A stretch of DNA of 64,000 nucleotides from Candidatus Shapirobacteria bacterium (lineage in GTDB: Bacteria; Patescibacteriota; Microgenomatia; UBA12405): positions 71,755-135,754 of the forward strand of contig JBAZTV010000001.1 of NCBI GenBank assembly GCA_041661765.1. Reading direction: 5' to 3'. This document shows positions 1 to 64,000 of the stretch, piece after piece (positions within the stretch are counted from its first letter, which is position 1; each line of letters starts with the position of its first letter). The position numbers and the translations under genes were made by a program. The notes below the pieces were generated by a model, which searched no databases, had not been told where the DNA came from, and saw only the letters and a program-made list of their open reading frames with translations.

Positions 1-834
1 TGTCGCCGGACTATAACCAATCGCTACAAACAACCCATCCAATGGCAATATTCTTTCTTCATTGGCCTTATTATTCAAAACACTAACCGACTCTAATTTT
101 TCCTGGTTTTGCCCTTCTTTTTCAAGGGAGGGTGCCCACGCCACTGCGGGGATGGGCGGGTTTATATCCTTTACTTCTGAATTCCATAAAATCTCTATTT
201 TTTCATTTTCCAATACCTTTTTTTGTTCCGCCGCACTAGCTCTAAATTCTTCTTTTCTAACAATCATAAAAACTTTTTTAGTAAATTTCGCCAAAAATAC
301 AGCATCTTCACAAGCTGTATCTCCACCTCCCACCACTGCCACTGTTTTATCTCTAAAAAACATTCCATCACAAGTAGCACAACTACTTATTCCATATCCA
401 ATTAATTCTTTCTCTTTTGGCAGACCTAACCATTTTACTCCCGCTCCGGTAGCCACAATCACAGTTTTGCTTTGTAAAACCTCTCCACTTTCCAACTCTA
501 AAAAAAAGTCGCCCCTATCAAGGGGAGATGTCGATTCATCGACAGAGGGGTTTGTTCTTTGAATTTGACGAACAATTCCAGATTTAATCTCTACCCCCAA
601 TTTTTTTACCTGAGTTTGAGTATCCATCATCAATTTAAAACCACCAACTCCATCTGGAAATCCCGGATAATTTTCTACCATTGGAGTGATTGTCAATTGA
701 CCCCCCGGTTGATTTCCAGCAATCACAATCGTTTTAATATCCGCTCTCGCATGATAAATTGCTGCTGTTAACCCGGCTGGTCCTGAACCGATAACTACAC
801 AATCATATTTTATATTTTCATTCATACCCATCAT
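1..834 (-). CDS. trxB: Thioredoxin-disulfide reductase (partial; C-terminus runs off the window start)
   Basis: Manual minus-strand translation gives MMGMNENIKYDCVVIGSGPAGLTAAIYHARADIK..., the CATCDG redox-active site and a second GGGDTACEDA NAD(P)-binding motif. No stop codon before position 1. Two repeat-element copies lie in-frame inside it. Confidence 0.85.
   Translation of the reverse strand, partial: MMGMNENIKYDCVVIGSGPAGLTAAIYHARADIKTIVIAGNQPGGQLTITPMVENYPGFPDGVGGFKLMMDTQTQVKKLGVEIKSGIVRQIQRTNPSVDESTSPLDRGDFFLELESGEVLQSKTVIVATGAGVKWLGLPKEKELIGYGISSCATCDGMFFRDKTVAVVGGGDTACEDAVFLAKFTKKVFMIVRKEEFRASAAEQKKVLENEKIEILWNSEVKDINPPIPAVAWAPSLEKEGQNQEKLESVSVLNNKANEERILPLDGLFVAIGYSPAT
111..163 (+). 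repeat. Double-hairpin element copy 1 (degenerate), in-frame inside trxB
   Basis: gcccttctttttcaagggaggg...gggcgggttt. Encodes NPPIPAVAWAPSLEKEG in TrxB. Confidence 0.6.
511..553 (+). repeat. Double-hairpin element copy 2, in-frame inside trxB
   Basis: gcccctatcaaggggag + atgtcgattcatcgacag + aggggttt. Encodes NPSVDESTSPLDRG. Confidence 0.75.
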
Positions 835-883
835 TCTATCAAAAGAGCTTTACTTTTTTAATTTTTTAATTAATACTTAAATA

Positions 884-1804
884 ATGTCCAAGAAAACTCA
901 CCAAGTTGTAAAATTAATTTTTGATCTCATTCAAAATAAACACAATTTTATTTTTTGGGTAGGAATTCGTTTTCTTTCTACTTTCTTACCCTTAGTCACT
1001 ATTTATTTGTTTTCAAAAACCATTAATTTGGTTGAAATTAAATCAGATTTTTCCGCCATCTTTTTTTCCATTCTAATTATTTTTACTGTCAGAATTTTTG
1101 ATAACTTTGTTCGCATTAAATCTGTAACCAAATTAGATGAGTGTATTAGTGATATTAATTTTGATATTCATAACTATTTTATTAAAGATATTAAAAACGA
1201 AACCAAATTAGAAAGACATGAAAGCATTCAAACCATTCGTAATTTTGCCGATGCTACTGCTTGGACTTTAAGGCTTTTTCGCCAACCAGGAATTGATAGT
1301 TTTGTTTCCCTATTTACCATTCCTTTTATTATCCTTTTTGTAGATTTTAAAGTTTTTATTTTAGAAATTGTCTATATTACCGTCTATTATTTCATCGACC
1401 ACTACACCACTCAACGCTACATTAATTTTAAAGATATCCAAAATACTAAAATTGAAAGTTATTATGCCAAACTTCATGAAACTAACGATGTTGATCTTGA
1501 ACAAAAAACTTTTAGTCGTAATTTTGCTCGCCTTTGTAATTGGTGTTTCACTGAATGGTTCACTCTCCAAAACACCGCCGTTTTCTTTTACACTCTAATC
1601 TTTGCTTATTTAATAATTTCTGTTTCCAGTGGTACAAAATTAATTTCAGATTTAGTTTTAATTATGAGCTATATCGCCTCAACTCAAGTTTATTTAAATT
1701 CCTTTTCTGAAATTAAAGATAGTCTCGCTGATATGTCTGTTTCGGTTGACCACATTGCTAAAAATAAATCCATCACCGCCATCGACTTCGACGATTTAGT
1801 ATAA
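884..1804 (+). CDS. Hypothetical polytopic membrane protein (possibly ABC-exporter transmembrane-domain-like)
   Basis: 306-aa ORF with about 6 hydrophobic segments. No recognisable catalytic motif. Confidence 0.4.
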   Translation: MSKKTHQVVKLIFDLIQNKHNFIFWVGIRFLSTFLPLVTIYLFSKTINLVEIKSDFSAIFFSILIIFTVRIFDNFVRIKSVTKLDECISDINFDIHNYFIKDIKNETKLERHESIQTIRNFADATAWTLRLFRQPGIDSFVSLFTIPFIILFVDFKVFILEIVYITVYYFIDHYTTQRYINFKDIQNTKIESYYAKLHETNDVDLEQKTFSRNFARLCNWCFTEWFTLQNTAVFFYTLIFAYLIISVSSGTKLISDLVLIMSYIASTQVYLNSFSEIKDSLADMSVSVDHIAKNKSITAIDFDDLV

Positions 1805-1810
1805 TAAATT

Positions 1811-2686
1811 ATGCCAGAACTTCCCGAAGTTGAAGTTGTCCGTCTTTTTCTCAACCAACATCTAATTAATAAAACCATTTCTAATTTAGAAATTCTTACT
1901 CCAAAATCTTTTATTGGCGATCCCAAATTAGTTCAAGGCCAAAAAATAATTAAAACTTCTCGCATTGGCAAACAACTTTCTCTTCACTTAGAAAATAATT
2001 TAATTCTTCTTTTTCATCTCAAAATGACCGGCCAATTGATTTTTTATCCTCCCTTGTCAAGGGGAGGTCCCGAAAGGGGAGGGGTTTCGCTTGGTCATCC
2101 CACTCCCAAAGAAGATAAATCAATCTTACCCAACAAATCAACTCGTCTCGTTTTCACTTTTTCTAATGGTTCGAAATTATTTTTTAACGATCAGCGCAAA
2201 TTTGGCTGGGTCAAGCTTTTTAATCAGGATGAACTTGCCGAAGCCCAAAAAAATCTCGGTCTCGACATTTTAAGCCCAAACTTCACTCCTGAATATTTTT
2301 ACCAGCAAATCCAAAATACTTCCCGTCCAATCAAAATAGTTTTACTCGACCAAACCAAATTTGCTGGCATTGGTAATATTTATGCCAACGATTCTCTTTT
2401 TTTGACTAAAATTAATCCACAAACACCCTCAAATAAAATTAACTTTAAAAAAGCTTCACTTCTACACCATTTTCTAATTCAAATTATGACTGAGTCAATT
2501 AAAGCTGGTGGCTCCACTGCCAAAGATAATAAATACATCCACCCCGACGGTTCCAGTGGTCAGCACCAATTTAATTTTCAAGTTTACCAACGAGCCGGCG
2601 AACCTTGTTTAGTTTGTCAAACCCCAATTAAGCGAATCACTCTCGGTGGTCGTGGTACCTTCTATTGCCCCAATTGTCAGAGATAA
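1811..2686 (+). CDS. mutM: Formamidopyrimidine-DNA glycosylase (Fpg/MutM)
   Basis: N-terminal MPELPEVE with catalytic Pro2/Glu3, and a C-terminal zinc finger CLVCQTPI...YCPNCQ. Carries an in-frame repeat-element insertion (PPLSRGGPERGGVS) in a loop. Confidence 0.9.
   Translation: MPELPEVEVVRLFLNQHLINKTISNLEILTPKSFIGDPKLVQGQKIIKTSRIGKQLSLHLENNLILLFHLKMTGQLIFYPPLSRGGPERGGVSLGHPTPKEDKSILPNKSTRLVFTFSNGSKLFFNDQRKFGWVKLFNQDELAEAQKNLGLDILSPNFTPEYFYQQIQNTSRPIKIVLLDQTKFAGIGNIYANDSLFLTKINPQTPSNKINFKKASLLHHFLIQIMTESIKAGGSTAKDNKYIHPDGSSGQHQFNFQVYQRAGEPCLVCQTPIKRITLGGRGTFYCPNCQR
2048..2088 (+). repeat. Double-hairpin element copy 3, in-frame inside mutM
   Basis: cctcccttgtcaaggggagg + tcccgaaagggga + ggggtttc. 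Confidence 0.8.
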
Positions 2687-2926
2687 TTTCATTTTTATTT
2701 TTATTAAAAAAAACGATCCATTTTTAACAGATTACAAATCCTATAATATTGACAAATAAACATTTTTTGTTAAAATCTCCCCATTAATTCAATTTCTCTA
2801 ATTAATACAAGCATTAATTAACAAGATTTGTTTAATAGTGTACTTTAAAATTTGTGTGACCTTCTATAAAAATCCAAGAGTTTTTAACTCTTTTATATAA
2901 AAAAACAATTCAATATTAAGAAAGGT

Positions 2927-3664
2927 GTGATTTTGTTGAACGGCAAAAAACCTATATACAAACCTTCTTTTTTTAAGCGATGGGAAAAAACTTGTTTTCA
3001 ATCATCTGAGATTATTATTCCGATTGTGTTAAAAATTCTCGGAAATATATCTTCGGTGGTAGACATGGGGTGTGGAACAGGGCCTTGGCTTTCAGTCTTT
3101 AATAGTTACGGAATAACTGATTTCACAGGTATTGACGGTGACTATGTTAATGAAGATGCGTTAGTTATTACTAAAGAACATTTCAAAGCATATGATCTTA
3201 ATAAACCTCTTGATCTTAGAAGAACTTTTGACTTAGTAGTTTCTTTGGAAGTTGCAGAACATCTCTATCCGCAAAACAGTGAGACTTTTGTAAAAACTTT
3301 AATAAAACATGGGTCAATTATTCTCTTTTCTGCTGCTATACCTTTTCAAGGTGGAACCCATCATTTTAATGAACAATATCAGGATTATTGGTCTGAGATT
3401 TTTAAAAAAAACGGTTACTTTGCAATTGATTGCATTAGACCAAAAATTTGGGACAATAAATCTGTTTACTGGTGGTACAGACAAAATATTATCCTATATA
3501 TTAAAAAGGAAACTATCGAAAATAACGATACATTAAAAGAACTTTACAAGGAGACAAATTCCTTATTAAATCGTGTTCATCCACAAAATTATTTAACTAG
3601 GATTTGTCAAACAATCAAATTTTCACCAGTTCTGGAGTTTGTAAAATTTTTTATCAGCAGATAG
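2927..3664 (+). CDS. Class I SAM-dependent methyltransferase
   Basis: Motif I VVDMGCGTGPW. GTG start preceded by an AAAGG ribosome-binding site. 245 aa. Confidence 0.65.
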   Translation: MILLNGKKPIYKPSFFKRWEKTCFQSSEIIIPIVLKILGNISSVVDMGCGTGPWLSVFNSYGITDFTGIDGDYVNEDALVITKEHFKAYDLNKPLDLRRTFDLVVSLEVAEHLYPQNSETFVKTLIKHGSIILFSAAIPFQGGTHHFNEQYQDYWSEIFKKNGYFAIDCIRPKIWDNKSVYWWYRQNIILYIKKETIENNDTLKELYKETNSLLNRVHPQNYLTRICQTIKFSPVLEFVKFFISR

Positions 3665-3689
3665 AAATAGAAGATCAACAAATTAAACT

Positions 3690-3730
3690 AAGCCGTAGGG
3701 TTAACTTTTAACACCTTACGGCTTTTTCTT
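3690..3730 (+). terminator. Rho-independent terminator downstream of the methyltransferase gene
   Basis: Stem AGCCGTAGGG ... CCTTACGGCT with a 14-nt loop, followed by TTTTTCTT. Confidence 0.6.
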
Positions 3731-3751
3731 GTTATTTTTTTATTTTAATTC

Positions 3752-3780
3752 TTGACAACCTTTCTATATCGGACTAAAAT
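3752..3780 (+). promoter_or_regulatory. Sigma70-like promoter for the iscRS-iscU operon
   Basis: TTGACA (3752-3757), a 17-nt spacer, then TAAAAT (3775-3780). Sits 9 nt upstream of the ATG at 3789. Confidence 0.5.
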
Positions 3781-3788
3781 AGTCCAGT

Positions 3789-5318
3789 ATGAATTTATCA
3801 ACTAAATCTCGCTATGGACTTCGCGCTCTGACCAATCTTCTTGATCAAGACTGTTGTTGTTCCATCAAACAGATTTCCAAAAAAGAACATATTTCTTCCG
3901 ATTATTTAGAAAAAATTTTTGCCAAATTAAAAAAAGCCGGTCTCTTGAAAGTTGAAAGGGGAGCTTGTGGTGGCTACTCTCTCAGTCGTGACCCCAAAAA
4001 AATTACCCTAGGCGAAGTCATTAATGCTCTCGAAAAACCAGAATTCATTTGTCCTGATTTTTGTGATTGTCAAAGCAAATCAGTTTGGCAAAAAATTCAA
4101 TCTGGATTCAGTCATGTTTTAAATTCTATTACTCTCGATCAATTAGCTGTTTCCAAAAATAAATCAGTTTATCTTGACTATGCCGCTTCCACTCCTGTCG
4201 ACCCCGAAGTTTTAAATACCATGCTTCCTTATTTTGATTTTTCTTTTTGTGGCAACACCATGTCTCTCCATCAAATGGGAAGTGTCGCTTCCCAAGTTGT
4301 CGAATCTTGTCGTCAATCCTTTGCTAATATTTTAAAAGTTCAGTCATCTGAAATTATTTTTACTGGCTCGGCCACCGAAAGTAATAATACTGTTTTAAAA
4401 GGGATTGCTTTTGCCAACAAAAATAAAGGTAAACACATTATTATTTCTTCAATTGAACATGATTGTGTCTTAAACAGTGCTAAATGGTTAGAAACTCAAG
4501 GTTTTGAAATCAGTCAAATTTCTGTCGATAAATTTGGTCTCTTAAATTTAGATGAGCTTAAAAAAACCATTCGCCCCGACACCATTTTGGTCTCTATTAT
4601 TCATGGCAATAATGAAATAGGCACAATTCAAGATCTCGCCAGCATCGGCCAAATTTGTCATGATCGCGGAGTTTATTTTCACACCGACGCTTCTCAAAGT
4701 TTTACTAAAACCGACATTGATTTATCTAAGTTAAACGTCGATCTCTTAACCGCTTCTTCTCATAAAATTTACGGTCCAAAAGGCGCAGCTCTTCTTTATA
4801 TTAAAACTGGTACCAAAATTACCCCGCTTCTTCATGGTGGCGGTCATGAATTTGGTCTCCGTTCCTCGACTGTTAATCTACCTGCCGTTGTTGGTTTTAC
4901 TAAAGCCGCCGAAATTGCCATTAAAAATTTTGATCAAGAAAATAAAAAGTTATGTGAACTTCGCGATTATTTAATTAAAAATATTTTAAAATCAATTTCC
5001 GATTCTCATCTCAATGGTCACCCCACTAAACGTCTTTCCAATAATATTAATATTTCTTTTACTCGAGTCGAAGGAGAGTCCCTTCTTTTAGAATTAGATT
5101 TTTATGGCATCGCTGTCTCTACTGGTTCCGCTTGCTCTTCGGCCTCTCTGGAACTCAGCCACGTTCTTTTGGCTATTGGTCTTAAACCTGAACAATCACA
5201 TGGTTCCCTACGTTTTAGTCTTGGTCGTTTTACCACTAAATCCGAAGTGGATTACCTGTTAAAAGTTTTACCTCAAGTTGTTAATAAATTTAGGCAAATT
5301 TCGCCATTTAAATCATAA
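3789..5318 (+). CDS. iscS: Fusion protein: N-terminal Rrf2/IscR-type transcriptional regulator domain plus cysteine desulfurase (IscS/NifS)
   Basis: Residues 1-130 carry the Rrf2 signature (TKSRYGLRAL...GGYSL) and three clustered Cys (CPDFCDC). The remainder carries the PLP-lysine motif SSHKIYGPKGAALLY and the C-terminal GSACSS...LRFSLGRFTT typical of IscS. One continuous 509-aa ORF. Confidence 0.8.
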   Translation: MNLSTKSRYGLRALTNLLDQDCCCSIKQISKKEHISSDYLEKIFAKLKKAGLLKVERGACGGYSLSRDPKKITLGEVINALEKPEFICPDFCDCQSKSVWQKIQSGFSHVLNSITLDQLAVSKNKSVYLDYAASTPVDPEVLNTMLPYFDFSFCGNTMSLHQMGSVASQVVESCRQSFANILKVQSSEIIFTGSATESNNTVLKGIAFANKNKGKHIIISSIEHDCVLNSAKWLETQGFEISQISVDKFGLLNLDELKKTIRPDTILVSIIHGNNEIGTIQDLASIGQICHDRGVYFHTDASQSFTKTDIDLSKLNVDLLTASSHKIYGPKGAALLYIKTGTKITPLLHGGGHEFGLRSSTVNLPAVVGFTKAAEIAIKNFDQENKKLCELRDYLIKNILKSISDSHLNGHPTKRLSNNINISFTRVEGESLLLELDFYGIAVSTGSACSSASLELSHVLLAIGLKPEQSHGSLRFSLGRFTTKSEVDYLLKVLPQVVNKFRQISPFKS

Positions 5319-5320
5319 TT

Positions 5321-5773
5321 ATGTATACCCAAAAAGTTCTCGAACACTTCAGAAATCCTCACAATTTTGGTTCCATGGAAAACCCCACCGCTGTCGGTCA
5401 AGTTGGAAATCTTGCCTGTGGTGATGTCATGAAACTTTATTTAAAAATCGATAAAAACAAAAAAGGGGAAGATTACATTCAAGACATTAAATTTGAAACT
5501 CTTGGTTGTGCTGCTGCCATTGCCACCAGCAGTATTGTCACCGATTTAGCCAAAAATAAAACTTTAACCGAAGCCTTAAAGATAAAAAACGAAGATATTA
5601 TTAAAGCTCTCGACGATTTACCTGCCGTCAAAATTCATTGTTCTTTATTAGCCGCTGATGCTTTAGACGAAGCAATTTATGAGTTTTATCAAAAAACCAA
5701 TCAACCCATCTCTCCTGAGTTAGAAAAGCTTCATCACCGCATCACCGTTTGTCAAACTCGTTTAAACCATTAA
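5321..5773 (+). CDS. iscU: Fe-S cluster assembly scaffold IscU/NifU-like
   Basis: GNLACGDVMKLYL, FETLGCAAAIATSS and HCS motifs, giving the three conserved Cys of the scaffold. Immediately follows iscS. Confidence 0.85.
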   Translation: MYTQKVLEHFRNPHNFGSMENPTAVGQVGNLACGDVMKLYLKIDKNKKGEDYIQDIKFETLGCAAAIATSSIVTDLAKNKTLTEALKIKNEDIIKALDDLPAVKIHCSLLAADALDEAIYEFYQKTNQPISPELEKLHHRITVCQTRLNH

Positions 5774-5791
5774 ATATTGATAAAATAAATT

Positions 5792-6250
5792 ATGTTTTTA
5801 GTCAAAACCGTTTATGCTCAATGTCCTGTCTGCATCGTCACTGTTGGTGGGGGAATGTTTTTAGCCCAAAAACTAGGCGTCGATGATTTTTTGGTTTCTC
5901 TTTGGATTTCTGGACTCAATACTGCCATTTCTTTTTGGTTGGCCCCCAAAATTAAAAATCGAATTTTAGGTAGCCCAATTATTTTTTCTTTATTAATGTT
6001 TGGTTTTACTCTTTTTTATTTTATTTCTACTGGTCAAACAGGTTATTCTACTAATAAGATTCTTGGTTTAGATAAAATTATTTTTGGCCAAAGCTTAGGT
6101 CTTTTAATTATGTTTTTGGGTATTTTTATTGATCGTCATTCCCGTAAATTAAATGGTGGTAAAATTCTTTTTCCTTACCAAAAAGTCGTCTTTCCTGTCG
6201 GCACTTTAATCATTTTTACTTTACTTTTTAAATTATTATTTAAATTATAA
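5792..6250 (+). CDS. Hypothetical small membrane protein
   Basis: 152 aa with 3-4 hydrophobic helices. Co-directional with the isc genes. Confidence 0.4.
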   Translation: MFLVKTVYAQCPVCIVTVGGGMFLAQKLGVDDFLVSLWISGLNTAISFWLAPKIKNRILGSPIIFSLLMFGFTLFYFISTGQTGYSTNKILGLDKIIFGQSLGLLIMFLGIFIDRHSRKLNGGKILFPYQKVVFPVGTLIIFTLLFKLLFKL

Positions 6251-6255
6251 ATTAA

Positions 6256-6305
6256 ACTCTCTTTTTTTTAAAGGGAGATACCCCGCTTCGCGGGACGGAG
6301 GGTTT
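6256..6305 (+). repeat. Double-hairpin element copy 4, intergenic; its 3' GGAGGGTTTT abuts the ATG at 6307
   Basis: ...aagggagat + accccgcttcgcggga + cggagggtttt ATG. Confidence 0.6.
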
Positions 6306-6306
6306 T

Positions 6307-6852
6307 ATGAACAACAAAGAAATCGAAAAATTCATTAATAAAACTAAAGAATTAGAAAAAGGTCATCAATTAGATCTTTCTTCTGGAGAAGATTTATCAA
6401 TTGCCATCATGAATCTTATCGGTATTGAAGAACACATGTTTTTTACTTCCCAAAAATTGGACGACATTAAATATCTCAATATTCTAAATTCAGCCAGGGA
6501 AATGAGAAAAGAATTAATGAAAAAAATCGTCAAAGAAGGTCATGGTGAAGTTTGGTGTACTAGTAAACATCTTTTATCTGCCTCCATGCGTCTCATGGAA
6601 GTTGGCACAAAAAGTTTAACCAAAGGTGACCAAAAAGAAGCCAATGATTATTTCAAAAAATCTTTTGATTTATATAATCTTTTTTGGGGTTTAAATTTAG
6701 GTTTAATAGATTCCTCTATGGAAACACACCATGGCGCGTCTCTACTTCCTAAAAAAAACATACCTGTCAAAGAAAAACCCATTCCTCAAAAAAGCCTAAT
6801 GGGAACTATTAGCCAAACTATCGGTAAGATTCTTGATTGTTGTCGTGAATAA
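6307..6852 (+). CDS. Hypothetical protein
   Basis: 181-aa ORF. The upstream repeat element supplies GGAGGG 6 nt before the ATG. Confidence 0.4.
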   Translation: MNNKEIEKFINKTKELEKGHQLDLSSGEDLSIAIMNLIGIEEHMFFTSQKLDDIKYLNILNSAREMRKELMKKIVKEGHGEVWCTSKHLLSASMRLMEVGTKSLTKGDQKEANDYFKKSFDLYNLFWGLNLGLIDSSMETHHGASLLPKKNIPVKEKPIPQKSLMGTISQTIGKILDCCRE

Positions 6853-7251
6853 CTAATCTCTAAAGATCAATAATATTCCCACAAAAACAAAAGTAATTGG
6901 CCAAAACATATCCCAGTCAATCATTTTTGGAAATATTTGATTCCATAAAGCTGTTAATCCTACTAAGATTAATACTACGCCTAGAATATTAATTCTCTTT
7001 CCTTTTATTTTTTTATCCTGCCTTGCAGAAATTTCTTTTGTCATTGATTTCTCTTTTTCCTTTTCAGTTTCTTTTGGAATCACTAACCATAAAATTAAAT
7101 AAATCAAAAGTCCACTTCCACCACCAATTGCCAATAAAATAAAAATAATTCTAACCAATGATCCGTCAATTTGAAAATACTCAGCCAATCCACCGCAAAC
7201 ACCAGCAATTATATTATTATCGACTGATCTAAATAATTTTTTTGTCTCCAT
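6853..7251 (-). CDS. PspC-domain membrane protein
   Basis: N-terminal IIAGVCGGLAEYFQIDGSLVRIIFILLAI matches the PspC domain. A TM helix and a second TM follow. Confidence 0.7.
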   Translation of the reverse strand: METKKLFRSVDNNIIAGVCGGLAEYFQIDGSLVRIIFILLAIGGGSGLLIYLILWLVIPKETEKEKEKSMTKEISARQDKKIKGKRINILGVVLILVGLTALWNQIFPKMIDWDMFWPITFVFVGILLIFRD

Positions 7252-7253
7252 TA

Positions 7254-7907
7254 TTAGATTCTAGCAATTTCTCTAATCTTTTCAATATTCTTAATCACCA
7301 TCGTTCTTTTTTTATTATAAAGATATCCTTGTTTTTGAAATTTCAAAATTTGTAAAGTTACAGTTTCTCGAGTCAATCCAGCCATACTAGCCAAAACCCG
7401 GTGTGGAGTATTGAATTTAATTACAATTTCATTACCTTTTTTTTCACCCACATCTTTAGCAATCAAGCAGATCAATCCCGCCACTTTACTTTCTGCATCT
7501 CCTGCCACAATTTGTCGCCAACTAATAGATAAATCAAGTAGTTCATCTATTAATTTTTTATTAACCTCACGTAATATGTTTTCGTCTTTCTCAATAAATT
7601 TTACAAACTCATTCATTGGCACTGCCCAAAGTTCCACCGCTGTTATTGCCTCGACAAAATATCTATTTGGTTTTTTATGAAGCCCATTTATTCCAGCACA
7701 AAAAAACAATGGTCTTAAATTCGGAAGACTTGTTTCCTTCTCACCATTAACCACATAAGCTCTTAAAAACCCGCTTTTTTCTATATAAGCCGTATTTAAA
7801 TTCTCTCCCGATCTAAACAAAACTTGTCCCTTTTTATATTTAATTACATCAAACTGGCTAAAAAATGACTCTAACTGTTTCCTAATTTTATCGTTCATAA
7901 AGTACAA
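7254..7907 (-). CDS. Crp/Fnr-family transcriptional regulator
   Basis: cNMP-binding beta-roll region plus a C-terminal HTH (RETVTLQILKFQKQGYL). 217 aa. Confidence 0.7.
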   Translation of the reverse strand: MYFMNDKIRKQLESFFSQFDVIKYKKGQVLFRSGENLNTAYIEKSGFLRAYVVNGEKETSLPNLRPLFFCAGINGLHKKPNRYFVEAITAVELWAVPMNEFVKFIEKDENILREVNKKLIDELLDLSISWRQIVAGDAESKVAGLICLIAKDVGEKKGNEIVIKFNTPHRVLASMAGLTRETVTLQILKFQKQGYLYNKKRTMVIKNIEKIREIARI

Positions 7908-8037
7908 AACTATTAATTATTAAAAAATTATTAAATTTTTATTAAAAGATAATAAAATTTATTATATCACTAAGTTTTTCTAATATTTCTTACTAATTTT
8001 TAATAATTTTTTAATAATTAAGTTATAATATGAGCCT

Positions 8038-8652
8038 GTGGTTAAAAAAATGGAATTTCTTAATCCAAATTTGGATTTAAATATACCTCTAAAGTCAGAT
8101 AGTGTTACCCCAATTCTTGAGGCTGCTAATCAATTAAAGGAAAAAATAGATCAAGCCGAAAAAAGAGCTAAGAAAGCAGAAGAAGAAAATGTTGTAGATT
8201 CTTTAACTGGTTGTTATAATCGAAATTTTTTTGAAAAATTTAAACAAGAAAACTTTGATCCCAATCGTGATAATAATAAAATTGGTTTAGTTTTTGTTGA
8301 TGTTAATAATTTAAAAACTGTTAACGATAATCAAGGCCATGAAGCTGGTGATAATTTAATTAAAAATACTGCTAATTTTTTGAAATCAAATTCCAGAAAA
8401 GAGGATTTAGTTGTTCGTATTGGCGGCGATGAATTTATAATTATTTGTCGTAACCATGATAACACTCCTAATTTTGAAGAAAAAATCCTCAATAGAATAA
8501 AAGAGAGATTAATTGACAATCCAAACAAAGATCTTGCTTTTGGTGTTGCTGTTTACAATAAAGAACAAGATTTTTCTAACCTAGATAAAACTAAAGATCG
8601 TGCCGACACTCACATGTATCAAAACAAAAGAGATATGAAGGCTGAAATGTAA
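8038..8652 (+). CDS. GGDEF-domain diguanylate cyclase
   Basis: LTGCYNRNFF, FVDVNNLKTVNDNQGHEAGD and RIGGDEF motifs. Stand-alone, without a sensor domain. Confidence 0.85.
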   Translation: MVKKMEFLNPNLDLNIPLKSDSVTPILEAANQLKEKIDQAEKRAKKAEEENVVDSLTGCYNRNFFEKFKQENFDPNRDNNKIGLVFVDVNNLKTVNDNQGHEAGDNLIKNTANFLKSNSRKEDLVVRIGGDEFIIICRNHDNTPNFEEKILNRIKERLIDNPNKDLAFGVAVYNKEQDFSNLDKTKDRADTHMYQNKRDMKAEM

Positions 8653-8685
8653 CTTTTCACTAACACTTGAGTTTATAATACTATT

Positions 8686-10437
8686 ATGAATCTCTCAAAA
8701 AGAGCTCATTTTATTATTTTTTTATTTTTTTTAATTTTAACTTGGATATCTTTTGGAATCGAAAAAATCCAAGCTAATGAAAAATATGCCACCATTGTCA
8801 ATCCAGTCAGGAGTCGAGAATTATGGGTCGATAAAACTATTAAGCCTATAGATGACCAATATCAAACAATAAATAATCTAAAACTAAAAGCCACTTGGTT
8901 AATTCAAGACGATGTAATTAATGATCAAGAACTCATCAAAAAAATTAAAGAATTTAATCAAGACCAAGAATTAGGTTTATTTTTAGAAGTTAGTCAAAAT
9001 TTAACCAAAAAAGCTCGAGTTTATTATCCCACCCAAACAGTCTGGTACAGCCCCAAAGCTGTTTTTTTATCAGCCTACAGTCTCAATGATAGAAAAAAAA
9101 TAATTGATCAAATGGTCGCTGATTTTAAAAACACTTTTGGATTTTTACCAAAATCGGCCGGAGCTTGGTGGATTGATAGTTGGTCACAGCAATATTTAGA
9201 AAAAAAATATCACATCACCACTGTCATGATTGTTGCCGACCAAAAAACTACCGATAAATACGGAGTTTGGGGGCAGTGGTGGGGTTACCCATATCATCCT
9301 TCACCTGATAATATTTTAGTGCCAGGAAACTCAAAAACAGTAGTTATTCAATGGGCCCAAAGAGATTTAGAAAAAGCCTATAGTGGCAGTGGTCCTTTAG
9401 TCTCAAATTTTTCACTTCAAGCCAACGATTACACCAGCCAAGGATTAGACCTTAATTATTTTAAAGATTTAGTCAACCAATATTTATCAGTCGAAAAATT
9501 AGGTCAAATTACTGTCGGTTTAGAAACAGGCATGGAAAGTATCGGACATGAAGAAGAATATGCAAAACAATTAACCTGGATTGCTAACAATCAGGTTATT
9601 AGTTTAAAAATGAGTGAGTTTGGCGACAAATATCGCTCCGTTTATGAAAATAAAAATCCCAAAAAAATAATTTTAAGTAATTGGATATTAACGCCGGAAT
9701 ATCGGGAAAATCAAAACCTAGGCGAAAAAACCAATTACAATCCCAATCTAAGTTTTAGTGATAAATTTATTGCCGATCAATCAGAATTTTTAAACCGAGT
9801 TTTATCAGAAACAAACAACAGAAAAGAAATTAAATATTGGCCAATATTTTTAATTATCATCCCTCTTCTATGGCTATGGAGTAAAAACATAGGCTTAATT
9901 TTTTGGCTTTTATTATTATATTTACCTATTTTTAGATCATATTATGATTCGGGTTGGAAAATATTTTTTGGTACCACTATCGAAAATTTAATTTTAGTAC
10001 AGTTGTCAATATTACTTATTGGTGGATTTTTAATCACCAAAATTAATAAAAAATTTAAAATTGATTGGAGTGCTTGGTGGTCGGTATGGATAGTAAATTT
10101 ATTAATTTTTACTGCCAGATACTCAGTTATTGATGGTCAACGTCATCTTGGTTGGCTAGTCGATAATTTTAGATTTATTGGTATCACTTTTGGTCAGGGT
10201 GTTAAATTTTTAAACCAAGATTTAATAGGATACGTAGCCGCTACTATGTTGAAATTTAATCCAGGTTGGATTTGGAATAATTGGTGGGTTTGGATGATTT
10301 TTTATCCTATTATTGAAATTGGATTAGTCTTTTTAATTAGCAAATTAATCCCCAAAAAACTTAGATATTTTATGGCCATATTATCAATATTTTTTATAAT
10401 TTATATTTTTGGTTTAGATCCAATAACTGTAAAATAA
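8686..10437 (+). CDS. Large membrane protein: N-terminal TM, a Trp-rich extracytoplasmic domain of about 370 aa, and a C-terminal polytopic region
   Basis: 583-aa ORF. Hydrophobicity pattern only; no catalytic motifs recognised. Confidence 0.45.
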   Translation: MNLSKRAHFIIFLFFLILTWISFGIEKIQANEKYATIVNPVRSRELWVDKTIKPIDDQYQTINNLKLKATWLIQDDVINDQELIKKIKEFNQDQELGLFLEVSQNLTKKARVYYPTQTVWYSPKAVFLSAYSLNDRKKIIDQMVADFKNTFGFLPKSAGAWWIDSWSQQYLEKKYHITTVMIVADQKTTDKYGVWGQWWGYPYHPSPDNILVPGNSKTVVIQWAQRDLEKAYSGSGPLVSNFSLQANDYTSQGLDLNYFKDLVNQYLSVEKLGQITVGLETGMESIGHEEEYAKQLTWIANNQVISLKMSEFGDKYRSVYENKNPKKIILSNWILTPEYRENQNLGEKTNYNPNLSFSDKFIADQSEFLNRVLSETNNRKEIKYWPIFLIIIPLLWLWSKNIGLIFWLLLLYLPIFRSYYDSGWKIFFGTTIENLILVQLSILLIGGFLITKINKKFKIDWSAWWSVWIVNLLIFTARYSVIDGQRHLGWLVDNFRFIGITFGQGVKFLNQDLIGYVAATMLKFNPGWIWNNWWVWMIFYPIIEIGLVFLISKLIPKKLRYFMAILSIFFIIYIFGLDPITVK

Positions 10438-10443
10438 AATTTT

Positions 10444-10992
10444 TTATTTTTCTTTAAATTTTCCCTCAAATCTCTCCACCAAAGAATAACAACAACCACA
10501 AAATATTTGCTTGTAAAAACCTTTAGTTTCTAATTTTTTACAAATATTTTGTGGCACCAAAAATTCAATTCCTACTTTTTCTCCAATTTCTTTTCCAATC
10601 TTTTCAATCATTTCCGAATTTTGATATTCGCTGGTCAACAGTGTCGAACTAAAAGCCTCAAATCCATTTTTTTTAGCAAACTCCGCTGTCCTTTCCAGCC
10701 TCAACCTCCAACATCTCTCACATCTTTTAGGTTTTAAAAAGTCCCTCTTGTCAAAGAGGGATTTAGGGAGATTGGTTTCAAACCATTCTCTTGGTCTCCA
10801 ATCCGCCACTATCATTTTCAAATCACCAATCATCAATTGCATTGCCTTTAACCTCGATTGATATTCCGATCTTGGGTGAATGTTCGGATTGTAATAATAA
10901 ACTACAATTTCACTAAATCTTTTTTCCAACTTAATTGATTCCACTATTTTTAATAAACAATCAGCACAGCAAGCATGTATTAACAATTTCAT
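10444..10992 (-). CDS. queH: Epoxyqueuosine reductase QueH (DUF208)
   Basis: N-terminal LLIHACCADC, YYYNPNIHPRSEY, and C-terminal Cys pairs (CERCW, CGCC). Carries an in-frame repeat-element insertion. Confidence 0.6.
   Translation of the reverse strand: MKLLIHACCADCLLKIVESIKLEKRFSEIVVYYYNPNIHPRSEYQSRLKAMQLMIGDLKMIVADWRPREWFETNLPKSLFDKRDFLKPKRCERCWRLRLERTAEFAKKNGFEAFSSTLLTSEYQNSEMIEKIGKEIGEKVGIEFLVPQNICKKLETKGFYKQIFCGCCYSLVERFEGKFKEK
10741..10780 (+). repeat. Double-hairpin element copy 5, in-frame inside queH (minus-strand gene)
   Basis: gtccctcttgtcaaagaggga + tttagggagattggtttc. Confidence 0.65.
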
Positions 10993-11015
10993 AAAATATT
11001 TTAAATTTAAAATTA

Positions 11016-11058
11016 AACCCTCCCTGTCAAGGGAGGGTGCCCGCAGGGCGGGTGGGTT
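11016..11058 (+). repeat. Double-hairpin element copy 6, intergenic, directly abutting the tyrS stop codon
   Basis: aaaccctccctgtcaagggaggg + tgcccgcagggcggg + tgggtttt. Confidence 0.8.
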
Positions 11059-12234
11059 TTATTTCCCCAAAAACTCTTTCATTTTTTCCAAACTCCCTTT
11101 CACTTTTGGTTCTTCAAAATGTTTCCTGGCCGGTTCCAATTTTTCAATCAACCAATCCGCTAATCCATTTTTCAAATCCAATGGATATAATTTTTCATTT
11201 TTATAATCCTCAATTAATTCATCCACTTTAGTGTAGACAATATCTCCACCAAATTTTTCTGGTCGGCTGATTTTAAAATTACCTGTTTTTTCTCCCCAAA
11301 ACACCAAAGTTTGCACCCAATTAATTAATGGATTAAATTCAATTTCTTTTGGTGGTCCGTAAGCTTTTTTAATCTTATTTCTAATTTCATCTGGCGTGTC
11401 ATGAATAAAAATCGCACTATTGGGTTTTGATTTGCTCATTTTCAAAGATTCTTCCAACAAAATTTTATCTCCACTTTCTGTAGTCAAATTTTTACCATCT
11501 TCTGTCAATAAACCAAAACCTTCATTTGAATTTTCCGGTCCAGTTAATCCCGCAATCAAATTTTGATGAATTGCCACTGGGGCAATAATTTCCCCTTTAC
11601 TATTTTTTAATGGATTAATGGTCAATTTTTTAGCCACATCTCTGGCAATTACATGAGCTTTTCTTTGATCCATTCCCGCATGAGCCAAATTAACCTGCAT
11701 CGTAAAAATATCTGCCACCTGGAGTGGGGGGTAAAACAAAGTTGCCATATCCACATCGTTACCTTCCTTTTTGCCCATTATCGAAATTGATCTTAAATTT
11801 CTCGACAAAGTCACATGTTTACCCACTTCCATAAAAGTTTCCCAGTGAACAAAATTTTTCTCATACAAATCTTTACCAGTCACAAATTCTACTTGATTTT
11901 CATTCACCCCATAACACTTTAAAGAGGCGATTAACCCTTCTTTAAAATAATGTTCGGTTGCCCAGCGGATATTTTCCCAATTTCCGCCCAATTTATTATT
12001 TAAATAAGAATGAAAATCAGCTAAAAATATTTTACATTTAACTCCTGCTTTTAAAAAATCAGCAATCTTTCCCATTGAAATCAAGCCAGTTCCCAAATGT
12101 ACCATTCCTGATATTTCAAACCCAATATAATGATTTAATACAGTTCCGTTTTCTAGTAATTTTTTCAAATCGTCTTCAGTTAATACTTCCTGACAATTAC
12201 GGGTGATTAATTTAATTTTTTCATTTATCTCCAT
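11059..12234 (-). CDS. tyrS: Tyrosyl-tRNA synthetase, archaeal/eukaryotic type
   Basis: YIGFEISGMVHLG (HIGH region), KMSKS, and C-terminal RPEKFGGD...LEPARK. Closely parallels archaeal TyrRS, e.g. M. jannaschii. Confidence 0.85.
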   Translation of the reverse strand: MEINEKIKLITRNCQEVLTEDDLKKLLENGTVLNHYIGFEISGMVHLGTGLISMGKIADFLKAGVKCKIFLADFHSYLNNKLGGNWENIRWATEHYFKEGLIASLKCYGVNENQVEFVTGKDLYEKNFVHWETFMEVGKHVTLSRNLRSISIMGKKEGNDVDMATLFYPPLQVADIFTMQVNLAHAGMDQRKAHVIARDVAKKLTINPLKNSKGEIIAPVAIHQNLIAGLTGPENSNEGFGLLTEDGKNLTTESGDKILLEESLKMSKSKPNSAIFIHDTPDEIRNKIKKAYGPPKEIEFNPLINWVQTLVFWGEKTGNFKISRPEKFGGDIVYTKVDELIEDYKNEKLYPLDLKNGLADWLIEKLEPARKHFEEPKVKGSLEKMKEFLGK

Positions 12235-12293
12235 AACTTAGAGTATAAAGCTAATTTTTAGAATTTACCATAGATTAGTGGCGTATAATTACT

Positions 12294-13364
12294 TTGATGA
12301 AAAAAATAATTTTATTTTTAGTTATTTTCTTTTCTTGTTTTTTTTCTTTATCTAAAAATACCTTTGCTATTGATCTTTATTATCGAGCTCAAGTCATCAA
12401 AATTACCAATACTGGGTCTGGTCAAAATCTCGATTTAAAAATTAATGATTCTAAGATTTCAGATAACACTATAGTCACTATTACCAATAATTTTTCTTTA
12501 GATGAAGGCCAAACCACTTTTAGTAATCAAAACAATTATCAAATCGACGATTGGCTTTATTTAAGTCAAGGCATTGACCCCTTATCTGGCCAAACCAGTT
12601 ATCAAATTGCTGATTATGATCGCAGCTCAGCTATTTTTTTGCTTTTTATGATTTTTATTATTGCCGTCCTACTTATTAGTTCGTGGCATGGGCTTCGTTC
12701 TCTTTTGTCAATGGCATTATCCTTTTTAGTTATTTTCTTTTTTATCCTACCCAATATTTATCATGGTTCCAATCCAATTTTAATTGTATCTCTAGGCATA
12801 ATTTTTATTATTCCAATTACTTTTTACCTCTCTCATGGTCTAAATAAAAAAACTACTGCCGCTATTATCGGTACCATTATTAGTCTTTTTATTGCCATTG
12901 CATTATCCTTAATTTTTATTAAATTTGCCAAGTTAACTGGTACTACCAGTGAAGAATCTGGTTTTTTACTTTCCTTAAAACCCGGTTTTTTTGATTTTAA
13001 ATCTATTTTATTATCAGGAATTATTATAGGTGTTCTTGGTGTCATTGATGATATTACTATTTCTCAATCAGCCGTTGTTTCTCAATTAAGAATTGCCAAT
13101 CCAAAAAACAAAAAAATATTTTCTCAGGCCATGGCTATTGGTAAAGATCATATTTCCTCCATGATCAACACACTGGTTTTAGTTTATGCCGGGGCTTCAT
13201 TACCTCTTTTACTTCTTTTTGTTGATAATCAATTACCTCTCGGTCAATTAATCAGTTTTGAACCGATTGCTGAAGAAATCATTCGCACTCTCATTGGTAG
13301 TGTTGCTCTTATTATCGCTGTTCCTATCACTACTTTTATTGCCACCAAATTAATCAAAAACTAA
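12294..13364 (+). CDS. YibE/F-like polytopic membrane protein (tentative)
   Basis: Signal/TM segment, an extracytoplasmic domain of about 100 aa, then 6-7 TM helices. 356 aa. Confidence 0.35.
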   Translation: MMKKIILFLVIFFSCFFSLSKNTFAIDLYYRAQVIKITNTGSGQNLDLKINDSKISDNTIVTITNNFSLDEGQTTFSNQNNYQIDDWLYLSQGIDPLSGQTSYQIADYDRSSAIFLLFMIFIIAVLLISSWHGLRSLLSMALSFLVIFFFILPNIYHGSNPILIVSLGIIFIIPITFYLSHGLNKKTTAAIIGTIISLFIAIALSLIFIKFAKLTGTTSEESGFLLSLKPGFFDFKSILLSGIIIGVLGVIDDITISQSAVVSQLRIANPKNKKIFSQAMAIGKDHISSMINTLVLVYAGASLPLLLLFVDNQLPLGQLISFEPIAEEIIRTLIGSVALIIAVPITTFIATKLIKN

Positions 13365-13802
13365 TTATTTATAATAGCTTTTAATTTGAAACAAAATATA
13401 CCAAGAAATTCCGGCTCCAATTATTAAACCTCCTAAATCAAACTTTAATAAACTTAATAAAGCGCTAATTAATGAAATATAAAACAATAATCTCCAAGAT
13501 TTAATTTTTCTTTTAAATAATCCCGGTATTGCCATTATTTGTAAAATTATCATTACTATTCCTAATAATACTGAAATAATATAAAAACAACCTCTAGTAC
13601 CACCTAAAAGTATCAATGATGTCGTTGTTATCATTAACCCCATAAAAGCCAATATCACTGGCACTGATAAAACTAATAATATTACTGCTAAATACGGGCC
13701 ATATTTTACAATTATTTCTTTAATTTTTTTGGGCAACTCTGGCAATTTTTTAACAAAAATTTTATCCAATCCTTTTTCTAGTTTTGTAATCATTCTAACC
13801 AA
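13365..13802 (-). CDS. Hypothetical 4-TM membrane protein
   Basis: 145-aa hydrophobic ORF. Confidence 0.4.
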   Translation of the reverse strand: MVRMITKLEKGLDKIFVKKLPELPKKIKEIIVKYGPYLAVILLVLSVPVILAFMGLMITTTSLILLGGTRGCFYIISVLLGIVMIILQIMAIPGLFKRKIKSWRLLFYISLISALLSLLKFDLGGLIIGAGISWYILFQIKSYYK

Positions 13803-13809
13803 TTATACA

Positions 13810-14472
13810 CTAAAATTTTCCAGTTCCAAAGATCAAGCAAGTTGCCAATCCATCCACCCCAATTCCCACATAATTCCATCTATTATCCAACTGATTGTCG
13901 TTATGAGGTTTATCGCCGGCATACATCCATTCAATCACATGAACCCCATTTAATTTAAATCCATAACTAATATTTTCTCCCAAAGCTGTAAATCCTAATT
14001 TATTAAAACCATCCTGATTTTCAATAAAATCACTAAAACCTTTATGTTGATCCACTGATTTTAATCCGTTTAAATATTTTGCCCTTTCTTGGGCATAATT
14101 ACTCAGTTTTTCATCCAAAGTTAAAATTTGTGAACCTTGTACTTTCCGATATTCATTCAAAGCCACCAATATTTCCTTTGCCGTCGCCATAGTTGCATCT
14201 TCACCTATTTTCATTGTCCAAGTCACCTCATCTATTTGTTTTGCCACCCCCCATGGCTCAGTCCCTCCCTTTTCAAGGGAGGGTGTCCGTAGGACGGGTG
14301 GGTTTTGACTCTCAATAGTTGTTATTGTGGGTTTTGGAATTATAGTGGGTTTCGATGTCAGCGTCGGTATTTTTTCTAAAACCGGTGCCAAAGCTTCTTC
14401 TTTTTGAACCAAAACAAATCCCAAAATTTCCAACAATAAAACCATTAATACTATTCTTACAATTCTCTCCAT
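13810..14472 (-). CDS. Secreted CAP/SCP/PR1-domain protein
   Basis: Signal peptide. CAP-domain signatures (HKGFSDFIEN, GENISYGF, WMYAGDKPHNDNQLDNRWNYVGIGV). In-frame repeat-element insertion in the N-terminal linker. Confidence 0.7.
   Translation of the reverse strand: MERIVRIVLMVLLLEILGFVLVQKEEALAPVLEKIPTLTSKPTIIPKPTITTIESQNPPVLRTPSLEKGGTEPWGVAKQIDEVTWTMKIGEDATMATAKEILVALNEYRKVQGSQILTLDEKLSNYAQERAKYLNGLKSVDQHKGFSDFIENQDGFNKLGFTALGENISYGFKLNGVHVIEWMYAGDKPHNDNQLDNRWNYVGIGVDGLATCLIFGTGKF
14262..14307 (+). repeat. Double-hairpin element copy 7, in-frame inside the CAP-domain gene
   Basis: tccctcccttttcaagggaggg + tgtccgtaggacggg + tgggtttt. Confidence 0.8.
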
Positions 14473-14488
14473 TAGTTCTATTTTACTC

Positions 14489-17400
14489 TTACAATCCAGT
14501 TGTATCTAATGTCGCTCCTACTTCTGTTGGTGTTGGTGTCAGTGTTGGTGTTGTTCCTCCAATATCCATTTTCAATAAAATCTGATCCAATTGCGATTTA
14601 GTAATACATGTTTCATTATTTTCTTCACCTACACATAAATTCTTAGTTTGAGTTTTATCAGTTACAATCTTTGGAGTAATTATTTCCACTCCGGCCACCA
14701 ACCGATCAGTTATTATTTCCGATAAATCGGTTAAAACTAAATTATCATTCTGCCACATCAATTCATCCAAAATTTGTTTTGAAAAATCAGTTGCATTTTC
14801 ATCAACCCCTGGCAATAAATCAGCAATTTTAGTTCCAGTTCCCAAACCATTTTTAATAAACATTAAAACCTGACCTGTCTCTTCACCCTCAAAATCGCTC
14901 ATCGCCGTTCCAATAATCGCTCCCGCTTTAGTCGCTTTCATTGCCACCCCTGGGGTCGATGACGAAGTTAGGGGATCACCCGCCTTAATTGGTCCATTTT
15001 CAGTATTCACTTTCACTGGTACTCTTCCCGACAATGCCACCGGTACTGATTTTACCCCTTCATCATCCACTTCTCCCATTATTACCCCCGGTCTCAAAGA
15101 AATTACTCCAAAAACATTATTATCATATGCCTTTTGGCTTTTTTTAACCCCCGCATTTAAGGTTGAATCTAAGCTCACCACATCTCCTGGAGCCATAGAA
15201 TTATCATTAGTTGAATAAAGTTCTGCCAAGTCTGCTCCCGAGGCCGCCACTTCAATTATTGTCATCATTATTTTTGGTACCGTATTTGGAGTTGTGGCAG
15301 TACTAGTCAGAGCACAAATAGTGTAAGCCTGAGAAGAAGTTGTATTTGGACTATCAATAAAACTAAAACCAAGATAACTGTCGACAGGGGAATCAGATGT
15401 ATGGCTTCCAGTTGTCAGTAAAGTTAAATCAGAATCAACTTGTGTTCCACCACAACCAGATACTCCTCTTCGAACTCTAAAAGTATTTGTTTCAGTATCA
15501 TTTGATGTCATAGTTACCTTAATTAATCCCGTAATTAAAATCCTATTACTGACAGATGATGGTGTAATTGCCGGGGCAGTTCCTTGAAGAATATTGGTTT
15601 CACCAATACCAAGAGTGTCAATAGTATTATCCACTATACTAGCGCTTTTTGCCGCTCCACCAGATCCGGTAGTATCACAATCTTTCCAGACACTATTTTC
15701 ATAACATCTAAATTTATTAGTAGAAGAATTGTAATAAGTGGCTCCATTTATTCCAGTCGGATCACTAGTTCCATTATCTAGCACTAATAAATCTGGTGCC
15801 GTTGTTCCACTGTTCCCAATAACCACTTTTCCGCTGGAATTCGTTCCACCAACCGCAAAAGTAATATTTCCACTACTAGCTTGAATAGTATTTGTACTTA
15901 TTCCACCATTAAATGTTTGCAGTCCAGTCCACACATTCGATGATCCCAAATTCAAAGCCACTGTGCCTGTGCTACCTAAAGAAATTGTTCCTCCGCCACT
16001 TAACCCTATCCCAACTGCCACAGTCAGCGAACTATTAACCAAACTAGTGTTAGTCAGGCCAGTAATTGTATTATTACCACCATCAATTGTTTTACCTGTA
16101 AATGTTTGAGTTTGTCCCACAAAAGCAAAAGTGTCATCTATGGTTAAACCTGGAATAGTGGCAATTCGACTAGTCGATGGAGCAATTGCTGATATGGTTG
16201 TTGTGTTATTTGTCCCTAAAGATAATTGATTTGTTGTATTAAAAATATTCAAAGCACCAGCTGGGTCCAGTCTCATTTTTTCACTTCTAGTAGTCGAACC
16301 TAAAGGTGTCACAATAAAAGATAAATAAGTTCCCCGGTTAGTGGCAGTAAAATTTTCTCCAGCAATGACTTGAAATGCTCCTGAACTACCTAAAACTCCT
16401 AATGGAAAAGTTGTACCATCATAACCGCGACCGCCAAGTGAAGCTAATTTATCATCTGTCTGGACTGCCAATGGAGCACTTTCCGTTCCTCTAGCCTTTC
16501 TGCCGACTACTCCTGGTGAATAAACATCATTACTGTATTTGGTCACATATAAAAAATCATTCTGAGAAATTAATTCAAATGGGCCAACAGGGTTAGTCGT
16601 CCCAATTCCCACAAACCCATTATTCATAATTACTATTGCTGTATTCGCGCCACTATCACCCACATTAAATTTTGTATTTATGCCGGTAGCATTATTTCCC
16701 GACAGGGCATTGTTACCAGCAATAGTTATTGTTCCATCTGCAATTGCACTACCAATAATCTGAGGCGTTAAAATCGAAGTTGTAAAAGTCGGGGAGGTAG
16801 ATAACACCAAAGCTGAACCACTCCCAGTCGTTGAATTACCCAAAGCCGTCACAGTTCCTGAAGTTGGTAAAGTTAAAGAAGTCGGCCCAGTAGTATTAAA
16901 GAAAAGCCCATTATTTAAAGTGGATAGGGGAATTTGTCCTGAAGCATCAGGTAAAGTCCAAGTTCTACCAGCCGTTAAATTAGCTTGGGTAATTATTCCC
17001 TGATAAGAAGTTGCTCCACCGTTCTGTCCAGGCGCAATTTTGATCGAATCATCAGTCACTGTATTAGATAAAAATTGCATTCCATTACCACTGCCAGTTT
17101 TAGCCGTAATACTACCTGTTCCACTTCTTAACTCAATACTGGTACTAGTTGTTGAATTTCCAATCGCAATAATATTAGAGGCATTTCCTGTTCCAATGTT
17201 AACCGTCATCCCCCCATTGCTGGCAAATAAATTAGCTGTTCCAGTTTGATTAACCCCCCCAATATCAAAAGTTCCAGTTGTTGTAGAGCTACCAATGGAA
17301 TAATTTGAAGAAGCAGTACCTTCTAGAGAAAAACCACTAGTTCCAACAAATAAATTTAACGAAGTATCACCAGTATTATTACCAATATTAATAATTTTTT

Positions 17401-20047
17401 CATTTGGACTATTGCCAATATTTATACCCCCATCCCCAGAAATAATATTAATTGGTTGATTAGCAGCAATATTACCAATTGTTACGGCGCCTAAAGCAGT
17501 TGTGTCAAAAATAGTATTATTTTGCGCCACCACCTTAAATGGATTAGCTGTTGATCCCGCTTTTGTACTTACTCCTAAAATATATTGAGAACCAGTTCCG
17601 TTTGTTGCAGCTGTATTTTCCCCAAAAGTAAAAGCCGTTTTGCCATCAGTCGTTAAACCCCAATTCCATATTTGAGCAAAATCATTACTATTAATAGTGT
17701 TCGCCGCAGTTGCTGCCGTTATATTACTCAAAATTGAAATTCTTGCTCCACATCCCCAGCTAGAAGTGCTACTATTCCATGCCAAAACTTGACTATTTGA
17801 GCAAGTTGTTATTAATGACAACCCAGAATTATTTTCTAAACCACCAGTTGAACTAAGTTGTATTGCTGAACCAGAAACCTTATCAGTGGTAGTAATTGTT
17901 GCCAAATTATTATCAGTTATGCCCGCAGTTCCCGATAAATTTGAATTAGTTAACCCAGTAATCGTATTTCCGATCGCTGTTATCGTTTTATTAGTTAACG
18001 TTTGAACTGTATCAATCATCACCACTTTATTCCCAATCCTAATTCTCGCCGCACTACTTCCCACATCAGACACAATAAATTCATCAGAAGAAACACCAGT
18101 AGATCCAAATTGTAATTCCACTATTGATGACACTGACGGAGTTTGGTCTGACTCTTCTATTGTCAAAGAACCACCACCCCCAGAGTTATCTGCGTCGCAA
18201 GCCCAACCACCAGAAGCTGTCCATTTTAGCAATTGACCGTCTGAACAAGTGCGAATAAGAGATAATCCTCCACCGTCAGATAGTAGTCCACCATCTAAAT
18301 AAACTGATGGTGTTCCGCCGGCAATATCCGATCCGCAAGCCCAACCACCAGAAGCTGTCCATTTTAGCAATTGACCGTCTGAACAAGTGCGAAGCAAAGT
18401 TAAACCGCCGCTGTCGCCAATTCCACCATTAGTATTCAATTGAACGGCTGAACCGGAAACTTTATTAGCAGTCACAATCGTCGCTAAATTAGCATCAGTT
18501 ATTCCCGCACTTCCCGATAAATTTGAATTTGTTAACCCAGAAATAGTATTACTTCCAGCATCAATAGTTTTATTTGTAAATGTTTGAGTTTGACCAACAA
18601 AGGCAAAAGTATCATCTATAGTTAAACCTGGAATTGTCGCAATCCGACTGGCATTTGGGGCAATCGCCGAGATGGTGGTGGTATTAGTTGCTCCTAAAGA
18701 CAGCTGATTTGTCGTTGTTGTGACGACCAAGCTATTAGTTAAATTAGCTCCATTAAAAGTTGGGTTGGCTAAAACATCAATATTTTGAATTGTATCTACT
18801 GCCCCATTTATTACCAAAAAATTAACGGCATCAAAAGAGGCCATTCCCTTAATCACATTAGTTGCATCAAGCCCTGCTATTTTTACAGTTCCACCCAAAG
18901 CTACTGGCGAACCGCTAATCCCAATTCCTGTTCCAGCCACCGCATTCACATTAATGCTATTATTTGCTAATTGCGAATTATTAATACCAGCCGACCCTGA
19001 TAAATTACTGTTGGTTAAACCAGTAATAGTCGTTGGTGTAACACTAATTACGCTTCCGTATTGATCTATTTGAAACACTGGAATTTGAGTAGCAGATCCA
19101 TAAATTCCAGGAGTGGCCACCGACACAAAAGATAAACTTAATGTTCCACCCAAACCCACTGTACCACCACCCTGTAAACCACTACCAGAAAGAGTTTCAA
19201 TAGTTATAGATGAATTAGCCAATTGTGAATTTGTAATACTCGCTCCAACCGAAAGATTGTTAGTCGTCAAACCAGTAATCGTATTATTGCCAGCAGCAAT
19301 GGTTTTATTTGTCAAAGTCGCCCCAAAATTATTAAACACAAAACTATCATTAGTACTCATCGCTGGAATGGTTACGATTCTATCTGCAGTTTGGGTATTA
19401 GCATTTATAGTAGTTTTTGAACCACTAACTCCCAAATTTAATTGGTTAGAGGTAGTAGTCATATTTAAACCATTGTTAATAGTCACATTATTAAAAGTTT
19501 GCAGACCCGTCCAAACATTAGACGCACCTAAATTCAATGCTAATGTGCCTCCTTCGTTTCCTGTCATCATTAATCCGCCTCCACCAGTGGCTCCCGCCAC
19601 ATAATTTCCCGAAGTATAAGTTCCTAAAACCACATCATTCCCATGCCAAACCCCAGTTGTAATCGTTCCTAAAGTTGACACATTAGTCGACCCTACCCAA
19701 GTTAATAAATCAGCACTTCCGCTGTCATCTCCACACACCCAATCTGTTCCGTTAAATTTTGGTATTTGTCCATTAATACAACTATTACTCGCCCATTTAA
19801 TAAAAGTTATTCCGCCATCAGTAATTTCTACCCCGCTTGAACCCACCGTCAACCCACTCCCAGTGGCTGTCGAAATTGTCACTGGCGGTGTCACTGTACA
19901 ATTTGGGTTAGTCGGTAAACAACTTGGAGTTAATGTTTCTCCTGGAGAATATAACGCCGTCGCTTCAATCTGCTTAGTAAAAACCAAAAATAATAAAACT
20001 AAAATAAATAAAGGGTATATATTAAAACGCCCCGCCTTCAATAACAT
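14489..20047 (-). CDS. Giant (1852-aa) secreted repeat-rich surface protein, G/T/S/N-rich
   Basis: N-terminal signal peptide MLLKAGRFNIYPLFILVLLFLVF. Repeated roughly 75-aa modules (TNQLSLG..IATIPGLTIDDTFAFVGQTQTFT.KTID.G.NTISGLTNSNLSG) and a duplicated CSDGQLLKWTASGGWAC unit. Confidence 0.75.
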   Translation of the reverse strand: MLLKAGRFNIYPLFILVLLFLVFTKQIEATALYSPGETLTPSCLPTNPNCTVTPPVTISTATGSGLTVGSSGVEITDGGITFIKWASNSCINGQIPKFNGTDWVCGDDSGSADLLTWVGSTNVSTLGTITTGVWHGNDVVLGTYTSGNYVAGATGGGGLMMTGNEGGTLALNLGASNVWTGLQTFNNVTINNGLNMTTTSNQLNLGVSGSKTTINANTQTADRIVTIPAMSTNDSFVFNNFGATLTNKTIAAGNNTITGLTTNNLSVGASITNSQLANSSITIETLSGSGLQGGGTVGLGGTLSLSFVSVATPGIYGSATQIPVFQIDQYGSVISVTPTTITGLTNSNLSGSAGINNSQLANNSINVNAVAGTGIGISGSPVALGGTVKIAGLDATNVIKGMASFDAVNFLVINGAVDTIQNIDVLANPTFNGANLTNSLVVTTTTNQLSLGATNTTTISAIAPNASRIATIPGLTIDDTFAFVGQTQTFTNKTIDAGSNTISGLTNSNLSGSAGITDANLATIVTANKVSGSAVQLNTNGGIGDSGGLTLLRTCSDGQLLKWTASGGWACGSDIAGGTPSVYLDGGLLSDGGGLSLIRTCSDGQLLKWTASGGWACDADNSGGGGSLTIEESDQTPSVSSIVELQFGSTGVSSDEFIVSDVGSSAARIRIGNKVVMIDTVQTLTNKTITAIGNTITGLTNSNLSGTAGITDNNLATITTTDKVSGSAIQLSSTGGLENNSGLSLITTCSNSQVLAWNSSTSSWGCGARISILSNITAATAANTINSNDFAQIWNWGLTTDGKTAFTFGENTAATNGTGSQYILGVSTKAGSTANPFKVVAQNNTIFDTTALGAVTIGNIAANQPINIISGDGGINIGNSPNEKIINIGNNTGDTSLNLFVGTSGFSLEGTASSNYSIGSSTTTGTFDIGGVNQTGTANLFASNGGMTVNIGTGNASNIIAIGNSTTSTSIELRSGTGSITAKTGSGNGMQFLSNTVTDDSIKIAPGQNGGATSYQGIITQANLTAGRTWTLPDASGQIPLSTLNNGLFFNTTGPTSLTLPTSGTVTALGNSTTGSGSALVLSTSPTFTTSILTPQIIGSAIADGTITIAGNNALSGNNATGINTKFNVGDSGANTAIVIMNNGFVGIGTTNPVGPFELISQNDFLYVTKYSNDVYSPGVVGRKARGTESAPLAVQTDDKLASLGGRGYDGTTFPLGVLGSSGAFQVIAGENFTATNRGTYLSFIVTPLGSTTRSEKMRLDPAGALNIFNTTNQLSLGTNNTTTISAIAPSTSRIATIPGLTIDDTFAFVGQTQTFTGKTIDGGNNTITGLTNTSLVNSSLTVAVGIGLSGGGTISLGSTGTVALNLGSSNVWTGLQTFNGGISTNTIQASSGNITFAVGGTNSSGKVVIGNSGTTAPDLLVLDNGTSDPTGINGATYYNSSTNKFRCYENSVWKDCDTTGSGGAAKSASIVDNTIDTLGIGETNILQGTAPAITPSSVSNRILITGLIKVTMTSNDTETNTFRVRRGVSGCGGTQVDSDLTLLTTGSHTSDSPVDSYLGFSFIDSPNTTSSQAYTICALTSTATTPNTVPKIMMTIIEVAASGADLAELYSTNDNSMAPGDVVSLDSTLNAGVKKSQKAYDNNVFGVISLRPGVIMGEVDDEGVKSVPVALSGRVPVKVNTENGPIKAGDPLTSSSTPGVAMKATKAGAIIGTAMSDFEGEETGQVLMFIKNGLGTGTKIADLLPGVDENATDFSKQILDELMWQNDNLVLTDLSEIITDRLVAGVEIITPKIVTDKTQTKNLCVGEENNETCITKSQLDQILLKMDIGGTTPTLTPTPTEVGATLDTTGL
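16082..16235. repeat. Intragenic ~155-nt repeat (copy 1 of 2), roughly 85% identical by eye to 18560-18715
   Basis: Direct nucleotide-similarity comparison inside the giant ORF. Confidence 0.7.
18197..18393. repeat. Tandem duplication of a 138-nt unit encoding TCSDGQLLKWTASGGWAC
   Basis: The near-identical 57-nt core gcaagcccaaccaccagaagctgtccattttagcaattgaccgtctgaacaagtgcgaa occurs at 18197 and again at 18335. Confidence 0.8.
18560..18715. repeat. Intragenic ~155-nt repeat (copy 2 of 2)
   Basis: Matches 16082-16235 (tcaat.gtttta..tgtaaatgtttgagtttg.cc.acaaa.gcaaaagt.tcatctat.gttaaacctggaat...). Confidence 0.7.
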
Positions 20048-20082
20048 TGTATCTATTTAATAATTCTTTTATTAAAAAATTA

Positions 20083-20583
20083 TTATTTTTTCTTTTTAGA
20101 TACGATAATATCTATGATAGCCAAAATCGCCACCAAGCTGATTACTCCCAACAAAATAAAAAAATAAGTTTTTAATTCCTCATCTTTTCCCGCCACTACA
20201 TGAAAACTAGTCAACACTTCTTCAGCTAAGTTTTCATAATCACTTATTTTTACATTTAAGTTATAAAATCCAGTTTCAGAACTTTCTGGAATCACAATAA
20301 AATCTAAAAATTGAGCTTGTGTTTCTACTGCTTTTAAAACTTGTGATTGGGCTATTACTATTCCATCCTTAGTCACTTCATAATTCAATCGCAAATCCTT
20401 TCTTTGTGGATTTTCTGGATATTTAATATCTATTTCAAAATAAAGTCGGTCACCAGCCTGAATTTCAGTATATTTTTCTGAAATATTTGTTGACACACTC
20501 AAAGCCCTGGCATATGGCGCATTAATAAACATTTCTACATAAATAAAAACAACACAAATTACTTTAATTATCTTAACCATCAT
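20083..20583 (-). CDS. Small secreted protein with C-terminal TM anchor and basic tail (module A; paralog of 25218-25742)
   Basis: Signal peptide. Conserved core YPENPQRKDLRL.Y...VLKA.ETQ..F.D...IPES...G.Y is shared with its paralog. Ends ...LAIIDIIVSKKKK. Confidence 0.6.
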   Translation of the reverse strand: MMVKIIKVICVVFIYVEMFINAPYARALSVSTNISEKYTEIQAGDRLYFEIDIKYPENPQRKDLRLNYEVTKDGIVIAQSQVLKAVETQAQFLDFIVIPESSETGFYNLNVKISDYENLAEEVLTSFHVVAGKDEELKTYFFILLGVISLVAILAIIDIIVSKKKK

Positions 20584-21079
20584 GACGAATATTAATTAAA
20601 AAACTTAAAATTGAAAGATAAAGAAGTATATTGTAAAAAGCAAATAAAACCAAATTTGTATTATAAATAATAATCCTAAATGGTATAAATAAAGATAAAA
20701 TATTTAAGTTAAAAAAAATAATAGAGCATATAAAAAACATATAAAATAATAACGAGTTAATCTTTTTCTTATTAATATAAAAAAACATTACCGGGGCCAA
20801 TATTAATAAAAAATTAATATAATAAACCCAATCGATAATATTTAGTGAAAAATATAACATAAAAATATCAAGGAAAATCCTTATTAAAACTACAAGATAG
20901 GTTAAAAATATAAAAACTATTTGTTTTTTATCAGCTTTTTTAAATAATCCCACTACCAATAAACCCATCATCACAATTGTTAAAAGGACACAAATAAACA
21001 AAACACTTAGCTCTATATTTTGGTTAATATTAAACATTATCGTTTTTTTATTAAAATAATTAAAATCCATAAAGAACAT
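20573..21079 (-). CDS. Small 4-5 TM membrane protein (module A; counterpart of 25723-26208)
   Basis: 168-aa hydrophobic ORF. Occupies the same operon position as its module-B counterpart. Confidence 0.5.
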   Translation of the reverse strand: MFFMDFNYFNKKTIMFNINQNIELSVLFICVLLTIVMMGLLVVGLFKKADKKQIVFIFLTYLVVLIRIFLDIFMLYFSLNIIDWVYYINFLLILAPVMFFYINKKKINSLLFYMFFICSIIFFNLNILSLFIPFRIIIYNTNLVLFAFYNILLYLSILSFLINIRHDG

Positions 21080-21297
21080 ATTGCTAGAAGTGATTCAGAC
21101 ATAAACCAAGCTCTTTGATCATTAATGTTATATAAATTTAAAGCAACATTGATACAATAAGAAAGACTTATTGTAAAAAAAGGCAAAAAAATTCCCATTT
21201 TTTTTGAACGAATAATATTCAAAGAAGCTAGCCACATTAATACAATTGCTGACATCAACACAATAACTATTGTTAAAAAGTTTAAAAATATTGTCAC
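21037..21297 (-). CDS. Small 2-3 TM membrane protein (module A; paralog of 26195-26461)
   Basis: Shares LMWLASLNI../..KKMGIFLPFFTISLSYC with MIWLSSQAM../KKMVIPFVPFFMIGLAYC of the paralog. The true start may lie downstream of the 43-nt overlap. Confidence 0.5.
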   Translation of the reverse strand: MTIFLNFLTIVIVLMSAIVLMWLASLNIIRSKKMGIFLPFFTISLSYCINVALNLYNINDQRAWFMSESLLAICSLWILIILIKKR

Positions 21298-23123
21298 AAC
21301 TTCATTTCCTTTTTAAATCCATAAAAAATTAAAAACAAACTCACAAATTCTATAGTTCCCAATAGCAGCCAAAAATAAAGAGGAAAAGGTTCAAAATTAT
21401 TATTATATTCTTCAAAAAAAACTTGCGTTAATTTATCAAACAAAAATAAAATAGATCCCCATTGAATTAATTTTTTTGCCACCATATCTTTAAATTTAAA
21501 TGCATTAAAAAACAAATTAATTAAAACCATTATCATCACTAGATCAGGAATATCATTATAAAATGCCGCCTTTCTCCAATCATTAAAAAATGAAATTATA
21601 AAAAAGAAATAACCAATTGTAAAAATTAAAGAAAATAAAATAACATATCCAATTTTTAGTTTTATAAAAAAATTCTCAATTTTTGATATTTTTTTTATTT
21701 TTTCTTTTTCCAATAGTCTTATCTTATTTCTAATAGTTACTAAAACACCAATCAAAGAAAATAATAAAAAAATTATTATTGATGCAAACAATTCTTTATT
21801 AAAAGATATATCTAAAACTTCAGTCTCTTTAATTTCCGTTGCCAAACACCAAGGCAATCCAGTAATTAAAGAATTTGTGGCAATAGTTCTTTCATTATTA
21901 TAATTAAGTAAAATATTTATCGATGGATTTTTTATTCCAGAGAAACAATTACGGATATTGTCCGTATCAATAGTTTGAACAAACATATCAAAAGAACTAT
22001 TTCTTAATGGACTAACAAGTATTTTTTGGTCTTGACTTACTAAATAACTTTCACCAGTTTTAGCCAAACTTTCTTTATCTTCAACTATTCCAAAAACAAC
22101 ATTCATATTTTTAATCAAAGCCACATATCCTAATAATTTGTTTTGATCATACACTGGCGATAAAACTAAAAACTCTGGATACAAGTCACTATAATAATCA
22201 ATGTAAGCATCAGAAAATATAATCTCTTTTTTATTTTTTGTTTCAATAAATTTTTTTGTTAAATACCAATTTTGATTAACCGGCCAATTAAGATTTGACC
22301 CAACCTTTTCTTTAATTGTATTTGTATATACGACATAACCATCAGGATTTATTAAAAATAAATTATTAAAATCCTTTTTATTAACATTTTCTTCAAAAAA
22401 TTTTAAATTTAATTCAGATACCTCTTTAATCATTTTATAACTATCAACAGTGGCTGCTACCACCACTGCTAAACCAACTCCGTCACCAGTTTTAACGTCC
22501 AAATTAGCCATACGGACATATCTTCTTATTGGATTTTTATTCTTTTCATTCCAATTATAAAAACCATAAATATCTTGATTATTTTTTATACCCTCAATAA
22601 TCAGTTTATAAAGCTCTGGAGAATTTTTTATATCATCATAATTTTTTCCAAAAAATGTTCCACCTTCATTAAAAGAGGACACTTGCTGTTGGTAATTTTC
22701 AATCGAAATATAACCATCTAAACCAATTATTCCAGTTATAATTTTTTGAAAGACAGGATCGTTTTTAAATTCATTAAAATTTCTATTTGGATTTCTTTTA
22801 ATATAATTTTCTATTTCTTTAATAATAATATTAGACTCTTCGTCGACATTAATTTTCATTATTTGTTCACTAGAAACTAATGGCTCATCTAATAAATATT
22901 TTGTTTCATCTGAATTTGACAACTCTTTAATTTCATTATCTATAATTGAAAAATACGAATCAATCTTATTTTTCTTTAAATCAGAAACCTCAATTAATTG
23001 ATGGTATGTTTTTTTTAAGATTTGATTTTTAGTAAAAGTACAACTTATAAGCCAAAAAAGTCCACCTCCTAAAATACCCAAAAAACAAAAAATTATTATA
23101 CTTTTTATTCGACTCAAAATCAT
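21294..23123 (-). CDS. Membrane sensor-like protein: N-terminal TM, an extracytoplasmic Cache-like domain of about 430 aa, and a C-terminal 5-6 TM region with no cytoplasmic output domain (module A)
   Basis: Hydropathy pattern plus Cache-like strand motifs (GYVVYTN..., SYLVSQDQKILVSP). 609 aa. Confidence 0.5.
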   Translation of the reverse strand: MILSRIKSIIIFCFLGILGGGLFWLISCTFTKNQILKKTYHQLIEVSDLKKNKIDSYFSIIDNEIKELSNSDETKYLLDEPLVSSEQIMKINVDEESNIIIKEIENYIKRNPNRNFNEFKNDPVFQKIITGIIGLDGYISIENYQQQVSSFNEGGTFFGKNYDDIKNSPELYKLIIEGIKNNQDIYGFYNWNEKNKNPIRRYVRMANLDVKTGDGVGLAVVVAATVDSYKMIKEVSELNLKFFEENVNKKDFNNLFLINPDGYVVYTNTIKEKVGSNLNWPVNQNWYLTKKFIETKNKKEIIFSDAYIDYYSDLYPEFLVLSPVYDQNKLLGYVALIKNMNVVFGIVEDKESLAKTGESYLVSQDQKILVSPLRNSSFDMFVQTIDTDNIRNCFSGIKNPSINILLNYNNERTIATNSLITGLPWCLATEIKETEVLDISFNKELFASIIIFLLFSLIGVLVTIRNKIRLLEKEKIKKISKIENFFIKLKIGYVILFSLIFTIGYFFFIISFFNDWRKAAFYNDIPDLVMIMVLINLFFNAFKFKDMVAKKLIQWGSILFLFDKLTQVFFEEYNNNFEPFPLYFWLLLGTIEFVSLFLIFYGFKKEMKL

Positions 23124-23127
23124 AATT

Positions 23128-24201
23128 CTATTCCGATGGTAAATAGTTAATAATTTTCGAATTAATCAAAATTACACTTGGAATATTTTCTTGTTTTAAT
23201 CCAAGACTTTTAGCTCGAGCCAAATTCAAATATCGTAAACCTTTTTCGGTTGCTTTAAATTCAAAACTACTAGGAAATTTACCATCAATTAGGATTGCTC
23301 TAGCTAAATCTCCAGCCTTTCTCCCTTGTTCTTCAGATGATACCTCAACTGAAAGTAATACCCCATCTTCAACCACAAAACCCCAAAAAGTAGTTTCCGG
23401 AATTCCACTATTTTTTATTAGCCATTTTATTACTTCTGTCTCTGACACACTCTTATTATTTTCATCCACCAAACCAACCATACTAAAATTCATAATCGCA
23501 TTTACTTTTTTACCTTTATATTCCAAAATTTTCTTCTTATATTCATTGAAAGTATTAACTCGATCCCATCCAATAAATTCGATTTCTGGAAAATTAGTCG
23601 TTTGTTTTTGAATTCTTTCCATCACTACTTTCCATTGTGATGCATCTTGTGAGATCACTCCAATTTTTTTTATTTTATTGGGATATAAAGATTTTAAAAA
23701 TTCAATCGTTTCTATAAAATGTTCTCTTTCCAAAACTCCAGTCACATTTTTAGTTTTATCATAACCATATGTTTGTGGATCTTCATTCACTCCCGAAAAA
23801 ACTATCGGAATATTTGTATTAATATATTTTAAAATCGCCATTTGTGCTCCATCATCAGTGGCATAAATTAGGTCTGGTTTATATTCATCAATCATTTTTA
23901 TCGCTTCTTCAGTTGCTAATCTTTTATGTTCCACCGAAACATCCCTCAATTCATCCAAGTCAAACTCCTTTACTTCTATAATAATTCCATCTTTTTCAAA
24001 AACATCTTTAAAAGCTTTTATGTTTTCTGTAATTAAAGGAAAATCTGAGTGATAGCTGTTTAACCAAAATATTTTAATTGCCCTATTTCCTCCTCTAAAT
24101 TTATATGGACTTCTAAAAATATAATAAGAGCTAAAAATTAATCCAATTATTACTATCACAACAATAATTATTAAAAAATTTTTTTTAATTATTTTTTTCA
24201 T
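23128..24201 (-). CDS. Membrane-anchored periplasmic substrate-binding protein (ABC_sub_bind-like)
   Basis: N-terminal TM, then a two-lobed alpha/beta binding fold (...IYATDDGAQMAILKYINTNIPIVFSGVNEDP...). Confidence 0.45.
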   Translation of the reverse strand: MKKIIKKNFLIIIVVIVIIGLIFSSYYIFRSPYKFRGGNRAIKIFWLNSYHSDFPLITENIKAFKDVFEKDGIIIEVKEFDLDELRDVSVEHKRLATEEAIKMIDEYKPDLIYATDDGAQMAILKYINTNIPIVFSGVNEDPQTYGYDKTKNVTGVLEREHFIETIEFLKSLYPNKIKKIGVISQDASQWKVVMERIQKQTTNFPEIEFIGWDRVNTFNEYKKKILEYKGKKVNAIMNFSMVGLVDENNKSVSETEVIKWLIKNSGIPETTFWGFVVEDGVLLSVEVSSEEQGRKAGDLARAILIDGKFPSSFEFKATEKGLRYLNLARAKSLGLKQENIPSVILINSKIINYLPSE

Positions 24202-25228
24202 CTAATTTATTGTTTATTAAAAGTAATATAAAAATAAATCCTTGAATTAATACTTGTATCAAAATTGCCCATAAATAATCTTTTTTTTGTTGACTGAAAT
24301 CTTTTAAGCGATTACTCTTATTAGTCACTGTAATTAATAACCACTGGTAATCATCATTAAGATTTTCATTAATTGTTTTTGATCCTTCATATAATTCAAA
24401 ATTACTTATTGTTGGGTTAATACAGCGATAAGTAAAAAATTGCTCATTAGTTTCTTGGCGTCTCTCATCACATTTAGTAATTAAGTCTTTGGAGGCAATC
24501 GGATAGTCAACAAAAAAATTATTATTTTCATTTTCGGATAAATAACCAAATTCTTTATTTTTATTAGGGTTAGCCAAATAAAAACCATCCTTATCAATTA
24601 AATAGGTCGTTTCTCCTTCTCTTCGTGATCTTCTAATACTATCTAAAAAATAATTGGCATAAACTTTAACTAAAATTATGCCCTTTAATCTATTTGTCTT
24701 CTGGTCAAAAATTGGAGTGGCATATTTTAAAACTGGAATTTTTTTTTCCAAAGTTAAAGGAAAAATATAAACCTCTCCTTTTTTTAAATTTTTTAATAAA
24801 TCAAAACAAGAATTATCGTTTTGCTTATCATTAGAATCAGAGATAATTTGTCGTGTTTTTCCATCAAATTCAGCCATTAATAAAACTTTTTTATCACTAT
24901 TTATATAACTTATTTGGTAATAAGCCTCACTCTGATTTAAAAATTCTAAAAAATCATTTTTAATATTATTAATTTCAGCCGAGTTTGTACTTATTTTTTG
25001 AAATTCAGATAATTTACTTAAAAATAAAAGATTATCTGCCGCCCCAGATGGAAAATTATTAATTTCAAAATAAGTGGTATTTAATCTTTGGTCAATTATA
25101 TCTAAAGCATCAGCTTTAATTTTTATATTTTGTTGCCTAGATTGTTGGTAATAAAATACCGCATTAAAAACCATCGATATTATTAATAAAATAAAAATCA
25201 AAAATAATAAAGACTTTTTATTTTTCAT
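24185..25228 (-). CDS. Double-TM Cache-like extracytoplasmic sensor protein without an output domain
   Basis: N-terminal TM, a periplasmic domain of about 280 aa (YYQISYINSDKKVLL, GEVYIFPL), and a C-terminal TM. 347 aa. Confidence 0.45.
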   Translation of the reverse strand: MKNKKSLLFLIFILLIISMVFNAVFYYQQSRQQNIKIKADALDIIDQRLNTTYFEINNFPSGAADNLLFLSKLSEFQKISTNSAEINNIKNDFLEFLNQSEAYYQISYINSDKKVLLMAEFDGKTRQIISDSNDKQNDNSCFDLLKNLKKGEVYIFPLTLEKKIPVLKYATPIFDQKTNRLKGIILVKVYANYFLDSIRRSRREGETTYLIDKDGFYLANPNKNKEFGYLSENENNNFFVDYPIASKDLITKCDERRQETNEQFFTYRCINPTISNFELYEGSKTINENLNDDYQWLLITVTNKSNRLKDFSQQKKDYLWAILIQVLIQGFIFILLLINNKLDEKNN

Positions 25229-25742
25229 TTTTTTTCATTCTATAAATCATCCAAAATTCAATAATAACCAAAACATCCACAATTCCGATTGCCACTCCTA
25301 AAATATAAATATATTTCATCAAATCAGCTTTTCCTTTAACTACTCTAAAATCTGCCGAAACCTCTTCGTTTAAATTTTCATAGTCTTGAACCTTGTTGGT
25401 AATAGTATAGGTTCCCACCTCCAAAGATTCAGGTATTGTCATATAGTCCATAAAAGAAGATTGAGTTTCAATTGCCTTAAGAACCTTACTTTCACTAACA
25501 ATTTCATCTCCATTTTTAATTTGGTAAGTTAATCGTAAGTCTTTTCGACTAGGGTTTTCTGGATATTTTACTTCCAATTCAAAAGTAAGCCGGTCTCCAG
25601 CTGTTATTTCTAAATATTTTTCTGGAATATGGATAACTAAATTTAATGCCAATACTGATTTACTAACCACCACTACAACCACTATTAATCCCAAAATCCA
25701 CATAAATCCAAACAAAACTTTGTTATTTATATTCAGGTTCAT
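25218..25742 (-). CDS. Small secreted protein with C-terminal TM anchor and basic tail (module B; paralog of 20083-20583)
   Basis: Signal peptide, the YPENPSRKDLRLTY core, and a C-terminal ILGVAIGIVDVLVIIEFWMIYRMKKNEK. Confidence 0.6.
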   Translation of the reverse strand: MNLNINNKVLFGFMWILGLIVVVVVVSKSVLALNLVIHIPEKYLEITAGDRLTFELEVKYPENPSRKDLRLTYQIKNGDEIVSESKVLKAIETQSSFMDYMTIPESLEVGTYTITNKVQDYENLNEEVSADFRVVKGKADLMKYIYILGVAIGIVDVLVIIEFWMIYRMKKNEK

Positions 25743-26208
25743 TTTGAAATTTAATTAAGACTGCTAATATTAAAAAATATAGATCAATTACTGTTAATAA
25801 AGATAAAAACCCTGCCAATAACATCAACAAATTATTCCCAGTATTAATTTGAATAGTAAAAACTATAAAATTTAGGATTATCAATCCTATTCCGATTAAA
25901 ATCTCTGTCGGTCTAATAAATTGTCTAAAAACCGAAAATAGTCGAATATAAAGCCAAACTACTACTATGTTTATAGTAGTAAAAACAGAAAAATCGATCA
26001 TTCCTGGCCATCTAAAAAGAATAATAAATCCATAAGTCAGCAATAAAATTATCGAAGAAATAACCAAACTAAAAAACATTGATAGTAATATTCTTGCTTC
26101 TTTGTATTTGAATTGGAAAGATAATAATATTCCAAATAAAGTCATCAAAATAATTCCACTCCCTAAAAATAAGGATATTATTATAGTATCCAAATTAGTC
26201 AGAAACAT
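25723..26208 (-). CDS. Small 4-5 TM membrane protein (module B)
   Basis: 161-aa hydrophobic ORF. Confidence 0.5.
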   Translation of the reverse strand: MFLTNLDTIIISLFLGSGIILMTLFGILLSFQFKYKEARILLSMFFSLVISSIILLLTYGFIILFRWPGMIDFSVFTTINIVVVWLYIRLFSVFRQFIRPTEILIGIGLIILNFIVFTIQINTGNNLLMLLAGFLSLLTVIDLYFLILAVLIKFQNEPEYK

Positions 26209-26461
26209 ATTTTTTTATAGTAAAAACAAATAATCCAAAACTAATCAATAAAAATAAGTCTTTAAAAAACCAAAAAATATTAGTCAAAAGAAAATAAAAA
26301 GAAAATACTGAGGCAAAACAGTAAGCCAATCCAATCATAAAAAAGGGGACAAAGGGGATTACCATTTTCTTCTCCATCATTGCCTGTGACGACAACCAAA
26401 TCATTAATATTGCCAACATTAAATCTAAAAAACTTCCAAAATATAATAATAAATTGCTCAT
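26195..26461 (-). CDS. Small 2-3 TM membrane protein (module B)
   Basis: 88 aa. Paralog of 21037-21297. Confidence 0.5.
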   Translation of the reverse strand: MSNLLLYFGSFLDLMLAILMIWLSSQAMMEKKMVIPFVPFFMIGLAYCFASVFSFYFLLTNIFWFFKDLFLLISFGLFVFTIKKYVSD

Positions 26462-27537
26462 AATTTTAAATTTTTCTTAAAACTAAAAAATAAAGATAAA
26501 AATCCAGTAATACTCAAAAATCGCATTAAAACTAAAATCAAATTTCTCCAAATACTCGATAATTCATATGCCTGCCTATATTCATTAAAAAATATGGTCA
26601 ATAAAAAATAAACACCCAAAAGTAATGATCCAATTTTAAGATATTTACCTTTTTTAAGCGGGATCATCACAATTAATAGAAAAAATGAAAGTGTCGCCAT
26701 TCCCCATTCCAAAAAATATGTTTCTAGAGAAAAATAATTAACTCCTCGAGTCACTAAAGTCACAATAAAACAATAAGAAATTCCTGCTGCCCCACAAAGA
26801 ACAAATAGTAACATTTCTTCTATACTAAAAGATGAAGAAAAACTAGAAAAATATCCACTTAAAAAAGTAATCACTAAAACAAAAAGCATTCCCCAAAAAA
26901 TATATCGTTTAAGTATTTGTTGTGCAGGTATATCAATATTTGTCACCTTTTCTGTTTCTGAAAATAAACACAAAGGCAAACTGCCTGGTACTTTTTGATA
27001 TGTCCCATAAACCGATCTATTTCCTTCATCGATTCCAGTATAAAATTTTCGACTAAAATTATTACCTTTAAGACATTGATCCAAAAGTTCATTGCGAATA
27101 ATTTTAGTTGTCGCCCGTTCATTACTGATATCAAATTCTTTTTGGGCTGTTAATAAATCTCCTTTGTCATTTACTAAATAAGCATTAAGTCGAAGTGTTT
27201 TTTGTTGTTCTACATACAATAATTTTCTTAAATCATCCATGGAAATTGCCTGTCCTCCACTAATTATATTAATAGTATTAATTGATCCTTCATTTTCCAC
27301 AAATTCCAACGGTTCACTTTTATCAGCTAAAAATTGAGAAATAGAATTTTCTTTTTCGTTAGAAAAATTTGTCAAAGTTTTTTCAACTTGATCTATTAAT
27401 TTAATGTAATCTTGGTTAAAAAAAAATTGAATACTTATCATCGCAATCACCAATGCTACCGCAAAAGAAGTTATCGTAAAAAATTGTGATTCATTTATTT
27501 TTTTCATTTCCTTCTCCTCACCAACCCAATAATCCAA
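26458..27537 (-). CDS. Membrane sensor-like protein: N-terminal TM, an extracytoplasmic domain of about 170 aa, and a C-terminal 5-TM region (module B)
   Basis: 359 aa. Same architecture as 21294-23123 but shorter. Confidence 0.5.
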   Translation of the reverse strand: MDYWVGEEKEMKKINESQFFTITSFAVALVIAMISIQFFFNQDYIKLIDQVEKTLTNFSNEKENSISQFLADKSEPLEFVENEGSINTINIISGGQAISMDDLRKLLYVEQQKTLRLNAYLVNDKGDLLTAQKEFDISNERATTKIIRNELLDQCLKGNNFSRKFYTGIDEGNRSVYGTYQKVPGSLPLCLFSETEKVTNIDIPAQQILKRYIFWGMLFVLVITFLSGYFSSFSSSFSIEEMLLFVLCGAAGISYCFIVTLVTRGVNYFSLETYFLEWGMATLSFFLLIVMIPLKKGKYLKIGSLLLGVYFLLTIFFNEYRQAYELSSIWRNLILVLMRFLSITGFLSLFFSFKKNLKL

Positions 27538-30476
27538 GAAATTAAGATTAATATGATTCCACCTCCAATAATAATCATCAGTAGTTTGTTCTCCAAGAAA
27601 TTAGTTGTAGGGGAGGAAGTAAAATCTCCAACTTCAAAATTTTGTTTAAATTCATCTTTAATATTAGTGTTATAAAGTGTGTTTAAGACTAATGTGTATT
27701 TACCTTTATCTAATAACAATCCTTCAAATGTTTTATTAAATACTCCTTCAGTTTGTATAGAGGTATTGTCAATTGATCTATAATATTCTTTTCCATTTGC
27801 ATCAACTATAGTAAATGTCATTTCTACTGGAGTATCTTCTTTTCCAAAACTTACAAATGTTACTCTGGCAGCTAATTCAGATGCTTTAGTTATTTGTGTT
27901 TTATCTACAATTAGGGCGATATCAAAAAGTTGAGATGGAATTTGAGAAACAGGCACAAATCCTTCAGCTGGAGTTGTTGTTTCACCAGTAGTACCTCCCG
28001 TAGTTGTTTCTATTATTCTTCCTCTTGGTGTTGCTGACACCTCATTCGACCAATCACCTGGCATACAATCATTAATTGCTTTTATCTTGAAATAATATCT
28101 AGTTCCACCAGATAATCCTTTGATTGTATAACTAGTAGTATCAGCATTTCCTACATTTGGATTACCGTATTCAATCGATCCAGAAGAAGTTCCATAAGCT
28201 ATTAAATATTTAGTTACTGGATTACTTGCTTTTGACCAAGTTAAAGTCACACTATTATCTCCATTAATTGTATTAGTAATAATTGGTGTCCCTCCTGGTT
28301 TAGTTGCACTACATGCTGGTGCTGCCCAACCAGTACTACTAATTGAAGAGGTGGAAGTTGAAGTAGAAGGTGAGGAGGTTGGGGTAGGGGTGGGTGTTGG
28401 AGTTGGTGTTATTGTTGAAACAGAACTGAAAACAATAAATTTAGTAAAATGTCTCGTCCATACCACTAAATCATTACCAACATCAATTTTACAATCTTCA
28501 TCCACCCCCAATGTCGCACCAGAATCACTCCCACAGGTCGTTGTAATTTCAGTGAATGGTATAGCACTTCTGAGATACCCCACTCTATTTCCCGCTTGAT
28601 CTGGAAACAATATCCTTACTGCTTTATCAAAAGATAATTTAACATCAGTCACTCCAACATCAATTGCCGTTTCCACAGTCCTCGTTTCACCCGAAACCTC
28701 AGGTATCGTCGTCGATATTGCTGTTGGAGCCAACATCATTCCATCCCAACCAATATCTGTACTTGATATTGAAGTTGAAGCCTGAATAGATATTCCCACA
28801 CCATTAACATTATTTGCCAAAATATTTACCTCTGGTAATGTTCCTGATCCACTAGAAATAAACCCACTAAAATCAATTGTTGGACTGGTTATTCCACTAT
28901 TTATTGTAATATTAGCCGGTGTAGTTGAATTTGTAATTACGGCTAAATATTGATTATTACTGCTGATTGTGGCTGTACCACCCACTTGATTAACCACTAA
29001 ATAATTTCTTGAATTTTCAATGTAATATGGAATAAAAGTTGCATTTCCATAAATTAATGATTTTGTAACCTGATAATTTTTACTTCCCCACCAATTATTT
29101 ATAGCACTTACTGTATCCGCAGTATTATTTCGTAAATTATAACTAGTATTACTAAATATCAAATTTTCAGTTATTTCGTATCCACCAATTGAAGTTCCCA
29201 CATCCAAAAAAATTCCTTTATCCCATCCGGAAATATTATTTCCTGTTATCGATGTTGTCACCGCCCCATCACCCAGATCAAAAATAGCGGATGAATTACT
29301 AGTCCCATCACCAGTTAAAGTATTTTCCAAAACACTCACTCCAACAGTATGGCTATTTGGAGTAAATCCCTCCAAACTAATACCACCACGAGGAAAACCA
29401 CTCCCAATTGTATTTAAATATAGTGTTGAATTATTAATATTTGCCTGTTCATTATCTAAATAAATTCCTGTTCCATAAGTATGTCCCGAACCAGAAATGT
29501 CATTATTTTGAATATTCACTTCTGAACTATATCTATCAGTAATTCCAAAATCACAATTAATAATCGTGTTGTTTTCAATCACCGCTCCATCTTGAATATT
29601 TATTACCTCTATTGCCGTATCCCAATCAGCAGTATTATAGTGTAGATCACTAACAACATTTCCCGAAATTGCTGTAACTGTTGCCCCATCATAAACTTTA
29701 ATTCCACCTTGTCGTCGCGTAGTTAAAATTCCACCCCCATTAATTACATTATTATGAATATTTACCGTTATATTTGTGGTTGTTTCTCCAATTTGAATCC
29801 CGCTACTTAAAAAATTAGAGGCCGTACAACCACTAATTTCAACTGCCTTTGCCGAAGTAGTATCAGCATCCGCCCAAAAAGCATGTATTCCACTTTTCCA
29901 CGATTCAGACCCAATCGGTATTACTACATGATCATTATGTATACTACTAACATTCTCAATTACCCCGCTAGTGTTATAAAAAAAGACTCCCCCAAAACGC
30001 ATATCGGGTATTGTTGAACCGAACCAATCTACTCTGTCAGTTGATAACGAAGATGCATCTACTGTTAAATTCTCTACTGTAACCGTACTTCCTATATCAT
30101 TAACCACAATTATCCCCGTTGTCATCCCGGATGGTGTTGTTACATATACATCCAACGAATTTGGTTTAATAACTGTAGTTCCTCCAGTTCCATTTAATAC
30201 TATCGCTTTAGTAATATTAACCTGTTCTACATATTCACCAGTCGCAATATTAAGAGTATCACCATCAACAACTCTAGTATCACCTATGGCATATTGAATA
30301 GTTTGAAAAGCGTTTGCTCCGCTTGCTGTTCCATGAGACCCATCATTAGTTCCACTCGGGTCAACATAATAATCAGTTGCCATTACTTGTTTAGGTTTTA
30401 TTAATAAACCAAACCTCAACAAATTTATTCCAATCAGACACCCAATCAAAAATAAGCCAAAACATTTTCTGTTCAC
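27504..30476 (-). CDS. Giant (990-aa) surface protein: right-handed parallel beta-helix (pectate-lyase/PbH1-like), a (TP)n linker, a fibronectin type III domain, and a C-terminal TM anchor with RRRK tail
   Basis: N-terminal ATDYYVDPSGTNDGSHGT...FQTIQYAIG typical of beta-helix proteins. Repeated NN.I.N/G rungs. TPTPTPTPTP linker. FN3 region (LTWSKASNPVTKYLIAYGTSSG...GTRYYFKIKAIN). Ends GGGIILILISWIIGLVRRRK. Confidence 0.7.
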   Translation of the reverse strand: MNRKCFGLFLIGCLIGINLLRFGLLIKPKQVMATDYYVDPSGTNDGSHGTASGANAFQTIQYAIGDTRVVDGDTLNIATGEYVEQVNITKAIVLNGTGGTTVIKPNSLDVYVTTPSGMTTGIIVVNDIGSTVTVENLTVDASSLSTDRVDWFGSTIPDMRFGGVFFYNTSGVIENVSSIHNDHVVIPIGSESWKSGIHAFWADADTTSAKAVEISGCTASNFLSSGIQIGETTTNITVNIHNNVINGGGILTTRRQGGIKVYDGATVTAISGNVVSDLHYNTADWDTAIEVINIQDGAVIENNTIINCDFGITDRYSSEVNIQNNDISGSGHTYGTGIYLDNEQANINNSTLYLNTIGSGFPRGGISLEGFTPNSHTVGVSVLENTLTGDGTSNSSAIFDLGDGAVTTSITGNNISGWDKGIFLDVGTSIGGYEITENLIFSNTSYNLRNNTADTVSAINNWWGSKNYQVTKSLIYGNATFIPYYIENSRNYLVVNQVGGTATISSNNQYLAVITNSTTPANITINSGITSPTIDFSGFISSGSGTLPEVNILANNVNGVGISIQASTSISSTDIGWDGMMLAPTAISTTIPEVSGETRTVETAIDVGVTDVKLSFDKAVRILFPDQAGNRVGYLRSAIPFTEITTTCGSDSGATLGVDEDCKIDVGNDLVVWTRHFTKFIVFSSVSTITPTPTPTPTPTSSPSTSTSTSSISSTGWAAPACSATKPGGTPIITNTINGDNSVTLTWSKASNPVTKYLIAYGTSSGSIEYGNPNVGNADTTSYTIKGLSGGTRYYFKIKAINDCMPGDWSNEVSATPRGRIIETTTGGTTGETTTPAEGFVPVSQIPSQLFDIALIVDKTQITKASELAARVTFVSFGKEDTPVEMTFTIVDANGKEYYRSIDNTSIQTEGVFNKTFEGLLLDKGKYTLVLNTLYNTNIKDEFKQNFEVGDFTSSPTTNFLENKLLMIIIGGGIILILISWIIGLVRRRK

Positions 30477-30555
30477 AAATAAATAAAACCAAATATAAGT
30501 TAAAAAATGTTAAAAAGTTAACAAAATCTTAAAAATCCTAGCAATTAATCAAATC

Positions 30556-32370
30556 TTAATATCCACCTATAAATTTCATTGTTTCTGTCTGTTCCTCGAT
30601 TGCTTTTTTAGCTGATTGTTCCGGATTTTCTAATACTGACAAAATTAATTCTGGTTTTTCAATCAATTTAATTTCACTTATTTTTTTCCTCGACTTACTT
30701 ATATTTTTTAAAATAGTATTCGAAATTTCAATTAAAACTTCTTTCCAAAATATTTCCTTAAAATCATTTTTACTGGTTGCTTTCTTAAAAATTTCCACTG
30801 CCACCGGATTAATAAATCCTTTTTTTAAATCGTCTTCCCAATCATGCGCATCATCATTTAATTGTCTAGCAATCAAGTAATGCTTAAAAAAAATCCAAAT
30901 ATTTTTTACCTCTAGTGAATTTTTATCAAATCCCAATGAATACAAAATCGCAATTGGTCCCAATGCATGCCCCAAAGATTTTTTAGCCAATTGTAAATAA
31001 TCACCATAATTAGGTATTTGTTTTTCGTTATAACAATTAATAACTTCCCAATAATTAGCCGCATCAATTTCATCCATCGTGTTATTAAAAAAATCAGCAA
31101 AATCAGTTTTTGGCAAAATACCATTATATATAAGTGCCAATTCTCTTAAACACACGTTCGCCATCGACAAAGTTTTTTTATCTCCATCACCATCCAAAAA
31201 ATCATCATAAATTGTATAGGCAATCCATCCATAAAGATTAGCCAATCCACATTTAATAATTAATTTCTTTGACACCCTTTTTCCATTTTTTCCCAAAGAT
31301 TTATAAAAAATATACGGTAAAAGAGTAATACTTTTTTTACAATTTTCTTCAGGTATTTGGGATAAAAAATTTACTCTTTTTTGGGCTATTCGTAGTATTT
31401 CCTGGTGAATTTCACCAGCCATTTTATCCTTTTTTTGATCAGGTTTTTTAATCGTCATTAAAAAATATTTATTTAACGCTTCCACACAAAAAGCTGTCGT
31501 TAAAGACGGGGAGCCAGCATAATAAGTTTCTCTATTTATCGCCGGATCAATACAAAAAGCACTTGCTTTCCAAGAACCATCGTTTTTTTGATTTTTAATT
31601 AAGTAATTAATACTTGGCCATAAAATTTTTAAATCAATTTTTAAATTTAAAAGCGAATTAACCGCCAAGGCTGTATTTAATGGGTTTCCCCAATTATCAC
31701 CATTTTTTTTCGATAAAATTATTTTTATTAATTTTTCCGATTTAAAAAATCTAGAGATAAAATAAACAATTGGATAAATGGAAGGGTAGTAAGGCGATGT
31801 CAAATTTTCTTTTTCGATCGCTAATTTAATTAGCTTATTAATATTTTCTAATTCAATTTCTTGCAATGACAAAAAATAACCAATATTACTATTAACTGCC
31901 AAATCAACATCTTTCCAAACTTTATCAACATTTTTCGAAACCAGCCAAGTTTTATATGGTCCGCCTTCTTTTTTTTCCATCGCCGTCAACAAAGTCACAA
32001 TTTTAACTACTACTGCTCCGTCAATTAATTTTGAATTATATTTATAGATTCCACTCAAAGCACAAAAAGTATCATCAAGATCGTCAGGGTAGGGCATTCT
32101 TTTGTTTTCTTCTGCGTCGCGTTTCCAATAATTAAACGACCAGTGTTCACTTTTTTGAGACAAAAGAAAATTCACTAATCTCTTTTTGATTTCCTCCGAT
32201 TTTTCTACCGAATCTAAACAAGATAAAATTAATGCTGATGGAAAAATAGAATTATATTTTTTAGTCTTATTAAAATTATTTTTATTTGGACTCGACCAAC
32301 TCAAAAAACCACCATCATTTTGTTGTTGACCTTTAATAAAACTAATTGCTCGATCAATATTTTTTTTCAT
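30556..32370 (-). CDS. Cytoplasmic alpha/alpha-toroid protein with class-II terpene-cyclase-like motifs (QW repeats, DxDDT) and a C-terminal domain with DDxxD plus a downstream NDxxHDxxED
   Basis: QQNDGGF and NQKNDGSW (QxxDGxW). YPDDLDDTFCAL (DxDDT). IYDDFLDGD (DDxxD), and about 115 aa later LNDDAHDWEDD. No signal peptide. 604 aa. Confidence 0.4.
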   Translation of the reverse strand: MKKNIDRAISFIKGQQQNDGGFLSWSSPNKNNFNKTKKYNSIFPSALILSCLDSVEKSEEIKKRLVNFLLSQKSEHWSFNYWKRDAEENKRMPYPDDLDDTFCALSGIYKYNSKLIDGAVVVKIVTLLTAMEKKEGGPYKTWLVSKNVDKVWKDVDLAVNSNIGYFLSLQEIELENINKLIKLAIEKENLTSPYYPSIYPIVYFISRFFKSEKLIKIILSKKNGDNWGNPLNTALAVNSLLNLKIDLKILWPSINYLIKNQKNDGSWKASAFCIDPAINRETYYAGSPSLTTAFCVEALNKYFLMTIKKPDQKKDKMAGEIHQEILRIAQKRVNFLSQIPEENCKKSITLLPYIFYKSLGKNGKRVSKKLIIKCGLANLYGWIAYTIYDDFLDGDGDKKTLSMANVCLRELALIYNGILPKTDFADFFNNTMDEIDAANYWEVINCYNEKQIPNYGDYLQLAKKSLGHALGPIAILYSLGFDKNSLEVKNIWIFFKHYLIARQLNDDAHDWEDDLKKGFINPVAVEIFKKATSKNDFKEIFWKEVLIEISNTILKNISKSRKKISEIKLIEKPELILSVLENPEQSAKKAIEEQTETMKFIGGY

Positions 32371-33715
32371 CGGTTTTTTTTCTAACAGGGAATCTAATAG
32401 TAAACAAAGTTCCTTCGTTTAATTTACTTTTCACTTCAACCTTTCCCCCAAATTCTTTTTCTACAATAGTTTTACTTATATAAAGCCCAATCCCTGTACC
32501 CTTTTCAGAATCTTTAGTAGTAAACAACGGATCAAAAATTTTTTGTTTAATTTCTTCACCAATACCGCAACCAAAATCTTCCACCTTTAATATTATTTCG
32601 TCTCTATCAATCTTCAATTCAACAATAATTTTTCTATTTTTATCTCTTTCTACTTCACAATACGAATCTAATGCGTTAGAAATCAAATTACTAACCAATT
32701 GATAAAATCTAACCGGGTTACCAAACGTACTGATTTCTTTTTTACCAATAATACTAAGTTGAATTTTCATTTCTTTAGCTCTATATTCAAAACTTTCCAT
32801 TACCGACACTATTTCTATCCATGGCCTAAAATTACTTTTTGTCTCTTGCTGTTGGATTTGTTTTCTTACTGACACAACCAATTTTTCCATTTGTTTAGTT
32901 CCTTTAATCGCTCTCCTAATAGTGGGTTCAATTTTGTTTAATTCATGTGATATTTTATTTTTTGTTTGCAACTTTATATTACTTAAACTTAAAGATACTT
33001 GTGTTAACGGGTTAGCAATATCATGAAACATTCCTGCTGTTAATCGTCCAAAATCAGCAAATTTATATAAATTTACCATTCTTTCCAATTGAACTGTTTT
33101 TAACTCTTTCGTTCTTTTCTCAACTTCAATTTCCAAATTATCCCGTTCTTTTTTTAATGCAACTTCAGAATTTTTAGCCAGTCTTAAGGCCTTTTCGATT
33201 TCTCTGTTCGACAACCAAGAAACAAGGCAAATAACACATAAAATTACACTTTTCACCAAAGTTGAACCCCATGTTGGTTCTATTGTCCACGAGACATATC
33301 CAATTCGATTATTAATTTGTAAAAAAGTTAAAAGAGATATTAACAACACGTGAATTCCAATCAGAAATAAAGTAAATCTAATCGTAAAAAGTACCCCTGT
33401 TAACACTATTACTAATATCAATAAAATCCAAAAATAAGATATCACCACACCAAAACATATTCCTAGATAATAAGCTATTAAAGATAATATTAAAATCAAA
33501 ATAAACGACGGTACAAACAAATATCCTTTCTTTACTAATCCCAATAAAAACAAAAAAAGACCCAAAAATAAACCAGGAACAAACTCAAACAAAAAATCAT
33601 ATTGCACACCATTTATTACTACATTCACCAAAACTGCAATTAAAGAAAGAAAAATAATCCCACGCAAAATAACTACCAACAACAACAATTTTCGCTCTTT
33701 TTCTTCTCTTAACAA
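32354..33715 (-). CDS. Sensor histidine kinase with an N-terminal 6-TM intramembrane-type domain
   Basis: H-box FHDIANPLTQVSLS. HATPase N/G boxes (GCGIGEE, GTGIGLYISK). About 170 aa of consecutive TM helices with no periplasmic domain. Confidence 0.85.
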   Translation of the reverse strand: MLREEKERKLLLLVVILRGIIFLSLIAVLVNVVINGVQYDFLFEFVPGLFLGLFLFLLGLVKKGYLFVPSFILILILSLIAYYLGICFGVVISYFWILLILVIVLTGVLFTIRFTLFLIGIHVLLISLLTFLQINNRIGYVSWTIEPTWGSTLVKSVILCVICLVSWLSNREIEKALRLAKNSEVALKKERDNLEIEVEKRTKELKTVQLERMVNLYKFADFGRLTAGMFHDIANPLTQVSLSLSNIKLQTKNKISHELNKIEPTIRRAIKGTKQMEKLVVSVRKQIQQQETKSNFRPWIEIVSVMESFEYRAKEMKIQLSIIGKKEISTFGNPVRFYQLVSNLISNALDSYCEVERDKNRKIIVELKIDRDEIILKVEDFGCGIGEEIKQKIFDPLFTTKDSEKGTGIGLYISKTIVEKEFGGKVEVKSKLNEGTLFTIRFPVRKKTDEKKY

Positions 33716-33726
33716 CTTTTAAATCT

Positions 33727-33840
33727 TTAAATTATTTGTTCCCATGGCTCTGCTACCACAATCGACATTACAAACGCTGCCACAGCAACTACATTTCTTG
33801 CTTTTTTATCAGTCAAAACTTTTTTCATTAATTCTTTCAT
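33727..33840 (-). CDS. Putative 37-aa single-TM membrane peptide between the response-regulator and histidine-kinase genes (MKELMKKVLTDKKARNVVAVAAFVMSIVVAEPWEQII)
   Basis: Manual translation. GGAGAT sits 7 nt upstream of the ATG. Not in the supplied ORF track (below the length cut-off). Confidence 0.35.
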   Translation of the reverse strand: MKELMKKVLTDKKARNVVAVAAFVMSIVVAEPWEQII

Positions 33841-33895
33841 TTTTTTATCTCCTAAATTAATAATTAATTAATAATAATTATAACCAAAAGTTAAT

Positions 33896-34564
33896 TCAAG
33901 TAGCAATTTTATATCCCAAGCTATGCACCGATTTAATCATCTTAACTCCAAACTGTCGATCAATTTTATTTCTTAAATAATTAATATGAACATCAACAGT
34001 ATTAGTCAACTGATTTGTATCACTTTCCCATACATGCTCCAAAATCATACTTCTCGTCAATACTTTACCAGCATTACGCATTAAATATTCTAATAATCTA
34101 AATTCCTTCAATCTAAGTTCAATTCTATCCCCTTTATATTCAGCTGTATTAGAAACAGTATCTAAAATTAAACCATTAACTGATAATTTATCAGATGAAA
34201 AACCATTTGGAGCCCGTCTTATTAAAGCTTGTAGCCTGGCATGAAGTTCTTCAAAACTAAATGGCTTAGTTAAATAATCATCCGCCCCTAAATTAAGAGC
34301 ATTAATTTTATCCCTCGTTTCTGATTTTCCTGTTAGCATTATAATCGGTGTTTTAATTTCACCTTCTCTAATATTTCGGCAAACTTGAAATCCATCAATA
34401 TCAGGCAAAACCACATCCAGTACTATTGCATCATAATCATTATCAAACACCAAATCCTCTCCTTTTTGCCCAGTATAGGCTATATCGATTGCATAATAAA
34501 CTTTTAACATTTCCTTAATCGAACTTGCCGTTTGTCTTTCATCCTCAATTAACAAAATTTTCAT
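33896..34564 (-). CDS. OmpR-family response regulator
   Basis: Receiver residues (DE...D...T/K) and a C-terminal winged helix. Paralog of 52019-52687. Confidence 0.85.
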   Translation of the reverse strand: MKILLIEDERQTASSIKEMLKVYYAIDIAYTGQKGEDLVFDNDYDAIVLDVVLPDIDGFQVCRNIREGEIKTPIIMLTGKSETRDKINALNLGADDYLTKPFSFEELHARLQALIRRAPNGFSSDKLSVNGLILDTVSNTAEYKGDRIELRLKEFRLLEYLMRNAGKVLTRSMILEHVWESDTNQLTNTVDVHINYLRNKIDRQFGVKMIKSVHSLGYKIAT

Positions 34565-34679
34565 ATTTAATCAAAAGTTACTTAATAATAACTTAATTTG
34601 CAATTAATTAAACAACAGAAAGATTAAAAAAATCTAAGAAAAACTAAGTAAATTAAATTTAAATATATTTTATTCGAAT

Positions 34680-35759
34680 TTAAAATGTAGACACGAATCC
34701 AATCACAAAAACTATCAAAATCAAAATAATTAAACTAAAAATAAAATAATTATTTTTAAGTTTAAACATTATCAGACAAATTATTATTGTTGAGACAAAA
34801 ATACTTCCAGCTCCAATTACTCCCAAAATTGTCCCAAAAGATAAATTAAAAAGTAATAATGTTGTTATTGGTAAAACTACTGCTAGTAAACTAGATATTT
34901 TTTCTGTCACTTTAAAATCACGATAAAAAATTTCATGAAAAACATTCATAAAATTTATAGACCCCTTAAAAGTGGTCAATATTCCAAAAACAGCTATTAT
35001 CCCTGCTATTAAATAAGAAGTTTTAGCCAGTCCTGTCACACTATCTTCAGTTAAATTATCCCCAACTAATTTTATTATTGAATAACTAAAAATTACATAA
35101 ACTATAAAAGCCAACAACAATCCCATAATTGAAGCCCACGCCAACTTTGTTTTTACTTTTTCTCCACCATCCAATAGATCTTTCATCTCTGGTATCACTG
35201 TAAAACCTGATAATGCAAACACTACCACCCCAAAAAAAGTGAAATTAAAATTTTGTAATTCAATTTTTGGAAACGGATTAATCAAAACAATTTGTAATAA
35301 TAAAAAAACAATAAATATAGCCACGAAAGGTAAAAAATCCAAAATAATTTTAATTTTTTTTATTTTTAATAAATACCCCAATATTATCAATAATAAAAAA
35401 AACATTACTGATAAAAAACTATTTATTGGCCATAAAATTTGGATAAATCCTGACCCTAATTTAATATATGCCAACACTGCTCCCAATCCAGAAACAATCA
35501 AACTCGTTGCCGCTAAATATTTAAATTTTTCACCCAAATATTTTTTAGCATAACCTGATAATTGGTGGTCGCCCGGTGTGTTGCTAATAATTTGTACATA
35601 AAAAATATTAACCACTGCTGTTACCAAAGCAATTAAAAACATTCCAATTATTGCCCAAAAAAAGTTAGAATTATATAAAAAGTAGGGGAGAGCAAATATT
35701 CCTGCTCCCATTATTCCCGAAAATTGTAGCAGTACCGCCCTTATAAATTTACTTTTCAT
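34680..35759 (-). CDS. Amino-acid permease, Trp/Tyr-permease-like family (tentative)
   Basis: 11 predicted TM helices. N-terminal GIMGAGIFALP motif resembles aromatic/hydroxy amino-acid permeases. Confidence 0.4.
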   Translation of the reverse strand: MKSKFIRAVLLQFSGIMGAGIFALPYFLYNSNFFWAIIGMFLIALVTAVVNIFYVQIISNTPGDHQLSGYAKKYLGEKFKYLAATSLIVSGLGAVLAYIKLGSGFIQILWPINSFLSVMFFLLLIILGYLLKIKKIKIILDFLPFVAIFIVFLLLQIVLINPFPKIELQNFNFTFFGVVVFALSGFTVIPEMKDLLDGGEKVKTKLAWASIMGLLLAFIVYVIFSYSIIKLVGDNLTEDSVTGLAKTSYLIAGIIAVFGILTTFKGSINFMNVFHEIFYRDFKVTEKISSLLAVVLPITTLLLFNLSFGTILGVIGAGSIFVSTIIICLIMFKLKNNYFIFSLIILILIVFVIGFVSTF

Positions 35760-36901
35760 TAAGTCTTAATCGAGCTGAATTCTAATTTATATTTTTTATT
35801 GTTTGCCACCGTAAAAACTATTCTATTTATCAACCAAGTTAAACCAATTAAAATCAAGTAATAACACATCCCAATAAGTGTAATTTTAGGAAATTGATCT
35901 TTAGACAAATAACCAATTATTCCCGACACCACTCCAATAGTTGTAATTAAAGTTAAAGATTGAATAGTATTTGCATTTGCTTGGCTTTTAACTTCTAAAA
36001 CCACTTGTATCGCTGTATTAAGGTAATCTTTTGTCATATTCCAGACTTCTTTTATATAAGCATGTGTATCAATCAATGTTTCAAATTTATATTGAAAAAT
36101 ATTTGACAATTTTTCTTCTAAACTCATTTTTTTAGCAATTGATGATCTCGTGTTTACATAAACATTCATTTGATTAATTCGGCTACCAATTAAATTAATC
36201 GTTTTTTGATATCCATCTAATTTCATTCTCACTTTCTCAATATTTTTACCCAACAAAACTCTCTTTTCTTTATACTCAGATATTTCCTCCCACAACTCTC
36301 TATGAATATTCAAATATCTTTCTAATTGATCCTTAAATTCTCTAAAAAAAATTTGCATTTCCATCAAAGCTCGAACATGTTTTTCATCAATTCCTCTAAT
36401 AAAAATATATTTTGGAGTTTTATACACCGACATATCATCAGCCTCAATTTTGCTGTAAATTTTTCCAAAAACATTTTCATCCACTTCTATTTTTTTTGAT
36501 TTAGTCGAAATAACCACCGGGTGATCCAATTTAATGTTCGCCAAAATTTTTGGTGTTGGCGCTCCTAACGAAAAAATGTAAGCAATTGCCGGGTTTAATT
36601 TTTCTTCAAAATATTCTTCCAACAATGTCTTTGCTTCAACTGCATCTTTTGAATTAATTTCTAAAATATACAGACCATCTTCATAGTAGCGAATTTCTAT
36701 TCCATTTTTTGTGTTAGCTTTAACATATTCCAAATAATCAATTTCTCTCGAAACACTAATAATTTCTAAACCTTCTCGTAATTTTAATATTTTATTTTTA
36801 TCCAAGCCCAAATTCGTTTCACCTAATGCTAAAAAATTAAATATCTCAGTTAGATGTAAAGTTGTTCTTTGATACCAACCACCAAAAGTAATTGTGTACA
36901 T
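35759..36901 (-). CDS. Hypothetical protein with a large cytoplasmic domain and two C-terminal TM helices (CorA-like topology, no GMN motif)
   Basis: 380 aa. Hydropathy only. Confidence 0.35.
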   Translation of the reverse strand: MYTITFGGWYQRTTLHLTEIFNFLALGETNLGLDKNKILKLREGLEIISVSREIDYLEYVKANTKNGIEIRYYEDGLYILEINSKDAVEAKTLLEEYFEEKLNPAIAYIFSLGAPTPKILANIKLDHPVVISTKSKKIEVDENVFGKIYSKIEADDMSVYKTPKYIFIRGIDEKHVRALMEMQIFFREFKDQLERYLNIHRELWEEISEYKEKRVLLGKNIEKVRMKLDGYQKTINLIGSRINQMNVYVNTRSSIAKKMSLEEKLSNIFQYKFETLIDTHAYIKEVWNMTKDYLNTAIQVVLEVKSQANANTIQSLTLITTIGVVSGIIGYLSKDQFPKITLIGMCYYLILIGLTWLINRIVFTVANNKKYKLEFSSIKT

Positions 36902-36935
36902 GAATTAAGATTATCACACCTAAAGATCGTTTTTT

Positions 36936-37361
36936 TTATTCCGCCTTAATGGCAATTTTTTTAGGTTGTACTTTTGGTGACTTAGCAAATATGACTGTCA
37001 TCATTCCATTTTTACATTTTGCTTCTGGTTCAGTATTATTATCAATATCACCCGGCACCGTCAATTGATAAACAAAAGATTGTCTTGATTGCCTAATCAC
37101 CTTTTTCTTTTCCTCTTTTTCAGTTGATTCCGCCCTTATTGACAAAAGTCCCTTATTGAAGGTGATTTCTATATCTTTAGCATCAATTCCAGGCACTGCC
37201 GCTTTCACATAAACATTTTTATCGTCCTCAGAAATTGACAGACCGCTATCATTATTCGATGTTATTAAATCATTATTCCACCATGAATCCAAATCAGACG
37301 GAAACCATGGCGCCATTAATAATTTTTTAGGTACTAACATATTCATATTTTTTCCTTCCAC
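36936..37361 (-). CDS. Hsp20/alpha-crystallin small heat-shock protein
   Basis: Alpha-crystallin domain (DVYVKAAVPGIDAKDIEITF...LLSIRAE) and a C-terminal I.I tail. Confidence 0.75.
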   Translation of the reverse strand: MEGKNMNMLVPKKLLMAPWFPSDLDSWWNNDLITSNNDSGLSISEDDKNVYVKAAVPGIDAKDIEITFNKGLLSIRAESTEKEEKKKVIRQSRQSFVYQLTVPGDIDNNTEPEAKCKNGMMTVIFAKSPKVQPKKIAIKAE

Positions 37362-37411
37362 ATTAAATAACTAAATCAATTCAATTAAAAACAATTAAAA
37401 TTAAAAATTAA

Positions 37412-37780
37412 TTAAAAAATCTTAGGAATAAAAATTATCAAACCAATTATTGCCGCCACCATTGCAGTTACCAATACCGATCCTGCCGCCATATCTCTCA
37501 CCTTAGTCGTCGCTTCATAGCTTAATTTATTAACATCTCTAACTGTATTACTTAATTCTTCAACACTAGAATTAACTAACTCAGCTGACCAAACCAATGA
37601 AACCAAAACCAAAATTATTATCCATTCATTTATTGACAATTTATAATATAAACTCGCTGTCAATAATATTAAAGTCATCACTCCGTGAAACTTCATATTC
37701 CGTCCTTCAAAACCTCCAACTATTCCTCTAAATGCATAAACAAATCCCATTAAAAATTTCACCATAAAATATTCTAACAA
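37412..37780 (-). CDS. dgkA: Diacylglycerol kinase (prokaryotic DgkA family)
   Basis: ELVNSSVEELSNTVRD and KVRDMAAGSVLVTAMVAAIIG align with E. coli DgkA (EILNSAIEAVVDRIG / RAKDMGSAAVLIAIIVAVITW). Confidence 0.75.
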   Translation of the reverse strand: MLEYFMVKFLMGFVYAFRGIVGGFEGRNMKFHGVMTLILLTASLYYKLSINEWIIILVLVSLVWSAELVNSSVEELSNTVRDVNKLSYEATTKVRDMAAGSVLVTAMVAAIIGLIIFIPKIF

Positions 37781-37790
37781 ATTTATAGAA

Positions 37791-40700
37791 TTATTTAAAA
37801 ATATTTACCAATGTTTTCAACTTATTTTTAATAATAGTTTTATATTTATAAATTGTTCCCTTTTTATTTGCCTTAGCTGGCACCCATTCTGACCATGGGC
37901 CCATAGTACAGCCATTAACCGCCGCCACTTTAAAATAATAAGTTATTTTTGGATTAAGCATATTAATATCAGCATTTTGTACTCCTTTGTTTTCATTAAT
38001 AGTGTTAATAAATGTTCCAAATCGTTCGTCTCCCTTTTTCAAACCATATAAAACAGCATAAGACGTTGCTTGTGAAGTTGGGGAGTAAAAAAGTTTAACA
38101 CTGCCTTTAATAGTTTTAATTTCAAAAAGGTCAGGGTTATCGATTGGAGGACTATCAGTACAAACTCTTGGTCCATAATTATTACTATTATTATCAGAAC
38201 TTTGCTGAGTCGCAGTTTCATAAGAAGCAGCTGTAAAATAAGAAGCTTGAGTGGCCCAAAATTGACAATAACCACTACTTACCACACAAGTGGCAGGTGT
38301 CACAATACCATCACTTGTCCACCCAGAAGATCCAGTTGGAGAACGCAAAACATTTAAAGTTCTTCCGTTCAAGTCTGTTCCCACATAAATATTAATAGTA
38401 ACAGGGTTACTAAAGGTTAATGTTTTGTTTGGAATTCCCCATTGAATTACTGCTTCTTTAGTAAAACCCGAACCAAGATCTGATACAGTATTTTTGTCGA
38501 CTACAATTGCACTTAATTCATTAGTATTAAAAAGCTGATTATCATGTTCAGTAATATCTGTACCTTGTAATAAATATACAGTACTTAAAGTACCACTAGT
38601 ACCAATATTTATAGTTATATTATTAGCCACTGATACTTTTGATGTTTCATCAGGATTATCATTATTTGGAGTGGTTGTAAAAGTACCATAAGTTATTAAA
38701 TCCGAGAGATTAGTTGCTCCAATATTTGATGGCACTATTTTTGTTGCTCTAAAAACAGAAACAGCATTATTTAAAGCATTTACTGCCAGATCTATTTGAT
38801 CTTGATTTGATGTTAAATTATTTTTAATTCCAGTAGCTGTAGTAATAGCTGTCTGAAGATCAGTGATAGCATTAGTTGGATATTGACCATAACCAGTTCC
38901 AGCCACTGCCGAATCATACTGTGATTGAGCCAAAGTAATCGCAATATTTAAATTAGTAAAATCTGCCACTGGTGTCACTCCACTAATAGAAGCATATGCT
39001 CCCAATCCAGTCTGGTTAACTGCTGCCACTCTAAAATTATAACTAGTCCCATTAGTTAAACCAGTTACAGTAGTAGATGTTCCAATAATTAAACTTCCAT
39101 GACCCACAGTAGTCCAACTATCACCTATTCCATAATCAATTTGATAATCGACAATAGTCGAACCTACATTTGTCGGCCCAGTCCAAGATAATAAAACTTG
39201 AGTATTACCTGGAACACCTGTTAAATTACCAGGTGCAGAGGGGACAGAAACAGGAGCGATAGTAACTGTTATATTATAATTTTGAGTTGAAGTATTTTCA
39301 GCTGTGACAGTGTAAGAAACTGGATTGGTAAAATCCCGAGCCGTACCAGAAAGTGGAGAAATAGATGCCCCAGCATCAACAGTAATAATTGGAGTCAAAT
39401 TTGTCACATCAGTGCCATACGGAACAGTAACACCTATATCAGTTCCGTTAATTATTCCTGATACTCCTATCCCATTAAAACTAAATCCTGTTATTGTTTT
39501 ATTAATGGAACCTATTGTAATAGTAATAGGTGAAGAAGTTGAGCCAACTCCTGTTTGATTAATAGCACTAACTCTAAAATCATAACTAACTCCATTAGTT
39601 AAACCAGTTACAGTGGTGGATGTTCCTGTAATTGAAACTTCGTGAGTAAAAGTAATCCAACTATCTCCTATACCATATTCTATTTGATAATCTAGAATAG
39701 TTGAGCCTACATCGACTGGAGCATTCCAGTTTAAAGTAACTTGATTACTATTAGAAACACCTGTTAGATTACCAGGTGCAGAGGGGACAGGAACCGGAGC
39801 TACAGGTACTATTCCATAACTATAAACATATGCACCTAATCCAGTTTGATTAACCGCTGCCACTCTAAAATCATAACTAACCCCATTAGTTAAACCAGTC
39901 ACCGGTATATTAGAAATATTAATTTCTGATGTAGCAACTACCTGAGTAGTCCAATTAATTTCAGTATCGCCAATTACACTCTCCTTATATCCAATCTGAT
40001 ACTGAACAATAGTCGAACCTACATTTGCCGGCCCAGTCCAAGATAATAAAACTTGGGTATTACCTGGAACAGTGGTTAAATTATTAGGTGCAGAGGGAAC
40101 AGAAACAGGAGTCATGAGAGCTTCCATTACTAAGACTGAATTATAAGCATTAATTCTTTTCCCTGTAGTAGTTTTTCCAGATAAAGCATCAATAGAATCA
40201 CCATTATTTAAAATAATATTTCTCAATTGGGAATAAGTTACTGAAGGGTTAATGCTTAATAAATATCCAGCTAATCCAGTCACATGAGGAGTAGCCATTG
40301 AAGTTCCATCTTTAAAATCATAACCAGCATCTGTGCCATTTTCAGGATAATCAATTATTTTAATATTGTACACATAGCAACCAATATTAGCATTCAAACT
40401 AGAGTCAGTTTTCCAATGTAATCGATATTTAAAATTATTAGTTAAATAAGAGCTACCTATACCAATATTAAAAGTATTAGAGCAATAAGAACTACCACAA
40501 GAACCAGTTGACATACCAGATATCGAAGATTTATTAAATCTAGAAACTTCAGTAAAAGTATCTCCTCCATCACCATTAAATTCCAAAGCTACATAATCTG
40601 AGGTAGCTCCACCACCACTATCAGTTGTCCCAACATCATAACACTGTGCTTTGAAACTAAATTTAGTCGGGTTGTTAATTGTGTTCGAAATGTCGATATT

Positions 40701-41996
40701 TTTTGAAGTAATAATATAATCAGAATTATTTGAATAAGTGGTACGACTATCAGTATTAAAAATTTCCCCAACATTTGAAGTATTTGCAACTTGCCAATAA
40801 GAACCAATACCGTTTATATAATCTAAATAATCTTCAATATAATCTTTTCTATAACTAACAGTACTATAAATATCCACACCAGGAGCTCCAACATCAACCG
40901 ATGTAGTGCCGTAATTAGAGAAACTAGCCAATTGATCATTATTATCAGTAGCCGCCACTGAAATAATATTATCCAAATCATAATCACTAGGATAGTTAGG
41001 GGTTATTTCATTATTAGCTCCATCATTTCCAGCACTAGTAATAAAAACACCACCAACTGCCTTAAAGCGGTTAATGGCATCATATTCTAAAGACGAATAA
41101 GATGGCCCACCATAACTTGCATTAATAACTTTTACTCCATTTTTAATTACAAAATCAATGGATTCAATCAGACAACTGCTACTAAAAGACCCATTTTCCA
41201 CTTGACAATTAAGAGCCATTATTTTTATTTTCTGACCAATACCAACAATTCCCAGGCCATTATTAATCACTCCACTAATAGTCCCAGCAATATGAGTCCC
41301 ATGATAAGAGCTTTCTACATTTGTTAGAACCGGAGCCGGATTAGTAGAACCAGTTATAAAATTATAACCATGAAGACAACCACCGACAATTGTATCGCCA
41401 TTTTGATCCAAACAATTACTACCATTCCACATATTATTAATCAAATCAGGATGATTCCAAGCAACACCAGTATCAATCACAGCAACAATAACATCACTGG
41501 TACCCACAGAAACATTCCAAGCTCGGGCTAAATCAATATCAGCCCCACTCGTGCCAATACTAGTTGTCCCATTATCAAAAGTAATAGTTTGGCCAAAATT
41601 ATCCAAACCCCACAAATTATTTTTATCAACATCACTAGTTCCTAGATCAGAAATATATGAATAATAATTTGGTTCAACTGTTTCAACATTAGAATCAGTT
41701 CTAACTTCATTAACAACTTCTTCTACCGACCGACCACTTTTAATTTTATAAACAACTACATTTCCAGATTCTAATACTGCATCCTTTTCTAAATCATTAT
41801 TTGTTCGAGTAGTATATTCTCTAAAAAGGGACATTAACCCAGGGTTAGCCAAATTAACTTGTCCTTTTTTGAATTTAACTAATACTTCATCTGGCGAATA
41901 TTTAGGCCGATTAATTTCTGCAGATGCCACAACAGTCGAGTTAAACAAAAGAAAACTTAAAAATAAAAAGCTAAAAAAAATACCCTTCTTAAACAT
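37791..41996 (-). CDS. Giant (1401-aa) secreted subtilisin-like serine protease (peptidase S8) with three FN3-like repeats and a C-terminal domain
   Basis: Signal peptide. Catalytic triad motifs VAVIDTGV, HGTHIAGTI and GTSMATPHVTG. Three copies of PSAPGNLTGVPGN.QV.L.W..P..VGSTI.DYQI.Y...VAAVNQTG. Confidence 0.85.
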   Translation of the reverse strand: MFKKGIFFSFLFLSFLLFNSTVVASAEINRPKYSPDEVLVKFKKGQVNLANPGLMSLFREYTTRTNNDLEKDAVLESGNVVVYKIKSGRSVEEVVNEVRTDSNVETVEPNYYSYISDLGTSDVDKNNLWGLDNFGQTITFDNGTTSIGTSGADIDLARAWNVSVGTSDVIVAVIDTGVAWNHPDLINNMWNGSNCLDQNGDTIVGGCLHGYNFITGSTNPAPVLTNVESSYHGTHIAGTISGVINNGLGIVGIGQKIKIMALNCQVENGSFSSSCLIESIDFVIKNGVKVINASYGGPSYSSLEYDAINRFKAVGGVFITSAGNDGANNEITPNYPSDYDLDNIISVAATDNNDQLASFSNYGTTSVDVGAPGVDIYSTVSYRKDYIEDYLDYINGIGSYWQVANTSNVGEIFNTDSRTTYSNNSDYIITSKNIDISNTINNPTKFSFKAQCYDVGTTDSGGGATSDYVALEFNGDGGDTFTEVSRFNKSSISGMSTGSCGSSYCSNTFNIGIGSSYLTNNFKYRLHWKTDSSLNANIGCYVYNIKIIDYPENGTDAGYDFKDGTSMATPHVTGLAGYLLSINPSVTYSQLRNIILNNGDSIDALSGKTTTGKRINAYNSVLVMEALMTPVSVPSAPNNLTTVPGNTQVLLSWTGPANVGSTIVQYQIGYKESVIGDTEINWTTQVVATSEINISNIPVTGLTNGVSYDFRVAAVNQTGLGAYVYSYGIVPVAPVPVPSAPGNLTGVSNSNQVTLNWNAPVDVGSTILDYQIEYGIGDSWITFTHEVSITGTSTTVTGLTNGVSYDFRVSAINQTGVGSTSSPITITIGSINKTITGFSFNGIGVSGIINGTDIGVTVPYGTDVTNLTPIITVDAGASISPLSGTARDFTNPVSYTVTAENTSTQNYNITVTIAPVSVPSAPGNLTGVPGNTQVLLSWTGPTNVGSTIVDYQIDYGIGDSWTTVGHGSLIIGTSTTVTGLTNGTSYNFRVAAVNQTGLGAYASISGVTPVADFTNLNIAITLAQSQYDSAVAGTGYGQYPTNAITDLQTAITTATGIKNNLTSNQDQIDLAVNALNNAVSVFRATKIVPSNIGATNLSDLITYGTFTTTPNNDNPDETSKVSVANNITINIGTSGTLSTVYLLQGTDITEHDNQLFNTNELSAIVVDKNTVSDLGSGFTKEAVIQWGIPNKTLTFSNPVTINIYVGTDLNGRTLNVLRSPTGSSGWTSDGIVTPATCVVSSGYCQFWATQASYFTAASYETATQQSSDNNSNNYGPRVCTDSPPIDNPDLFEIKTIKGSVKLFYSPTSQATSYAVLYGLKKGDERFGTFINTINENKGVQNADINMLNPKITYYFKVAAVNGCTMGPWSEWVPAKANKKGTIYKYKTIIKNKLKTLVNIFK
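38990..40110. repeat. Three tandem FN3-encoding nucleotide repeats inside the S8 protease gene
   Basis: Near-identical stretches, e.g. ...ctctaaaat(t/c)ataacta..cc.attagttaaaccagt.ac... at about 39040, 39580 and 39880. Confidence 0.7.
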
Positions 41997-42060
41997 TTTT
42001 AATCAAACAAAATTAATCTCATCTAAATGATATTATTAATTAATAATATCACTAAAAAAA

Positions 42061-42393
42061 ATGAAAAAAATAACTAGAAGATCCATCTTTTTTTTAATTT
42101 TAATTATTTTATTTTTAGTGATCGGGATAACAATTTTAATTGAAAATAATAAAAATAAAGAATCAATAAAAATTAAAGAAAACACTAATCTTTGTCAAAG
42201 GGCAGGTTGTAGTGGACAATTATGTGTTGAATCAAATTTCAAAGACACGACAACAACTTGTGAGTGGAAAGAAGAATATTCCTGTTACCAAAAAGCTAAA
42301 TGCGAAAAACAACCAGATGGAAAATGTGGATTTACTAAAGATGATCAATTCAATAAATGTGTCGACGAATTAATTGTAAAAATAGAAAAATAA
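42061..42393 (+). CDS. Small secreted Cys-rich protein
   Basis: Signal/TM segment followed by an 8-Cys domain of about 70 aa (CQRAGCSGQLC...CEW...C..AKCEKQPDGKCGF...C). Confidence 0.45.
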   Translation: MKKITRRSIFFLILIILFLVIGITILIENNKNKESIKIKENTNLCQRAGCSGQLCVESNFKDTTTTCEWKEEYSCYQKAKCEKQPDGKCGFTKDDQFNKCVDELIVKIEK

Positions 42394-42405
42394 AAGTTTG
42401 TAAAA

Positions 42406-42810
42406 ATGAACGGAAATAATTTAATAATAATTGTTAAAGATTTAAATAATAATGTCGTTAAGGATGCTAAGGTAAACTTAGTCTCTGAAAAATTGAGCGG
42501 AATAACCGACGACAAAGGACAAATAGCTTTCCCTTTACCAAACGCAAAAAAAATAAATGTCGAAGTTGAACTAAATGGAGAAACTAATACTACTACCTAT
42601 TATCTAACTGGTAACTCGAATCAGAAATTAGAAATAAATTTTGCCTCCTACAAAAAACTTCAAGAATCTCAATCATCATCTCAAACATCATCTCAATCAC
42701 TATTAATTAAAGATAAAAGACAAAATGGAAATGCAGTTTATATTTTTAGTTTTTTAATAATAATTTTAGGTAGCTATTTACTATTCAAAAAATATCAAAA
42801 ATATAAATAG
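42406..42810 (+). CDS. Hypothetical protein with an N-terminal beta-sandwich-like domain (CarboxypepD_reg-like) and a C-terminal TM anchor
   Basis: 134 aa, S/Q-rich linker. Hydropathy only. Confidence 0.35.
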   Translation: MNGNNLIIIVKDLNNNVVKDAKVNLVSEKLSGITDDKGQIAFPLPNAKKINVEVELNGETNTTTYYLTGNSNQKLEINFASYKKLQESQSSSQTSSQSLLIKDKRQNGNAVYIFSFLIIILGSYLLFKKYQKYK

Positions 42811-42873
42811 CCAAGTTTCTTCCAATTTCAATACATTCAATTTTATTAGATAATTTTAGATACAATATAATCC

Positions 42874-43797
42874 ATGATGTTAACAATTTTAACTATTATT
42901 GGCCTCAGTCTTTTTGAAGTCGTTTGTAGCATTGATAATGCTATCGTTAACGCCAAAGTTTTGCGCACTGTTAGTGCTAAAGCCAAAAAATGGTTTTTAA
43001 CTTGGGGATTATTTTTTGCAGTCTTTGTTGTTCGTGGTCTTTTACCATGGATAATAGTCTGGGCTGTCAATCCTCATTTAGGTCCAATTGGTGCTTTTAC
43101 TGCATCTTTTAGTTCCGATCCTGTCATTGCTCATTCAATTGAAAAATCAATCCCAGTTTTATTTATGACTGGTGGTGTTTTCTTACTACTTTTATTCTTT
43201 AGTTGGCTTTTTCTTGAAAATGAAAATTATTGTATAAGAGGGGAATATTTTTTTTATCGCAAAGGTTTTTGGTTTAACAGTATTGCTTCTTTAATCTTAC
43301 TTGTTTTAACTTTTATTACTATTAAAATTGATCCCAACATGACTTTAGGTGCTGCCATAGGGTCTACCATTTTTTTTATTACTCACGGTTTTCGTGAGCG
43401 AGCAAAAAGCATGGAAGAAGGCCTGGAAACTTCCAATCGTTCAGATTTTAGTAAACTTCTATTTTTAGAAATTCTCGACACTAATTTTTCCATAGATGGG
43501 GTTCTTGGTGCCTTTGCTTTTACTCTTTCCATCCCAATTATTTTACTTGGTAATGGTATTGGAGCTGTAATTGTTAGACAGTTAACAGTTGGTAATATTG
43601 ATCGAATTAAAAAATATCGTTATCTTGAAAATGGCGCTATGTATTCCATCTTTTTTCTTGGATTTTTTATGATTACAGAATCATTCGGCATTCCAGTCCC
43701 AAAATTTTTACCCCCAATTTTTACTATTAGTACCATCTCTTTCTTTTTATATAAATCAATTGTCAGACTAAAACTAGAACAATCAGCCAAAATTTAA
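42874..43797 (+). CDS. TerC/DUF475-family integral membrane protein
   Basis: Duplicated SIDNAIV / SIDGVLG motifs in two internal repeats. 307 aa. Confidence 0.45.
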   Translation: MMLTILTIIGLSLFEVVCSIDNAIVNAKVLRTVSAKAKKWFLTWGLFFAVFVVRGLLPWIIVWAVNPHLGPIGAFTASFSSDPVIAHSIEKSIPVLFMTGGVFLLLLFFSWLFLENENYCIRGEYFFYRKGFWFNSIASLILLVLTFITIKIDPNMTLGAAIGSTIFFITHGFRERAKSMEEGLETSNRSDFSKLLFLEILDTNFSIDGVLGAFAFTLSIPIILLGNGIGAVIVRQLTVGNIDRIKKYRYLENGAMYSIFFLGFFMITESFGIPVPKFLPPIFTISTISFFLYKSIVRLKLEQSAKI

Positions 43798-44312
43798 TTA
43801 AAAATCTATTTTATCCGAACGAATTACTCTATGTCAGGGGATTCCCCACCACCCTAAAAACCTTTGGTTTTTCGGCCAGTATTACTACCTCTTTATAAGA
43901 CAAAGTTTTTCCTTTAGAAATTTTCTTTATCATGGCATAAACTTTTTCCACCATCGAAAAATAAACTAATTTCTCTAATCGTATTATTTATTGTTCTTTT
44001 AATTTTTATTTTATTATTTTTTTTAATCAAAAATTTTTCATTTGTCTTAATTAAAAAATCTTTAGATAAACAAAATTTCATCTTCAAAAACTTATTAAAA
44101 AATTTTTTCAACCATAAGTTAGTCAAAATTAATATCAAAGCAAATAAACCTAGAAATAAATATGAAATTGAAAATTTAATAATACTGATGCAAAACCGAA
44201 CCAAAAATCAAACTGATTGAAAGTGATAAAAATGCCTTTTTTCTCCGAATTATTTCTTTTTCCGAAACTTTATATTTTACTAACACAATTAATTATATAT
44301 CAGAGAAGGGAA

Positions 44313-45581
44313 TCATTTTCGCAATTTATATATTTTCCCTGTATTACCCCCAATACCAAGTTGATCTGTTGTTAGAACATATAATTCCCCATTTTTGTCT
44401 TCACCAAACCCATTAATAAAGGAATCAGTCTTTATAGTCTCAGTTACATTCCATTTGTTTTCTTTTTCTTCTGCCACCATAATTTTCCCCCCACCAGTCT
44501 TAAAATTATCACTCCAATCTCCAAAAATATATTTTCCATTCAACCCCGAGATTTCTGTTCCTCTATAAATAAATCCGCCGATAATAGATATTCCTTCCGA
44601 ATGATTATATTCCAAAATAGGTGCTATTAATTGTTCTCCTAGATAACCGACATTAACACAATCGGCTGGAGATTTATCAGGACTTTCATGACTAAAACAG
44701 TAATTTCCTTCTTTAATATTCCATCCATAATTTTTACCTTTCTCAACAATATCAACTTCTTCCCATAAATTTTGTCCAACATCGCCTACAAAAAGTCTAC
44801 CTGTTTCTTTGTCAAATGACATTCTAAATGGATTTCTAAATCCATAAGCATAAATTTCATCCCTTCCTGTTTTTCCAACAAAAGGATTATCTTCAGGGAT
44901 TCCTCCATCTGTTTTAATTCGTAAAATTTTACCTAGCAAATTAGACAGATCTTGCGCATTTCCGGTTTTCGAATGCCCCAAACCAAAATCATCCGCGTTT
45001 CCACCATCACCGACAGCCACATAAAGATAGCCATCACTTCCAAAAATTATTTCTCCACCATTGTGATTAAATTGTGGTTCATCAATTTCCAAAATTATTT
45101 TTTCTGAATTTAAATCTGCCTTGTCCTGGTTATCATTAGAAACTTTAAATTCTGAAATTCTACTGGTATGATCCCACCCTTGCGGACCATTTTTTCTCAA
45201 AGGCGCACTGTAATAAACATAAAATTTTTTATCATTTTCAAAATTAGGACTGAAAGCAATTCCCAAAAGCCCTCGTTCATCATAACTTTCCTTTAGTTTA
45301 ACCATATTCTTCCTTAAATCTAAAAATGGTTCATCCAATACTTGTCCATCTTTTATTATTTTAATTAGACCAGTTTGGTCAGTAACAAATAATCTACCGC
45401 TATTATTAGGGGATTCAAGTAACTTTATAGGGGAAACAAATTTATCTGCAACTAATTCCAAATTTATCGCTTCTGATTTTTTCATAGGGTTAGATAAAGG
45501 GGTTGGTAAAAGAAAAAAATAAATTATTAACATTGCTACCATAACTATTCCAACATAAATTAAAATATTTTTTTGTTTCAT
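44313..45581 (-). CDS. Soluble glucose/sorbosone dehydrogenase (GSDH, PQQ-dependent, YliI-like beta-propeller)
   Basis: HNGGEIIFGSDGYLYVAVGDGGNADD...GKILRIKTDGGIPEDNPF, and RNPFRMSFD. N-terminal TM/signal. Confidence 0.7.
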   Translation of the reverse strand: MKQKNILIYVGIVMVAMLIIYFFLLPTPLSNPMKKSEAINLELVADKFVSPIKLLESPNNSGRLFVTDQTGLIKIIKDGQVLDEPFLDLRKNMVKLKESYDERGLLGIAFSPNFENDKKFYVYYSAPLRKNGPQGWDHTSRISEFKVSNDNQDKADLNSEKIILEIDEPQFNHNGGEIIFGSDGYLYVAVGDGGNADDFGLGHSKTGNAQDLSNLLGKILRIKTDGGIPEDNPFVGKTGRDEIYAYGFRNPFRMSFDKETGRLFVGDVGQNLWEEVDIVEKGKNYGWNIKEGNYCFSHESPDKSPADCVNVGYLGEQLIAPILEYNHSEGISIIGGFIYRGTEISGLNGKYIFGDWSDNFKTGGGKIMVAEEKENKWNVTETIKTDSFINGFGEDKNGELYVLTTDQLGIGGNTGKIYKLRK

Positions 45582-45587
45582 ATTTTT

Positions 45588-45974
45588 TTATTGAACAATA
45601 ATTTTTCCTGTCATAAAAGGATGGGGTGTACAGTGATAGTCATATTCTCCAGTCTGATTAAAAGTGTGTGAATATGTCTCATCTAGACTAAGTAGCTCCG
45701 AAGATAATTCTTTTCCAGCATCCGAGAAAACATTGTGTTTTATAGAATCTTTATTTTTCCAAACAACTTTCTCCCCAGCCAAAATCGTTATTTCTTTTGG
45801 GGAATATGCATAATTCTCAATAATAACAATTTTTTGTCCTTCAATCTCTTCCGATATTTTTGAATCTTTCAAAACTTCTATTGAAGGTTTTTTTAAATAA
45901 GAATAAAAACCAACTCCGACAACCACAACTACTATAACAGAGATAATAATTGAGATTAATGTTTTTTTTCTCAC
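45588..45974 (-). CDS. Cupredoxin (plastocyanin/azurin-like type-1 blue copper protein)
   Basis: Type-1 copper ligand set in KHNVFSD ... YHCTPHPFM (H, C, H, M). N-terminal TM anchor. 128 aa. Confidence 0.75.
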   Translation of the reverse strand: MRKKTLISIIISVIVVVVVGVGFYSYLKKPSIEVLKDSKISEEIEGQKIVIIENYAYSPKEITILAGEKVVWKNKDSIKHNVFSDAGKELSSELLSLDETYSHTFNQTGEYDYHCTPHPFMTGKIIVQ

Positions 45975-46037
45975 AATTTAATAATAACACTAAATCTAAA
46001 ACAATTTAAAAACAGTAAATCATTGTATGATTAGAAC

Positions 46038-46382
46038 TTATTTTTCTTTCCCGAATTTTTTCTTGATTTCATTGTTCAATTTCTCATGCCAACCAGTAGT
46101 CCAGGTTTTCGTGTTAAGTAAAAGTTCATCACAAAACTCGGCTACATCTTTTCCTGTGATTTCTAATACACGTTTACCATCCGCAACGCCAGCCTCAAAC
46201 AAATCAATCAGGTCGTATTGAACTTTTAACATGTCCATACTGTCACCTCCGGCATGATTCCACATATAATTTTGAATCTTTTTGAACACAAATTGATAAT
46301 CTTTTGGCATGACTTCGACTCGCGCCATCATCATTTTGTATTCTTTTTTATCACCAATAATTTTTTTTAAAAAATTTAACAT
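46038..46382 (-). CDS. DUF1048-like small protein (PadR-associated)
   Basis: 114 aa. Sits immediately downstream of the PadR regulator, with a 1-nt gap, a gene order common for PadR-DUF1048 pairs. Confidence 0.3.
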   Translation of the reverse strand: MLNFLKKIIGDKKEYKMMMARVEVMPKDYQFVFKKIQNYMWNHAGGDSMDMLKVQYDLIDLFEAGVADGKRVLEITGKDVAEFCDELLLNTKTWTTGWHEKLNNEIKKKFGKEK

Positions 46383-46383
46383 T

Positions 46384-46716
46384 TTAAACTTCCTCCTTTA
46401 ATTTATAAATTTTTTTTGAAACAAAATTCCATTTATCCCAAAATATTTTAAGCTCTCTTTTTCCATTTTCATTTAGAGAATAGAACTTTCGAGTAGGACC
46501 TATATCTGATGATTTCTTTTCAATATTAACTAATTCATTTTTTTCTAATCTTAATAATATAGTATAAACAGTCCCTTCAACCACATCGTCAAAACCCAAA
46601 GTATTTAATTTTTTTGTAATTTCATAACCATATATTTCTTTTTTACTAATAATTTCTAAAACACATCCTTCAAGGACACCTTTTAGCATTTCGGTTAAAT
46701 TATTCATATATTTCAT
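46384..46716 (-). CDS. PadR-family transcriptional regulator
   Basis: Winged HTH CVLEIISKKEIYGYEITKKL...GTVYTILLRLEKNELV. Confidence 0.8.
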   Translation of the reverse strand: MKYMNNLTEMLKGVLEGCVLEIISKKEIYGYEITKKLNTLGFDDVVEGTVYTILLRLEKNELVNIEKKSSDIGPTRKFYSLNENGKRELKIFWDKWNFVSKKIYKLKEEV

Positions 46717-46795
46717 TTAACTAATAAGTAGTATTAGGTACCTCTATATAGTAATACAAAGTAGTTAGTCTGTCAATAGGATGCAAACAACATTT

Positions 46796-46862
46796 GGCGG
46801 CGAAACATTGACGCATTTAGAACCTATTTTATGATTTCTAAATTAGATAAAATCTAAAATGC
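46796..46862. repeat. ~65-nt direct repeat, copy 1 (GGCGGCGAAACATTGACGCATTTAGAACCTATTTTAT...TCTAAAATGC)
   Basis: Roughly 80% identical by eye to 48348-48413 over its whole length. Confidence 0.7.
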
Positions 46863-46950
46863 ATTTTTCTCCAATTAAAATAATCCAAAAGGAAACGTAT
46901 GTTTTTGTAATAATGATACTATTAATATAATTATTAATTTAATTTTTTTA

Positions 46951-47682
46951 ATGAAAAAATACTTAATTTTGTCTTTCCTCTTTTTATTAGCAATTACTCC
47001 TGCTCTAGCTAAGGGTTCAACTGAAACTCAAGGACAACAAGCAACTGGACAACAAACAGCAGTTTCTGGCTCTCAATCAAATACTACTGGTAGCAACCAA
47101 GGTACTAATGGTCAAAACACGGTAACCGCATCTCCAACCAAAAAACCAACTGTTTCACCAACTGGTAATCAAATTAAAAATACCAATGAAGTCCAAACTC
47201 AAAACCAAGGTGAGGATTCTCAACTTAGTGTTAAAACTCAAGAATCTGAAAAGTTGAATCAAGCGGTTGATGACAGTTTAACTAAAGTTTCAGATCAAGT
47301 AAAAGAATTAATTGAAACTACTGGCGCCAAAGGTGGAATTGGAACTGAAGTTAAAGAAATTGCTCAAAACCAGACTAAATTACAAGATGAAATAGTTTCA
47401 GATGTTGCCAAGTTGAATTCCCGAGGAACAGTAGCTAAATTTTTTATTGGTTCAGATAAAAAATTAATCCAAACTATGGAACAAAAGATGGAACAAAATC
47501 GTCTCATGATTCAACAACTTGAAGAATTAAAACTCCAAACCAAAAATTCTGGAGATTTACAACAACTCCAAGAAACTATTGATTTGATGACTTATCAAAA
47601 TACTTCTTTACAAAACAAGATTGATAAAGAAAGTAAAACAAACGGGATGTTTGGTTGGTTAGTTAATTTATTTAATAAATAA
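46951..47682 (+). CDS. Secreted Q/T/S-rich coiled-coil protein
   Basis: Signal peptide MKKYLILSFLFLLAITPALA, a low-complexity T/Q/S region, then heptad-like repeats. Confidence 0.5.
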   Translation: MKKYLILSFLFLLAITPALAKGSTETQGQQATGQQTAVSGSQSNTTGSNQGTNGQNTVTASPTKKPTVSPTGNQIKNTNEVQTQNQGEDSQLSVKTQESEKLNQAVDDSLTKVSDQVKELIETTGAKGGIGTEVKEIAQNQTKLQDEIVSDVAKLNSRGTVAKFFIGSDKKLIQTMEQKMEQNRLMIQQLEELKLQTKNSGDLQQLQETIDLMTYQNTSLQNKIDKESKTNGMFGWLVNLFNK

Positions 47683-47821
47683 TTATTTTTATGAATATGA
47701 AGCCCTTTCCACATATGAGGCGGTAATTACTAAAATTGGTAATTTTGTTGGCGTCTTCACTAATCTTATGAACGCTTCTCAAGAAAAGCATCTAACTGCT
47801 TTTGAAAAATGTAATTAAAAA

Positions 47822-48217
47822 TTATTTCTGATGAGCTTTCATTAAACAAATTCCGCTGATTACTTCAAAACTATTTTCTTTAGCCAAGTTTTCTGCATCT
47901 AAATTTAGACTACCTTCCTGAAACCATATTACTGGTTTTTGATTAGATTTAATTATTTCTTCAACAATTAGTAGAACTTGATCTGATTTACGAAAAATAT
48001 CAACAATATCAATCTTGATATTGGAGGGAATACTACTAAAACTCGAATAGGATTTAAGACCAAAAACGTTTTCGATGGTTGGGTTCACTGGAATAATAGT
48101 GAAACCTTGAGAGATTAGATATTCAGCCACTTGGTAACTTGGACGATCAGGCTTATCGGAAAGTCCGATAATAGCGATGGTTTTTGATTTTTTTAGAATA
48201 TTTTCTATAGATAGCAT
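47822..48217 (-). CDS. CoA-binding domain protein (YccU-like)
   Basis: KTIAIIGLSDKPDRPSYQVAEYLISQGFTIIPVNP matches the Rossmann-like CoA-binding fold. 131 aa. Confidence 0.65.
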   Translation of the reverse strand: MLSIENILKKSKTIAIIGLSDKPDRPSYQVAEYLISQGFTIIPVNPTIENVFGLKSYSSFSSIPSNIKIDIVDIFRKSDQVLLIVEEIIKSNQKPVIWFQEGSLNLDAENLAKENSFEVISGICLMKAHQK

Positions 48218-48278
48218 GCTTAATAAAGCATACCATTTTACTCATTACAGGCTGTAAAACTGAAAATTATTAAATCCT

Positions 48279-48311
48279 AAAAAAAAACGAAGGAAACCAA
48301 GGGGTTTCTAG
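48279..48311 (-). terminator. Rho-independent terminator (minus strand) after the radical SAM gene
   Basis: Read on the minus strand: stem GAAACCCC/GGTTTCC around a TTGG loop, followed by T9. Confidence 0.6.
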
Positions 48312-48347
48312 TCACAGAGTTCAAGTCTGATGGAACCTTAGGCTGAA

Positions 48348-48413
48348 TGCGGCGCACCATTGACGTAATTAGAACCTATTTTATTAAATTTTTAATAAAA
48401 AGTCTAAAATAAT
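48348..48413. repeat. ~65-nt direct repeat, copy 2 (overlaps the last 12 codons of the radical SAM ORF)
   Basis: TGCGGCGCACCATTGACGTAATTAGAACCTATTTTAT...TCTAAAATAAT. Confidence 0.7.
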
Positions 48414-49242
48414 TAATTATTCTTTTGTTTTGATTTGTTATTTGAATTCCACCTCTTACAGTTTTTACCCCTTTTGTTCCCAGGCAATATCGGCAGTATT
48501 CTTTAAATCTCTTATCTTCTAAAAATGTTTTAACAATTTCTGATTTTTCAATATTACTTCCTGTATTTATAACCAATTTTCGGATATCAAGATTCTCTCT
48601 GTTAGTAAATTTAATTTTAAAATACTCCTCACTCCCATAAGCATTACCACAGTGAAACAATCTACCATCGACCAAAGTAGTACATACTTTAAATGCACAA
48701 TTGTCATATATTTCTTGCACCTTCTTATTATTATTATTTTTGTTTTCTCTGTGAATTAATAACCATCTTCCAACCTTAGTTGAAAAATAATATTTGTTGC
48801 AGGCAATTTTATTTTTTATTAATACATCACAAAACTTTTGTTGTCTTTCTCCTATATCTTTATATTGGCTTAATGTAATTCTAAAATCAGGATGCTTTAC
48901 TTTTTTTAGTGCTACTAATACGTTTTCTTTTAATGTCATTGTCCCATTAGACGTAATCCATATTCTAGGTATATCCAGTTTATCAATAGTGCGAATTATT
49001 TTTTCAATCTCAGGATGAGTAAATAATTCTCCACCTTGAATTTGTAAGTATTCAATTCTGCAAATTTTACAAAGATCTTTAATGTCTTTTATTATAAAGT
49101 CAATATTAAATGATTTTTGTTTAATATATGGAATCAAATTACAACAATCTTTACACTTTAAGGAACATTTAGTTCCGACCCATAAAACCAACATAGGAAT
49201 CGAATACATATCTTTTTTAGAAACCGTATTGCCATTTATCAT
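48376..49242 (-). CDS. Radical SAM protein (N-terminal CX3CX2C, additional C-terminal Cys clusters)
   Basis: GTKCSLKCKDCCN and the QGGE motif. C-terminal cysteines (CDVLIKNKIAC, CAFKVC, HCG, CRYC) suggest an auxiliary Fe-S cluster. Confidence 0.7.
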   Translation of the reverse strand: MINGNTVSKKDMYSIPMLVLWVGTKCSLKCKDCCNLIPYIKQKSFNIDFIIKDIKDLCKICRIEYLQIQGGELFTHPEIEKIIRTIDKLDIPRIWITSNGTMTLKENVLVALKKVKHPDFRITLSQYKDIGERQQKFCDVLIKNKIACNKYYFSTKVGRWLLIHRENKNNNNKKVQEIYDNCAFKVCTTLVDGRLFHCGNAYGSEEYFKIKFTNRENLDIRKLVINTGSNIEKSEIVKTFLEDKRFKEYCRYCLGTKGVKTVRGGIQITNQNKRIINYFRLFIKNLIK

Positions 49243-49263
49243 ATATTCTCATACTATCTTTTA

Positions 49264-49305
49264 TTATTTAAGATTACAACCACACTTTGTAAATTTTAGA
49301 CTCAT
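49264..49305 (-). CDS. 13-aa mini-ORF MSLKFTKCGCNLK immediately upstream of the radical SAM gene (speculative precursor peptide)
   Basis: Manual translation. No convincing ribosome-binding site. Very short. Confidence 0.15.
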   Translation of the reverse strand: MSLKFTKCGCNLK

Positions 49306-49350
49306 TTAATTTACTTATTAAGTATTAAGAAAGTATCAAAATATATGGCT

Positions 49351-49438
49351 TGGCGGAGGAGGAGAGATTCGAACTCTCGATGCCTTGCGACATACACGCT
49401 TTCCAAGCGAGCGCACTAAACCACTATGCGACCCCTCC
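49351..49438 (-). tRNA. tRNA-Ser (anticodon GGA), class II with long variable arm, CCA encoded
   Basis: Hand-folded. 7-bp acceptor stem (one G-U). D stem GCAT/GTGC. Anticodon loop TTGGAAA. Variable-arm hairpin ATGTC/GGCAT. T arm GAGAG-TTCGAAT-CTCTC. 88 nt. Confidence 0.8.
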
Positions 49439-49460
49439 ATTAAGGTACGAGTATTATAAC

Positions 49461-49973
49461 CTACTTTTTCATCAACTTCTCCAATTCTATTTTTGCCTTT
49501 TTTAAAAGCATCCTTTCACTATCATAGGCTAATTTTTCTTTAGCTTCTTCAAAACTAAACCATGATCTTTCTAAAACCATCTCAACATCATAATATTTCA
49601 AATTACTTTGTTCTAAATATTCCATCATAAAAAATGTCACCTTCTTAATGATTTTCTTTTTCTTTTCTTTATCCCAAATAATATAATCATTTGATCCCAA
49701 TTTAGTTATTACTTTAGCCTTAACTCTACCTTCTTCCTCAACCTCTCTCAGTGCTGCTTGTTTTAAAAATTCGCTTTTATCTAAATGACCCTTTGGAAAT
49801 TTATAAATCGACACATTCTTCCCTTTATTTTTTTCGCTTCTAAAATTAGAACCAGAGGCAGTCTTAATCAAAAGCCATAAAATTTTATTATTTTCAATTT
49901 TATAAACCAAGCCGCCAGCCGACCTTTCATCATAATACATCTCATCACCTATCTTCGCTGTCTCATTTTTCAT
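49461..49973 (-). CDS. NUDIX hydrolase
   Basis: Nudix box GHLDKSEFLKQAALREVEEEGRV. Confidence 0.75.
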   Translation of the reverse strand: MKNETAKIGDEMYYDERSAGGLVYKIENNKILWLLIKTASGSNFRSEKNKGKNVSIYKFPKGHLDKSEFLKQAALREVEEEGRVKAKVITKLGSNDYIIWDKEKKKKIIKKVTFFMMEYLEQSNLKYYDVEMVLERSWFSFEEAKEKLAYDSERMLLKKAKIELEKLMKK

Positions 49974-49985
49974 AAGTAGTCGATA

Positions 49986-50477
49986 TTATATCTTAATTTT
50001 ATCAATAATTAGGCTTGTCGATTGATGTGGAATTGATTTACTTACCTCTAATACTTTTGCCCCAACCTCATTAGCTTGTTTCATTTTTTTTTCCAAATTA
50101 TTATCATTTTCACTAACAGCAATTATTTCTGGTTTTAATTTTTTAATTATTTCTAAATATTCCTCATCGTTTTTCATTTCTGGTAATTTAATTACATAAT
50201 CTACCATTTTCAATTTAGTCAAAAAAACAGCCCTATTTTCTTGATTGTTTATCGGTCTATTTTGTCCTTTATTTTTTTTAATATTTTCATCCGATTCTAA
50301 AAGTACTATTAATATATCTCCCTTTGCTTTTGCTTTTTCCAAAAAAATCAAATGACCCAAATGAACAATATCAAAACACCCCCCAACCAATACAATCTTT
50401 AAAGCCGCCCTGTCAAGGGAGGTGATTTCGATTTTATCGAAATCGGAGGGTTTTTTCATATTAATTATATTTTTCAT
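49986..50477 (-). CDS. Cytidylyltransferase-like nucleotidyltransferase (TagD/RibL/NMNAT-like)
   Basis: GGCFDIVHLGH ((H/T)xGH Rossmann nucleotidyltransferase motif). The N-terminal 20 codons are encoded by a repeat element. Confidence 0.6.
   Translation of the reverse strand: MKNIINMKKPSDFDKIEITSLDRAALKIVLVGGCFDIVHLGHLIFLEKAKAKGDILIVLLESDENIKKNKGQNRPINNQENRAVFLTKLKMVDYVIKLPEMKNDEEYLEIIKKLKPEIIAVSENDNNLEKKMKQANEVGAKVLEVSKSIPHQSTSLIIDKIKI
50404..50454 (+). repeat. Double-hairpin element copy 8, encodes the N-terminal 20 aa of the nucleotidyltransferase ORF
   Basis: gccgccctgtcaagggagg + tgatttcgattttatcgaaatcgga + gggtttttt. Confidence 0.75.
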
Positions 50478-51370
50478 TTTACCCTTTTTCCTCTAGTCAA
50501 AATCTGTATCGGCACCAACATTAAATTATTAGTAATAGTATAAATTATTGACGGCAATGCCACTACTGGATTAAATAAAGTTAATGCCACCAAAGTTCCT
50601 AAAGTATAGTTTTTATAACTCGAAGTCACTGCTAATGTGATTTTATCCTCTTTTGTTTTTCCAATTTTCCACCCCAACCAAAAATCAAAAGATATTAATC
50701 CAATTACTATTAATATTAACCATATTGATCTTTCCCAATTATCTAATATTACCTGTCTTATGGGTGAAATTATTCCTACAATTATTAAAAATAAAAATAT
50801 TACCGATAAACCAGAAGCTTGCTTTATTAAATATTTTGCCAAACCCATCCATCTCACTAAAATCGCCGCTAATATCGGCACTGCCACTAACCACATAATT
50901 GTGGTTCCCATTTCTATTGGATCCATTTTAATACTAGTTTTAGCAAATAACCACACCAATAATGGCACTACAATTGGACTTAAGGCGTTTGAAATTGATG
51001 AAACAACCAAAGCTGTTTCTGGTTTCCCTCCATAAATACTCACCAAAAAAACCGATGCTCTTCCCGCCGGGATTACCGAAGCCAATATTAATCCTAAAAA
51101 TATTTCTTCACTCAAAAATCCTTTCAAAAATATTAATACTATTAATGGTGAAACTAAATGAACTATTGATAATATCAACAGTTGAATTTTAAAATCTTTT
51201 AATGCTTCAACAAATTCTTTTAAATCAATGTCCAAACAACTCAAAAACATCAACACCATCAGAAACAAACTAAGGTAAGGTTTTAATACTATTCCAAAAC
51301 TTGGCAAACCGAAACTAATTATTATCGCCAAAAATATTACCAGCCAAGTATTTTTTACTAATAACCTCAT
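50474..51370 (-). CDS. BASS-family (bile acid:Na+ symporter / SBF-like) transporter
   Basis: IPAGRASVFLVSIYGG...SSISNALSPIVVPLL resembles the PGG.aSN core of SBF proteins. About 9 TM helices. Confidence 0.5.
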   Translation of the reverse strand: MRLLVKNTWLVIFLAIIISFGLPSFGIVLKPYLSLFLMVLMFLSCLDIDLKEFVEALKDFKIQLLILSIVHLVSPLIVLIFLKGFLSEEIFLGLILASVIPAGRASVFLVSIYGGKPETALVVSSISNALSPIVVPLLVWLFAKTSIKMDPIEMGTTIMWLVAVPILAAILVRWMGLAKYLIKQASGLSVIFLFLIIVGIISPIRQVILDNWERSIWLILIVIGLISFDFWLGWKIGKTKEDKITLAVTSSYKNYTLGTLVALTLFNPVVALPSIIYTITNNLMLVPIQILTRGKRVK

Positions 51371-51373
51371 TCC

Positions 51374-51934
51374 CTATCTTACCAATCCTAAAGGCATATA
51401 CCAACTAAAAGGTTTTTTACAAACAGGACATTCAACTGGGGGAGCTTTACCTTTATGAATATAACCACAATTCACACATTTCCACTCTAATTCAGTTTCT
51501 CGATTATAAAGGGTATTAGCGTCTAAATGCGTTGCAATAATAATATATCTTTCCTCATGTTTTTCTTCCACCTCTTTCACTTCCCTAAATAATCTTTCTG
51601 CTTCCGCATCACCATCAATTTTTGCCTGTTCTTCAAAGTTTGGATACATTTCCGTCCATTCATGATGTTCACCCTCAGCTGCCATTTTTAAATTATCAAC
51701 TGTTCTCACACTATAAGGTTTAATCGATAAAACATCGCTCACACCCACCGGTTCTTTAATCATTTCAAATAATTCCTCAGCATGGGCTTTTTCTTGATCA
51801 GCTGTTTCCTCAAAAACCCTAGCAATCCATTCTAAATCTTCCTTTCTCGCCATTTTGGCAAACATATTATAACGATTTCTCGCTTGGCTTTCACCCGCAA
51901 ATGCTTTCAAAAGATTCTCTTGTGTTTTATTCAT
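51374..51934 (-). CDS. Rubrerythrin
   Basis: Ferritin-like diiron motifs (E..H pairs) and a C-terminal rubredoxin-like CVNCG...CPVC. Confidence 0.85.
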   Translation of the reverse strand: MNKTQENLLKAFAGESQARNRYNMFAKMARKEDLEWIARVFEETADQEKAHAEELFEMIKEPVGVSDVLSIKPYSVRTVDNLKMAAEGEHHEWTEMYPNFEEQAKIDGDAEAERLFREVKEVEEKHEERYIIIATHLDANTLYNRETELEWKCVNCGYIHKGKAPPVECPVCKKPFSWYMPLGLVR

Positions 51935-52018
51935 ATTAATTAATCTTAACAGAATAAATAAAATTTTTATTAAAAATTTTTTTCAGTTTATTTTCAGCTT
52001 TAGATTTATAATTAAACT

Positions 52019-52687
52019 ATGAAAATTTTAATTGTCGAAGATGAACACTTAATTGCTACTGCCATCAAAAAAGGTTTAGAGCAGGAACACTACACGGTCG
52101 ACATCGCTTTTGATGGTGAAAAAGGTTTTGATTTGGCTTCAAGTGGGGATTATGATCTAATTTTATTAGATCATATGCTCCCAAAAATGAATGGTATCGA
52201 AGTTTGTAGTCAACTTCGCCAACAACAAATACACACTCCTATTCTAATGCTCACCGCCAAAGGTCAAGTTGAAGACAAAATTAAAGGACTCAACAGTGGG
52301 GCTGATGATTATTTAACTAAACCTTTTGCCTTTGAAGAACTTTTAGCCAGAATTAGAGCTTTAACTCGTCGTCCTAAAAATTCTGCCAGTGAAATTATCA
52401 CCGTTAGTGATCTCTCTATAAATTTATCGACTTATGAAGTCACTCGTCATGGAAGACAAATCAATTTATCTAGTAAAGAATATTCTCTTTTGGAATGTCT
52501 CATGCGTCATACCAATAAAATTTTAAATAAAGATCAATTAATTCAGCATGTCTGGAGTTATGAGTCCGATATTCTTCCCAACACTGTCGAAGTCTACATC
52601 AGAAATTTACGTCAAAAAATTGACCAGCCTTTCAAAACCAAATTAATCAAGACTATCCGTGGTTTTGGATATAAAATCAGTGAGTAA
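52019..52687 (+). CDS. OmpR-family response regulator
   Basis: Receiver plus winged-helix domain. Close paralog of 33896-34564. Confidence 0.85.
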   Translation: MKILIVEDEHLIATAIKKGLEQEHYTVDIAFDGEKGFDLASSGDYDLILLDHMLPKMNGIEVCSQLRQQQIHTPILMLTAKGQVEDKIKGLNSGADDYLTKPFAFEELLARIRALTRRPKNSASEIITVSDLSINLSTYEVTRHGRQINLSSKEYSLLECLMRHTNKILNKDQLIQHVWSYESDILPNTVEVYIRNLRQKIDQPFKTKLIKTIRGFGYKISE

Positions 52688-52710
52688 AATTAAATGTTTA
52701 AAATAAATCG

Positions 52711-52757
52711 CCCTGTCAAGGGAGATGTCCTCCGAAATTTCGGAGGACAGAGGGTTT
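52711..52757 (+). repeat. Double-hairpin element copy 9, between the response-regulator and histidine-kinase genes
   Basis: gccctgtcaagggag + atgtcctccgaaatttcggaggacag + agggttt. Confidence 0.75.
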
Positions 52758-52768
52758 AATACAAAAAT

Positions 52769-53779
52769 ATGTTTAAACAAGCTAGATTAAAACTAACCGG
52801 CTGGTACCTTTTAATTATTATGGTTATTAGTTTTTCTTTCAGTGCTCTTATTTACCAAATAAGTAGCATGGAAATTATTCACTTTGCCGAGTCTCAACGA
52901 ATCCGAATTGAAAGAAGAATAAATTCTTCTTATCCAAATTTACCTCCACCACCAATGTTAGTCGATACTGATTTAATCATTGAGAGTCAACAACGCCTCT
53001 TAACCAATTTAACCGTCATTAATTTTTTTATTCTTTTAATTTCTGGCACTCTTTCTTATTTTTTAGCCGGTCGCACCCTTCGTCCTATTCAAAAAATGAC
53101 TGAAGATCAAAAACAATTTATTAGTGACGCTTCTCATGAATTAAGAACTCCCATCACTGCCCTTAAAGCCATGCTGGAAGTTTCTCTTCGCGACCCTAAA
53201 TTAAGTCTAGACGAGTCAAAAAAAGTTCTCACCGATGCTATTTATTCTACTAATCAATTAAAAACATTATCAGACTCTCTTCTTGAGTTAAATCAATTTA
53301 ATAATAAATCTGCTCTTAATTTAAATCCATTTTCAATTAAAAATTTAATGTCTGAATCTGTTAAAAAAATTAAACCCAAAGCCGATAAAAAACAAATTGT
53401 AATTAAATATAACCCAATTAATGGCCAAATTAACATTGATATTCAAAAAATAGAAGAATTATTTTTAATTCTTCTCGACAACGCCATTAAATATAGTTCC
53501 AAATCCAGTCAAATTAAATTCATCGCTCTTAAAACTAGAAAAAATATAATTTTTAAAATCATCGATCACGGAATTGGTATTTCCCAAAAAGATTTACCTC
53601 ATATTTTTGATCGTTTTTATCGGGCCGATAATGCTCGTACTAAAAATGGAGCCCAAGGTTACGGTCTTGGTCTTTCCATTGCTAAAAAAATAGTCGAATC
53701 ACACGGTGGAAAATTGGAAGTTGACAGCAAATTAAATAATGGAGCTACCTTTGTTATCTATTTGCCACGTTTCAGTTAA
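52769..53779 (+). CDS. Sensor histidine kinase (2 TM, HisKA + HATPase_c)
   Basis: H-box ISDASHELRTPITAL. G-boxes GYGLGLSIAKKIVESHGG. Confidence 0.85.
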   Translation: MFKQARLKLTGWYLLIIMVISFSFSALIYQISSMEIIHFAESQRIRIERRINSSYPNLPPPPMLVDTDLIIESQQRLLTNLTVINFFILLISGTLSYFLAGRTLRPIQKMTEDQKQFISDASHELRTPITALKAMLEVSLRDPKLSLDESKKVLTDAIYSTNQLKTLSDSLLELNQFNNKSALNLNPFSIKNLMSESVKKIKPKADKKQIVIKYNPINGQINIDIQKIEELFLILLDNAIKYSSKSSQIKFIALKTRKNIIFKIIDHGIGISQKDLPHIFDRFYRADNARTKNGAQGYGLGLSIAKKIVESHGGKLEVDSKLNNGATFVIYLPRFS

Positions 53780-53809
53780 CATTCAGAATTAGTTCTTACA
53801 ATCCCACTT

Positions 53810-55141
53810 ATGAAATTACCTAAAATTTTAAGAATAATTTTAATATTTTTAATTATTAGTGGAATTAGTTATTTTACTTATTCAAAAATAACTTCTTCTA
53901 CCAAAAAAATAACTTATAAAACCACTGAGGTTACCAAAGGTACTTTAGTAACCTCTATCTCTACCACTGGTACTATCACTTCTTCCAATAAATCTGCTAT
54001 TACCACTGGTGCCACTGGTACCATTAAAACTGTTTATGTCAAAGATGGAGATACTGTCACTAAAGGTCAAAAAATAGCCGAAATTACTCTTGATGACGAC
54101 GGTACTAATAATAAAGTTACTGCTTGGGCCAACTATTTAACCATGCAACAAAGCGAAAAAGCCGCCATCGCTGATCGATCAGCTGCTGATATTCAGATGT
54201 GGAATGATCGCCAAGCAGTTCTTGATGCCCAAAAAGAATATGACAAAATGATCGGCGGTGATTACAATGAAAAAACCAAAACCACATACACCTATAACGA
54301 AAGAGCCATTGTTACAAAAACTTTAACTTTAGCCAAACAAAAATTCACTACCGACGAAACCACCTACAACAATTATTCCGCTTTTATCACTAAAGCCAAA
54401 CAGCAAACTTCTATTGCTTTAGATAATTATAAAAAAGTTTCCTCCACTATTTATGCAACTTCTGCTGGTATTGTTAGTAATTTAAGTATTGCTTCGGGAG
54501 TTGTTATTTCTAATACCTCTGAGTCAATTACTGTTTCCACTGGTACCAATAGTAATGAAAACTCTTCCACTGTTACTTCTCATGCTGTCGGCAGTATTAC
54601 TAATCCCAACGGTCAATACCAAGCCACTCTTAGTCTATCAGAGTCAGATATTCCCAAAATTAAATCTGGTCAAAAAGTTACCCTAACCATGGATGCTTTC
54701 GAAGGTAAAACTTTTACTGGCACCGTCTTATCTATTAATGTTAGTGGGTCTACCAGTTCTGGTGTTACCACTTATCCTGTTGTTGTTCTTATCGATGATA
54801 CTGATCAACAAATTTATACCAACATGGCTGTTTCCGCCACAATTATTATTAATTCCAAAGCCGACATCTTAATTATTCCTTCAACTGCCATTGACACGGC
54901 CACTGACGGTACCACCACTGTCAGAATCATGAAAAATAATGTCATTTCCACTATTAATATAACCATTGGTGAAACCAATGACAGTGAAACGGAAGTTACC
55001 TCTGGACTCAACGAAGGTGAAACTATTATTTCTTCCTCAATTAGCAATGACTCTAAGTCAAATAATAATAATACTTCTGCTTTCAGCAGCTCTAATACTA
55101 GAAGTAGTAATTTTGGTGGCATGGGTGGTCCAGGAATGTAA
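53810..55141 (+). CDS. HlyD-family periplasmic adaptor (membrane fusion protein)
   Basis: N-terminal TM, a coiled-coil region, and a beta-barrel/MP domain (GQKVTLTMDAFEGKTFTGTVLSI). T/S-rich low-complexity segments. Confidence 0.65.
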   Translation: MKLPKILRIILIFLIISGISYFTYSKITSSTKKITYKTTEVTKGTLVTSISTTGTITSSNKSAITTGATGTIKTVYVKDGDTVTKGQKIAEITLDDDGTNNKVTAWANYLTMQQSEKAAIADRSAADIQMWNDRQAVLDAQKEYDKMIGGDYNEKTKTTYTYNERAIVTKTLTLAKQKFTTDETTYNNYSAFITKAKQQTSIALDNYKKVSSTIYATSAGIVSNLSIASGVVISNTSESITVSTGTNSNENSSTVTSHAVGSITNPNGQYQATLSLSESDIPKIKSGQKVTLTMDAFEGKTFTGTVLSINVSGSTSSGVTTYPVVVLIDDTDQQIYTNMAVSATIIINSKADILIIPSTAIDTATDGTTTVRIMKNNVISTINITIGETNDSETEVTSGLNEGETIISSSISNDSKSNNNNTSAFSSSNTRSSNFGGMGGPGM

Positions 55142-55152
55142 TTTAAATAATT

Positions 55153-55893
55153 ATGTCAAAATCAAAAGCCATTATTATTGCCAAAAATCTTTCCAAGATT
55201 TACAAAACTGACGATTTAGAGACCGTCGCTCTCAACAATATTTCCTTCCAAATTAACGAAGGGGAGTTTGTCGCCATCATGGGTCCTTCCGGATCAGGTA
55301 AATCTACTTTAATGCACATCCTTGGTGCTCTCGATAAACCAACCAGTGGTCAATATATTTTGGATGGTAAAAAAGTTGAAAATTTATCAGATGACGAATT
55401 ATCAGAAATCCGTAATAAAAAAATTGGTTTTATTTTTCAAGCATTCAATCTTTTACCTCGAACTACCACTTTAACTAATGTTATGTTACCCATGGCTTAT
55501 GCCGGTGTTCCAAAAGAAGAAAGATTCAAAACTGCCGAAAAATACCTTAAAATGGTCGGTCTTAGTGATCGTTTAAATCACACCTCAAATCAAATTTCTG
55601 GTGGACAGCAACAACGTGTTGCCATTGCTCGATCTTTAGTTTTAAATCCAGCACTGATTTTAGCCGACGAGCCAACCGGTAATATTGCTTCAGCTCAAGC
55701 CGATGAAATTATGTCCATTTTTGAAAAATTAAATGACGAAGGTCACACTATTGTTATGATTACTCACGAACCAGATATTGCCGAACATGCCAAAAGAATT
55801 ATTTTTATTAAAGACGGGAAAATTATCAAAGATAGTACTAATCATCAACGTCGAAGAGCCGCTATCGAAAAGGAGGTATTAAAAAATGATTGA
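55153..55893 (+). CDS. ABC transporter ATP-binding protein (MacB/LolD-like)
   Basis: Walker [10 protein letters not shown], signature [14 protein letters not shown], Walker [10 protein letters not shown]-loop. Confidence 0.9.
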
Positions 55894-57109
55894 ATTATGG
55901 GAATTAGTTAAAGAAAGTATTAATACTCTTCGACTCAATAAAATGAGAACTAGTTTAGCTGTTTTGGGAATTATTATTGGCATCGGTAGCGTCATCGCTC
56001 TTATCTCTATTGGTCAATCAAGCCAAAAATCTATTACTTCCAGAATTCAAGCCCTGGGTACCAACCTTTTAACTGTTTCCCCCGGATCACAAAGTTCTGG
56101 TATGGTCCGAACTTCTACTGTCAGAAAAACATTAACTCTTGCCGACGCCGACGCTCTCAAAGCCGCTAAACTCACTGCTGTGAGTGCAGTTTCTCCAGAA
56201 TATTCCAGTCGTCTCCAAGTTATTGCCGGAAATAATAATACTAACACCACTATTTACGGAGCCACTTCTGCCTATTCCGGTATTCACAATATCACCATTG
56301 CTTCAGGTCGATTTATTACCGTCAGTGATTATAATTCTCGCAGTCATGTCGCCGTTTTAGGCCCCACTGTTGTTACTGATCTTTTTGGCAGTTCCAGTTA
56401 TAACCCAGTTGGTGAAATTATCCGTATCAATGGGTTAAATTTCACTATTATTGGCGTCACCGTTGCTAAGGGCTCATCTGGTATGTCTGATTCAGACGAT
56501 GCCATTTATGTTCCTCTTTCTACTGCCATGAAACAACTTTTTGGTGTCACTTATTTATCATCCATTGCTGTCGAAGCAGTCAGTAGTGACGTTATGATTC
56601 AAGCCCAAAATCAAATCGGTTATTTTTTATTAGCTCGTCACAAAATTACAGACACCACCAAAGCTGATTTTTCCATTCGCTCGCAAGAAGAAATTTTATC
56701 CACTGCTTCTAGCATCACTGGTACCTTCACTTCACTTCTTTCCGGTGTGGCTGCCATTTCTCTAATTGTTGGTGGCATAGGTATAATGAATATTATGTTA
56801 GTCACTGTCACCGAAAGAACCCGAGAAATTGGATTAAGAAAAGCTCTTGGCGCTAAAAAGAAAACTATCATCGCTCAGTTTTTAACTGAATCAATTATTC
56901 TCACTTTTACTGGTGGAATTTTAGGGGTAATTTTAGGCATCTTAAGTTCTTATTTTTATTCTCGTATCAATTCATCAATTTTTACTATTTCTCCGTATTC
57001 TGTTCTATTAGCTTTCAGTGTTTCGGTGGTAATTGGTATTATCTTCGGTTGGTATCCCGCAAAAAAAGCCGCCAGCCTCCAACCAATTGAAGCTCTTCGA
57101 TACGAGTAA
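55886..57109 (+). CDS. ABC transporter permease, FtsX/MacB type with a periplasmic domain
   Basis: N-terminal TM, a periplasmic domain of about 220 aa, and three C-terminal TM helices with an FtsX-like motif (RTREIGLRKALGA). Confidence 0.8.
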   Translation: MIELWELVKESINTLRLNKMRTSLAVLGIIIGIGSVIALISIGQSSQKSITSRIQALGTNLLTVSPGSQSSGMVRTSTVRKTLTLADADALKAAKLTAVSAVSPEYSSRLQVIAGNNNTNTTIYGATSAYSGIHNITIASGRFITVSDYNSRSHVAVLGPTVVTDLFGSSSYNPVGEIIRINGLNFTIIGVTVAKGSSGMSDSDDAIYVPLSTAMKQLFGVTYLSSIAVEAVSSDVMIQAQNQIGYFLLARHKITDTTKADFSIRSQEEILSTASSITGTFTSLLSGVAAISLIVGGIGIMNIMLVTVTERTREIGLRKALGAKKKTIIAQFLTESIILTFTGGILGVILGILSSYFYSRINSSIFTISPYSVLLAFSVSVVIGIIFGWYPAKKAASLQPIEALRYE

Positions 57110-57180
57110 TTTCAGGTTCACTTCAGTTTAATTTTTTATTATCAATTAATTATTAATTATTAAATCTCCCTTTCTTTAAT

Positions 57181-57657
57181 ATGAAAAACCTAAAACAAAT
57201 GTTTCCCATTTCCACTATTATTATTTCTTTAATTGCTCTCTCCATTGGTTTTACTGGCGGTTTTATTTATCAAAAAAGTAAAACACCATCTTTTGCTCGA
57301 AATGGTCAATTTCAAATGGCTGGCGGTAATAATTCCAACCGGATTGGCAATAAAGGTAGTACTGGTAACCAAATGGTTGGCCAAGGTCAAAGATCTTTTG
57401 CTAAAGAAACTATCGGTGAAATTACCAGTGTTGATTCCTCATCTATTACTGTCAAAACTAACGATGGCAGTTCTAAAATTATTATGATTTCTGATTCCAC
57501 CACTGTTAATCAAGCAACTAAAGTTGATAAAAACAGTCTTAAAGTTGGTTCCCAAATTTCAATTTCTGGTGATCAAAACACTGATGGTACTGTCACTGGC
57601 AAAATCATTAATATTAATTCTGCCACTACTACTATCACTCCTGTGACTAAAAATTAA
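57181..57657 (+). CDS. Secreted hypothetical protein (DUF5666-like beta-domain)
   Basis: Signal/TM segment. GEITSVDSSSITVKTNDGSSKII...GDQNTDGTVTGKIININ. Confidence 0.4.
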   Translation: MKNLKQMFPISTIIISLIALSIGFTGGFIYQKSKTPSFARNGQFQMAGGNNSNRIGNKGSTGNQMVGQGQRSFAKETIGEITSVDSSSITVKTNDGSSKIIMISDSTTVNQATKVDKNSLKVGSQISISGDQNTDGTVTGKIININSATTTITPVTKN

Positions 57658-57674
57658 ATATTTATTAATTTTTA

Positions 57675-57700
57675 ATTAATTTAAAACCCTCCAAATTTCG
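57675..57700 (+). repeat. Half-element / terminator hairpin (AAAACCCTCC-aaatttc-GGAGGGTTTT)
   Basis: Perfect 6-bp stem CCCTCC/GGAGGG (6-nt loop aaattt plus one unpaired C) flanked by A4 and T4. Same second-hairpin motif as copy 9. Probable bidirectional terminator. Confidence 0.6.
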
Positions 57701-57750
57701 GAGGGTTTTAACTCAGCCGTTAATTTGGTAAGATTAAAAACTGTTTTTAT

Positions 57751-59169
57751 ATGATTAATAAAGCCAAAAATATTATTAAAATGCCCATTTTTAGGGCACT
57801 TTTTACTCTAGCTATTCCAATTATCATGGCCAATCTTTTTCAGGCCATGTATCAAATGACCGATTCTTTTTGGGTTGGTCGTCTTGGAGGCACTGCTCTT
57901 GCTGCTGTTTCCATTTGCACTCCAATTATTTTTCTTACAGTTTCCATTGGAATTGGTTTTGCTATGGCCGGATCCACTTTTGTTGCTCAATATTTTGGAG
58001 CCAAAAATAATAAAATGGTCAGTCATGCTGCTGCCCAAACTATTTTAATGATCCTTTGTACCTCTTTTGTTTTTAGTGTTTTAGGTTTTATCTTTGCTCC
58101 GCAGATTCTTCATTTTATTGGTGCTAATTCTGAAATTTTTGGCATGGCATTAGCTTTTTTAAGAATCTCTTTTATTGGTCTTATTTTTAATTTTTCTTTT
58201 TTTATTTTTCAAGCCATCATGAGAGGAATTGGTCGTCCCCAAATTCCCGTCTATATCGTCATTGCCACTGTTTTACTAAATTTTATTCTTGATCCAATTT
58301 TAATTTTTGGATTCGGTTCAATCCCGTCTTTTGGCCCTGCTGGTGCTGCTATCGCCACTCTTTTAACCCAAACCATTGCTGCCGCCTCAGGTTTTATTAT
58401 TCTTTTTGGTGGGCGACATGGCATTCATTTAAAAATCAGTGATTTTAAGCCAGATTTTAAATTTATTAAAAAAGCTTTTAAAATTGGTTTACCTTCATCA
58501 ATTGAACAATCATCCCGTAATTTAGTTATGGTTTTTATGACATCTCTTATTGCTGGTTTTGGTACCACTGCTGTTGCCTCTTACGGAGCTGGTTCAAACA
58601 TTATTCAAGTGGCCATTTTTATTGCCATCGGACTATCTGTTGCCAATGGAACTTTGGTTGGTCAAAACATTGGAGCTAAAAACATTAATCAAGCCATCAA
58701 AGCCTCCAAAATCAGTGCTTTTGTTGCTTTTACTTGTTTATCATTTTTAGGAATCATTATTTTTATTTTTTCCCGACAGTTTGTTTCTTTTTTTGTCCCC
58801 AACGATTTTGCTGTTATCAAAGAAGCTTCTAATTTTATTAAAACCGTTTCTCTTAGTTTTGGTTTAGTTGCACTCCAGATGTGTTTTAGCAGCGTTTTTA
58901 ACGCCGCTGGTCAAACCAAAATCACCATGTTTATTACCATTTTTTCCCAATGGTGCATTCAAATTCCTTTAGCTTACTTTTTATCACAACACACCACTCT
59001 CGGCATTCAAGGCATTTGGTTAACTTTTCCCATTACTAATATTTTTAACAGTATTGTCGCTTTTATCTTCTATTCTCGTGGATCTTGGAAAAAAACCAGA
59101 ATTATTGAAGAAGACAAAACTGTTGGTCAAGTTTCCGAAGAGACCATAGTTGAAGAGGGTATTCATTGA
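57751..59169 (+). CDS. MATE-family multidrug/oligosaccharidyl-lipid efflux transporter
   Basis: 12 TM helices. N-terminal ...PIIMANLFQAMYQMTDSFWVGRLG typical of NorM-like MATE proteins. Confidence 0.8.
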   Translation: MINKAKNIIKMPIFRALFTLAIPIIMANLFQAMYQMTDSFWVGRLGGTALAAVSICTPIIFLTVSIGIGFAMAGSTFVAQYFGAKNNKMVSHAAAQTILMILCTSFVFSVLGFIFAPQILHFIGANSEIFGMALAFLRISFIGLIFNFSFFIFQAIMRGIGRPQIPVYIVIATVLLNFILDPILIFGFGSIPSFGPAGAAIATLLTQTIAAASGFIILFGGRHGIHLKISDFKPDFKFIKKAFKIGLPSSIEQSSRNLVMVFMTSLIAGFGTTAVASYGAGSNIIQVAIFIAIGLSVANGTLVGQNIGAKNINQAIKASKISAFVAFTCLSFLGIIIFIFSRQFVSFFVPNDFAVIKEASNFIKTVSLSFGLVALQMCFSSVFNAAGQTKITMFITIFSQWCIQIPLAYFLSQHTTLGIQGIWLTFPITNIFNSIVAFIFYSRGSWKKTRIIEEDKTVGQVSEETIVEEGIH

Positions 59170-59242
59170 ATAAACTTTACATATACGTAAAATTCGTCTA
59201 ATATTAATTTGTTAGTTATTTTACAAAGGGAGGTGTATTTTA

Positions 59243-59443
59243 ATGAAAAAAAGTCCTTTATATGTTTTTTGTCTCATTCTTATCATCGTCGGTGGACTCA
59301 ATTGGGGTTTAATTGGTCTTTTTAATTATGATCTTGTCGCCATGATTTTTGGAAATATGTCCTTTTTATCTCGACTAGTTTATGACCTCGTCGGTTTATC
59401 AGCGGTTTATATTCTATTTTTTCTTTTTAGCGACAAAAAATAA
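59243..59443 (+). CDS. DUF378-family small membrane protein
   Basis: GGLNWGLIGLFNYDLV motif. 66 aa. Strong ribosome-binding site AAGGGAGG 8 nt upstream. Confidence 0.65.
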   Translation: MKKSPLYVFCLILIIVGGLNWGLIGLFNYDLVAMIFGNMSFLSRLVYDLVGLSAVYILFFLFSDKK

Positions 59444-59450
59444 AAAAAAC

Positions 59451-59492
59451 TCCCCCGGTCCCTCCTTGTCCAAGGAGGGACTTAGGGTTGAT
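59451..59492 (+). repeat. Double-hairpin element copy 11 between convergent genes (DUF378 and patatin)
   Basis: tcccccggtccctccttgtccaaggaggga + cttagggttgatttt. Confidence 0.7.
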
Positions 59493-59493
59493 T

Positions 59494-60258
59494 TTATATT
59501 TCCCTTCTTCTTTCCATTACCGATTTATAACCCAAATCAATTAAATACTGATAATTCTTTTTTCTAAAATCTAAAATAAAAGTTTTATCATCGTCCAAAG
59601 TTAAATAAATTATTTTTTTATTAATATCCCTAGCTTTTTGTAAACTATTACTTCGTTGCAACATCGCAAATGATGAATATAAAATATCAGCACCCAAACT
59701 TTTTTCATTCACTTTTTTAATCGGTCCAGTAATATCTGAAATCAATATTTTATTTGAATTTTTAATTAAAGTAATTGGAATATTATTAGTAACTCCGCCG
59801 TCAACCAAAAATCTATCCTGATATTTAAGTGGGGGAAACACCCCAGGAATTGATATCGAAGCCATTATTCCTGGAAAAATTCTCCCTTTTTCAAAAATTA
59901 CCTCCTGATTATTATTTATATCCGTTGCATTAAATCTGGTTTTAATTTTCAATTCATCAAAATCATTAGCTTTAATATGACTTTTCAAAAATTTTTCCAA
60001 AACTCCATCAGATTTTTTAACTCCTCCCAAGACCATTTCTTGAACTAATTTAAAAAAAACCAACTCACTTGCCACTTTTTCAAAATCAATTTTAGGATCA
60101 GCCGCATACATTAATCCAATCACTGCTCCAATCGATGTCCCGCTGATTTCATTTATTTTCACCCCCATTTCTTGAAGTCCTTTAATCACTCCCATATGAA
60201 AAAACCCCCTCGCTCCGCCACCTCCCAACACCAATCCAATTTTATTTCTATTAAACAT
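59494..60258 (-). CDS. Patatin-like phospholipase
   Basis: Oxyanion-hole GGGGARG, nucleophile GTSIGA (GxSxG), catalytic DGG. Confidence 0.85.
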   Translation of the reverse strand: MFNRNKIGLVLGGGGARGFFHMGVIKGLQEMGVKINEISGTSIGAVIGLMYAADPKIDFEKVASELVFFKLVQEMVLGGVKKSDGVLEKFLKSHIKANDFDELKIKTRFNATDINNNQEVIFEKGRIFPGIMASISIPGVFPPLKYQDRFLVDGGVTNNIPITLIKNSNKILISDITGPIKKVNEKSLGADILYSSFAMLQRSNSLQKARDINKKIIYLTLDDDKTFILDFRKKNYQYLIDLGYKSVMERRREI

Positions 60259-60297
60259 ATCTAATTATAATTTTTTTATTAAAAACTGAATTAATTT

Positions 60298-61401
60298 TTA
60301 ATTTATCCTAAAATCTTGTTGTTCTACTGATATTTTATTAATCTGAGAATCATTTATCGACTGAGCCAAATTATTGACTATTTTATTCAAAGCATCAGTT
60401 TCATTACTAATTTTTTTAAAACGATCAACTTCTCCAATTCTTTGCCAAGAGGGATCATTATAAACCACTGGCTCGTCAAGTGATTTTTTAAATTCTTTAA
60501 TAGTTTTTGTTTTTCCCGTTTTTAAAGCATCTAAAAACAATCTCATGTAAAATTCAGAATCTTCCATACCTTTAATCGAATAAGTCTTGTTTCCAGATTT
60601 CAAAGGTCTTTCTTTACCATCACAAAGAGGATTAAAACCACCAAAATCGATTAAATCCGTTAAAGGAACCAAGCTCAAAGTGTTTCTCATTGCATAGACT
60701 AATTCAAAAAGATTACTATTCATTGGTTCTCTCATCATAACCTTAAACTTTTCCCATAATTTATTTTGATCTAACTCAAAAGGTGGTTTGTCTTCAGAAG
60801 TTTTTCTAACTGTAAATACATATTTTTGTTCATCAGATAGTCTTTTCATTTTTTCAACTTCCTCTTTTTCTATATTTGCATCAAACGACATACTCAACAT
60901 TTTTATGTTTTTCGTATCTATCTGTTTTTCTTTAGCAATTTCATTCATTAAAGCCACTCCCACATTTAATCCAGAAGTCCAAGAATATCCTTTAATCCGC
61001 AATGGTAGCACCGGAACACTATTTTTTCTTTGTTTATTTGCTTCTAATAAACTATTCTCGGTCATATTATCTTTATCCTGATCATAGTTAATTGCCAAAA
61101 TTACCCCTCGCAAACCAGGCAATGATTCTTTAATATCGTCAACTCGATCAAGCATTTCTGCTACTGATTTCTCATCTTTATTCCAACATCTAACCACCGC
61201 AAAAATAACAGGTTCTTTATTTTTACCAGAATTCTCAACTGAATTAATAAAATCTGGAAAAATTCTTTTAGTCGCATCTGAAATTTCAATACTAGGGTAT
61301 TCGCCTGGAAAATCTGTTATTTCTATTTTTTTCTTATATTCTTCAATATTTGGCTGTTTTAGTTCAAACTCTTGATTAGATGAACCTGTTTCTAATGGCA
61401 T
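60298..61401 (-). CDS. Hypothetical protein (possible GT-A-like fold)
   Basis: PVIFAVVRCWNKDEK...VILAINYDQDKD loosely resembles a glycosyltransferase family 2 N-terminus. No firm motif. Confidence 0.3.
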   Translation of the reverse strand: MPLETGSSNQEFELKQPNIEEYKKKIEITDFPGEYPSIEISDATKRIFPDFINSVENSGKNKEPVIFAVVRCWNKDEKSVAEMLDRVDDIKESLPGLRGVILAINYDQDKDNMTENSLLEANKQRKNSVPVLPLRIKGYSWTSGLNVGVALMNEIAKEKQIDTKNIKMLSMSFDANIEKEEVEKMKRLSDEQKYVFTVRKTSEDKPPFELDQNKLWEKFKVMMREPMNSNLFELVYAMRNTLSLVPLTDLIDFGGFNPLCDGKERPLKSGNKTYSIKGMEDSEFYMRLFLDALKTGKTKTIKEFKKSLDEPVVYNDPSWQRIGEVDRFKKISNETDALNKIVNNLAQSINDSQINKISVEQQDFRIN

Positions 61402-61437
61402 AGGTTGTTTATAACATAATAGTATGATTAAGTTCTA

Positions 61438-63678
61438 TCATTTTTCTTTTATTTCAAATTTTCCGTATTTTTCTACAGTTGTGTAATTATCTAAAATATA
61501 ATTATTTATTAATTCCAATTTATCTGCTCCCAGCCCTCCAAAACTCATATCTGAATTGTAAATTATTATTGTTTTTTCATCTTTTTTCAAATCATCAATC
61601 ATCTGCGTCTGATAATCATTAGTAAAGAAACCATAAGGAGTATCAATTTTAGTCGCATTTTTCTTGTCAGCCAAAAAATAAATTTCTGGCATCCAAGGAT
61701 AGGCAAATATTTTTTTATCCGGCGAAGTTTGCGAAATATAATTTATTAAATTATCCATATTCGCTGTTTCAGTTCCTTGATCAACGGCTATTCCAAATCT
61801 TGGACTTTGATAGTTCTTAGAAGTTCCTGGAATTTTTCCATAAGATTGAATTTTTTCCACTTGTCCATACAAAAAATAATCATTAAATCCATCTCGGTTT
61901 AAAATCATGGCAAAAACCAGAAGAGTTATACCAAAAACTATAGATGGCTTCTGGTAAAATTTTTCAACTATTTGGCCAAACAAAATTAAAGCAATAATTA
62001 TCAGCGGCAATAAATGCCACCAGTCTGATCGACCCAAAGCACTTCTAAATAAAACCAAACCAATTAAACTTAGAATTATAAAAATGCCATTCTTTGAATC
62101 TTTTTTTTCTCCTTTAAAATAAAAATAAATTCCTAAAAAAAATGAACCAATAATTACTATTTGGCTAAATTGCCACCACATTTCCATTGAACCCAAAAAA
62201 TCATTAACAGCTCTCCAGTCTAAAAGTGGTAGAAGTTTAGTTCTATCGATTGCCAAATTAAAATAACCGTCAGTAAATGCTTTGGAATAATAAGTTAATT
62301 GAGTAATCATCTCCCACAGTGATTCTTGGTAAAGAAGCACTCCAAATATTGGAATGATTACTATTAATAGTCCACCAAAATAATTTAATAATGGTTTTAT
62401 TATTTTAATATTTTTAGTTATAACCAAAAAGGCACCGATTGATAACAGTGATACTATTCCCACTTCCAAACTAACAAATATTGACAATCCACTGGCTATT
62501 CCCGCCCAAATTAACCACCGATTATTTTTGAACTTTAAATAATTAAATAATGGAATTAATGGTAATAATCCCATCGCCAATCTAATTTCGGCATTATTTT
62601 TAGTTAAACCGCTACTTATTCCCATAATCATAGCCAAGATTATTATCTGGCCTATTTTATTGTTGATAACTTTTTTAATTAGCAAATAAAAAATAAAATA
62701 AGCCACTATCTGCATCAAATGAAAAAAGAGTTTCATATTAGCCACACTCGCTCCGGTTATTAAAACAAAATATTTAAGCAGCCAAGCCAATAATGGTGGG
62801 TGATAGGCTAAAAAATCTTTATACATTACTTCTTTGTTTAAAAGATGCTGTAACCATCCCAACCAAAATCCTTCTTCAACTGGATCTAATGTTGTCCAAT
62901 AATACAAAGGATTAAAAGCTACTAGAGTAATTAGTACAAACGGATACATTTTATAAATTAGTTCAGTTATTTTTTTCTTATTTTTAAATTTAATTAATTC
63001 TGTCAAAACTATCATGACCGCCGTTATTACTAATAAAATTAAAAGCCAGCTAAAATTTCCTGGTCTAAATATAAAAAAACTTAAAATTACATGACTTGGA
63101 TTTGATAAAAAATTAAATGGTAGCAGGTGGTAAATTAAAGGCATTAGTACTAATATAAATAGCGGTAAAATTAGGGAATAATTAAATTTTTGAACCAACT
63201 GCATCATTATTAAACCAACAAAAATGCCATTGATTAATAATCGACTGTCGAATTTTATAGTTTTATTTTTTCTCTTAAATAAAACCATTGTCCAAAAAAT
63301 AATTTGAAACAATACAAAAAAAATCAACATTAAACTACCTGAAAAACCAACAAAATTAGCCTGGGTAAAAAACAAGAGAGAAGCTATAAAATAAAACCAA
63401 TCATAAAAAGGCTGTTTTTTTTGACGTTTTTTTAATAAAAAAATAGTTATACCAAACAATACTGCCATTATTAAAATAAGCAGTCCATATTCAATCATGT
63501 CGATTGATTTTGCCTGGGCCAATTCCAAAGAAAAAGAGGGAATTGTTTGTAGAGAAGATTGAGAAAATATATTTATCGAACCAAATTTACTGATTAAATA
63601 TAAAATTACTTTATCCAAACCCAAGGAGAAAAAAAGTATTCCCAAAAAAAGCCCAATAGTCATCCCAAAGTTTAACAA
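61438..63678 (-). CDS. Large polytopic membrane protein (YfhO/ArnT-like glycosyltransferase-C-fold candidate) with a C-terminal extracytoplasmic domain
   Basis: 746 aa. More than 12 TM helices, then a soluble domain of about 180 aa. Confidence 0.4.
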   Translation of the reverse strand: MLNFGMTIGLFLGILFFSLGLDKVILYLISKFGSINIFSQSSLQTIPSFSLELAQAKSIDMIEYGLLILIMAVLFGITIFLLKKRQKKQPFYDWFYFIASLLFFTQANFVGFSGSLMLIFFVLFQIIFWTMVLFKRKNKTIKFDSRLLINGIFVGLIMMQLVQKFNYSLILPLFILVLMPLIYHLLPFNFLSNPSHVILSFFIFRPGNFSWLLILLVITAVMIVLTELIKFKNKKKITELIYKMYPFVLITLVAFNPLYYWTTLDPVEEGFWLGWLQHLLNKEVMYKDFLAYHPPLLAWLLKYFVLITGASVANMKLFFHLMQIVAYFIFYLLIKKVINNKIGQIIILAMIMGISSGLTKNNAEIRLAMGLLPLIPLFNYLKFKNNRWLIWAGIASGLSIFVSLEVGIVSLLSIGAFLVITKNIKIIKPLLNYFGGLLIVIIPIFGVLLYQESLWEMITQLTYYSKAFTDGYFNLAIDRTKLLPLLDWRAVNDFLGSMEMWWQFSQIVIIGSFFLGIYFYFKGEKKDSKNGIFIILSLIGLVLFRSALGRSDWWHLLPLIIIALILFGQIVEKFYQKPSIVFGITLLVFAMILNRDGFNDYFLYGQVEKIQSYGKIPGTSKNYQSPRFGIAVDQGTETANMDNLINYISQTSPDKKIFAYPWMPEIYFLADKKNATKIDTPYGFFTNDYQTQMIDDLKKDEKTIIIYNSDMSFGGLGADKLELINNYILDNYTTVEKYGKFEIKEK

Positions 63679-63699
63679 ATTATAGTGATAAAGTTAACC

Positions 63700-64000
63700 T
63701 TAACCAAAAAGCTGAATTACTAATCCCGATAAAACACTGACTCCATACAATATAGCCAATACTTTAAAAAATATATTTTTATTTTTTTCTTCTCGATATA
63801 GAATTAACAATCCTAAACCAGCACTAGCCAATAAACCTGCAACTGCTGGTCCTAAGCCTATTATGTTTTTTAAAAATAATTCAGTTATTGCCACTGAAGC
63901 AGCACAATTTGGAATTAATCCTATTGTCGCTGCCAAAAATGGTTGCCAAAATATATTTTTAGTAAAAAAGTCATTTAAAAAAGTTTCACCTAATTGAAAA
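63700..64000 (-). CDS. Membrane protein, partial (N-terminus beyond the window end)
   Basis: The reading frame stays open to position 64000 (…FQLGETFLNDFFTKNIFWQPFLAATIGLIPNCAAS…). The ATG-less start in the ORF track is an alternative-codon artefact. Confidence 0.5.
   Translation of the reverse strand, partial: FQLGETFLNDFFTKNIFWQPFLAATIGLIPNCAASVAITELFLKNIIGLGPAVAGLLASAGLGLLILYREEKNKNIFFKVLAILYGVSVLSGLVIQLFG

Follow-up and report, generated by a model that had tools for sequence, protein, structure and literature searches.

A Shapirobacteria operon, a doubled copy of a cluster shared with other CPR bacteria and with DPANN archaea, seems to encode a membrane complex that exposes small-molecule-binding domains

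What do two four-gene sets of membrane and secreted proteins, lying in the same operon and the same order in a Candidatus Shapirobacteria (CPR) genome, build together? A sequence-only reading of the window, the whole stretch of 64,000 nt analyzed here, had described them as a duplicated module, and all ten of its open reading frames were recovered in place on the minus strand. We delineated an operon of 11 genes (nt 20083 to 30476, minus strand) in the order X, module B (a, b, c, d), Cache, SBP1 and module A (a, b, c, d). Nine of its ten junctions overlap by 4 to 43 nt and the remaining one is a gap of 4 nt; this is a single translationally coupled operon. Scans for promoters and terminators returned signals at no more than chance level. 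The genes and the domains discussed below are as follows.

X, 27504..30476, minus strand: 990-aa secreted surface protein whose gene opens the operon; signal peptide, parallel beta-helix, fn3 domain (residues 738-815), Xc
Xc of X, residues 841-990 (nt 27507-27956), minus strand: conserved beta-sandwich, TM helix and RRRK tail
B_a, 26458..27537, minus strand: 359 aa, short a subunit; TM, ectodomain, TM, aTM (residues 230-359)
B_b, 26195..26461, minus strand: 88 aa, 3 TM helices (N-out, C-in); b-family profile 2.4e-26
B_c, 25723..26208, minus strand: 161 aa, 5 TM helices; divergent within the c family
B_d, 25218..25742, minus strand: 174 aa; signal/TM, 8-strand arrestin/MG-like beta-sandwich, TM, basic tail
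Cache, 24185..25228, minus strand: 347 aa, TM-dCache_1-TM, without a cytoplasmic domain
SBP1, 23128..24201, minus strand: 357 aa, solute-binding protein of the ABC_sub_bind family with an N-terminal TM anchor
A_a, 21294..23123, minus strand: 609 aa; TM, predicted double-Cache ectodomain, TM, 4-helix aTM
aTM of A_a, residues 472-609 (nt 21297-21710), minus strand: 4-helix C-terminal domain
A_b, 21037..21297, minus strand: 86 aa, 3 TM helices
A_c, 20573..21079, minus strand: 168 aa as listed, 5 TM helices; c-family profile 1.7e-34
A_d, 20083..20583, minus strand: 166 aa, beta-sandwich and TM anchor; the last gene of its unit

The true start of B_a is probably the ATG at 27507, which overlaps the X stop, and the c-family alignment suggests that A_c starts at Met15 (nt 21037; A_c numbering), the sole invariant column of that alignment. 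Just upstream of the operon, in the same orientation, the window encodes a histidine kinase that has about 5 to 6 TM helices and lacks an ectodomain, together with an OmpR-type response regulator. The operon is followed by a gene for a giant secreted repeat protein.

An old duplication of a widespread gene cluster

We compared the two modules pairwise by BLASTP. The d proteins were 52% identical over 132 aa (E 7e-47), the b proteins 35% over 72 aa (E 2e-11) and the a proteins 24% over 291 aa (E 1e-5), the last alignment spanning the membrane-proximal ectodomain and the C-terminal TM block. With the order also conserved, the proposal of a duplicated four-gene module held. The description of all its products as clearly homologous was borne out for d, b and a but overstated for c, because A_c and B_c were not significantly similar (E 2.0) and resembled each other at the profile level only. 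When 115 loci were searched iteratively with profiles, B_c was picked up (residues 7-157; jackhmmer domain E 4.5e-10), and its family aligned with the c family collinearly and at full length, over 149 columns (hhalign, 81% probability, E 1.2e-5); since a control comparison of b with c gave E 6e-5, the assignment of the B_c family leans heavily on position and topology. In both modules, each of the four proteins matches the profile of its family (aTM, b, c or d).

The duplicate modules are thus real, but the duplication is old rather than recent: relatives whose B_d is only 59 to 63% identical have the same X-B-Cache-SBP-A layout, and A_d is nearer to archaeal d proteins (54 to 56% identity) than to B_d (52%).

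The operon is a doubled copy of a cluster common to CPR bacteria and DPANN archaea, which we examined in a set of 107 related loci. Each unit follows the general formula (X) (Cache) (SBP1) (a b c, with or without SBP2) d. All 54 aTM genes were followed by b and c, and d came directly after aTM-b-c in 52 of them, with SBP2 inserted before d in one and no d detected in the other. Recurrence of the gene order in more than 100 independent loci shows that the similarity between modules is not merely that of hydrophobic composition. Among GTDB species representatives, 18 loci were labeled archaeal and 12 bacterial, and the contig of one locus (L001) also carries an archaeal ribosomal-protein operon. 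Compared with Woesearchaeota, the proteins of the window were 56% (SBP1), 54% (d), 38% (b), 35% (Cache) and 34% (a) identical, while c reached about 24%, which was not significant. A_d shares 54 to 60% identity with its counterparts in Woese- and Nanoarchaeota and in other CPR bacteria. No description of the cluster was found in the literature on CPR/Patescibacteria and DPANN.

Units vary around this core. X is present in 17 of 35 units and missing from unit A of the window; its N-termini are variable domains of binding type (PG_binding_1 in 3 of 23, plus fn3, Big_13 and cohesin). Some loci are minimal, with X, Cache and d but without aTM-b-c, and others (L016 and L109) are arrays of several units. 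Natural fusions join the a ectodomain to d, d to Xc, X to aTM, and c to a PotD-like SBP2, the last in 6 of 35 units.

Subunit families and extracellular binding domains

The Pfam and NCBIfam scans of the ten proteins assigned only Cache and SBP1. The Cache protein passed the gathering score of Pfam dCache_1 (PF02743; 46.6 bits against a cutoff of 45, E 4.1e-12) and also matched HK_sensor_dom_bact (3.7e-11) and the MCP sensor of PDB entry 4wy9 (1.2e-4); its orthologues occur in CPR and DPANN loci alike. SBP1 matched ABC_sub_bind (PF04392, 8.6e-13, 48.6 bits against a cutoff of 25.9), its match to the NCBIfam TrpX-like family (1.4e-10) falling far below cutoff. These results agree with the earlier recognition of Cache-like and ABC_sub_bind-like genes ahead of A_a. 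The SBP2 proteins of other loci are PotD-like, with E values of 2.5e-41 to spermidine/putrescine binders.

Neither A_a nor B_a has a Pfam match of its own. However, homologues 46 to 84% identical to A_a carry PF02743, an identical protein is named "cache domain-containing" at NCBI, and the Cache protein matched the profile of the a ectodomain with 1.8e-51. B_a matched the aTM profile with 7.9e-35, but its coverage by the ectodomain profile was limited to positions 4-46 and 308-409, which corresponds to a reduced, Cache-like ectodomain that retains the proximal part and lacks the distal module. An AF2 model of A_a built from 16 sequences was poor (pLDDT 60.7); in it the ectodomain resembled the ligand-binding domains of TlpA, PctD and PctA with TM-scores of only 0.1 to 0.36, a fold search consistent with tandem PAS/Cache domains.

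The C-terminal domain aTM comprises four helices and is nearly always fused to a dCache_1 ectodomain (dCache_1 matched in 32 of 38 long aTM proteins). In all 70 family representatives found in 1.84 billion proteins it lies at the extreme C-terminus or is free-standing, and none has an output domain after it. The b family has conserved W, K/R loop, PFF and W..E motifs, and its cysteine varies. In the d family, the most conserved subunit (about 54% identical between bacteria and archaea), 19 residues are invariant across 100 sequences, and the family has its own invariant motifs PEKY, YPENPxRKD, ETQ and DYE in addition to the TM anchor. Families aTM, b, c and d had zero matches in Pfam, NCBIfam, PDB sequences, PADLOC and PHROGs; profile searches of PDB sequences with d, c, aTM and b gave none even at E 10, and scanning each member of the c and aTM alignments against Pfam yielded only scattered sub-threshold matches. 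Likewise, d had no match to Pfam CARDB at E≤1, the only weak ones being Wzt_C (0.0029) and MG2 (0.0066); d resembles CARDB at the fold level only, and differs from CARDB, MG and arrestin-like sandwiches in its motifs and anchor. No link to anti-phage defense or to phage proteins emerged from the PADLOC and PHROG models, and IMG/VR viral contigs contained no relative of d. An internal-repeat test found aTM unrelated to c and b unrelated to aTM; b against the first three helices of c was marginal (65%).

X matched Pfam fn3 (8e-12) and also NosD/para_beta_helix. It had been noted that X ends in the same kind of anchor as d, and the likeness proved to go beyond the tail, with homology to d extending over residues 841-990 (jackhmmer 5.9e-26; hhalign 94%, E 1.4e-7), a relationship that direct BLASTP of B_d against X did not find and only profile methods reveal. 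Xc is also homologous to the C-termini of X proteins of about 350 aa encoded upstream of the cluster in other loci. The homology of d and Xc suggests that d either partners the anchor found in the variable X surface proteins or takes its place.

The topologies proposed for a (TM, ectodomain, TM and four more TM helices), b, c and d were upheld by hydropathy and by AF2 helices. Hydropathy and the positive-inside rule fit an extracellular placement of all soluble parts, namely, the dCache_1 domains of Cache and, putatively, of a, the SBPs, and the beta-sandwiches of d and of the X C-terminus. All soluble domains are thus predicted to be extracellular and none cytoplasmic, and cytoplasmic domains and ATPases are missing from all of the 107 loci. 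The membrane part consists of aTM (4 helices), b (3), c (5) and single anchors. All domains that could be recognized come from families that bind small molecules (dCache_1 or SBP).

Possible roles of the complex

The view that these proteins are subunits of a multiprotein membrane system, and not unrelated open reading frames, was reinforced by the tight junctions, strict synteny and natural fusions. We infer that they assemble into a single hetero-oligomeric complex, and the operon appears to build a membrane complex that displays small-molecule-binding domains on the cell surface. In such a complex aTM, b and c would form a 12-helix core, d would be a common structural adaptor, and the tethered binding domains would dock onto conserved outer-face loops of the core that are rich in aromatic and acidic residues (FFQGWxNAxFYDDIPD and LQEY in aTM, W..E in b and D.Y in c).

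As to function, we tentatively favor, at a probability of about 35%, a modular complex that catches small amine nutrients with its Cache and binding-protein domains and probably also imports them. Speculatively, amino acids or polyamines bound by the Cache and SBP domains would be passed on to aTM-b-c and enter without ATP, by uptake or gated permeation; A and B, like other paralogous units, would differ in specificity. Operon structure, conserved order, spread across domains of life, fusions, domain content, the absent output domain and topology all count for uptake. Against it, aTM, b and c carry no transporter signature and have no Pfam, NCBIfam or PDB family match, no energy-coupling element was identified, and sequence conservation is lower in the membrane subunits than in the soluble ones, which is unusual for a translocation pathway. 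The minimal loci indicate that d, Cache and X can exist without the putative pore, unless these genomes carry the core at another site. The window also contains no PotD-like SBP2, an observation that speaks against uptake.

Known systems offer partial parallels. The TRAP-T (DctPQM) and TTT (TctABC) transporters, which depend on SBPs, are alike in their ATPase-free clusters, their small, poorly conserved 4-5-TM subunits and their tethered or fused SBPs. However, they have a large 12-TM DctM/TctA that the operon lacks, Pfam searches with all subunits showed no sequence relationship, the SBPs here are ABC_sub_bind and PotD-like rather than of the DctP/TctC families, and the Cache and beta-sandwich subunits are extra. 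The operon shares with ABC importers an SBP of a recognized family (ABC_sub_bind), but no ABC_tran or BPD-type permease occurs in it or in the conserved part of more than 100 loci. Cache resembles dCache_1 sensors (PctA, PctD and TlpA) in family, as the a ectodomain does when its family is taken as a whole, and both proteins have the TM-ectodomain-TM layout, although dCache_1 chemoreceptors and kinases carry HAMP, MCP, kinase or GGDEF outputs where these proteins have the novel aTM or nothing. The alpha2-delta auxiliary subunits of voltage-gated Ca2+ channels have an extracellular Cache domain and no output of their own and are part of a channel complex; being eukaryotic and VWA-containing, without homologous membrane partners, they serve as an analogy only. 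The eukaryotic translocon-associated protein complex (TRAP/SSR alpha, beta and delta with a 4-TM gamma) is also among the closest systems. That the operon encodes a previously unrecognized class of ATP-independent membrane permease or ligand-gated channel, fed by Cache and binding proteins, we regard as doubtful.

The main rival is a surface-display or adhesion platform, in which d and Xc would oligomerize in the membrane and hold the variable X on the surface, Cache and SBP would be host-recognition co-receptors, and aTM-b-c would be a scaffold and not a pore. This is a possibility that we take seriously while thinking it rather unlikely. The homologous sandwich-TM modules of d and Xc, the binding-type X N-termini, the minimal loci that work without aTM-b-c, the better conservation of soluble parts, the arrays of units and the repeat protein after the operon all point toward it; yet PotD-like, ABC_sub_bind and dCache_1 domains are binders of small molecules and not adhesins, pure display does not readily account for SBPs fused to the 5-TM c, and many units, including A, have no X. 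Alternatively, Cache and SBP might sense ligands and signal laterally through TM-TM contacts to a separate intramembrane-sensing kinase or effector. LuxP-LuxQ and NspS-MbaA are established signaling designs of this kind, each likewise placing an SBP gene beside a membrane protein with a tandem-PAS/Cache-like ectodomain; NspS is PotD-like, and LuxPQ (2hj9) was among the weak fold matches. The regulator and ectodomain-free kinase upstream in the window recur in L037 and L049, but the pair was confined to 9 of about 107 loci, all Shapirobacteria-like and none archaeal, and no aTM-family member has an output domain, whereas LuxQ/MbaA-type receptors carry cytoplasmic kinase or c-di-GMP domains. A signaling accessory complex thus seems improbable.

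A sorting or anchoring machine, as the sequence-only reading had also considered, here by analogy with sortase, exosortase or archaeosortase, would recognize and process the C-terminal TM and basic tail of d and X, which superficially look like sorting signals in that a hydrophobic helix is followed by K/R residues. We consider this very unlikely, since aTM, b and c offer no invariant Cys, His, Arg or Ser candidates in their alignments, no Pfam or NCBIfam match to sortase or exosortase families was found, and the only signature before the helix is the invariant Tyr144, with no other cleavage motif. Even less credit can be given to a split ancestral protein, either a 7TMR-DISM-type receptor or a 12-TM transporter, or to open reading frames of similar hydrophobic composition. 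The helices do sum to 12, and 7TMR-DISM_7TM matched below threshold in one of 17 c proteins (E 0.066) and one of 19 aTM proteins (E 0.0052). By the positive-inside rule, however, a ends inside while b and c start outside, so that they cannot be fragments of one chain; fused aTM-b or b-c proteins are absent from the 70 representatives; and, compared with 7TMR-DISM receptors, the operon has neither an above-threshold match nor a cytoplasmic output. The idea of a split receptor or concatenated fold is therefore largely refuted, and chance similarity is excluded by the E values of d, b and a together with the conserved synteny.

CPR and DPANN organisms account for a sizeable part of microbial diversity and lack many biosynthetic pathways, and how they obtain host metabolites is an open question. 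Speculatively, uptake would suit organisms forced to scavenge such metabolites. Here, an operon that occurs in both domains, and whose d and SBP1 proteins keep about 55% identity across them, would place several small-molecule-binding domains on a novel 12-helix core with neither an ATPase nor a signaling output. Were it a true uptake or gating machine, it would represent a new transport architecture and a testable handle on the nutrition of episymbionts; were it to serve adhesion, it would become a candidate device for recognizing hosts. On either reading, four protein families that currently have no annotation are defined, and dCache_1, the commonest extracellular sensor of prokaryotes, gains a new kind of partner.

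A doubled gene module within one operon

We found eleven genes running from X, which encodes a 990-aa surface protein (27504-30476), to A_d (20083) in the order X, B[a b c d], Cache, SBP1, A[a b c d]. Every ORF named in the sequence-only reading was reproduced in our ORF list of the window, and each lies on the minus strand. Neighbouring genes overlap by 4 to 43 nt at nine of the ten junctions and are separated by 4 nt at the remaining one, the pattern expected, from the sequence, of a translationally coupled operon. Between the modules lie genes for a dCache_1 protein (Cache; E 4.1e-12, above the gathering score) and an ABC_sub_bind solute-binding protein (SBP1; E 8.6e-13). X is carried by unit B, and Cache and SBP1 by unit A. 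GC content across 20001-28000 was 0.235-0.28 over the membrane-protein genes versus 0.36-0.40 in the flanking giant surface-protein genes, probably reflecting a Phe/Ile/Lys-rich TM composition and not foreign origin.

The duplication of a four-gene module, noticed earlier from the sequence, was confirmed, and pairwise homology held by BLASTP for d (52% identity, E 7e-47), b (35%, E 2e-11), and a (24% over 291 residues, E 1e-5), but not for c (E 2.0), where it was reached through profiles only. An iterative profile search over 115 loci recovered B_c in the c family (domain E 4.5e-10, residues 7-157), and hhalign aligned the two families collinearly over 149 columns (81% probability, E 1.2e-5). 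Since a control comparison of b with c scored E 6e-5, homology of the c pair rests on the profiles together with identical position, size, and topology. The same doubled layout occurs in relatives whose B_d shares just 59-63% identity with that of the window, and archaeal d proteins are closer to A_d than B_d is, which argues that A and B are old paralogues. Their ectodomains differ, with a predicted full double Cache in A and a truncated one in B, where B_a has no membrane-distal Cache module; these differences fit functional specialisation better than recent copying.

The remaining window is bacterial in character, with an OmpR-type regulator and a MacB/FtsX/HlyD efflux system. Genes around the operon include the following:

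14489-20047, minus strand: secreted protein of 1852 aa that contains numerous internal repeats and has a signal at the N-terminus only; its gene begins 35 nt past A_d
30556-32370, minus strand: 604-aa protein with no predicted TM helix, immediately upstream of X
32354-33715 and 33896-34564, minus strand: histidine kinase whose N-terminal part has about 5-6 TM helices, and OmpR-type response regulator
37791-41996, minus strand: 1401-aa subtilase (Peptidase_S8, fervidolysin-like prodomain, three fn3 domains)

The 604-aa protein combines N-terminal squalene-cyclase/TED-like alpha/alpha-toroid repeats (TED_complement 8e-7; TIGR01787 4e-5) with two Asp-rich motifs in its C-terminal half, YDDFLDGDGD and NDDAHDWEDD, which recall those of class I terpene or prenyl synthases; it had no PDB sequence match. 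Homologues lie near the cluster in four other loci (L035, L075, L091, L105). The kinase is of the intramembrane-sensing type, lacking an extracytoplasmic domain. Shapirobacteria-like loci place a response regulator, a multi-TM kinase without ectodomain, and the 604-aa squalene-cyclase-like protein ahead of X, an order that the window shares with L037 and L049 and that is missing from archaeal loci. One such relative (L036:1399-3249) has WxL and WxLIP_PGBD genes, of a Gram-positive cell-surface complex, ahead of the cluster in place of the kinase/regulator pair. The 1852-aa protein, without an NCBIfam match, has homologues after the cluster in close relatives only (8 loci, e.g., L006). The subtilase is one more large secreted protein in surroundings rich in surface proteins.

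Subunits and natural fusions

Hydropathy and AF2 helices gave a TM, an ectodomain, a second TM, and four further helices for a, three helices for b, five for c, and an N-terminal hydrophobic segment plus C-terminal anchor for d. The four C-terminal helices of a (final ~138 residues; aTM) form a separate family; among 1.84 billion representatives, a profile search detected just 70 members, 39 with E<=1e-10. In all 70, aTM either stands alone (112-180 aa) or lies at the very C-terminus, dCache_1 is present in 32 of the 38 long ones, and none has a cytoplasmic output domain. Conservation in b comprises a helix 1 Trp, an inner loop that is basic, a helix 2 PFF, and W...E where helix 3 starts on the outer side, while c is weakly conserved save for E-(Y/F) where helix 1 ends on the inner side, a WKxINKKLF motif that is likewise inner, and a C-terminal YFxxxxFLI. 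In d, loop alternation in an up-down sandwich, not calculation from coordinates, leads us to infer one conserved patch at the membrane-distal tip (YPENPxRKD, ETQ, DYE) and a second at the membrane-proximal end (PEKY).

The C-terminal 150 residues of X (Xc) are homologous to d (jackhmmer 5.9e-26; hhalign 94%) and, at other loci, recur at the end of surface proteins that differ in their remaining parts and stand first in the cluster. The N-termini of X proteins mostly lack a domain assignment, a few having PG_binding_1, fn3, Big_13, or cohesin. Natural fusions tie the components together: a-ectodomain with d (662 aa), d with Xc (404 aa), and X with aTM (1326 aa; in one locus, L032). Moreover, 6 of 35 units have c joined by one additional helix to a PotD/PotF-like polyamine-binding protein (SBP2; E 2.5e-41 against Lmo0810, 4gl0, and 1e-37 against the annotated spermidine/putrescine binder 4eqb), which in other units is a separate gene ahead of d.

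The cluster in CPR bacteria and DPANN archaea

The d family comprises about 258 clusters at 90% identity, none annotated, with one representative named Nanoarchaeota. Scanning GTDB at one genome per species yielded 30 loci, 18 labelled DPANN archaea (Woese-, Pace-, and Nanoarchaeota) and 12 labelled CPR bacteria; JGI metagenomes added 78, and IMG/VR viral contigs contained no copy. Annotation of related loci with profiles made from the window proteins gave consistent results. In the archaeal locus L001, uL3-uL4-uL23-uL2-uS19-uL22 genes share the contig with the cluster, and the archaeal assignment is therefore more than a binning label. Between the window and a Woesearchaeota locus, identity was 56% for SBP1, 54% for d, 38% for b, 35% for Cache, and 34% for a, with c not significant at 24%. 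Bacterial and archaeal sequences were interleaved in a d tree (neighbour-joining, a weak method for so short a protein), and together these comparisons suggest repeated inter-domain transfer.

The unit occurs in a full form (X, Cache, SBP1, a, b, c, d) and a minimal one (X, Cache, d). Where enough downstream sequence was available, aTM genes were always followed by b and c (54/54); d came next in 52, SBP2 preceded d in one, and d was undetected in one. Nanoarchaeota contigs (L016, L109, L021, L103) hold three units in about 20 kb, one of them with the 662-aa fusion, which shows that in some DPANN genomes the system has expanded in an array-like manner. Two recurrent genes, absent from the window and found mostly at minimal loci, are possibly extra subunits: a ~240-aa TM and helical-ectodomain protein, usually directly downstream of d (L015, L055, L065, L073, L081, L084, L086, L091, L098, L107), and a 125- to 263-aa TM and small-ectodomain protein directly upstream of X (L012, L015, L029, L042, L045, L053, L056, L085, L087, L092). 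When the unassigned neighbours were clustered, no cytoplasmic partner proved to be conserved across lineages.

Proposed complex and function

Searches of aTM, b, c, and d against Pfam, NCBIfam, PDB sequences, PADLOC, and PHROGs gave no match, and full-text literature searches returned no description of the cluster. An ABC ATPase or permease is absent, as is DctM/TctA. It has the defining features of no known system among those tested, and we rate it as new in kind. The proteins would join in one complex, whose 12-helix core would consist of aTM-b-c. Xc would act as a d-like anchor bringing variable X proteins into the same assembly, and d would be the universal adaptor, because it comes last in every unit and is the best conserved of the subunits. 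The earlier suggestion of a multi-subunit membrane complex was supported and considerably extended.

By the positive-inside rule on alignments, a is predicted N-in/C-in and b and c N-out/C-in, so that every soluble domain lies outside the cell; c+SBP2 fusions require an extra helix, and have it. The best-conserved aTM motifs (FFQGWxNAxFYDDIPD, LQEY) lie in predicted outward-facing loops, where tethered ectodomains could dock. As the C-terminus of a is inside whereas the N-terminus of b is outside, with the same mismatch between b and c, these are not pieces of one broken polytopic chain, and no aTM-b or b-c fusion occurred among the 70 aTM family members. Both points argue against the guess of a split receptor, to be concatenated and compared with a 7TMR-DISM or transporter fold; a split chain or chance similarity is the least probable explanation. 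A sortase-like anchoring machine is scarcely more credible, since no sortase or exosortase is present, and the Cys in b is not conserved across its family.

What is conserved is a co-translated set of membrane proteins that has no cytoplasmic module and in which the only domains recognised are binders of small molecules outside the cell. Classical signalling is disfavoured because no output domain is present, and lateral signalling to the intramembrane kinase is unlikely, the kinase being lineage-restricted. An adhesion or display platform is a serious, if doubtful, contender; the homology of d and Xc, the variability of X proteins, and the existence of minimal loci speak for it. Uptake has against it that conservation is lowest in the membrane subunits, that no transporter signature is present, and that minimal X-Cache-d loci lack the core. 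In its favour, delivery of small molecules to a membrane component is suggested by the fusions of SBP to c and by the presence of PotD-like, ABC_sub_bind, and dCache_1 domains. We hypothesize, with a probability of about 0.35 and as the most likely reading, that the system would capture amine-type nutrients and mediate their ATP-independent uptake or gated permeation.

Follow-up and report, generated by a model that had tools for sequence, protein, structure and literature searches.

A probable bifunctional β-α terpene synthase encoded with a two-component system in CPR/Patescibacteria

Introduction

The class-II terpene cyclases closest to the protein described here are found in several domain contexts. 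The drimenol synthase AsDMS of Aquimarina spongiae (PDB 9mhs and 9m7d) is an HAD-TCβ enzyme, and its class-II cyclase consists of a single β domain (PMC12232559; PMC12365925). The general acid of AsDMS (D333 in Chem Sci, numbered D323 in PNAS) is hydrogen-bonded by Y427, while Y426 contacts the diphosphate, and both the Y427F and Y426A mutants are inactive (PMC12365925). The γβα diterpene cyclase-synthases include plant CPS-KS, abietadiene synthase and five bacterial enzymes (DCSs); the bacterial ones are very rare, with five found in 15,498 species (PMC11469919). In the fungal PvCPS, a prenyltransferase is joined to a class-II copalyl diphosphate synthase (PMC12393454). The merosterolic acid synthase MstE (PDB 6sbb/6sbg) is a single-domain class-II cyclase that recognises the head group of its substrate without an Mg2+/γ-domain site.

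Squalene-hopene cyclase has been reported to be absent from CPR (PMC7306690). In the literature searched for CPR terpene cyclases and synthases, no description of the present family was found, nor of any protein joining an α-fold domain to a seemingly active class-II cyclase of the single-β-domain type. Here we analyse a gene encoding a protein of this architecture within a stretch of 64,000 nucleotides (the window) from a Candidatus Shapirobacteria bacterium.

Results

The gene, its product and its family

The open reading frame of the target gene starts with ATG. Its coordinates (30556-32370) were re-derived by translation, and both the frame and every motif string quoted in the original prediction were found to be genuine (Table 1). 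The motifs are beyond chance, being conserved across 84 orthologues of 36-82% identity, to which the conservation counts below refer; a further alignment of 40 sequences was also used. The full-length AF2 model was obtained with mean pLDDT of 93.3 and pTM of 0.80. Neither a TM segment nor a signal peptide was predicted for the protein, and the scan for hydrophobic segments was empty. The protein itself stayed under all Pfam and NCBIfam thresholds for terpene cyclases and synthases, and a single-sequence phmmer search against PDB gave zero matches.

The family forms 1,427 clusters at 50% identity, throughout which the β-α architecture is constant, and 257 loci were detected in a one-genome-per-species collection. 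Its hosts are Microgenomates, Parcubacteria, Doudnabacteria, Saccharibacteria and CPR2, and no credible occurrence lies outside Patescibacteria/CPR. Some loci bear the label Gammaproteobacteria, Vitreimonas, Methylomirabilota, Sulfotelmatobacter or Dormibacterota but were rejected as non-CPR occurrences; these labels are considered unreliable because the loci carry the same operon at GC of 0.30-0.54, and the protein encoded by one of them has an identical copy in a Microgenomates assembly. No cultured Saccharibacterium with the gene was named among the best 120 relatives of a Saccharibacteria orthologue.

Table 1. Features of the target gene and its conserved neighbours in the window
Feature	Position	Strand	Evidence
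Whole gene: β-α two-domain terpene-synthase-like protein, 604 aa	30556..32370	-	ORF list, AF2 model
β domain, residues 1-310: single-domain class-II terpene cyclase α/α barrel	31441..32370	-	profile and Foldseek
QW motif 1 RAISFIKGQQQNDGGF, residues 7-22	32305..32352	-	translation and conservation
PDDLDDT, residues 95-101: class-II DxDD motif	32068..32088	-	alignment to AsDMS PDDLDTT
Y194-Y195: counterparts of AsDMS Y426 and Y427	31786..31791	-	residue mapping
QW motif 2 PSINYLIKNQKNDGSW, residues 252-267	31570..31617	-	translation and conservation
α domain, residues 311-604: all-helical class-I isoprenoid-synthase fold	30559..31440	-	model, Foldseek, hhalign
YDDFLD, residues 388-393: first Asp-rich, metal-binding-type motif	31192..31209	-	conservation, alignment
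ARQLNDDAHDWEDDLKKG, residues 501-518: second acidic motif	30817..30870	-	conservation, helix 486-516 in model
Partner histidine kinase, 453 aa	32354..33715	-	HATPase_c E=6e-25
OmpR-family response regulator, same gene string	33896..34564	-	ORF; orthologues with Response_reg and Trans_reg_C

The N-terminal half is related to single-domain class-II cyclases

A class-II terpene cyclase had been predicted in the N-terminal half, and both structural and profile matches of this half proved to be terpene cyclases. The family profile matched the AsDMS cyclase domain in PDB (9mhs/9m7d) with E=5e-11. By Foldseek, AsDMS again ranked on top (E=1.7e-10, rmsd 3.4 Å over 319 columns), and the next matches were MstE (E about 4e-7), a small SHC, SsDMS and SHC. 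The two QW-type motifs are both complete. KGQQQNDGGF (residues 13-22) lies within R7-A8-x-x-F11-I12-x-x-x-Q16-x-x-x-G20-x-F22, where the conservation of Q16 and G20 reaches 95% or more in the 84 orthologues and F22 is invariant in the 40-sequence alignment; KNQKNDGSW (residues 259-267) lies within Y256-L257-x-x-x-Q261-x-x-x-G265-x-W267, with conservation of at least 90% for Y256, L257 and W267.

The DxDD motif within YPDDLDDTF (residues 94-102) falls on the general acid of drimenol synthase. By residue mapping, AsDMS D333 and D331 correspond to D99 and D97, respectively, and conservation in this region is high (D97 and D99, each 83/84; D100, 81/84; T101, 82/84). D99 is thus predicted to be the general acid and D97 the second catalytic Asp. 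AsDMS Y427 was mapped to Y195, present in all 84 orthologues, and Y426 to Y194, present in 75 of them, while the pocket aromatics F281, F318 and F328 were mapped to F43, F/W79 and Y94. At the level of profile and model, these matches establish that the β domain is homologous to the class-II cyclase, likewise a single β domain, of bacterial drimenol synthase, and the alignment indicates that the catalytic apparatus of AsDMS is kept, including D97/D99, Y195 and the aromatics F43, F/W79 and Y94. Of the residues binding the diphosphate in AsDMS, namely the essential Y373, R378 and Y426 and, in addition, R380, R425 and R513, only Y426 has a conserved counterpart: R378 and R380 lie in an insertion absent from the target, R425 is replaced by Pro, the position of R513 is variable, and Y373 corresponds to W152.

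The C-terminal half adopts the class-I isoprenoid-synthase fold

The isolated α domain was modelled with pLDDT of 95.4 and pTM of 0.92. Its top 50 matches by Foldseek were trans-IDS-type prenyltransferases and one fungal bifunctional synthase (TM 0.65-0.76, E about 1e-4), and no class-I cyclase was included among these 50. The C-terminal profile gave spurious matches alone against PDB sequences (p14, Mdm2/Mdm4).

The C-terminal DDxxD motif, as predicted, was found within IYDDFLDGD (residues 387-395). Both D389 and D393 are present in 84/84 orthologues and D390 in 75/84, and in the model YDDFLD occupies the C-terminus of a long helix (368-392), which is the helical position expected. It aligns with the FARM of IDS and with the first DDxxD of phytoene synthases. 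LNDDAHDWEDD (residues 504-514) follows 116-117 residues past the DDxxD, and in this region Q503, D506, D510 and D514 are invariant (84/84), D507 is conserved in 83/84 and H509 in 81/84. The proposal that this string represents the NSE/DTE motif did not hold, as N505 is kept in 70/84, H509 stands for Ser/Thr, and position 513 is variable. The canonical NSE/DTE register (N505/H509/513) was accordingly rejected, for the invariant triad D506/D510/D514 sits one residue later. The spacing of this triad is i, i+4, i+8 (D-x3-D-x3-D), readable also as a second DDxxD; the motif matches the CrtB sequence 'AFQLTNIARDIVDDAHAGR' without gaps, and also the IDS SARM 'AFQIxDD'.

In hhalign comparison, the metal-binding motifs of IDS, and likewise those of phytoene/squalene synthases, were matched in register by both acidic motifs. 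Against IDS, DDFLD falls on FARM and DDAHD on SARM, with a spacing of 117 residues versus 137-149 in real IDSs. The score of the α domain was E=0.016 against IDS and E=0.23 against PSY/SQS, where the control comparison of PSY with IDS gave E=0.0056. All these profile-profile scores of the α domain (E=0.016-0.23) are weak, a point against its reading as part of a β-α synthase. Kaurene-synthase homologues on plasmids were too alike to make a class-I reference profile.

Membership in PF00348 was rejected since the IPP-binding basic residues are absent or unconserved, and polyprenyl_synt was matched in 3/83 members with the best E=0.0037. The residues with which IDSs bind IPP, their second substrate (GKxxR, RRG after FARM, and K of GKxT), which are invariant in 13 linked IDSs, have no conserved counterpart in the α domain. 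Membership in PF00494 was rejected as well: the acidic residues align, but both Arg of 'CR..DD' and 'N..RD...D' are replaced. The commonest Pfam matches among 83 members, Terpene_syn_C_2 (10/83) and Terpene_synth_C (4/83), are weak and favour class-I terpene synthases. Against these two models, the α domain of the window protein scored 14.6 and 13.4 bits, with gathering cut-offs of 23.7 and 26.3; one full-length member, P0102, was just over both thresholds.

Model and alignment together establish that the α domain carries two invariant acidic motifs on those helices which bind the Mg2+ cluster in all branches of the fold. Judged from the profile comparison, its distance to polyprenyl synthases and to squalene/phytoene synthases would be about the same as the distance between these two families, suggesting a separate branch of the class-I isoprenoid-synthase superfamily. 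The original prediction of a β-α terpene synthase is therefore upheld for the class-II β half and the class-I fold of the α half, but the α domain is not assignable to class-I cyclases.

The target gene is the last cistron of a conserved gene string

The stop codon of the kinase gene overlaps the start of the target gene by 17 nt. In 72 of 77 loci (94%), the next gene upstream on the same strand encodes an orthologous kinase, with a median gap of 3 nt. In the kinase, H231-D232, N343/N347 and the DxGxG and GxG boxes are conserved. A simple scan detected 4 TM segments in the kinase of the window and mostly 5-6 in its orthologues, with no sizeable loop, which makes the kinase an intramembrane sensor. 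The response regulator gene is present in 66/77 loci and is located upstream on the same strand in 55/77. The target gene closes a conserved regulator-kinase-synthase string as its last cistron, usually overlapping or abutting the kinase gene. Control of its expression by the intramembrane-sensing two-component system, and production in a stoichiometric ratio to that system, are therefore probable. Such a tight coupling with the kinase is equally expected of a non-enzymatic accessory protein, and in this respect speaks against a β-α synthase.

Placement between the kinase and a giant β-helix protein had been taken as a functional clue. The kinase side of this argument became stronger, albeit as a different clue. 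The β-helix side was lost: the 990-aa β-helix/fn3 protein is shared by the closest relative L008 only and is hence uninformative on function. A functional link to this downstream protein, the permease and the DgkA gene was likewise rejected, as they are shared solely with L008. The role in envelope or surface modification that had been suggested from this placement is speculation. Within the window, promoter-like sites were no commoner than in shuffled sequence, and terminator-like sites were about twice the shuffle mean, none being of use for delimiting the operon.

Isoprenoid supply

The supply of isoprenoid precursors was a check attached to the original prediction. No isoprenoid-pathway gene was found among 50 ORFs scanned in the window, which counts against the enzymatic reading. 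A bona fide PF00348 polyprenyl synthase is encoded in 14/77 loci of the relatives, usually adjacent to or inside the gene string. The mevalonate pathway has been reported in most Microgenomates, whereas most Parcubacteria are reported to be without it and the MEP pathway is sparse in CPR (PMC6107057). Parcubacteria also carry the target family, and substrate supply is doubtful for many hosts because of this reported distribution of pathways.

Discussion

The two halves are most likely best read, from alignment and model, as a bifunctional β-α terpene synthase, and we consider it probable, though by no means assured, that the target is a cytoplasmic enzyme of this kind peculiar to CPR/Patescibacteria. 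In the mechanism that we propose, an all-trans prenyl diphosphate would be provided by a separate polyprenyl synthase, which in some genomes is encoded beside the target gene. The prenyl diphosphate would enter the β barrel, where D99 would protonate the terminal C=C for cationic polycyclisation. The product, still phosphorylated, would then move to the α domain, in which Mg2+ may be held by D389/D393 and D506/D510/D514, and the diphosphate by R409, R/K464 and R/K502. The α domain would ionise or transfer the diphosphate, yielding the final terpenoid. Class-I ionisation requires an allylic diphosphate surviving cyclisation. For this reason, together with the lack of the FPP-clamping arginines of AsDMS and the replacement of its F518 by Ala/Ser, the substrate is expected to be C20 or longer rather than FPP. 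Most simply, the product might be a membrane-active cyclic lipid or a membrane-related signal.

Alternatively, the α domain could elongate a prenyl chain to the linear substrate, which the β domain would then cyclise as in fungal PvCPS. The best structural matches of the α domain are all trans-IDS-type prenyltransferases, IDS was the best of three reference profiles in hhalign (E=0.016), and polyprenyl_synt was weakly matched in 3/83 members. At the level of residues, D506-D507-x-x-D510 after Q503-L504 resembles the IDS SARM 'FQxxDDxxD', and R/K464-S465 is aligned with the IDS 'KT' pair. These likenesses do not extend to IPP binding, for which G-K-x-x-R, RR after FARM and K of GKxT are all without conserved counterpart, about three basic positions being conserved in the whole α domain. 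The motif spacing of 117 residues also departs from the 137-149 of real IDSs, and the invariant aromatics W382, Y385, Y388, W441, W511 and W542 fit a carbocation pocket better than an elongation tunnel. Furthermore, the separate bona fide IDS gene in the string at 14/77 loci would be redundant were the α domain elongating chains. Taken together, chain elongation by the α domain appears quite unlikely.

We also give little credence to the possibility that the α domain joins two prenyl diphosphates head-to-head, or prenylates a non-isoprenoid acceptor, and that the β domain cyclises the diphosphate-free product as do MstE and squalene-hopene cyclase. Although the second motif matches CrtB/HpnD without gaps along A-x-Q-L-x-(N/D)-x-x-(R/H)-D-x-x-x-D-x-x-x-G, the Arg residues that are conserved in the PSY blocks 'CR..DD' and 'N..RD' are replaced (no Arg and H509, respectively). 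The motif spacing of 117 falls within the PSY/SQS range of 112-126, and hhalign covers 220 columns with both motifs in register; yet the PSY/SQS score was the weakest in hhalign (E=0.23), and SQS_PSY was missing from the 25 Pfam families that were listed at E<=10 for the 83 members. A diphosphate-free substrate would agree with the non-conservation of the β-domain arginines that bind the substrate diphosphate in AsDMS, and single-domain cyclases do differ in head-group recognition (Fujiyama et al., PMC12365925), but the conserved basic residues of the α domain are too few for two diphosphates.

It is very improbable that the protein is a non-catalytic accessory, which would bind an isoprenoid, such as a host lipid or a polyprenyl diphosphate from the lipid cycle of the cell wall, and report its level to the kinase. 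In favour of this reading, the pairing of kinase and target in 72/77 loci with overlapping or abutting frames is typical of fixed-ratio partners, a kinase without extracytoplasmic domain would need an input, and precursor synthesis is doubtful in many host lineages. Against it, D99 and its Tyr partner, needless for mere binding, are kept in 83/84 and 84/84, the five acidic metal-ligand positions are invariant, and a biosynthetic IDS gene joins the string in 14/77 loci.

Returning to the bifunctional β-α synthase, its near-obligatory tie to an intramembrane-sensing two-component system suggests a terpenoid that is regulated and acts in the membrane or in signalling. CPR/Patescibacteria are regarded as metabolically minimal symbionts, almost without lipid or secondary-metabolite biosynthesis, and the present gene represents a large, strongly conserved enzyme family within these supposedly minimal bacteria. 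As a bolder and rather doubtful extension, the regulator-kinase-synthase string might be a membrane-homeostasis circuit of CPR, in which a bilayer-sensing kinase controls a γ-less β-α cyclase making a polycyclic terpenoid that serves as a hopanoid or sterol surrogate. If true, organisms thought unable to build their own membrane lipids would have a self-made, regulated lipid, and the α domain would be a fourth functional branch of the class-I fold, in addition to cyclases, chain-elongating synthases and head-to-head synthases. The proteins are soluble and their genes small, and the hypothesis is directly testable.

Comparison with known systems

AsDMS is the closest solved relative of the β domain, at about 21% identity. 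In both enzymes a single β domain, with no γ, makes up the class-II cyclase, and both have the catalytic D-x-D, the Tyr that pairs with the acid, the second Tyr and three pocket aromatics; both are also bifunctional fusions, of which the second domain acts, or in the target is predicted to act, on the diphosphate. The partner domain is different, being an N-terminal HAD phosphatase in AsDMS and a C-terminal α-fold isoprenoid synthase in the target. Membership in HAD-TCβ was rejected, as the target has no HAD domain, its cyclase begins at residue 1 and its α domain is C-terminal. Further differences include the motif DxDDT of the target versus DxDTT of AsDMS, the lack of conservation of the diphosphate-clamping R378, R380, R425 and R513 in the target family, the Ala/Ser in place of the product-determining F518, the CPR host and the location of the gene within a two-component-system operon. 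The second-best structural match, MstE, stands alone without α domain, and the context of its catalytic acid is different from that of the target.

As in the target, a DxDD site is followed by a C-terminal DDxxD α domain in the γβα enzymes, and the logic of cyclisation first and diphosphate chemistry next would be shared. However, the γβα enzymes possess a γ domain, with the class-II site at the βγ interface, and, unlike in the γ-less target, the α domain can be recognised as a class-I synthase and has NSE/DTE. Full-length superposition of the target on a plant αβγ enzyme was poor (TM 0.22), and the β-α fusion is therefore probably of independent origin. PvCPS resembles the target in the fusion of a class-II cyclase to an IDS-fold α domain, but in PvCPS a true GGPP synthase forms the α domain and the cyclase is βγ, whereas the target is without IPP-binding residues and without γ.

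With respect to the α domain alone, the target has the same α fold as both CrtB/HpnD and trans-IDS; it resembles CrtB/HpnD in the motif spacing and the second motif, and trans-IDS in the fold ranking and the 'Q-L-x-D-D' block. The family-specific Arg/Lys residues of both squalene/phytoene synthases and trans-IDS are missing, Pfam membership is not reached, and the profile-profile scores of the target with PSY/SQS or IDS are no better than those between the two families. While the known fusions are γβα, HAD-β and prenyltransferase-βγ, the target is one more example of how the α, β and γ modules have been combined.

A family of β-α proteins in Patescibacteria

All of the sequence strings quoted in the original prediction were present in the translated target protein, and their coordinates were confirmed; the two strings described as QW-type proved to be portions of complete QW motifs (see Table). 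No hydrophobic segment was found in this protein. When the target alone was compared with library profiles, only sub-threshold α/α-toroid matches and one faint terpene-synthase match were obtained, and single-sequence phmmer against PDB gave zero matches. Homologues formed more than 1,000 clusters at 90% identity, full length throughout (about 600–680 aa), and those with names were Patescibacteria without exception. Searching exhaustively with the C-terminal domain yielded 1,427 clusters at 50% identity, 639 of these at E<=1e-30, and the domain was located at the C-terminal end in nearly all full-length matches. The one-genome-per-species collection contained 257 family loci, covering Shapiro-, Davies-, Levy-, Roizman-, Morani-, Colwell-, Pacei- and Doudnabacteria, Saccharibacteria and CPR2. 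The closest relative, in a Candidatus Shapirobacteria MAG (L008), shares 82% protein identity and the same neighbours, and the host is therefore a member of Microgenomates within CPR/Patescibacteria. With a GC content of about 0.3, the window is AT-rich.

Names from outside CPR are attached to a few records: titles of Gammaproteobacteria, Vitreimonas, Methylomirabilota, Sulfotelmatobacter or Dormibacterota were found on loci L012, L014, L019, L021, L030, L031, L036, L037, L039–L041, L049, L057–L059, L064, L074, L078, L083 and L085. These names look like mislabels and were treated as such, the taxonomy of these binchicken/SMAG records appearing unreliable, because GC is low (0.30–0.54), the operon is that of CPR members, and the L014 protein is identical to one from a Candidatus Microgenomates assembly. 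Public annotations read 'hypothetical protein', 'terpene cyclase/mutase family protein' or 'prenyltransferase/squalene oxidase repeat-containing protein', and five members (P0030, P0060, P0073, P0107, P0119) have a precomputed match to PF28380. No description of the family was found in the searched literature on CPR terpene cyclases/synthases.

Table. Location of the target, its motifs and residues, neighbouring genes and other features of the window
Feature	Position	Strand	Remarks
Target ORF	30556..32370	minus	604 aa
QW motif 1	R7-A8-xx-F11-I12-xxx-Q16-xxx-G20-x-F22		complete motif
QW motif 2	Y256-L257-xxx-Q261-xxx-G265-x-W267		complete motif
AsDMS D333, general acid	D99 in target		83/84
AsDMS D331, catalytic	D97 in target		83/84
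AsDMS Y427, H-bonds acid, Y427F inactive	Y195 in target		84/84
AsDMS Y426, diphosphate contact	Y194 in target		75/84
AsDMS F281, F318, F328, pocket aromatics	F43, F/W79, Y94 in target		
AsDMS R378, R380, R425, R513, salt bridges to FPP diphosphate			none conserved in family
AsDMS F518, product-determining			Ala/Ser in family
Histidine kinase gene	32354-33715		stop overlapped 17 nt by target start
OmpR-type response regulator	33896-34564		upstream of kinase
Polyprenyl synthases between regulator and kinase	L017:397-1416, L025:3286-4320, L042:3282-4319, L074:3329-4369		
Polyprenyl synthases directly downstream	L018:7944-8891, L027:7926-8969, L031:4444-5541, L037:7871-8935, L058:7888-8904, L077:7932-8975, L078:7959-8852		
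Polyprenyl synthases, convergent	L061:7938-8972, L073:6275-7309		
Polyprenyl-synthase domain protein	L075:4852-6522	minus	557 aa; domain at 245-504 after 240-aa N-terminal extension
Rrf2-type regulator/class-V aminotransferase (cysteine desulfurase) ORF	3789-5773	plus	509 aa; domains at 3-120 and 127-490
PspC/LiaF-TM membrane-stress protein, Crp-like cNMP-binding regulator, GGDEF diguanylate cyclase	6853-8652		adjoining genes
Predicted surface protein	14489-20047	minus	1,852 aa; regional GC 0.38-0.40 vs 0.24-0.30 around
Predicted surface protein	27504-30476	minus	990 aa; fn3 domain, C-terminal membrane anchor
DgkA-family lipid kinase (diacylglycerol/undecaprenol kinase type)	36936-37780	minus	
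S8 subtilase, predicted surface protein	37791-41996	minus	1,401 aa; four fn3 repeats
Second two-component system	52019-57109	plus	OmpR-type regulator, HisKA/HATPase kinase (336 aa)
Patatin-like phospholipase	59494-60258	minus	

The β domain resembles the cyclase domain of AsDMS

For the N-terminal β domain (residues 1–310), a profile built from 40 family members identified one kind of solved protein in PDB, the cyclase domain of the Aquimarina spongiae drimenol synthase AsDMS (9mhs/9m7d, E=5e-11), and the family sequence PYPDDLDDT was aligned on FPDDLDTT of AsDMS. The AlphaFold2 model of the whole target was confident (pLDDT 93.3, pTM 0.80). By Foldseek with this model, AsDMS chains took all the top places (E=1.7e-10, rmsd 3.4 Å over 319 columns); next came MstE, a small squalene-hopene cyclase, the Streptomyces drimenyl diphosphate synthase and SHC. 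With AsDMS, a class-II cyclase built from a β domain alone was demonstrated for the first time (PMC12232559), and the AsDMS active site has been mapped via co-crystal structures and mutagenesis (PMC12365925). This map was transferred to the target through a number-checked alignment, and conservation was counted in 84 orthologues of 36–82% identity (see Table). As judged from this mapping and conservation, the β domain retains the full proton-donating machinery of a class-II cyclase. Head-group recognition and pocket size, in contrast, differ from those of AsDMS, a sesquiterpene enzyme.

Linkage to a two-component system and polyprenyl synthases

The order regulator-kinase-target was observed in 6/6 independent contigs of relatives about 50% identical. 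Among 77 non-redundant loci with upstream sequence, 72 (94%) have an orthologous kinase gene immediately upstream in the same orientation, alignable in full length including the membrane part; a median of 3 nt separates it from the target gene, and the two genes overlap in 34 loci. The regulator was present in 66/77 and located upstream on the same strand in 55/77. In the kinase, a simple hydropathy scan scored mostly 5–6 transmembrane segments (4 in the window copy) and no sizeable loop; since the H, N and G boxes are also conserved, it is classified as an intramembrane-sensing kinase. Three Saccharimonadales loci (L075, L076, L082) have, instead of the usual kinase, a weakly similar one on the opposite strand, about 460–1,900 nt upstream.

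The 990-aa β-helix/fn3 protein encoded downstream of the target, the giant β-helix neighbour of the original prediction, recurred only in L008, and so did the permease and DgkA-type kinase genes. In the window, the DgkA-family gene and an Hsp20 gene precede the operon by a few genes.

With respect to precursor supply, no MEP, MVA, IspA or UppS gene was detected among the 50 window ORFs scanned. In the relatives, clustering of all flanking ORFs identified one further recurrent real gene, a polyprenyl synthase (PF00348, E=1e-40 to 1e-59), in 14 of the 77 loci, immediately after the target or between regulator and kinase. The sequence types of these linked isoprenyl diphosphate synthases (IDSs) track operon position: copies between regulator and kinase carry 'EDWLLIHDD', with W at −5 from the first Asp-rich motif (FARM); at this −5 position a small residue is found in the same-strand copies directly downstream, and F in the two convergent copies, which also show 'RYD' in place of 'RRG'. 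Going by chain-length rules, these types may differ in product length. The gene for the 557-aa protein of L075 apparently overlaps the start of the target gene. Hoshino and Gaucher report that the mevalonate pathway is present in most Microgenomates, often beside IPPS genes, that most Parcubacteria are without it, and that MEP is sparse in CPR (PMC6107057).

Other genes of the window

The Rrf2-type ORF is followed by a NifU-like scaffold gene, and appears to represent an unusual fusion of regulator and enzyme within an Fe-S cluster operon. The trio of PspC/LiaF-TM, Crp-like and GGDEF genes represents much signalling capacity for a reduced genome. After the second two-component system, HlyD-like, ABC ATPase and MacB/FtsX permease genes form a peptide-sensing or detoxification efflux layout. 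The patatin-like phospholipase, encoded by the same genome as the putative terpene synthase, may be relevant to host lipid scavenging.

The α domain forms its own branch of the class-I fold

Modelled alone, the C-terminal α domain (residues 311–604) is a confident all-helical bundle (pLDDT 95.4, pTM 0.92). Its best 50 PDB matches by Foldseek were essentially all trans-isoprenyl diphosphate synthases (GGPP, hexa-, hepta-, octa-, deca-, solanesyl and FPP synthases; TM 0.65–0.76, E about 1e-4), with no class-I cyclase or squalene/phytoene synthase among these 50. Sequence comparison pointed elsewhere: when 83 α-domain sequences (alignment A3) were scanned singly against Pfam, the commonest real match was Terpene_syn_C_2 (10/83, best E=4e-6), followed by Terpene_synth_C (4/83, 1e-6) and polyprenyl_synt (3/83, 4e-3); SQS_PSY was absent from the 25 families listed. 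One full-length member just passed both terpene-synthase gathering thresholds. The same scan gave weak DUF5685 matches (4/83, best E=0.005) and probably spurious PSI_PsaK matches (7/83).

In YDDFLD, where helix 368–392 ends, D389 and D393 are conserved, as are Q503, D506, D507, H509, D510 and D514 of ARQLNDDAHDWExDLKxG in helix 486–516. The NSE/DTE register originally proposed (N505, H509, position 513) did not hold up as a conserved set; instead, the residues one position further on, D506/D510/D514, form an invariant triad with that i, i+4, i+8 spacing, and D506-D507-x-x-D510 is readable as a second DDxxD.

For subclass assignment, the domain was aligned with 13 polyprenyl synthases adjoining family members (A4) and with 10 phytoene/presqualene synthases (PSY/SQS) from plasmids. 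Against IDS, hhalign gave E=0.016, with DDFLD on FARM, QLNDD on 'FQxxDD' of the second Asp-rich motif (SARM), R/K464-S465 on 'KT', and an 11-residue deletion required after SARM. Against PSY/SQS it gave E=0.23 over 220 columns with both motifs in register; the PSY/SQS-IDS control gave E=0.0056. The CrtB sequence 'AFQLTNIARDIVDDAHAGR' matches the second acidic motif of the target without gap, and the acidic motifs are separated by 117 residues in the target, 112–126 in PSY/SQS and 137–149 in IDSs. A less likely rival reading, a head-to-head or transferase α domain that hands a diphosphate-free substrate to the β domain, draws support from motif pattern and spacing, but it has the weakest profile score, and other residues stand in place of the Arg typical of PSY/SQS. 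A PvCPS-like fusion of prenyltransferase and cyclase is weakened, as the IPP-binding residues invariant in linked IDSs (GKxxR, RR after FARM, K of GKxT) are without conserved counterpart, leaving no IPP site, and a separate IDS gene is present in 14 of the 77 loci. A non-catalytic isoprenoid sensor for the kinase is at odds with conservation of the acid-Tyr pair and five acidic ligands. In our view the α domain thus belongs to a branch of its own within the class-I isoprenoid-synthase fold, one that keeps both metal-binding segments. As these segments are kept and the conserved basic residues are too few for two diphosphate substrates, it fits a synthase handling one prenyl diphosphate.

Proposed reaction

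The homology and structural similarity of both halves, the catalytic-residue conservation, the operon structure and the recurrent IDS neighbour are established; the following scheme is a proposal. A trans-prenyl diphosphate supplied by a separate IDS would be cyclised in the β barrel, with D99 protonating and Y195 assisting; the α domain would then ionise or transfer the diphosphate via a Mg2+ cluster on D389/D393 and D506/D510/D514. In established terpene chemistry, FPP that has been bicyclised carries a non-allylic diphosphate, hence the need of AsDMS for a phosphatase, whereas GGPP or longer chains retain an allylic diphosphate for class-I chemistry. On these grounds, and given that the Arg clamp is missing and F518 is replaced by Ala/Ser, the substrate is more likely to be C20 or longer than to be FPP. 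Because the target is expressed as the final cistron of an intramembrane-sensing two-component operon, the reaction product is conjectured to act in or on the membrane.

Comparison with known architectures

Among architectures with a class-II site, βγ is one known form. PvCPS is prenyltransferase-βγ, MstE is a single β, and AsDMS and fungal enzymes are HAD-β. The γβα architecture occurs in plants, fungi and five bacteria among 15,498 species (PMC11469919). In plant βα enzymes the β domain is inactive. Full-length superposition of the target on a plant αβγ enzyme was poor (TM 0.22), and the β-α fusion thus looks independent. The restriction of this β-α family to CPR and its near-obligatory tie to a two-component system are new, and the combination of an apparently active single β domain with an α-fold domain, without γ, is a new variant among class-II-site architectures.
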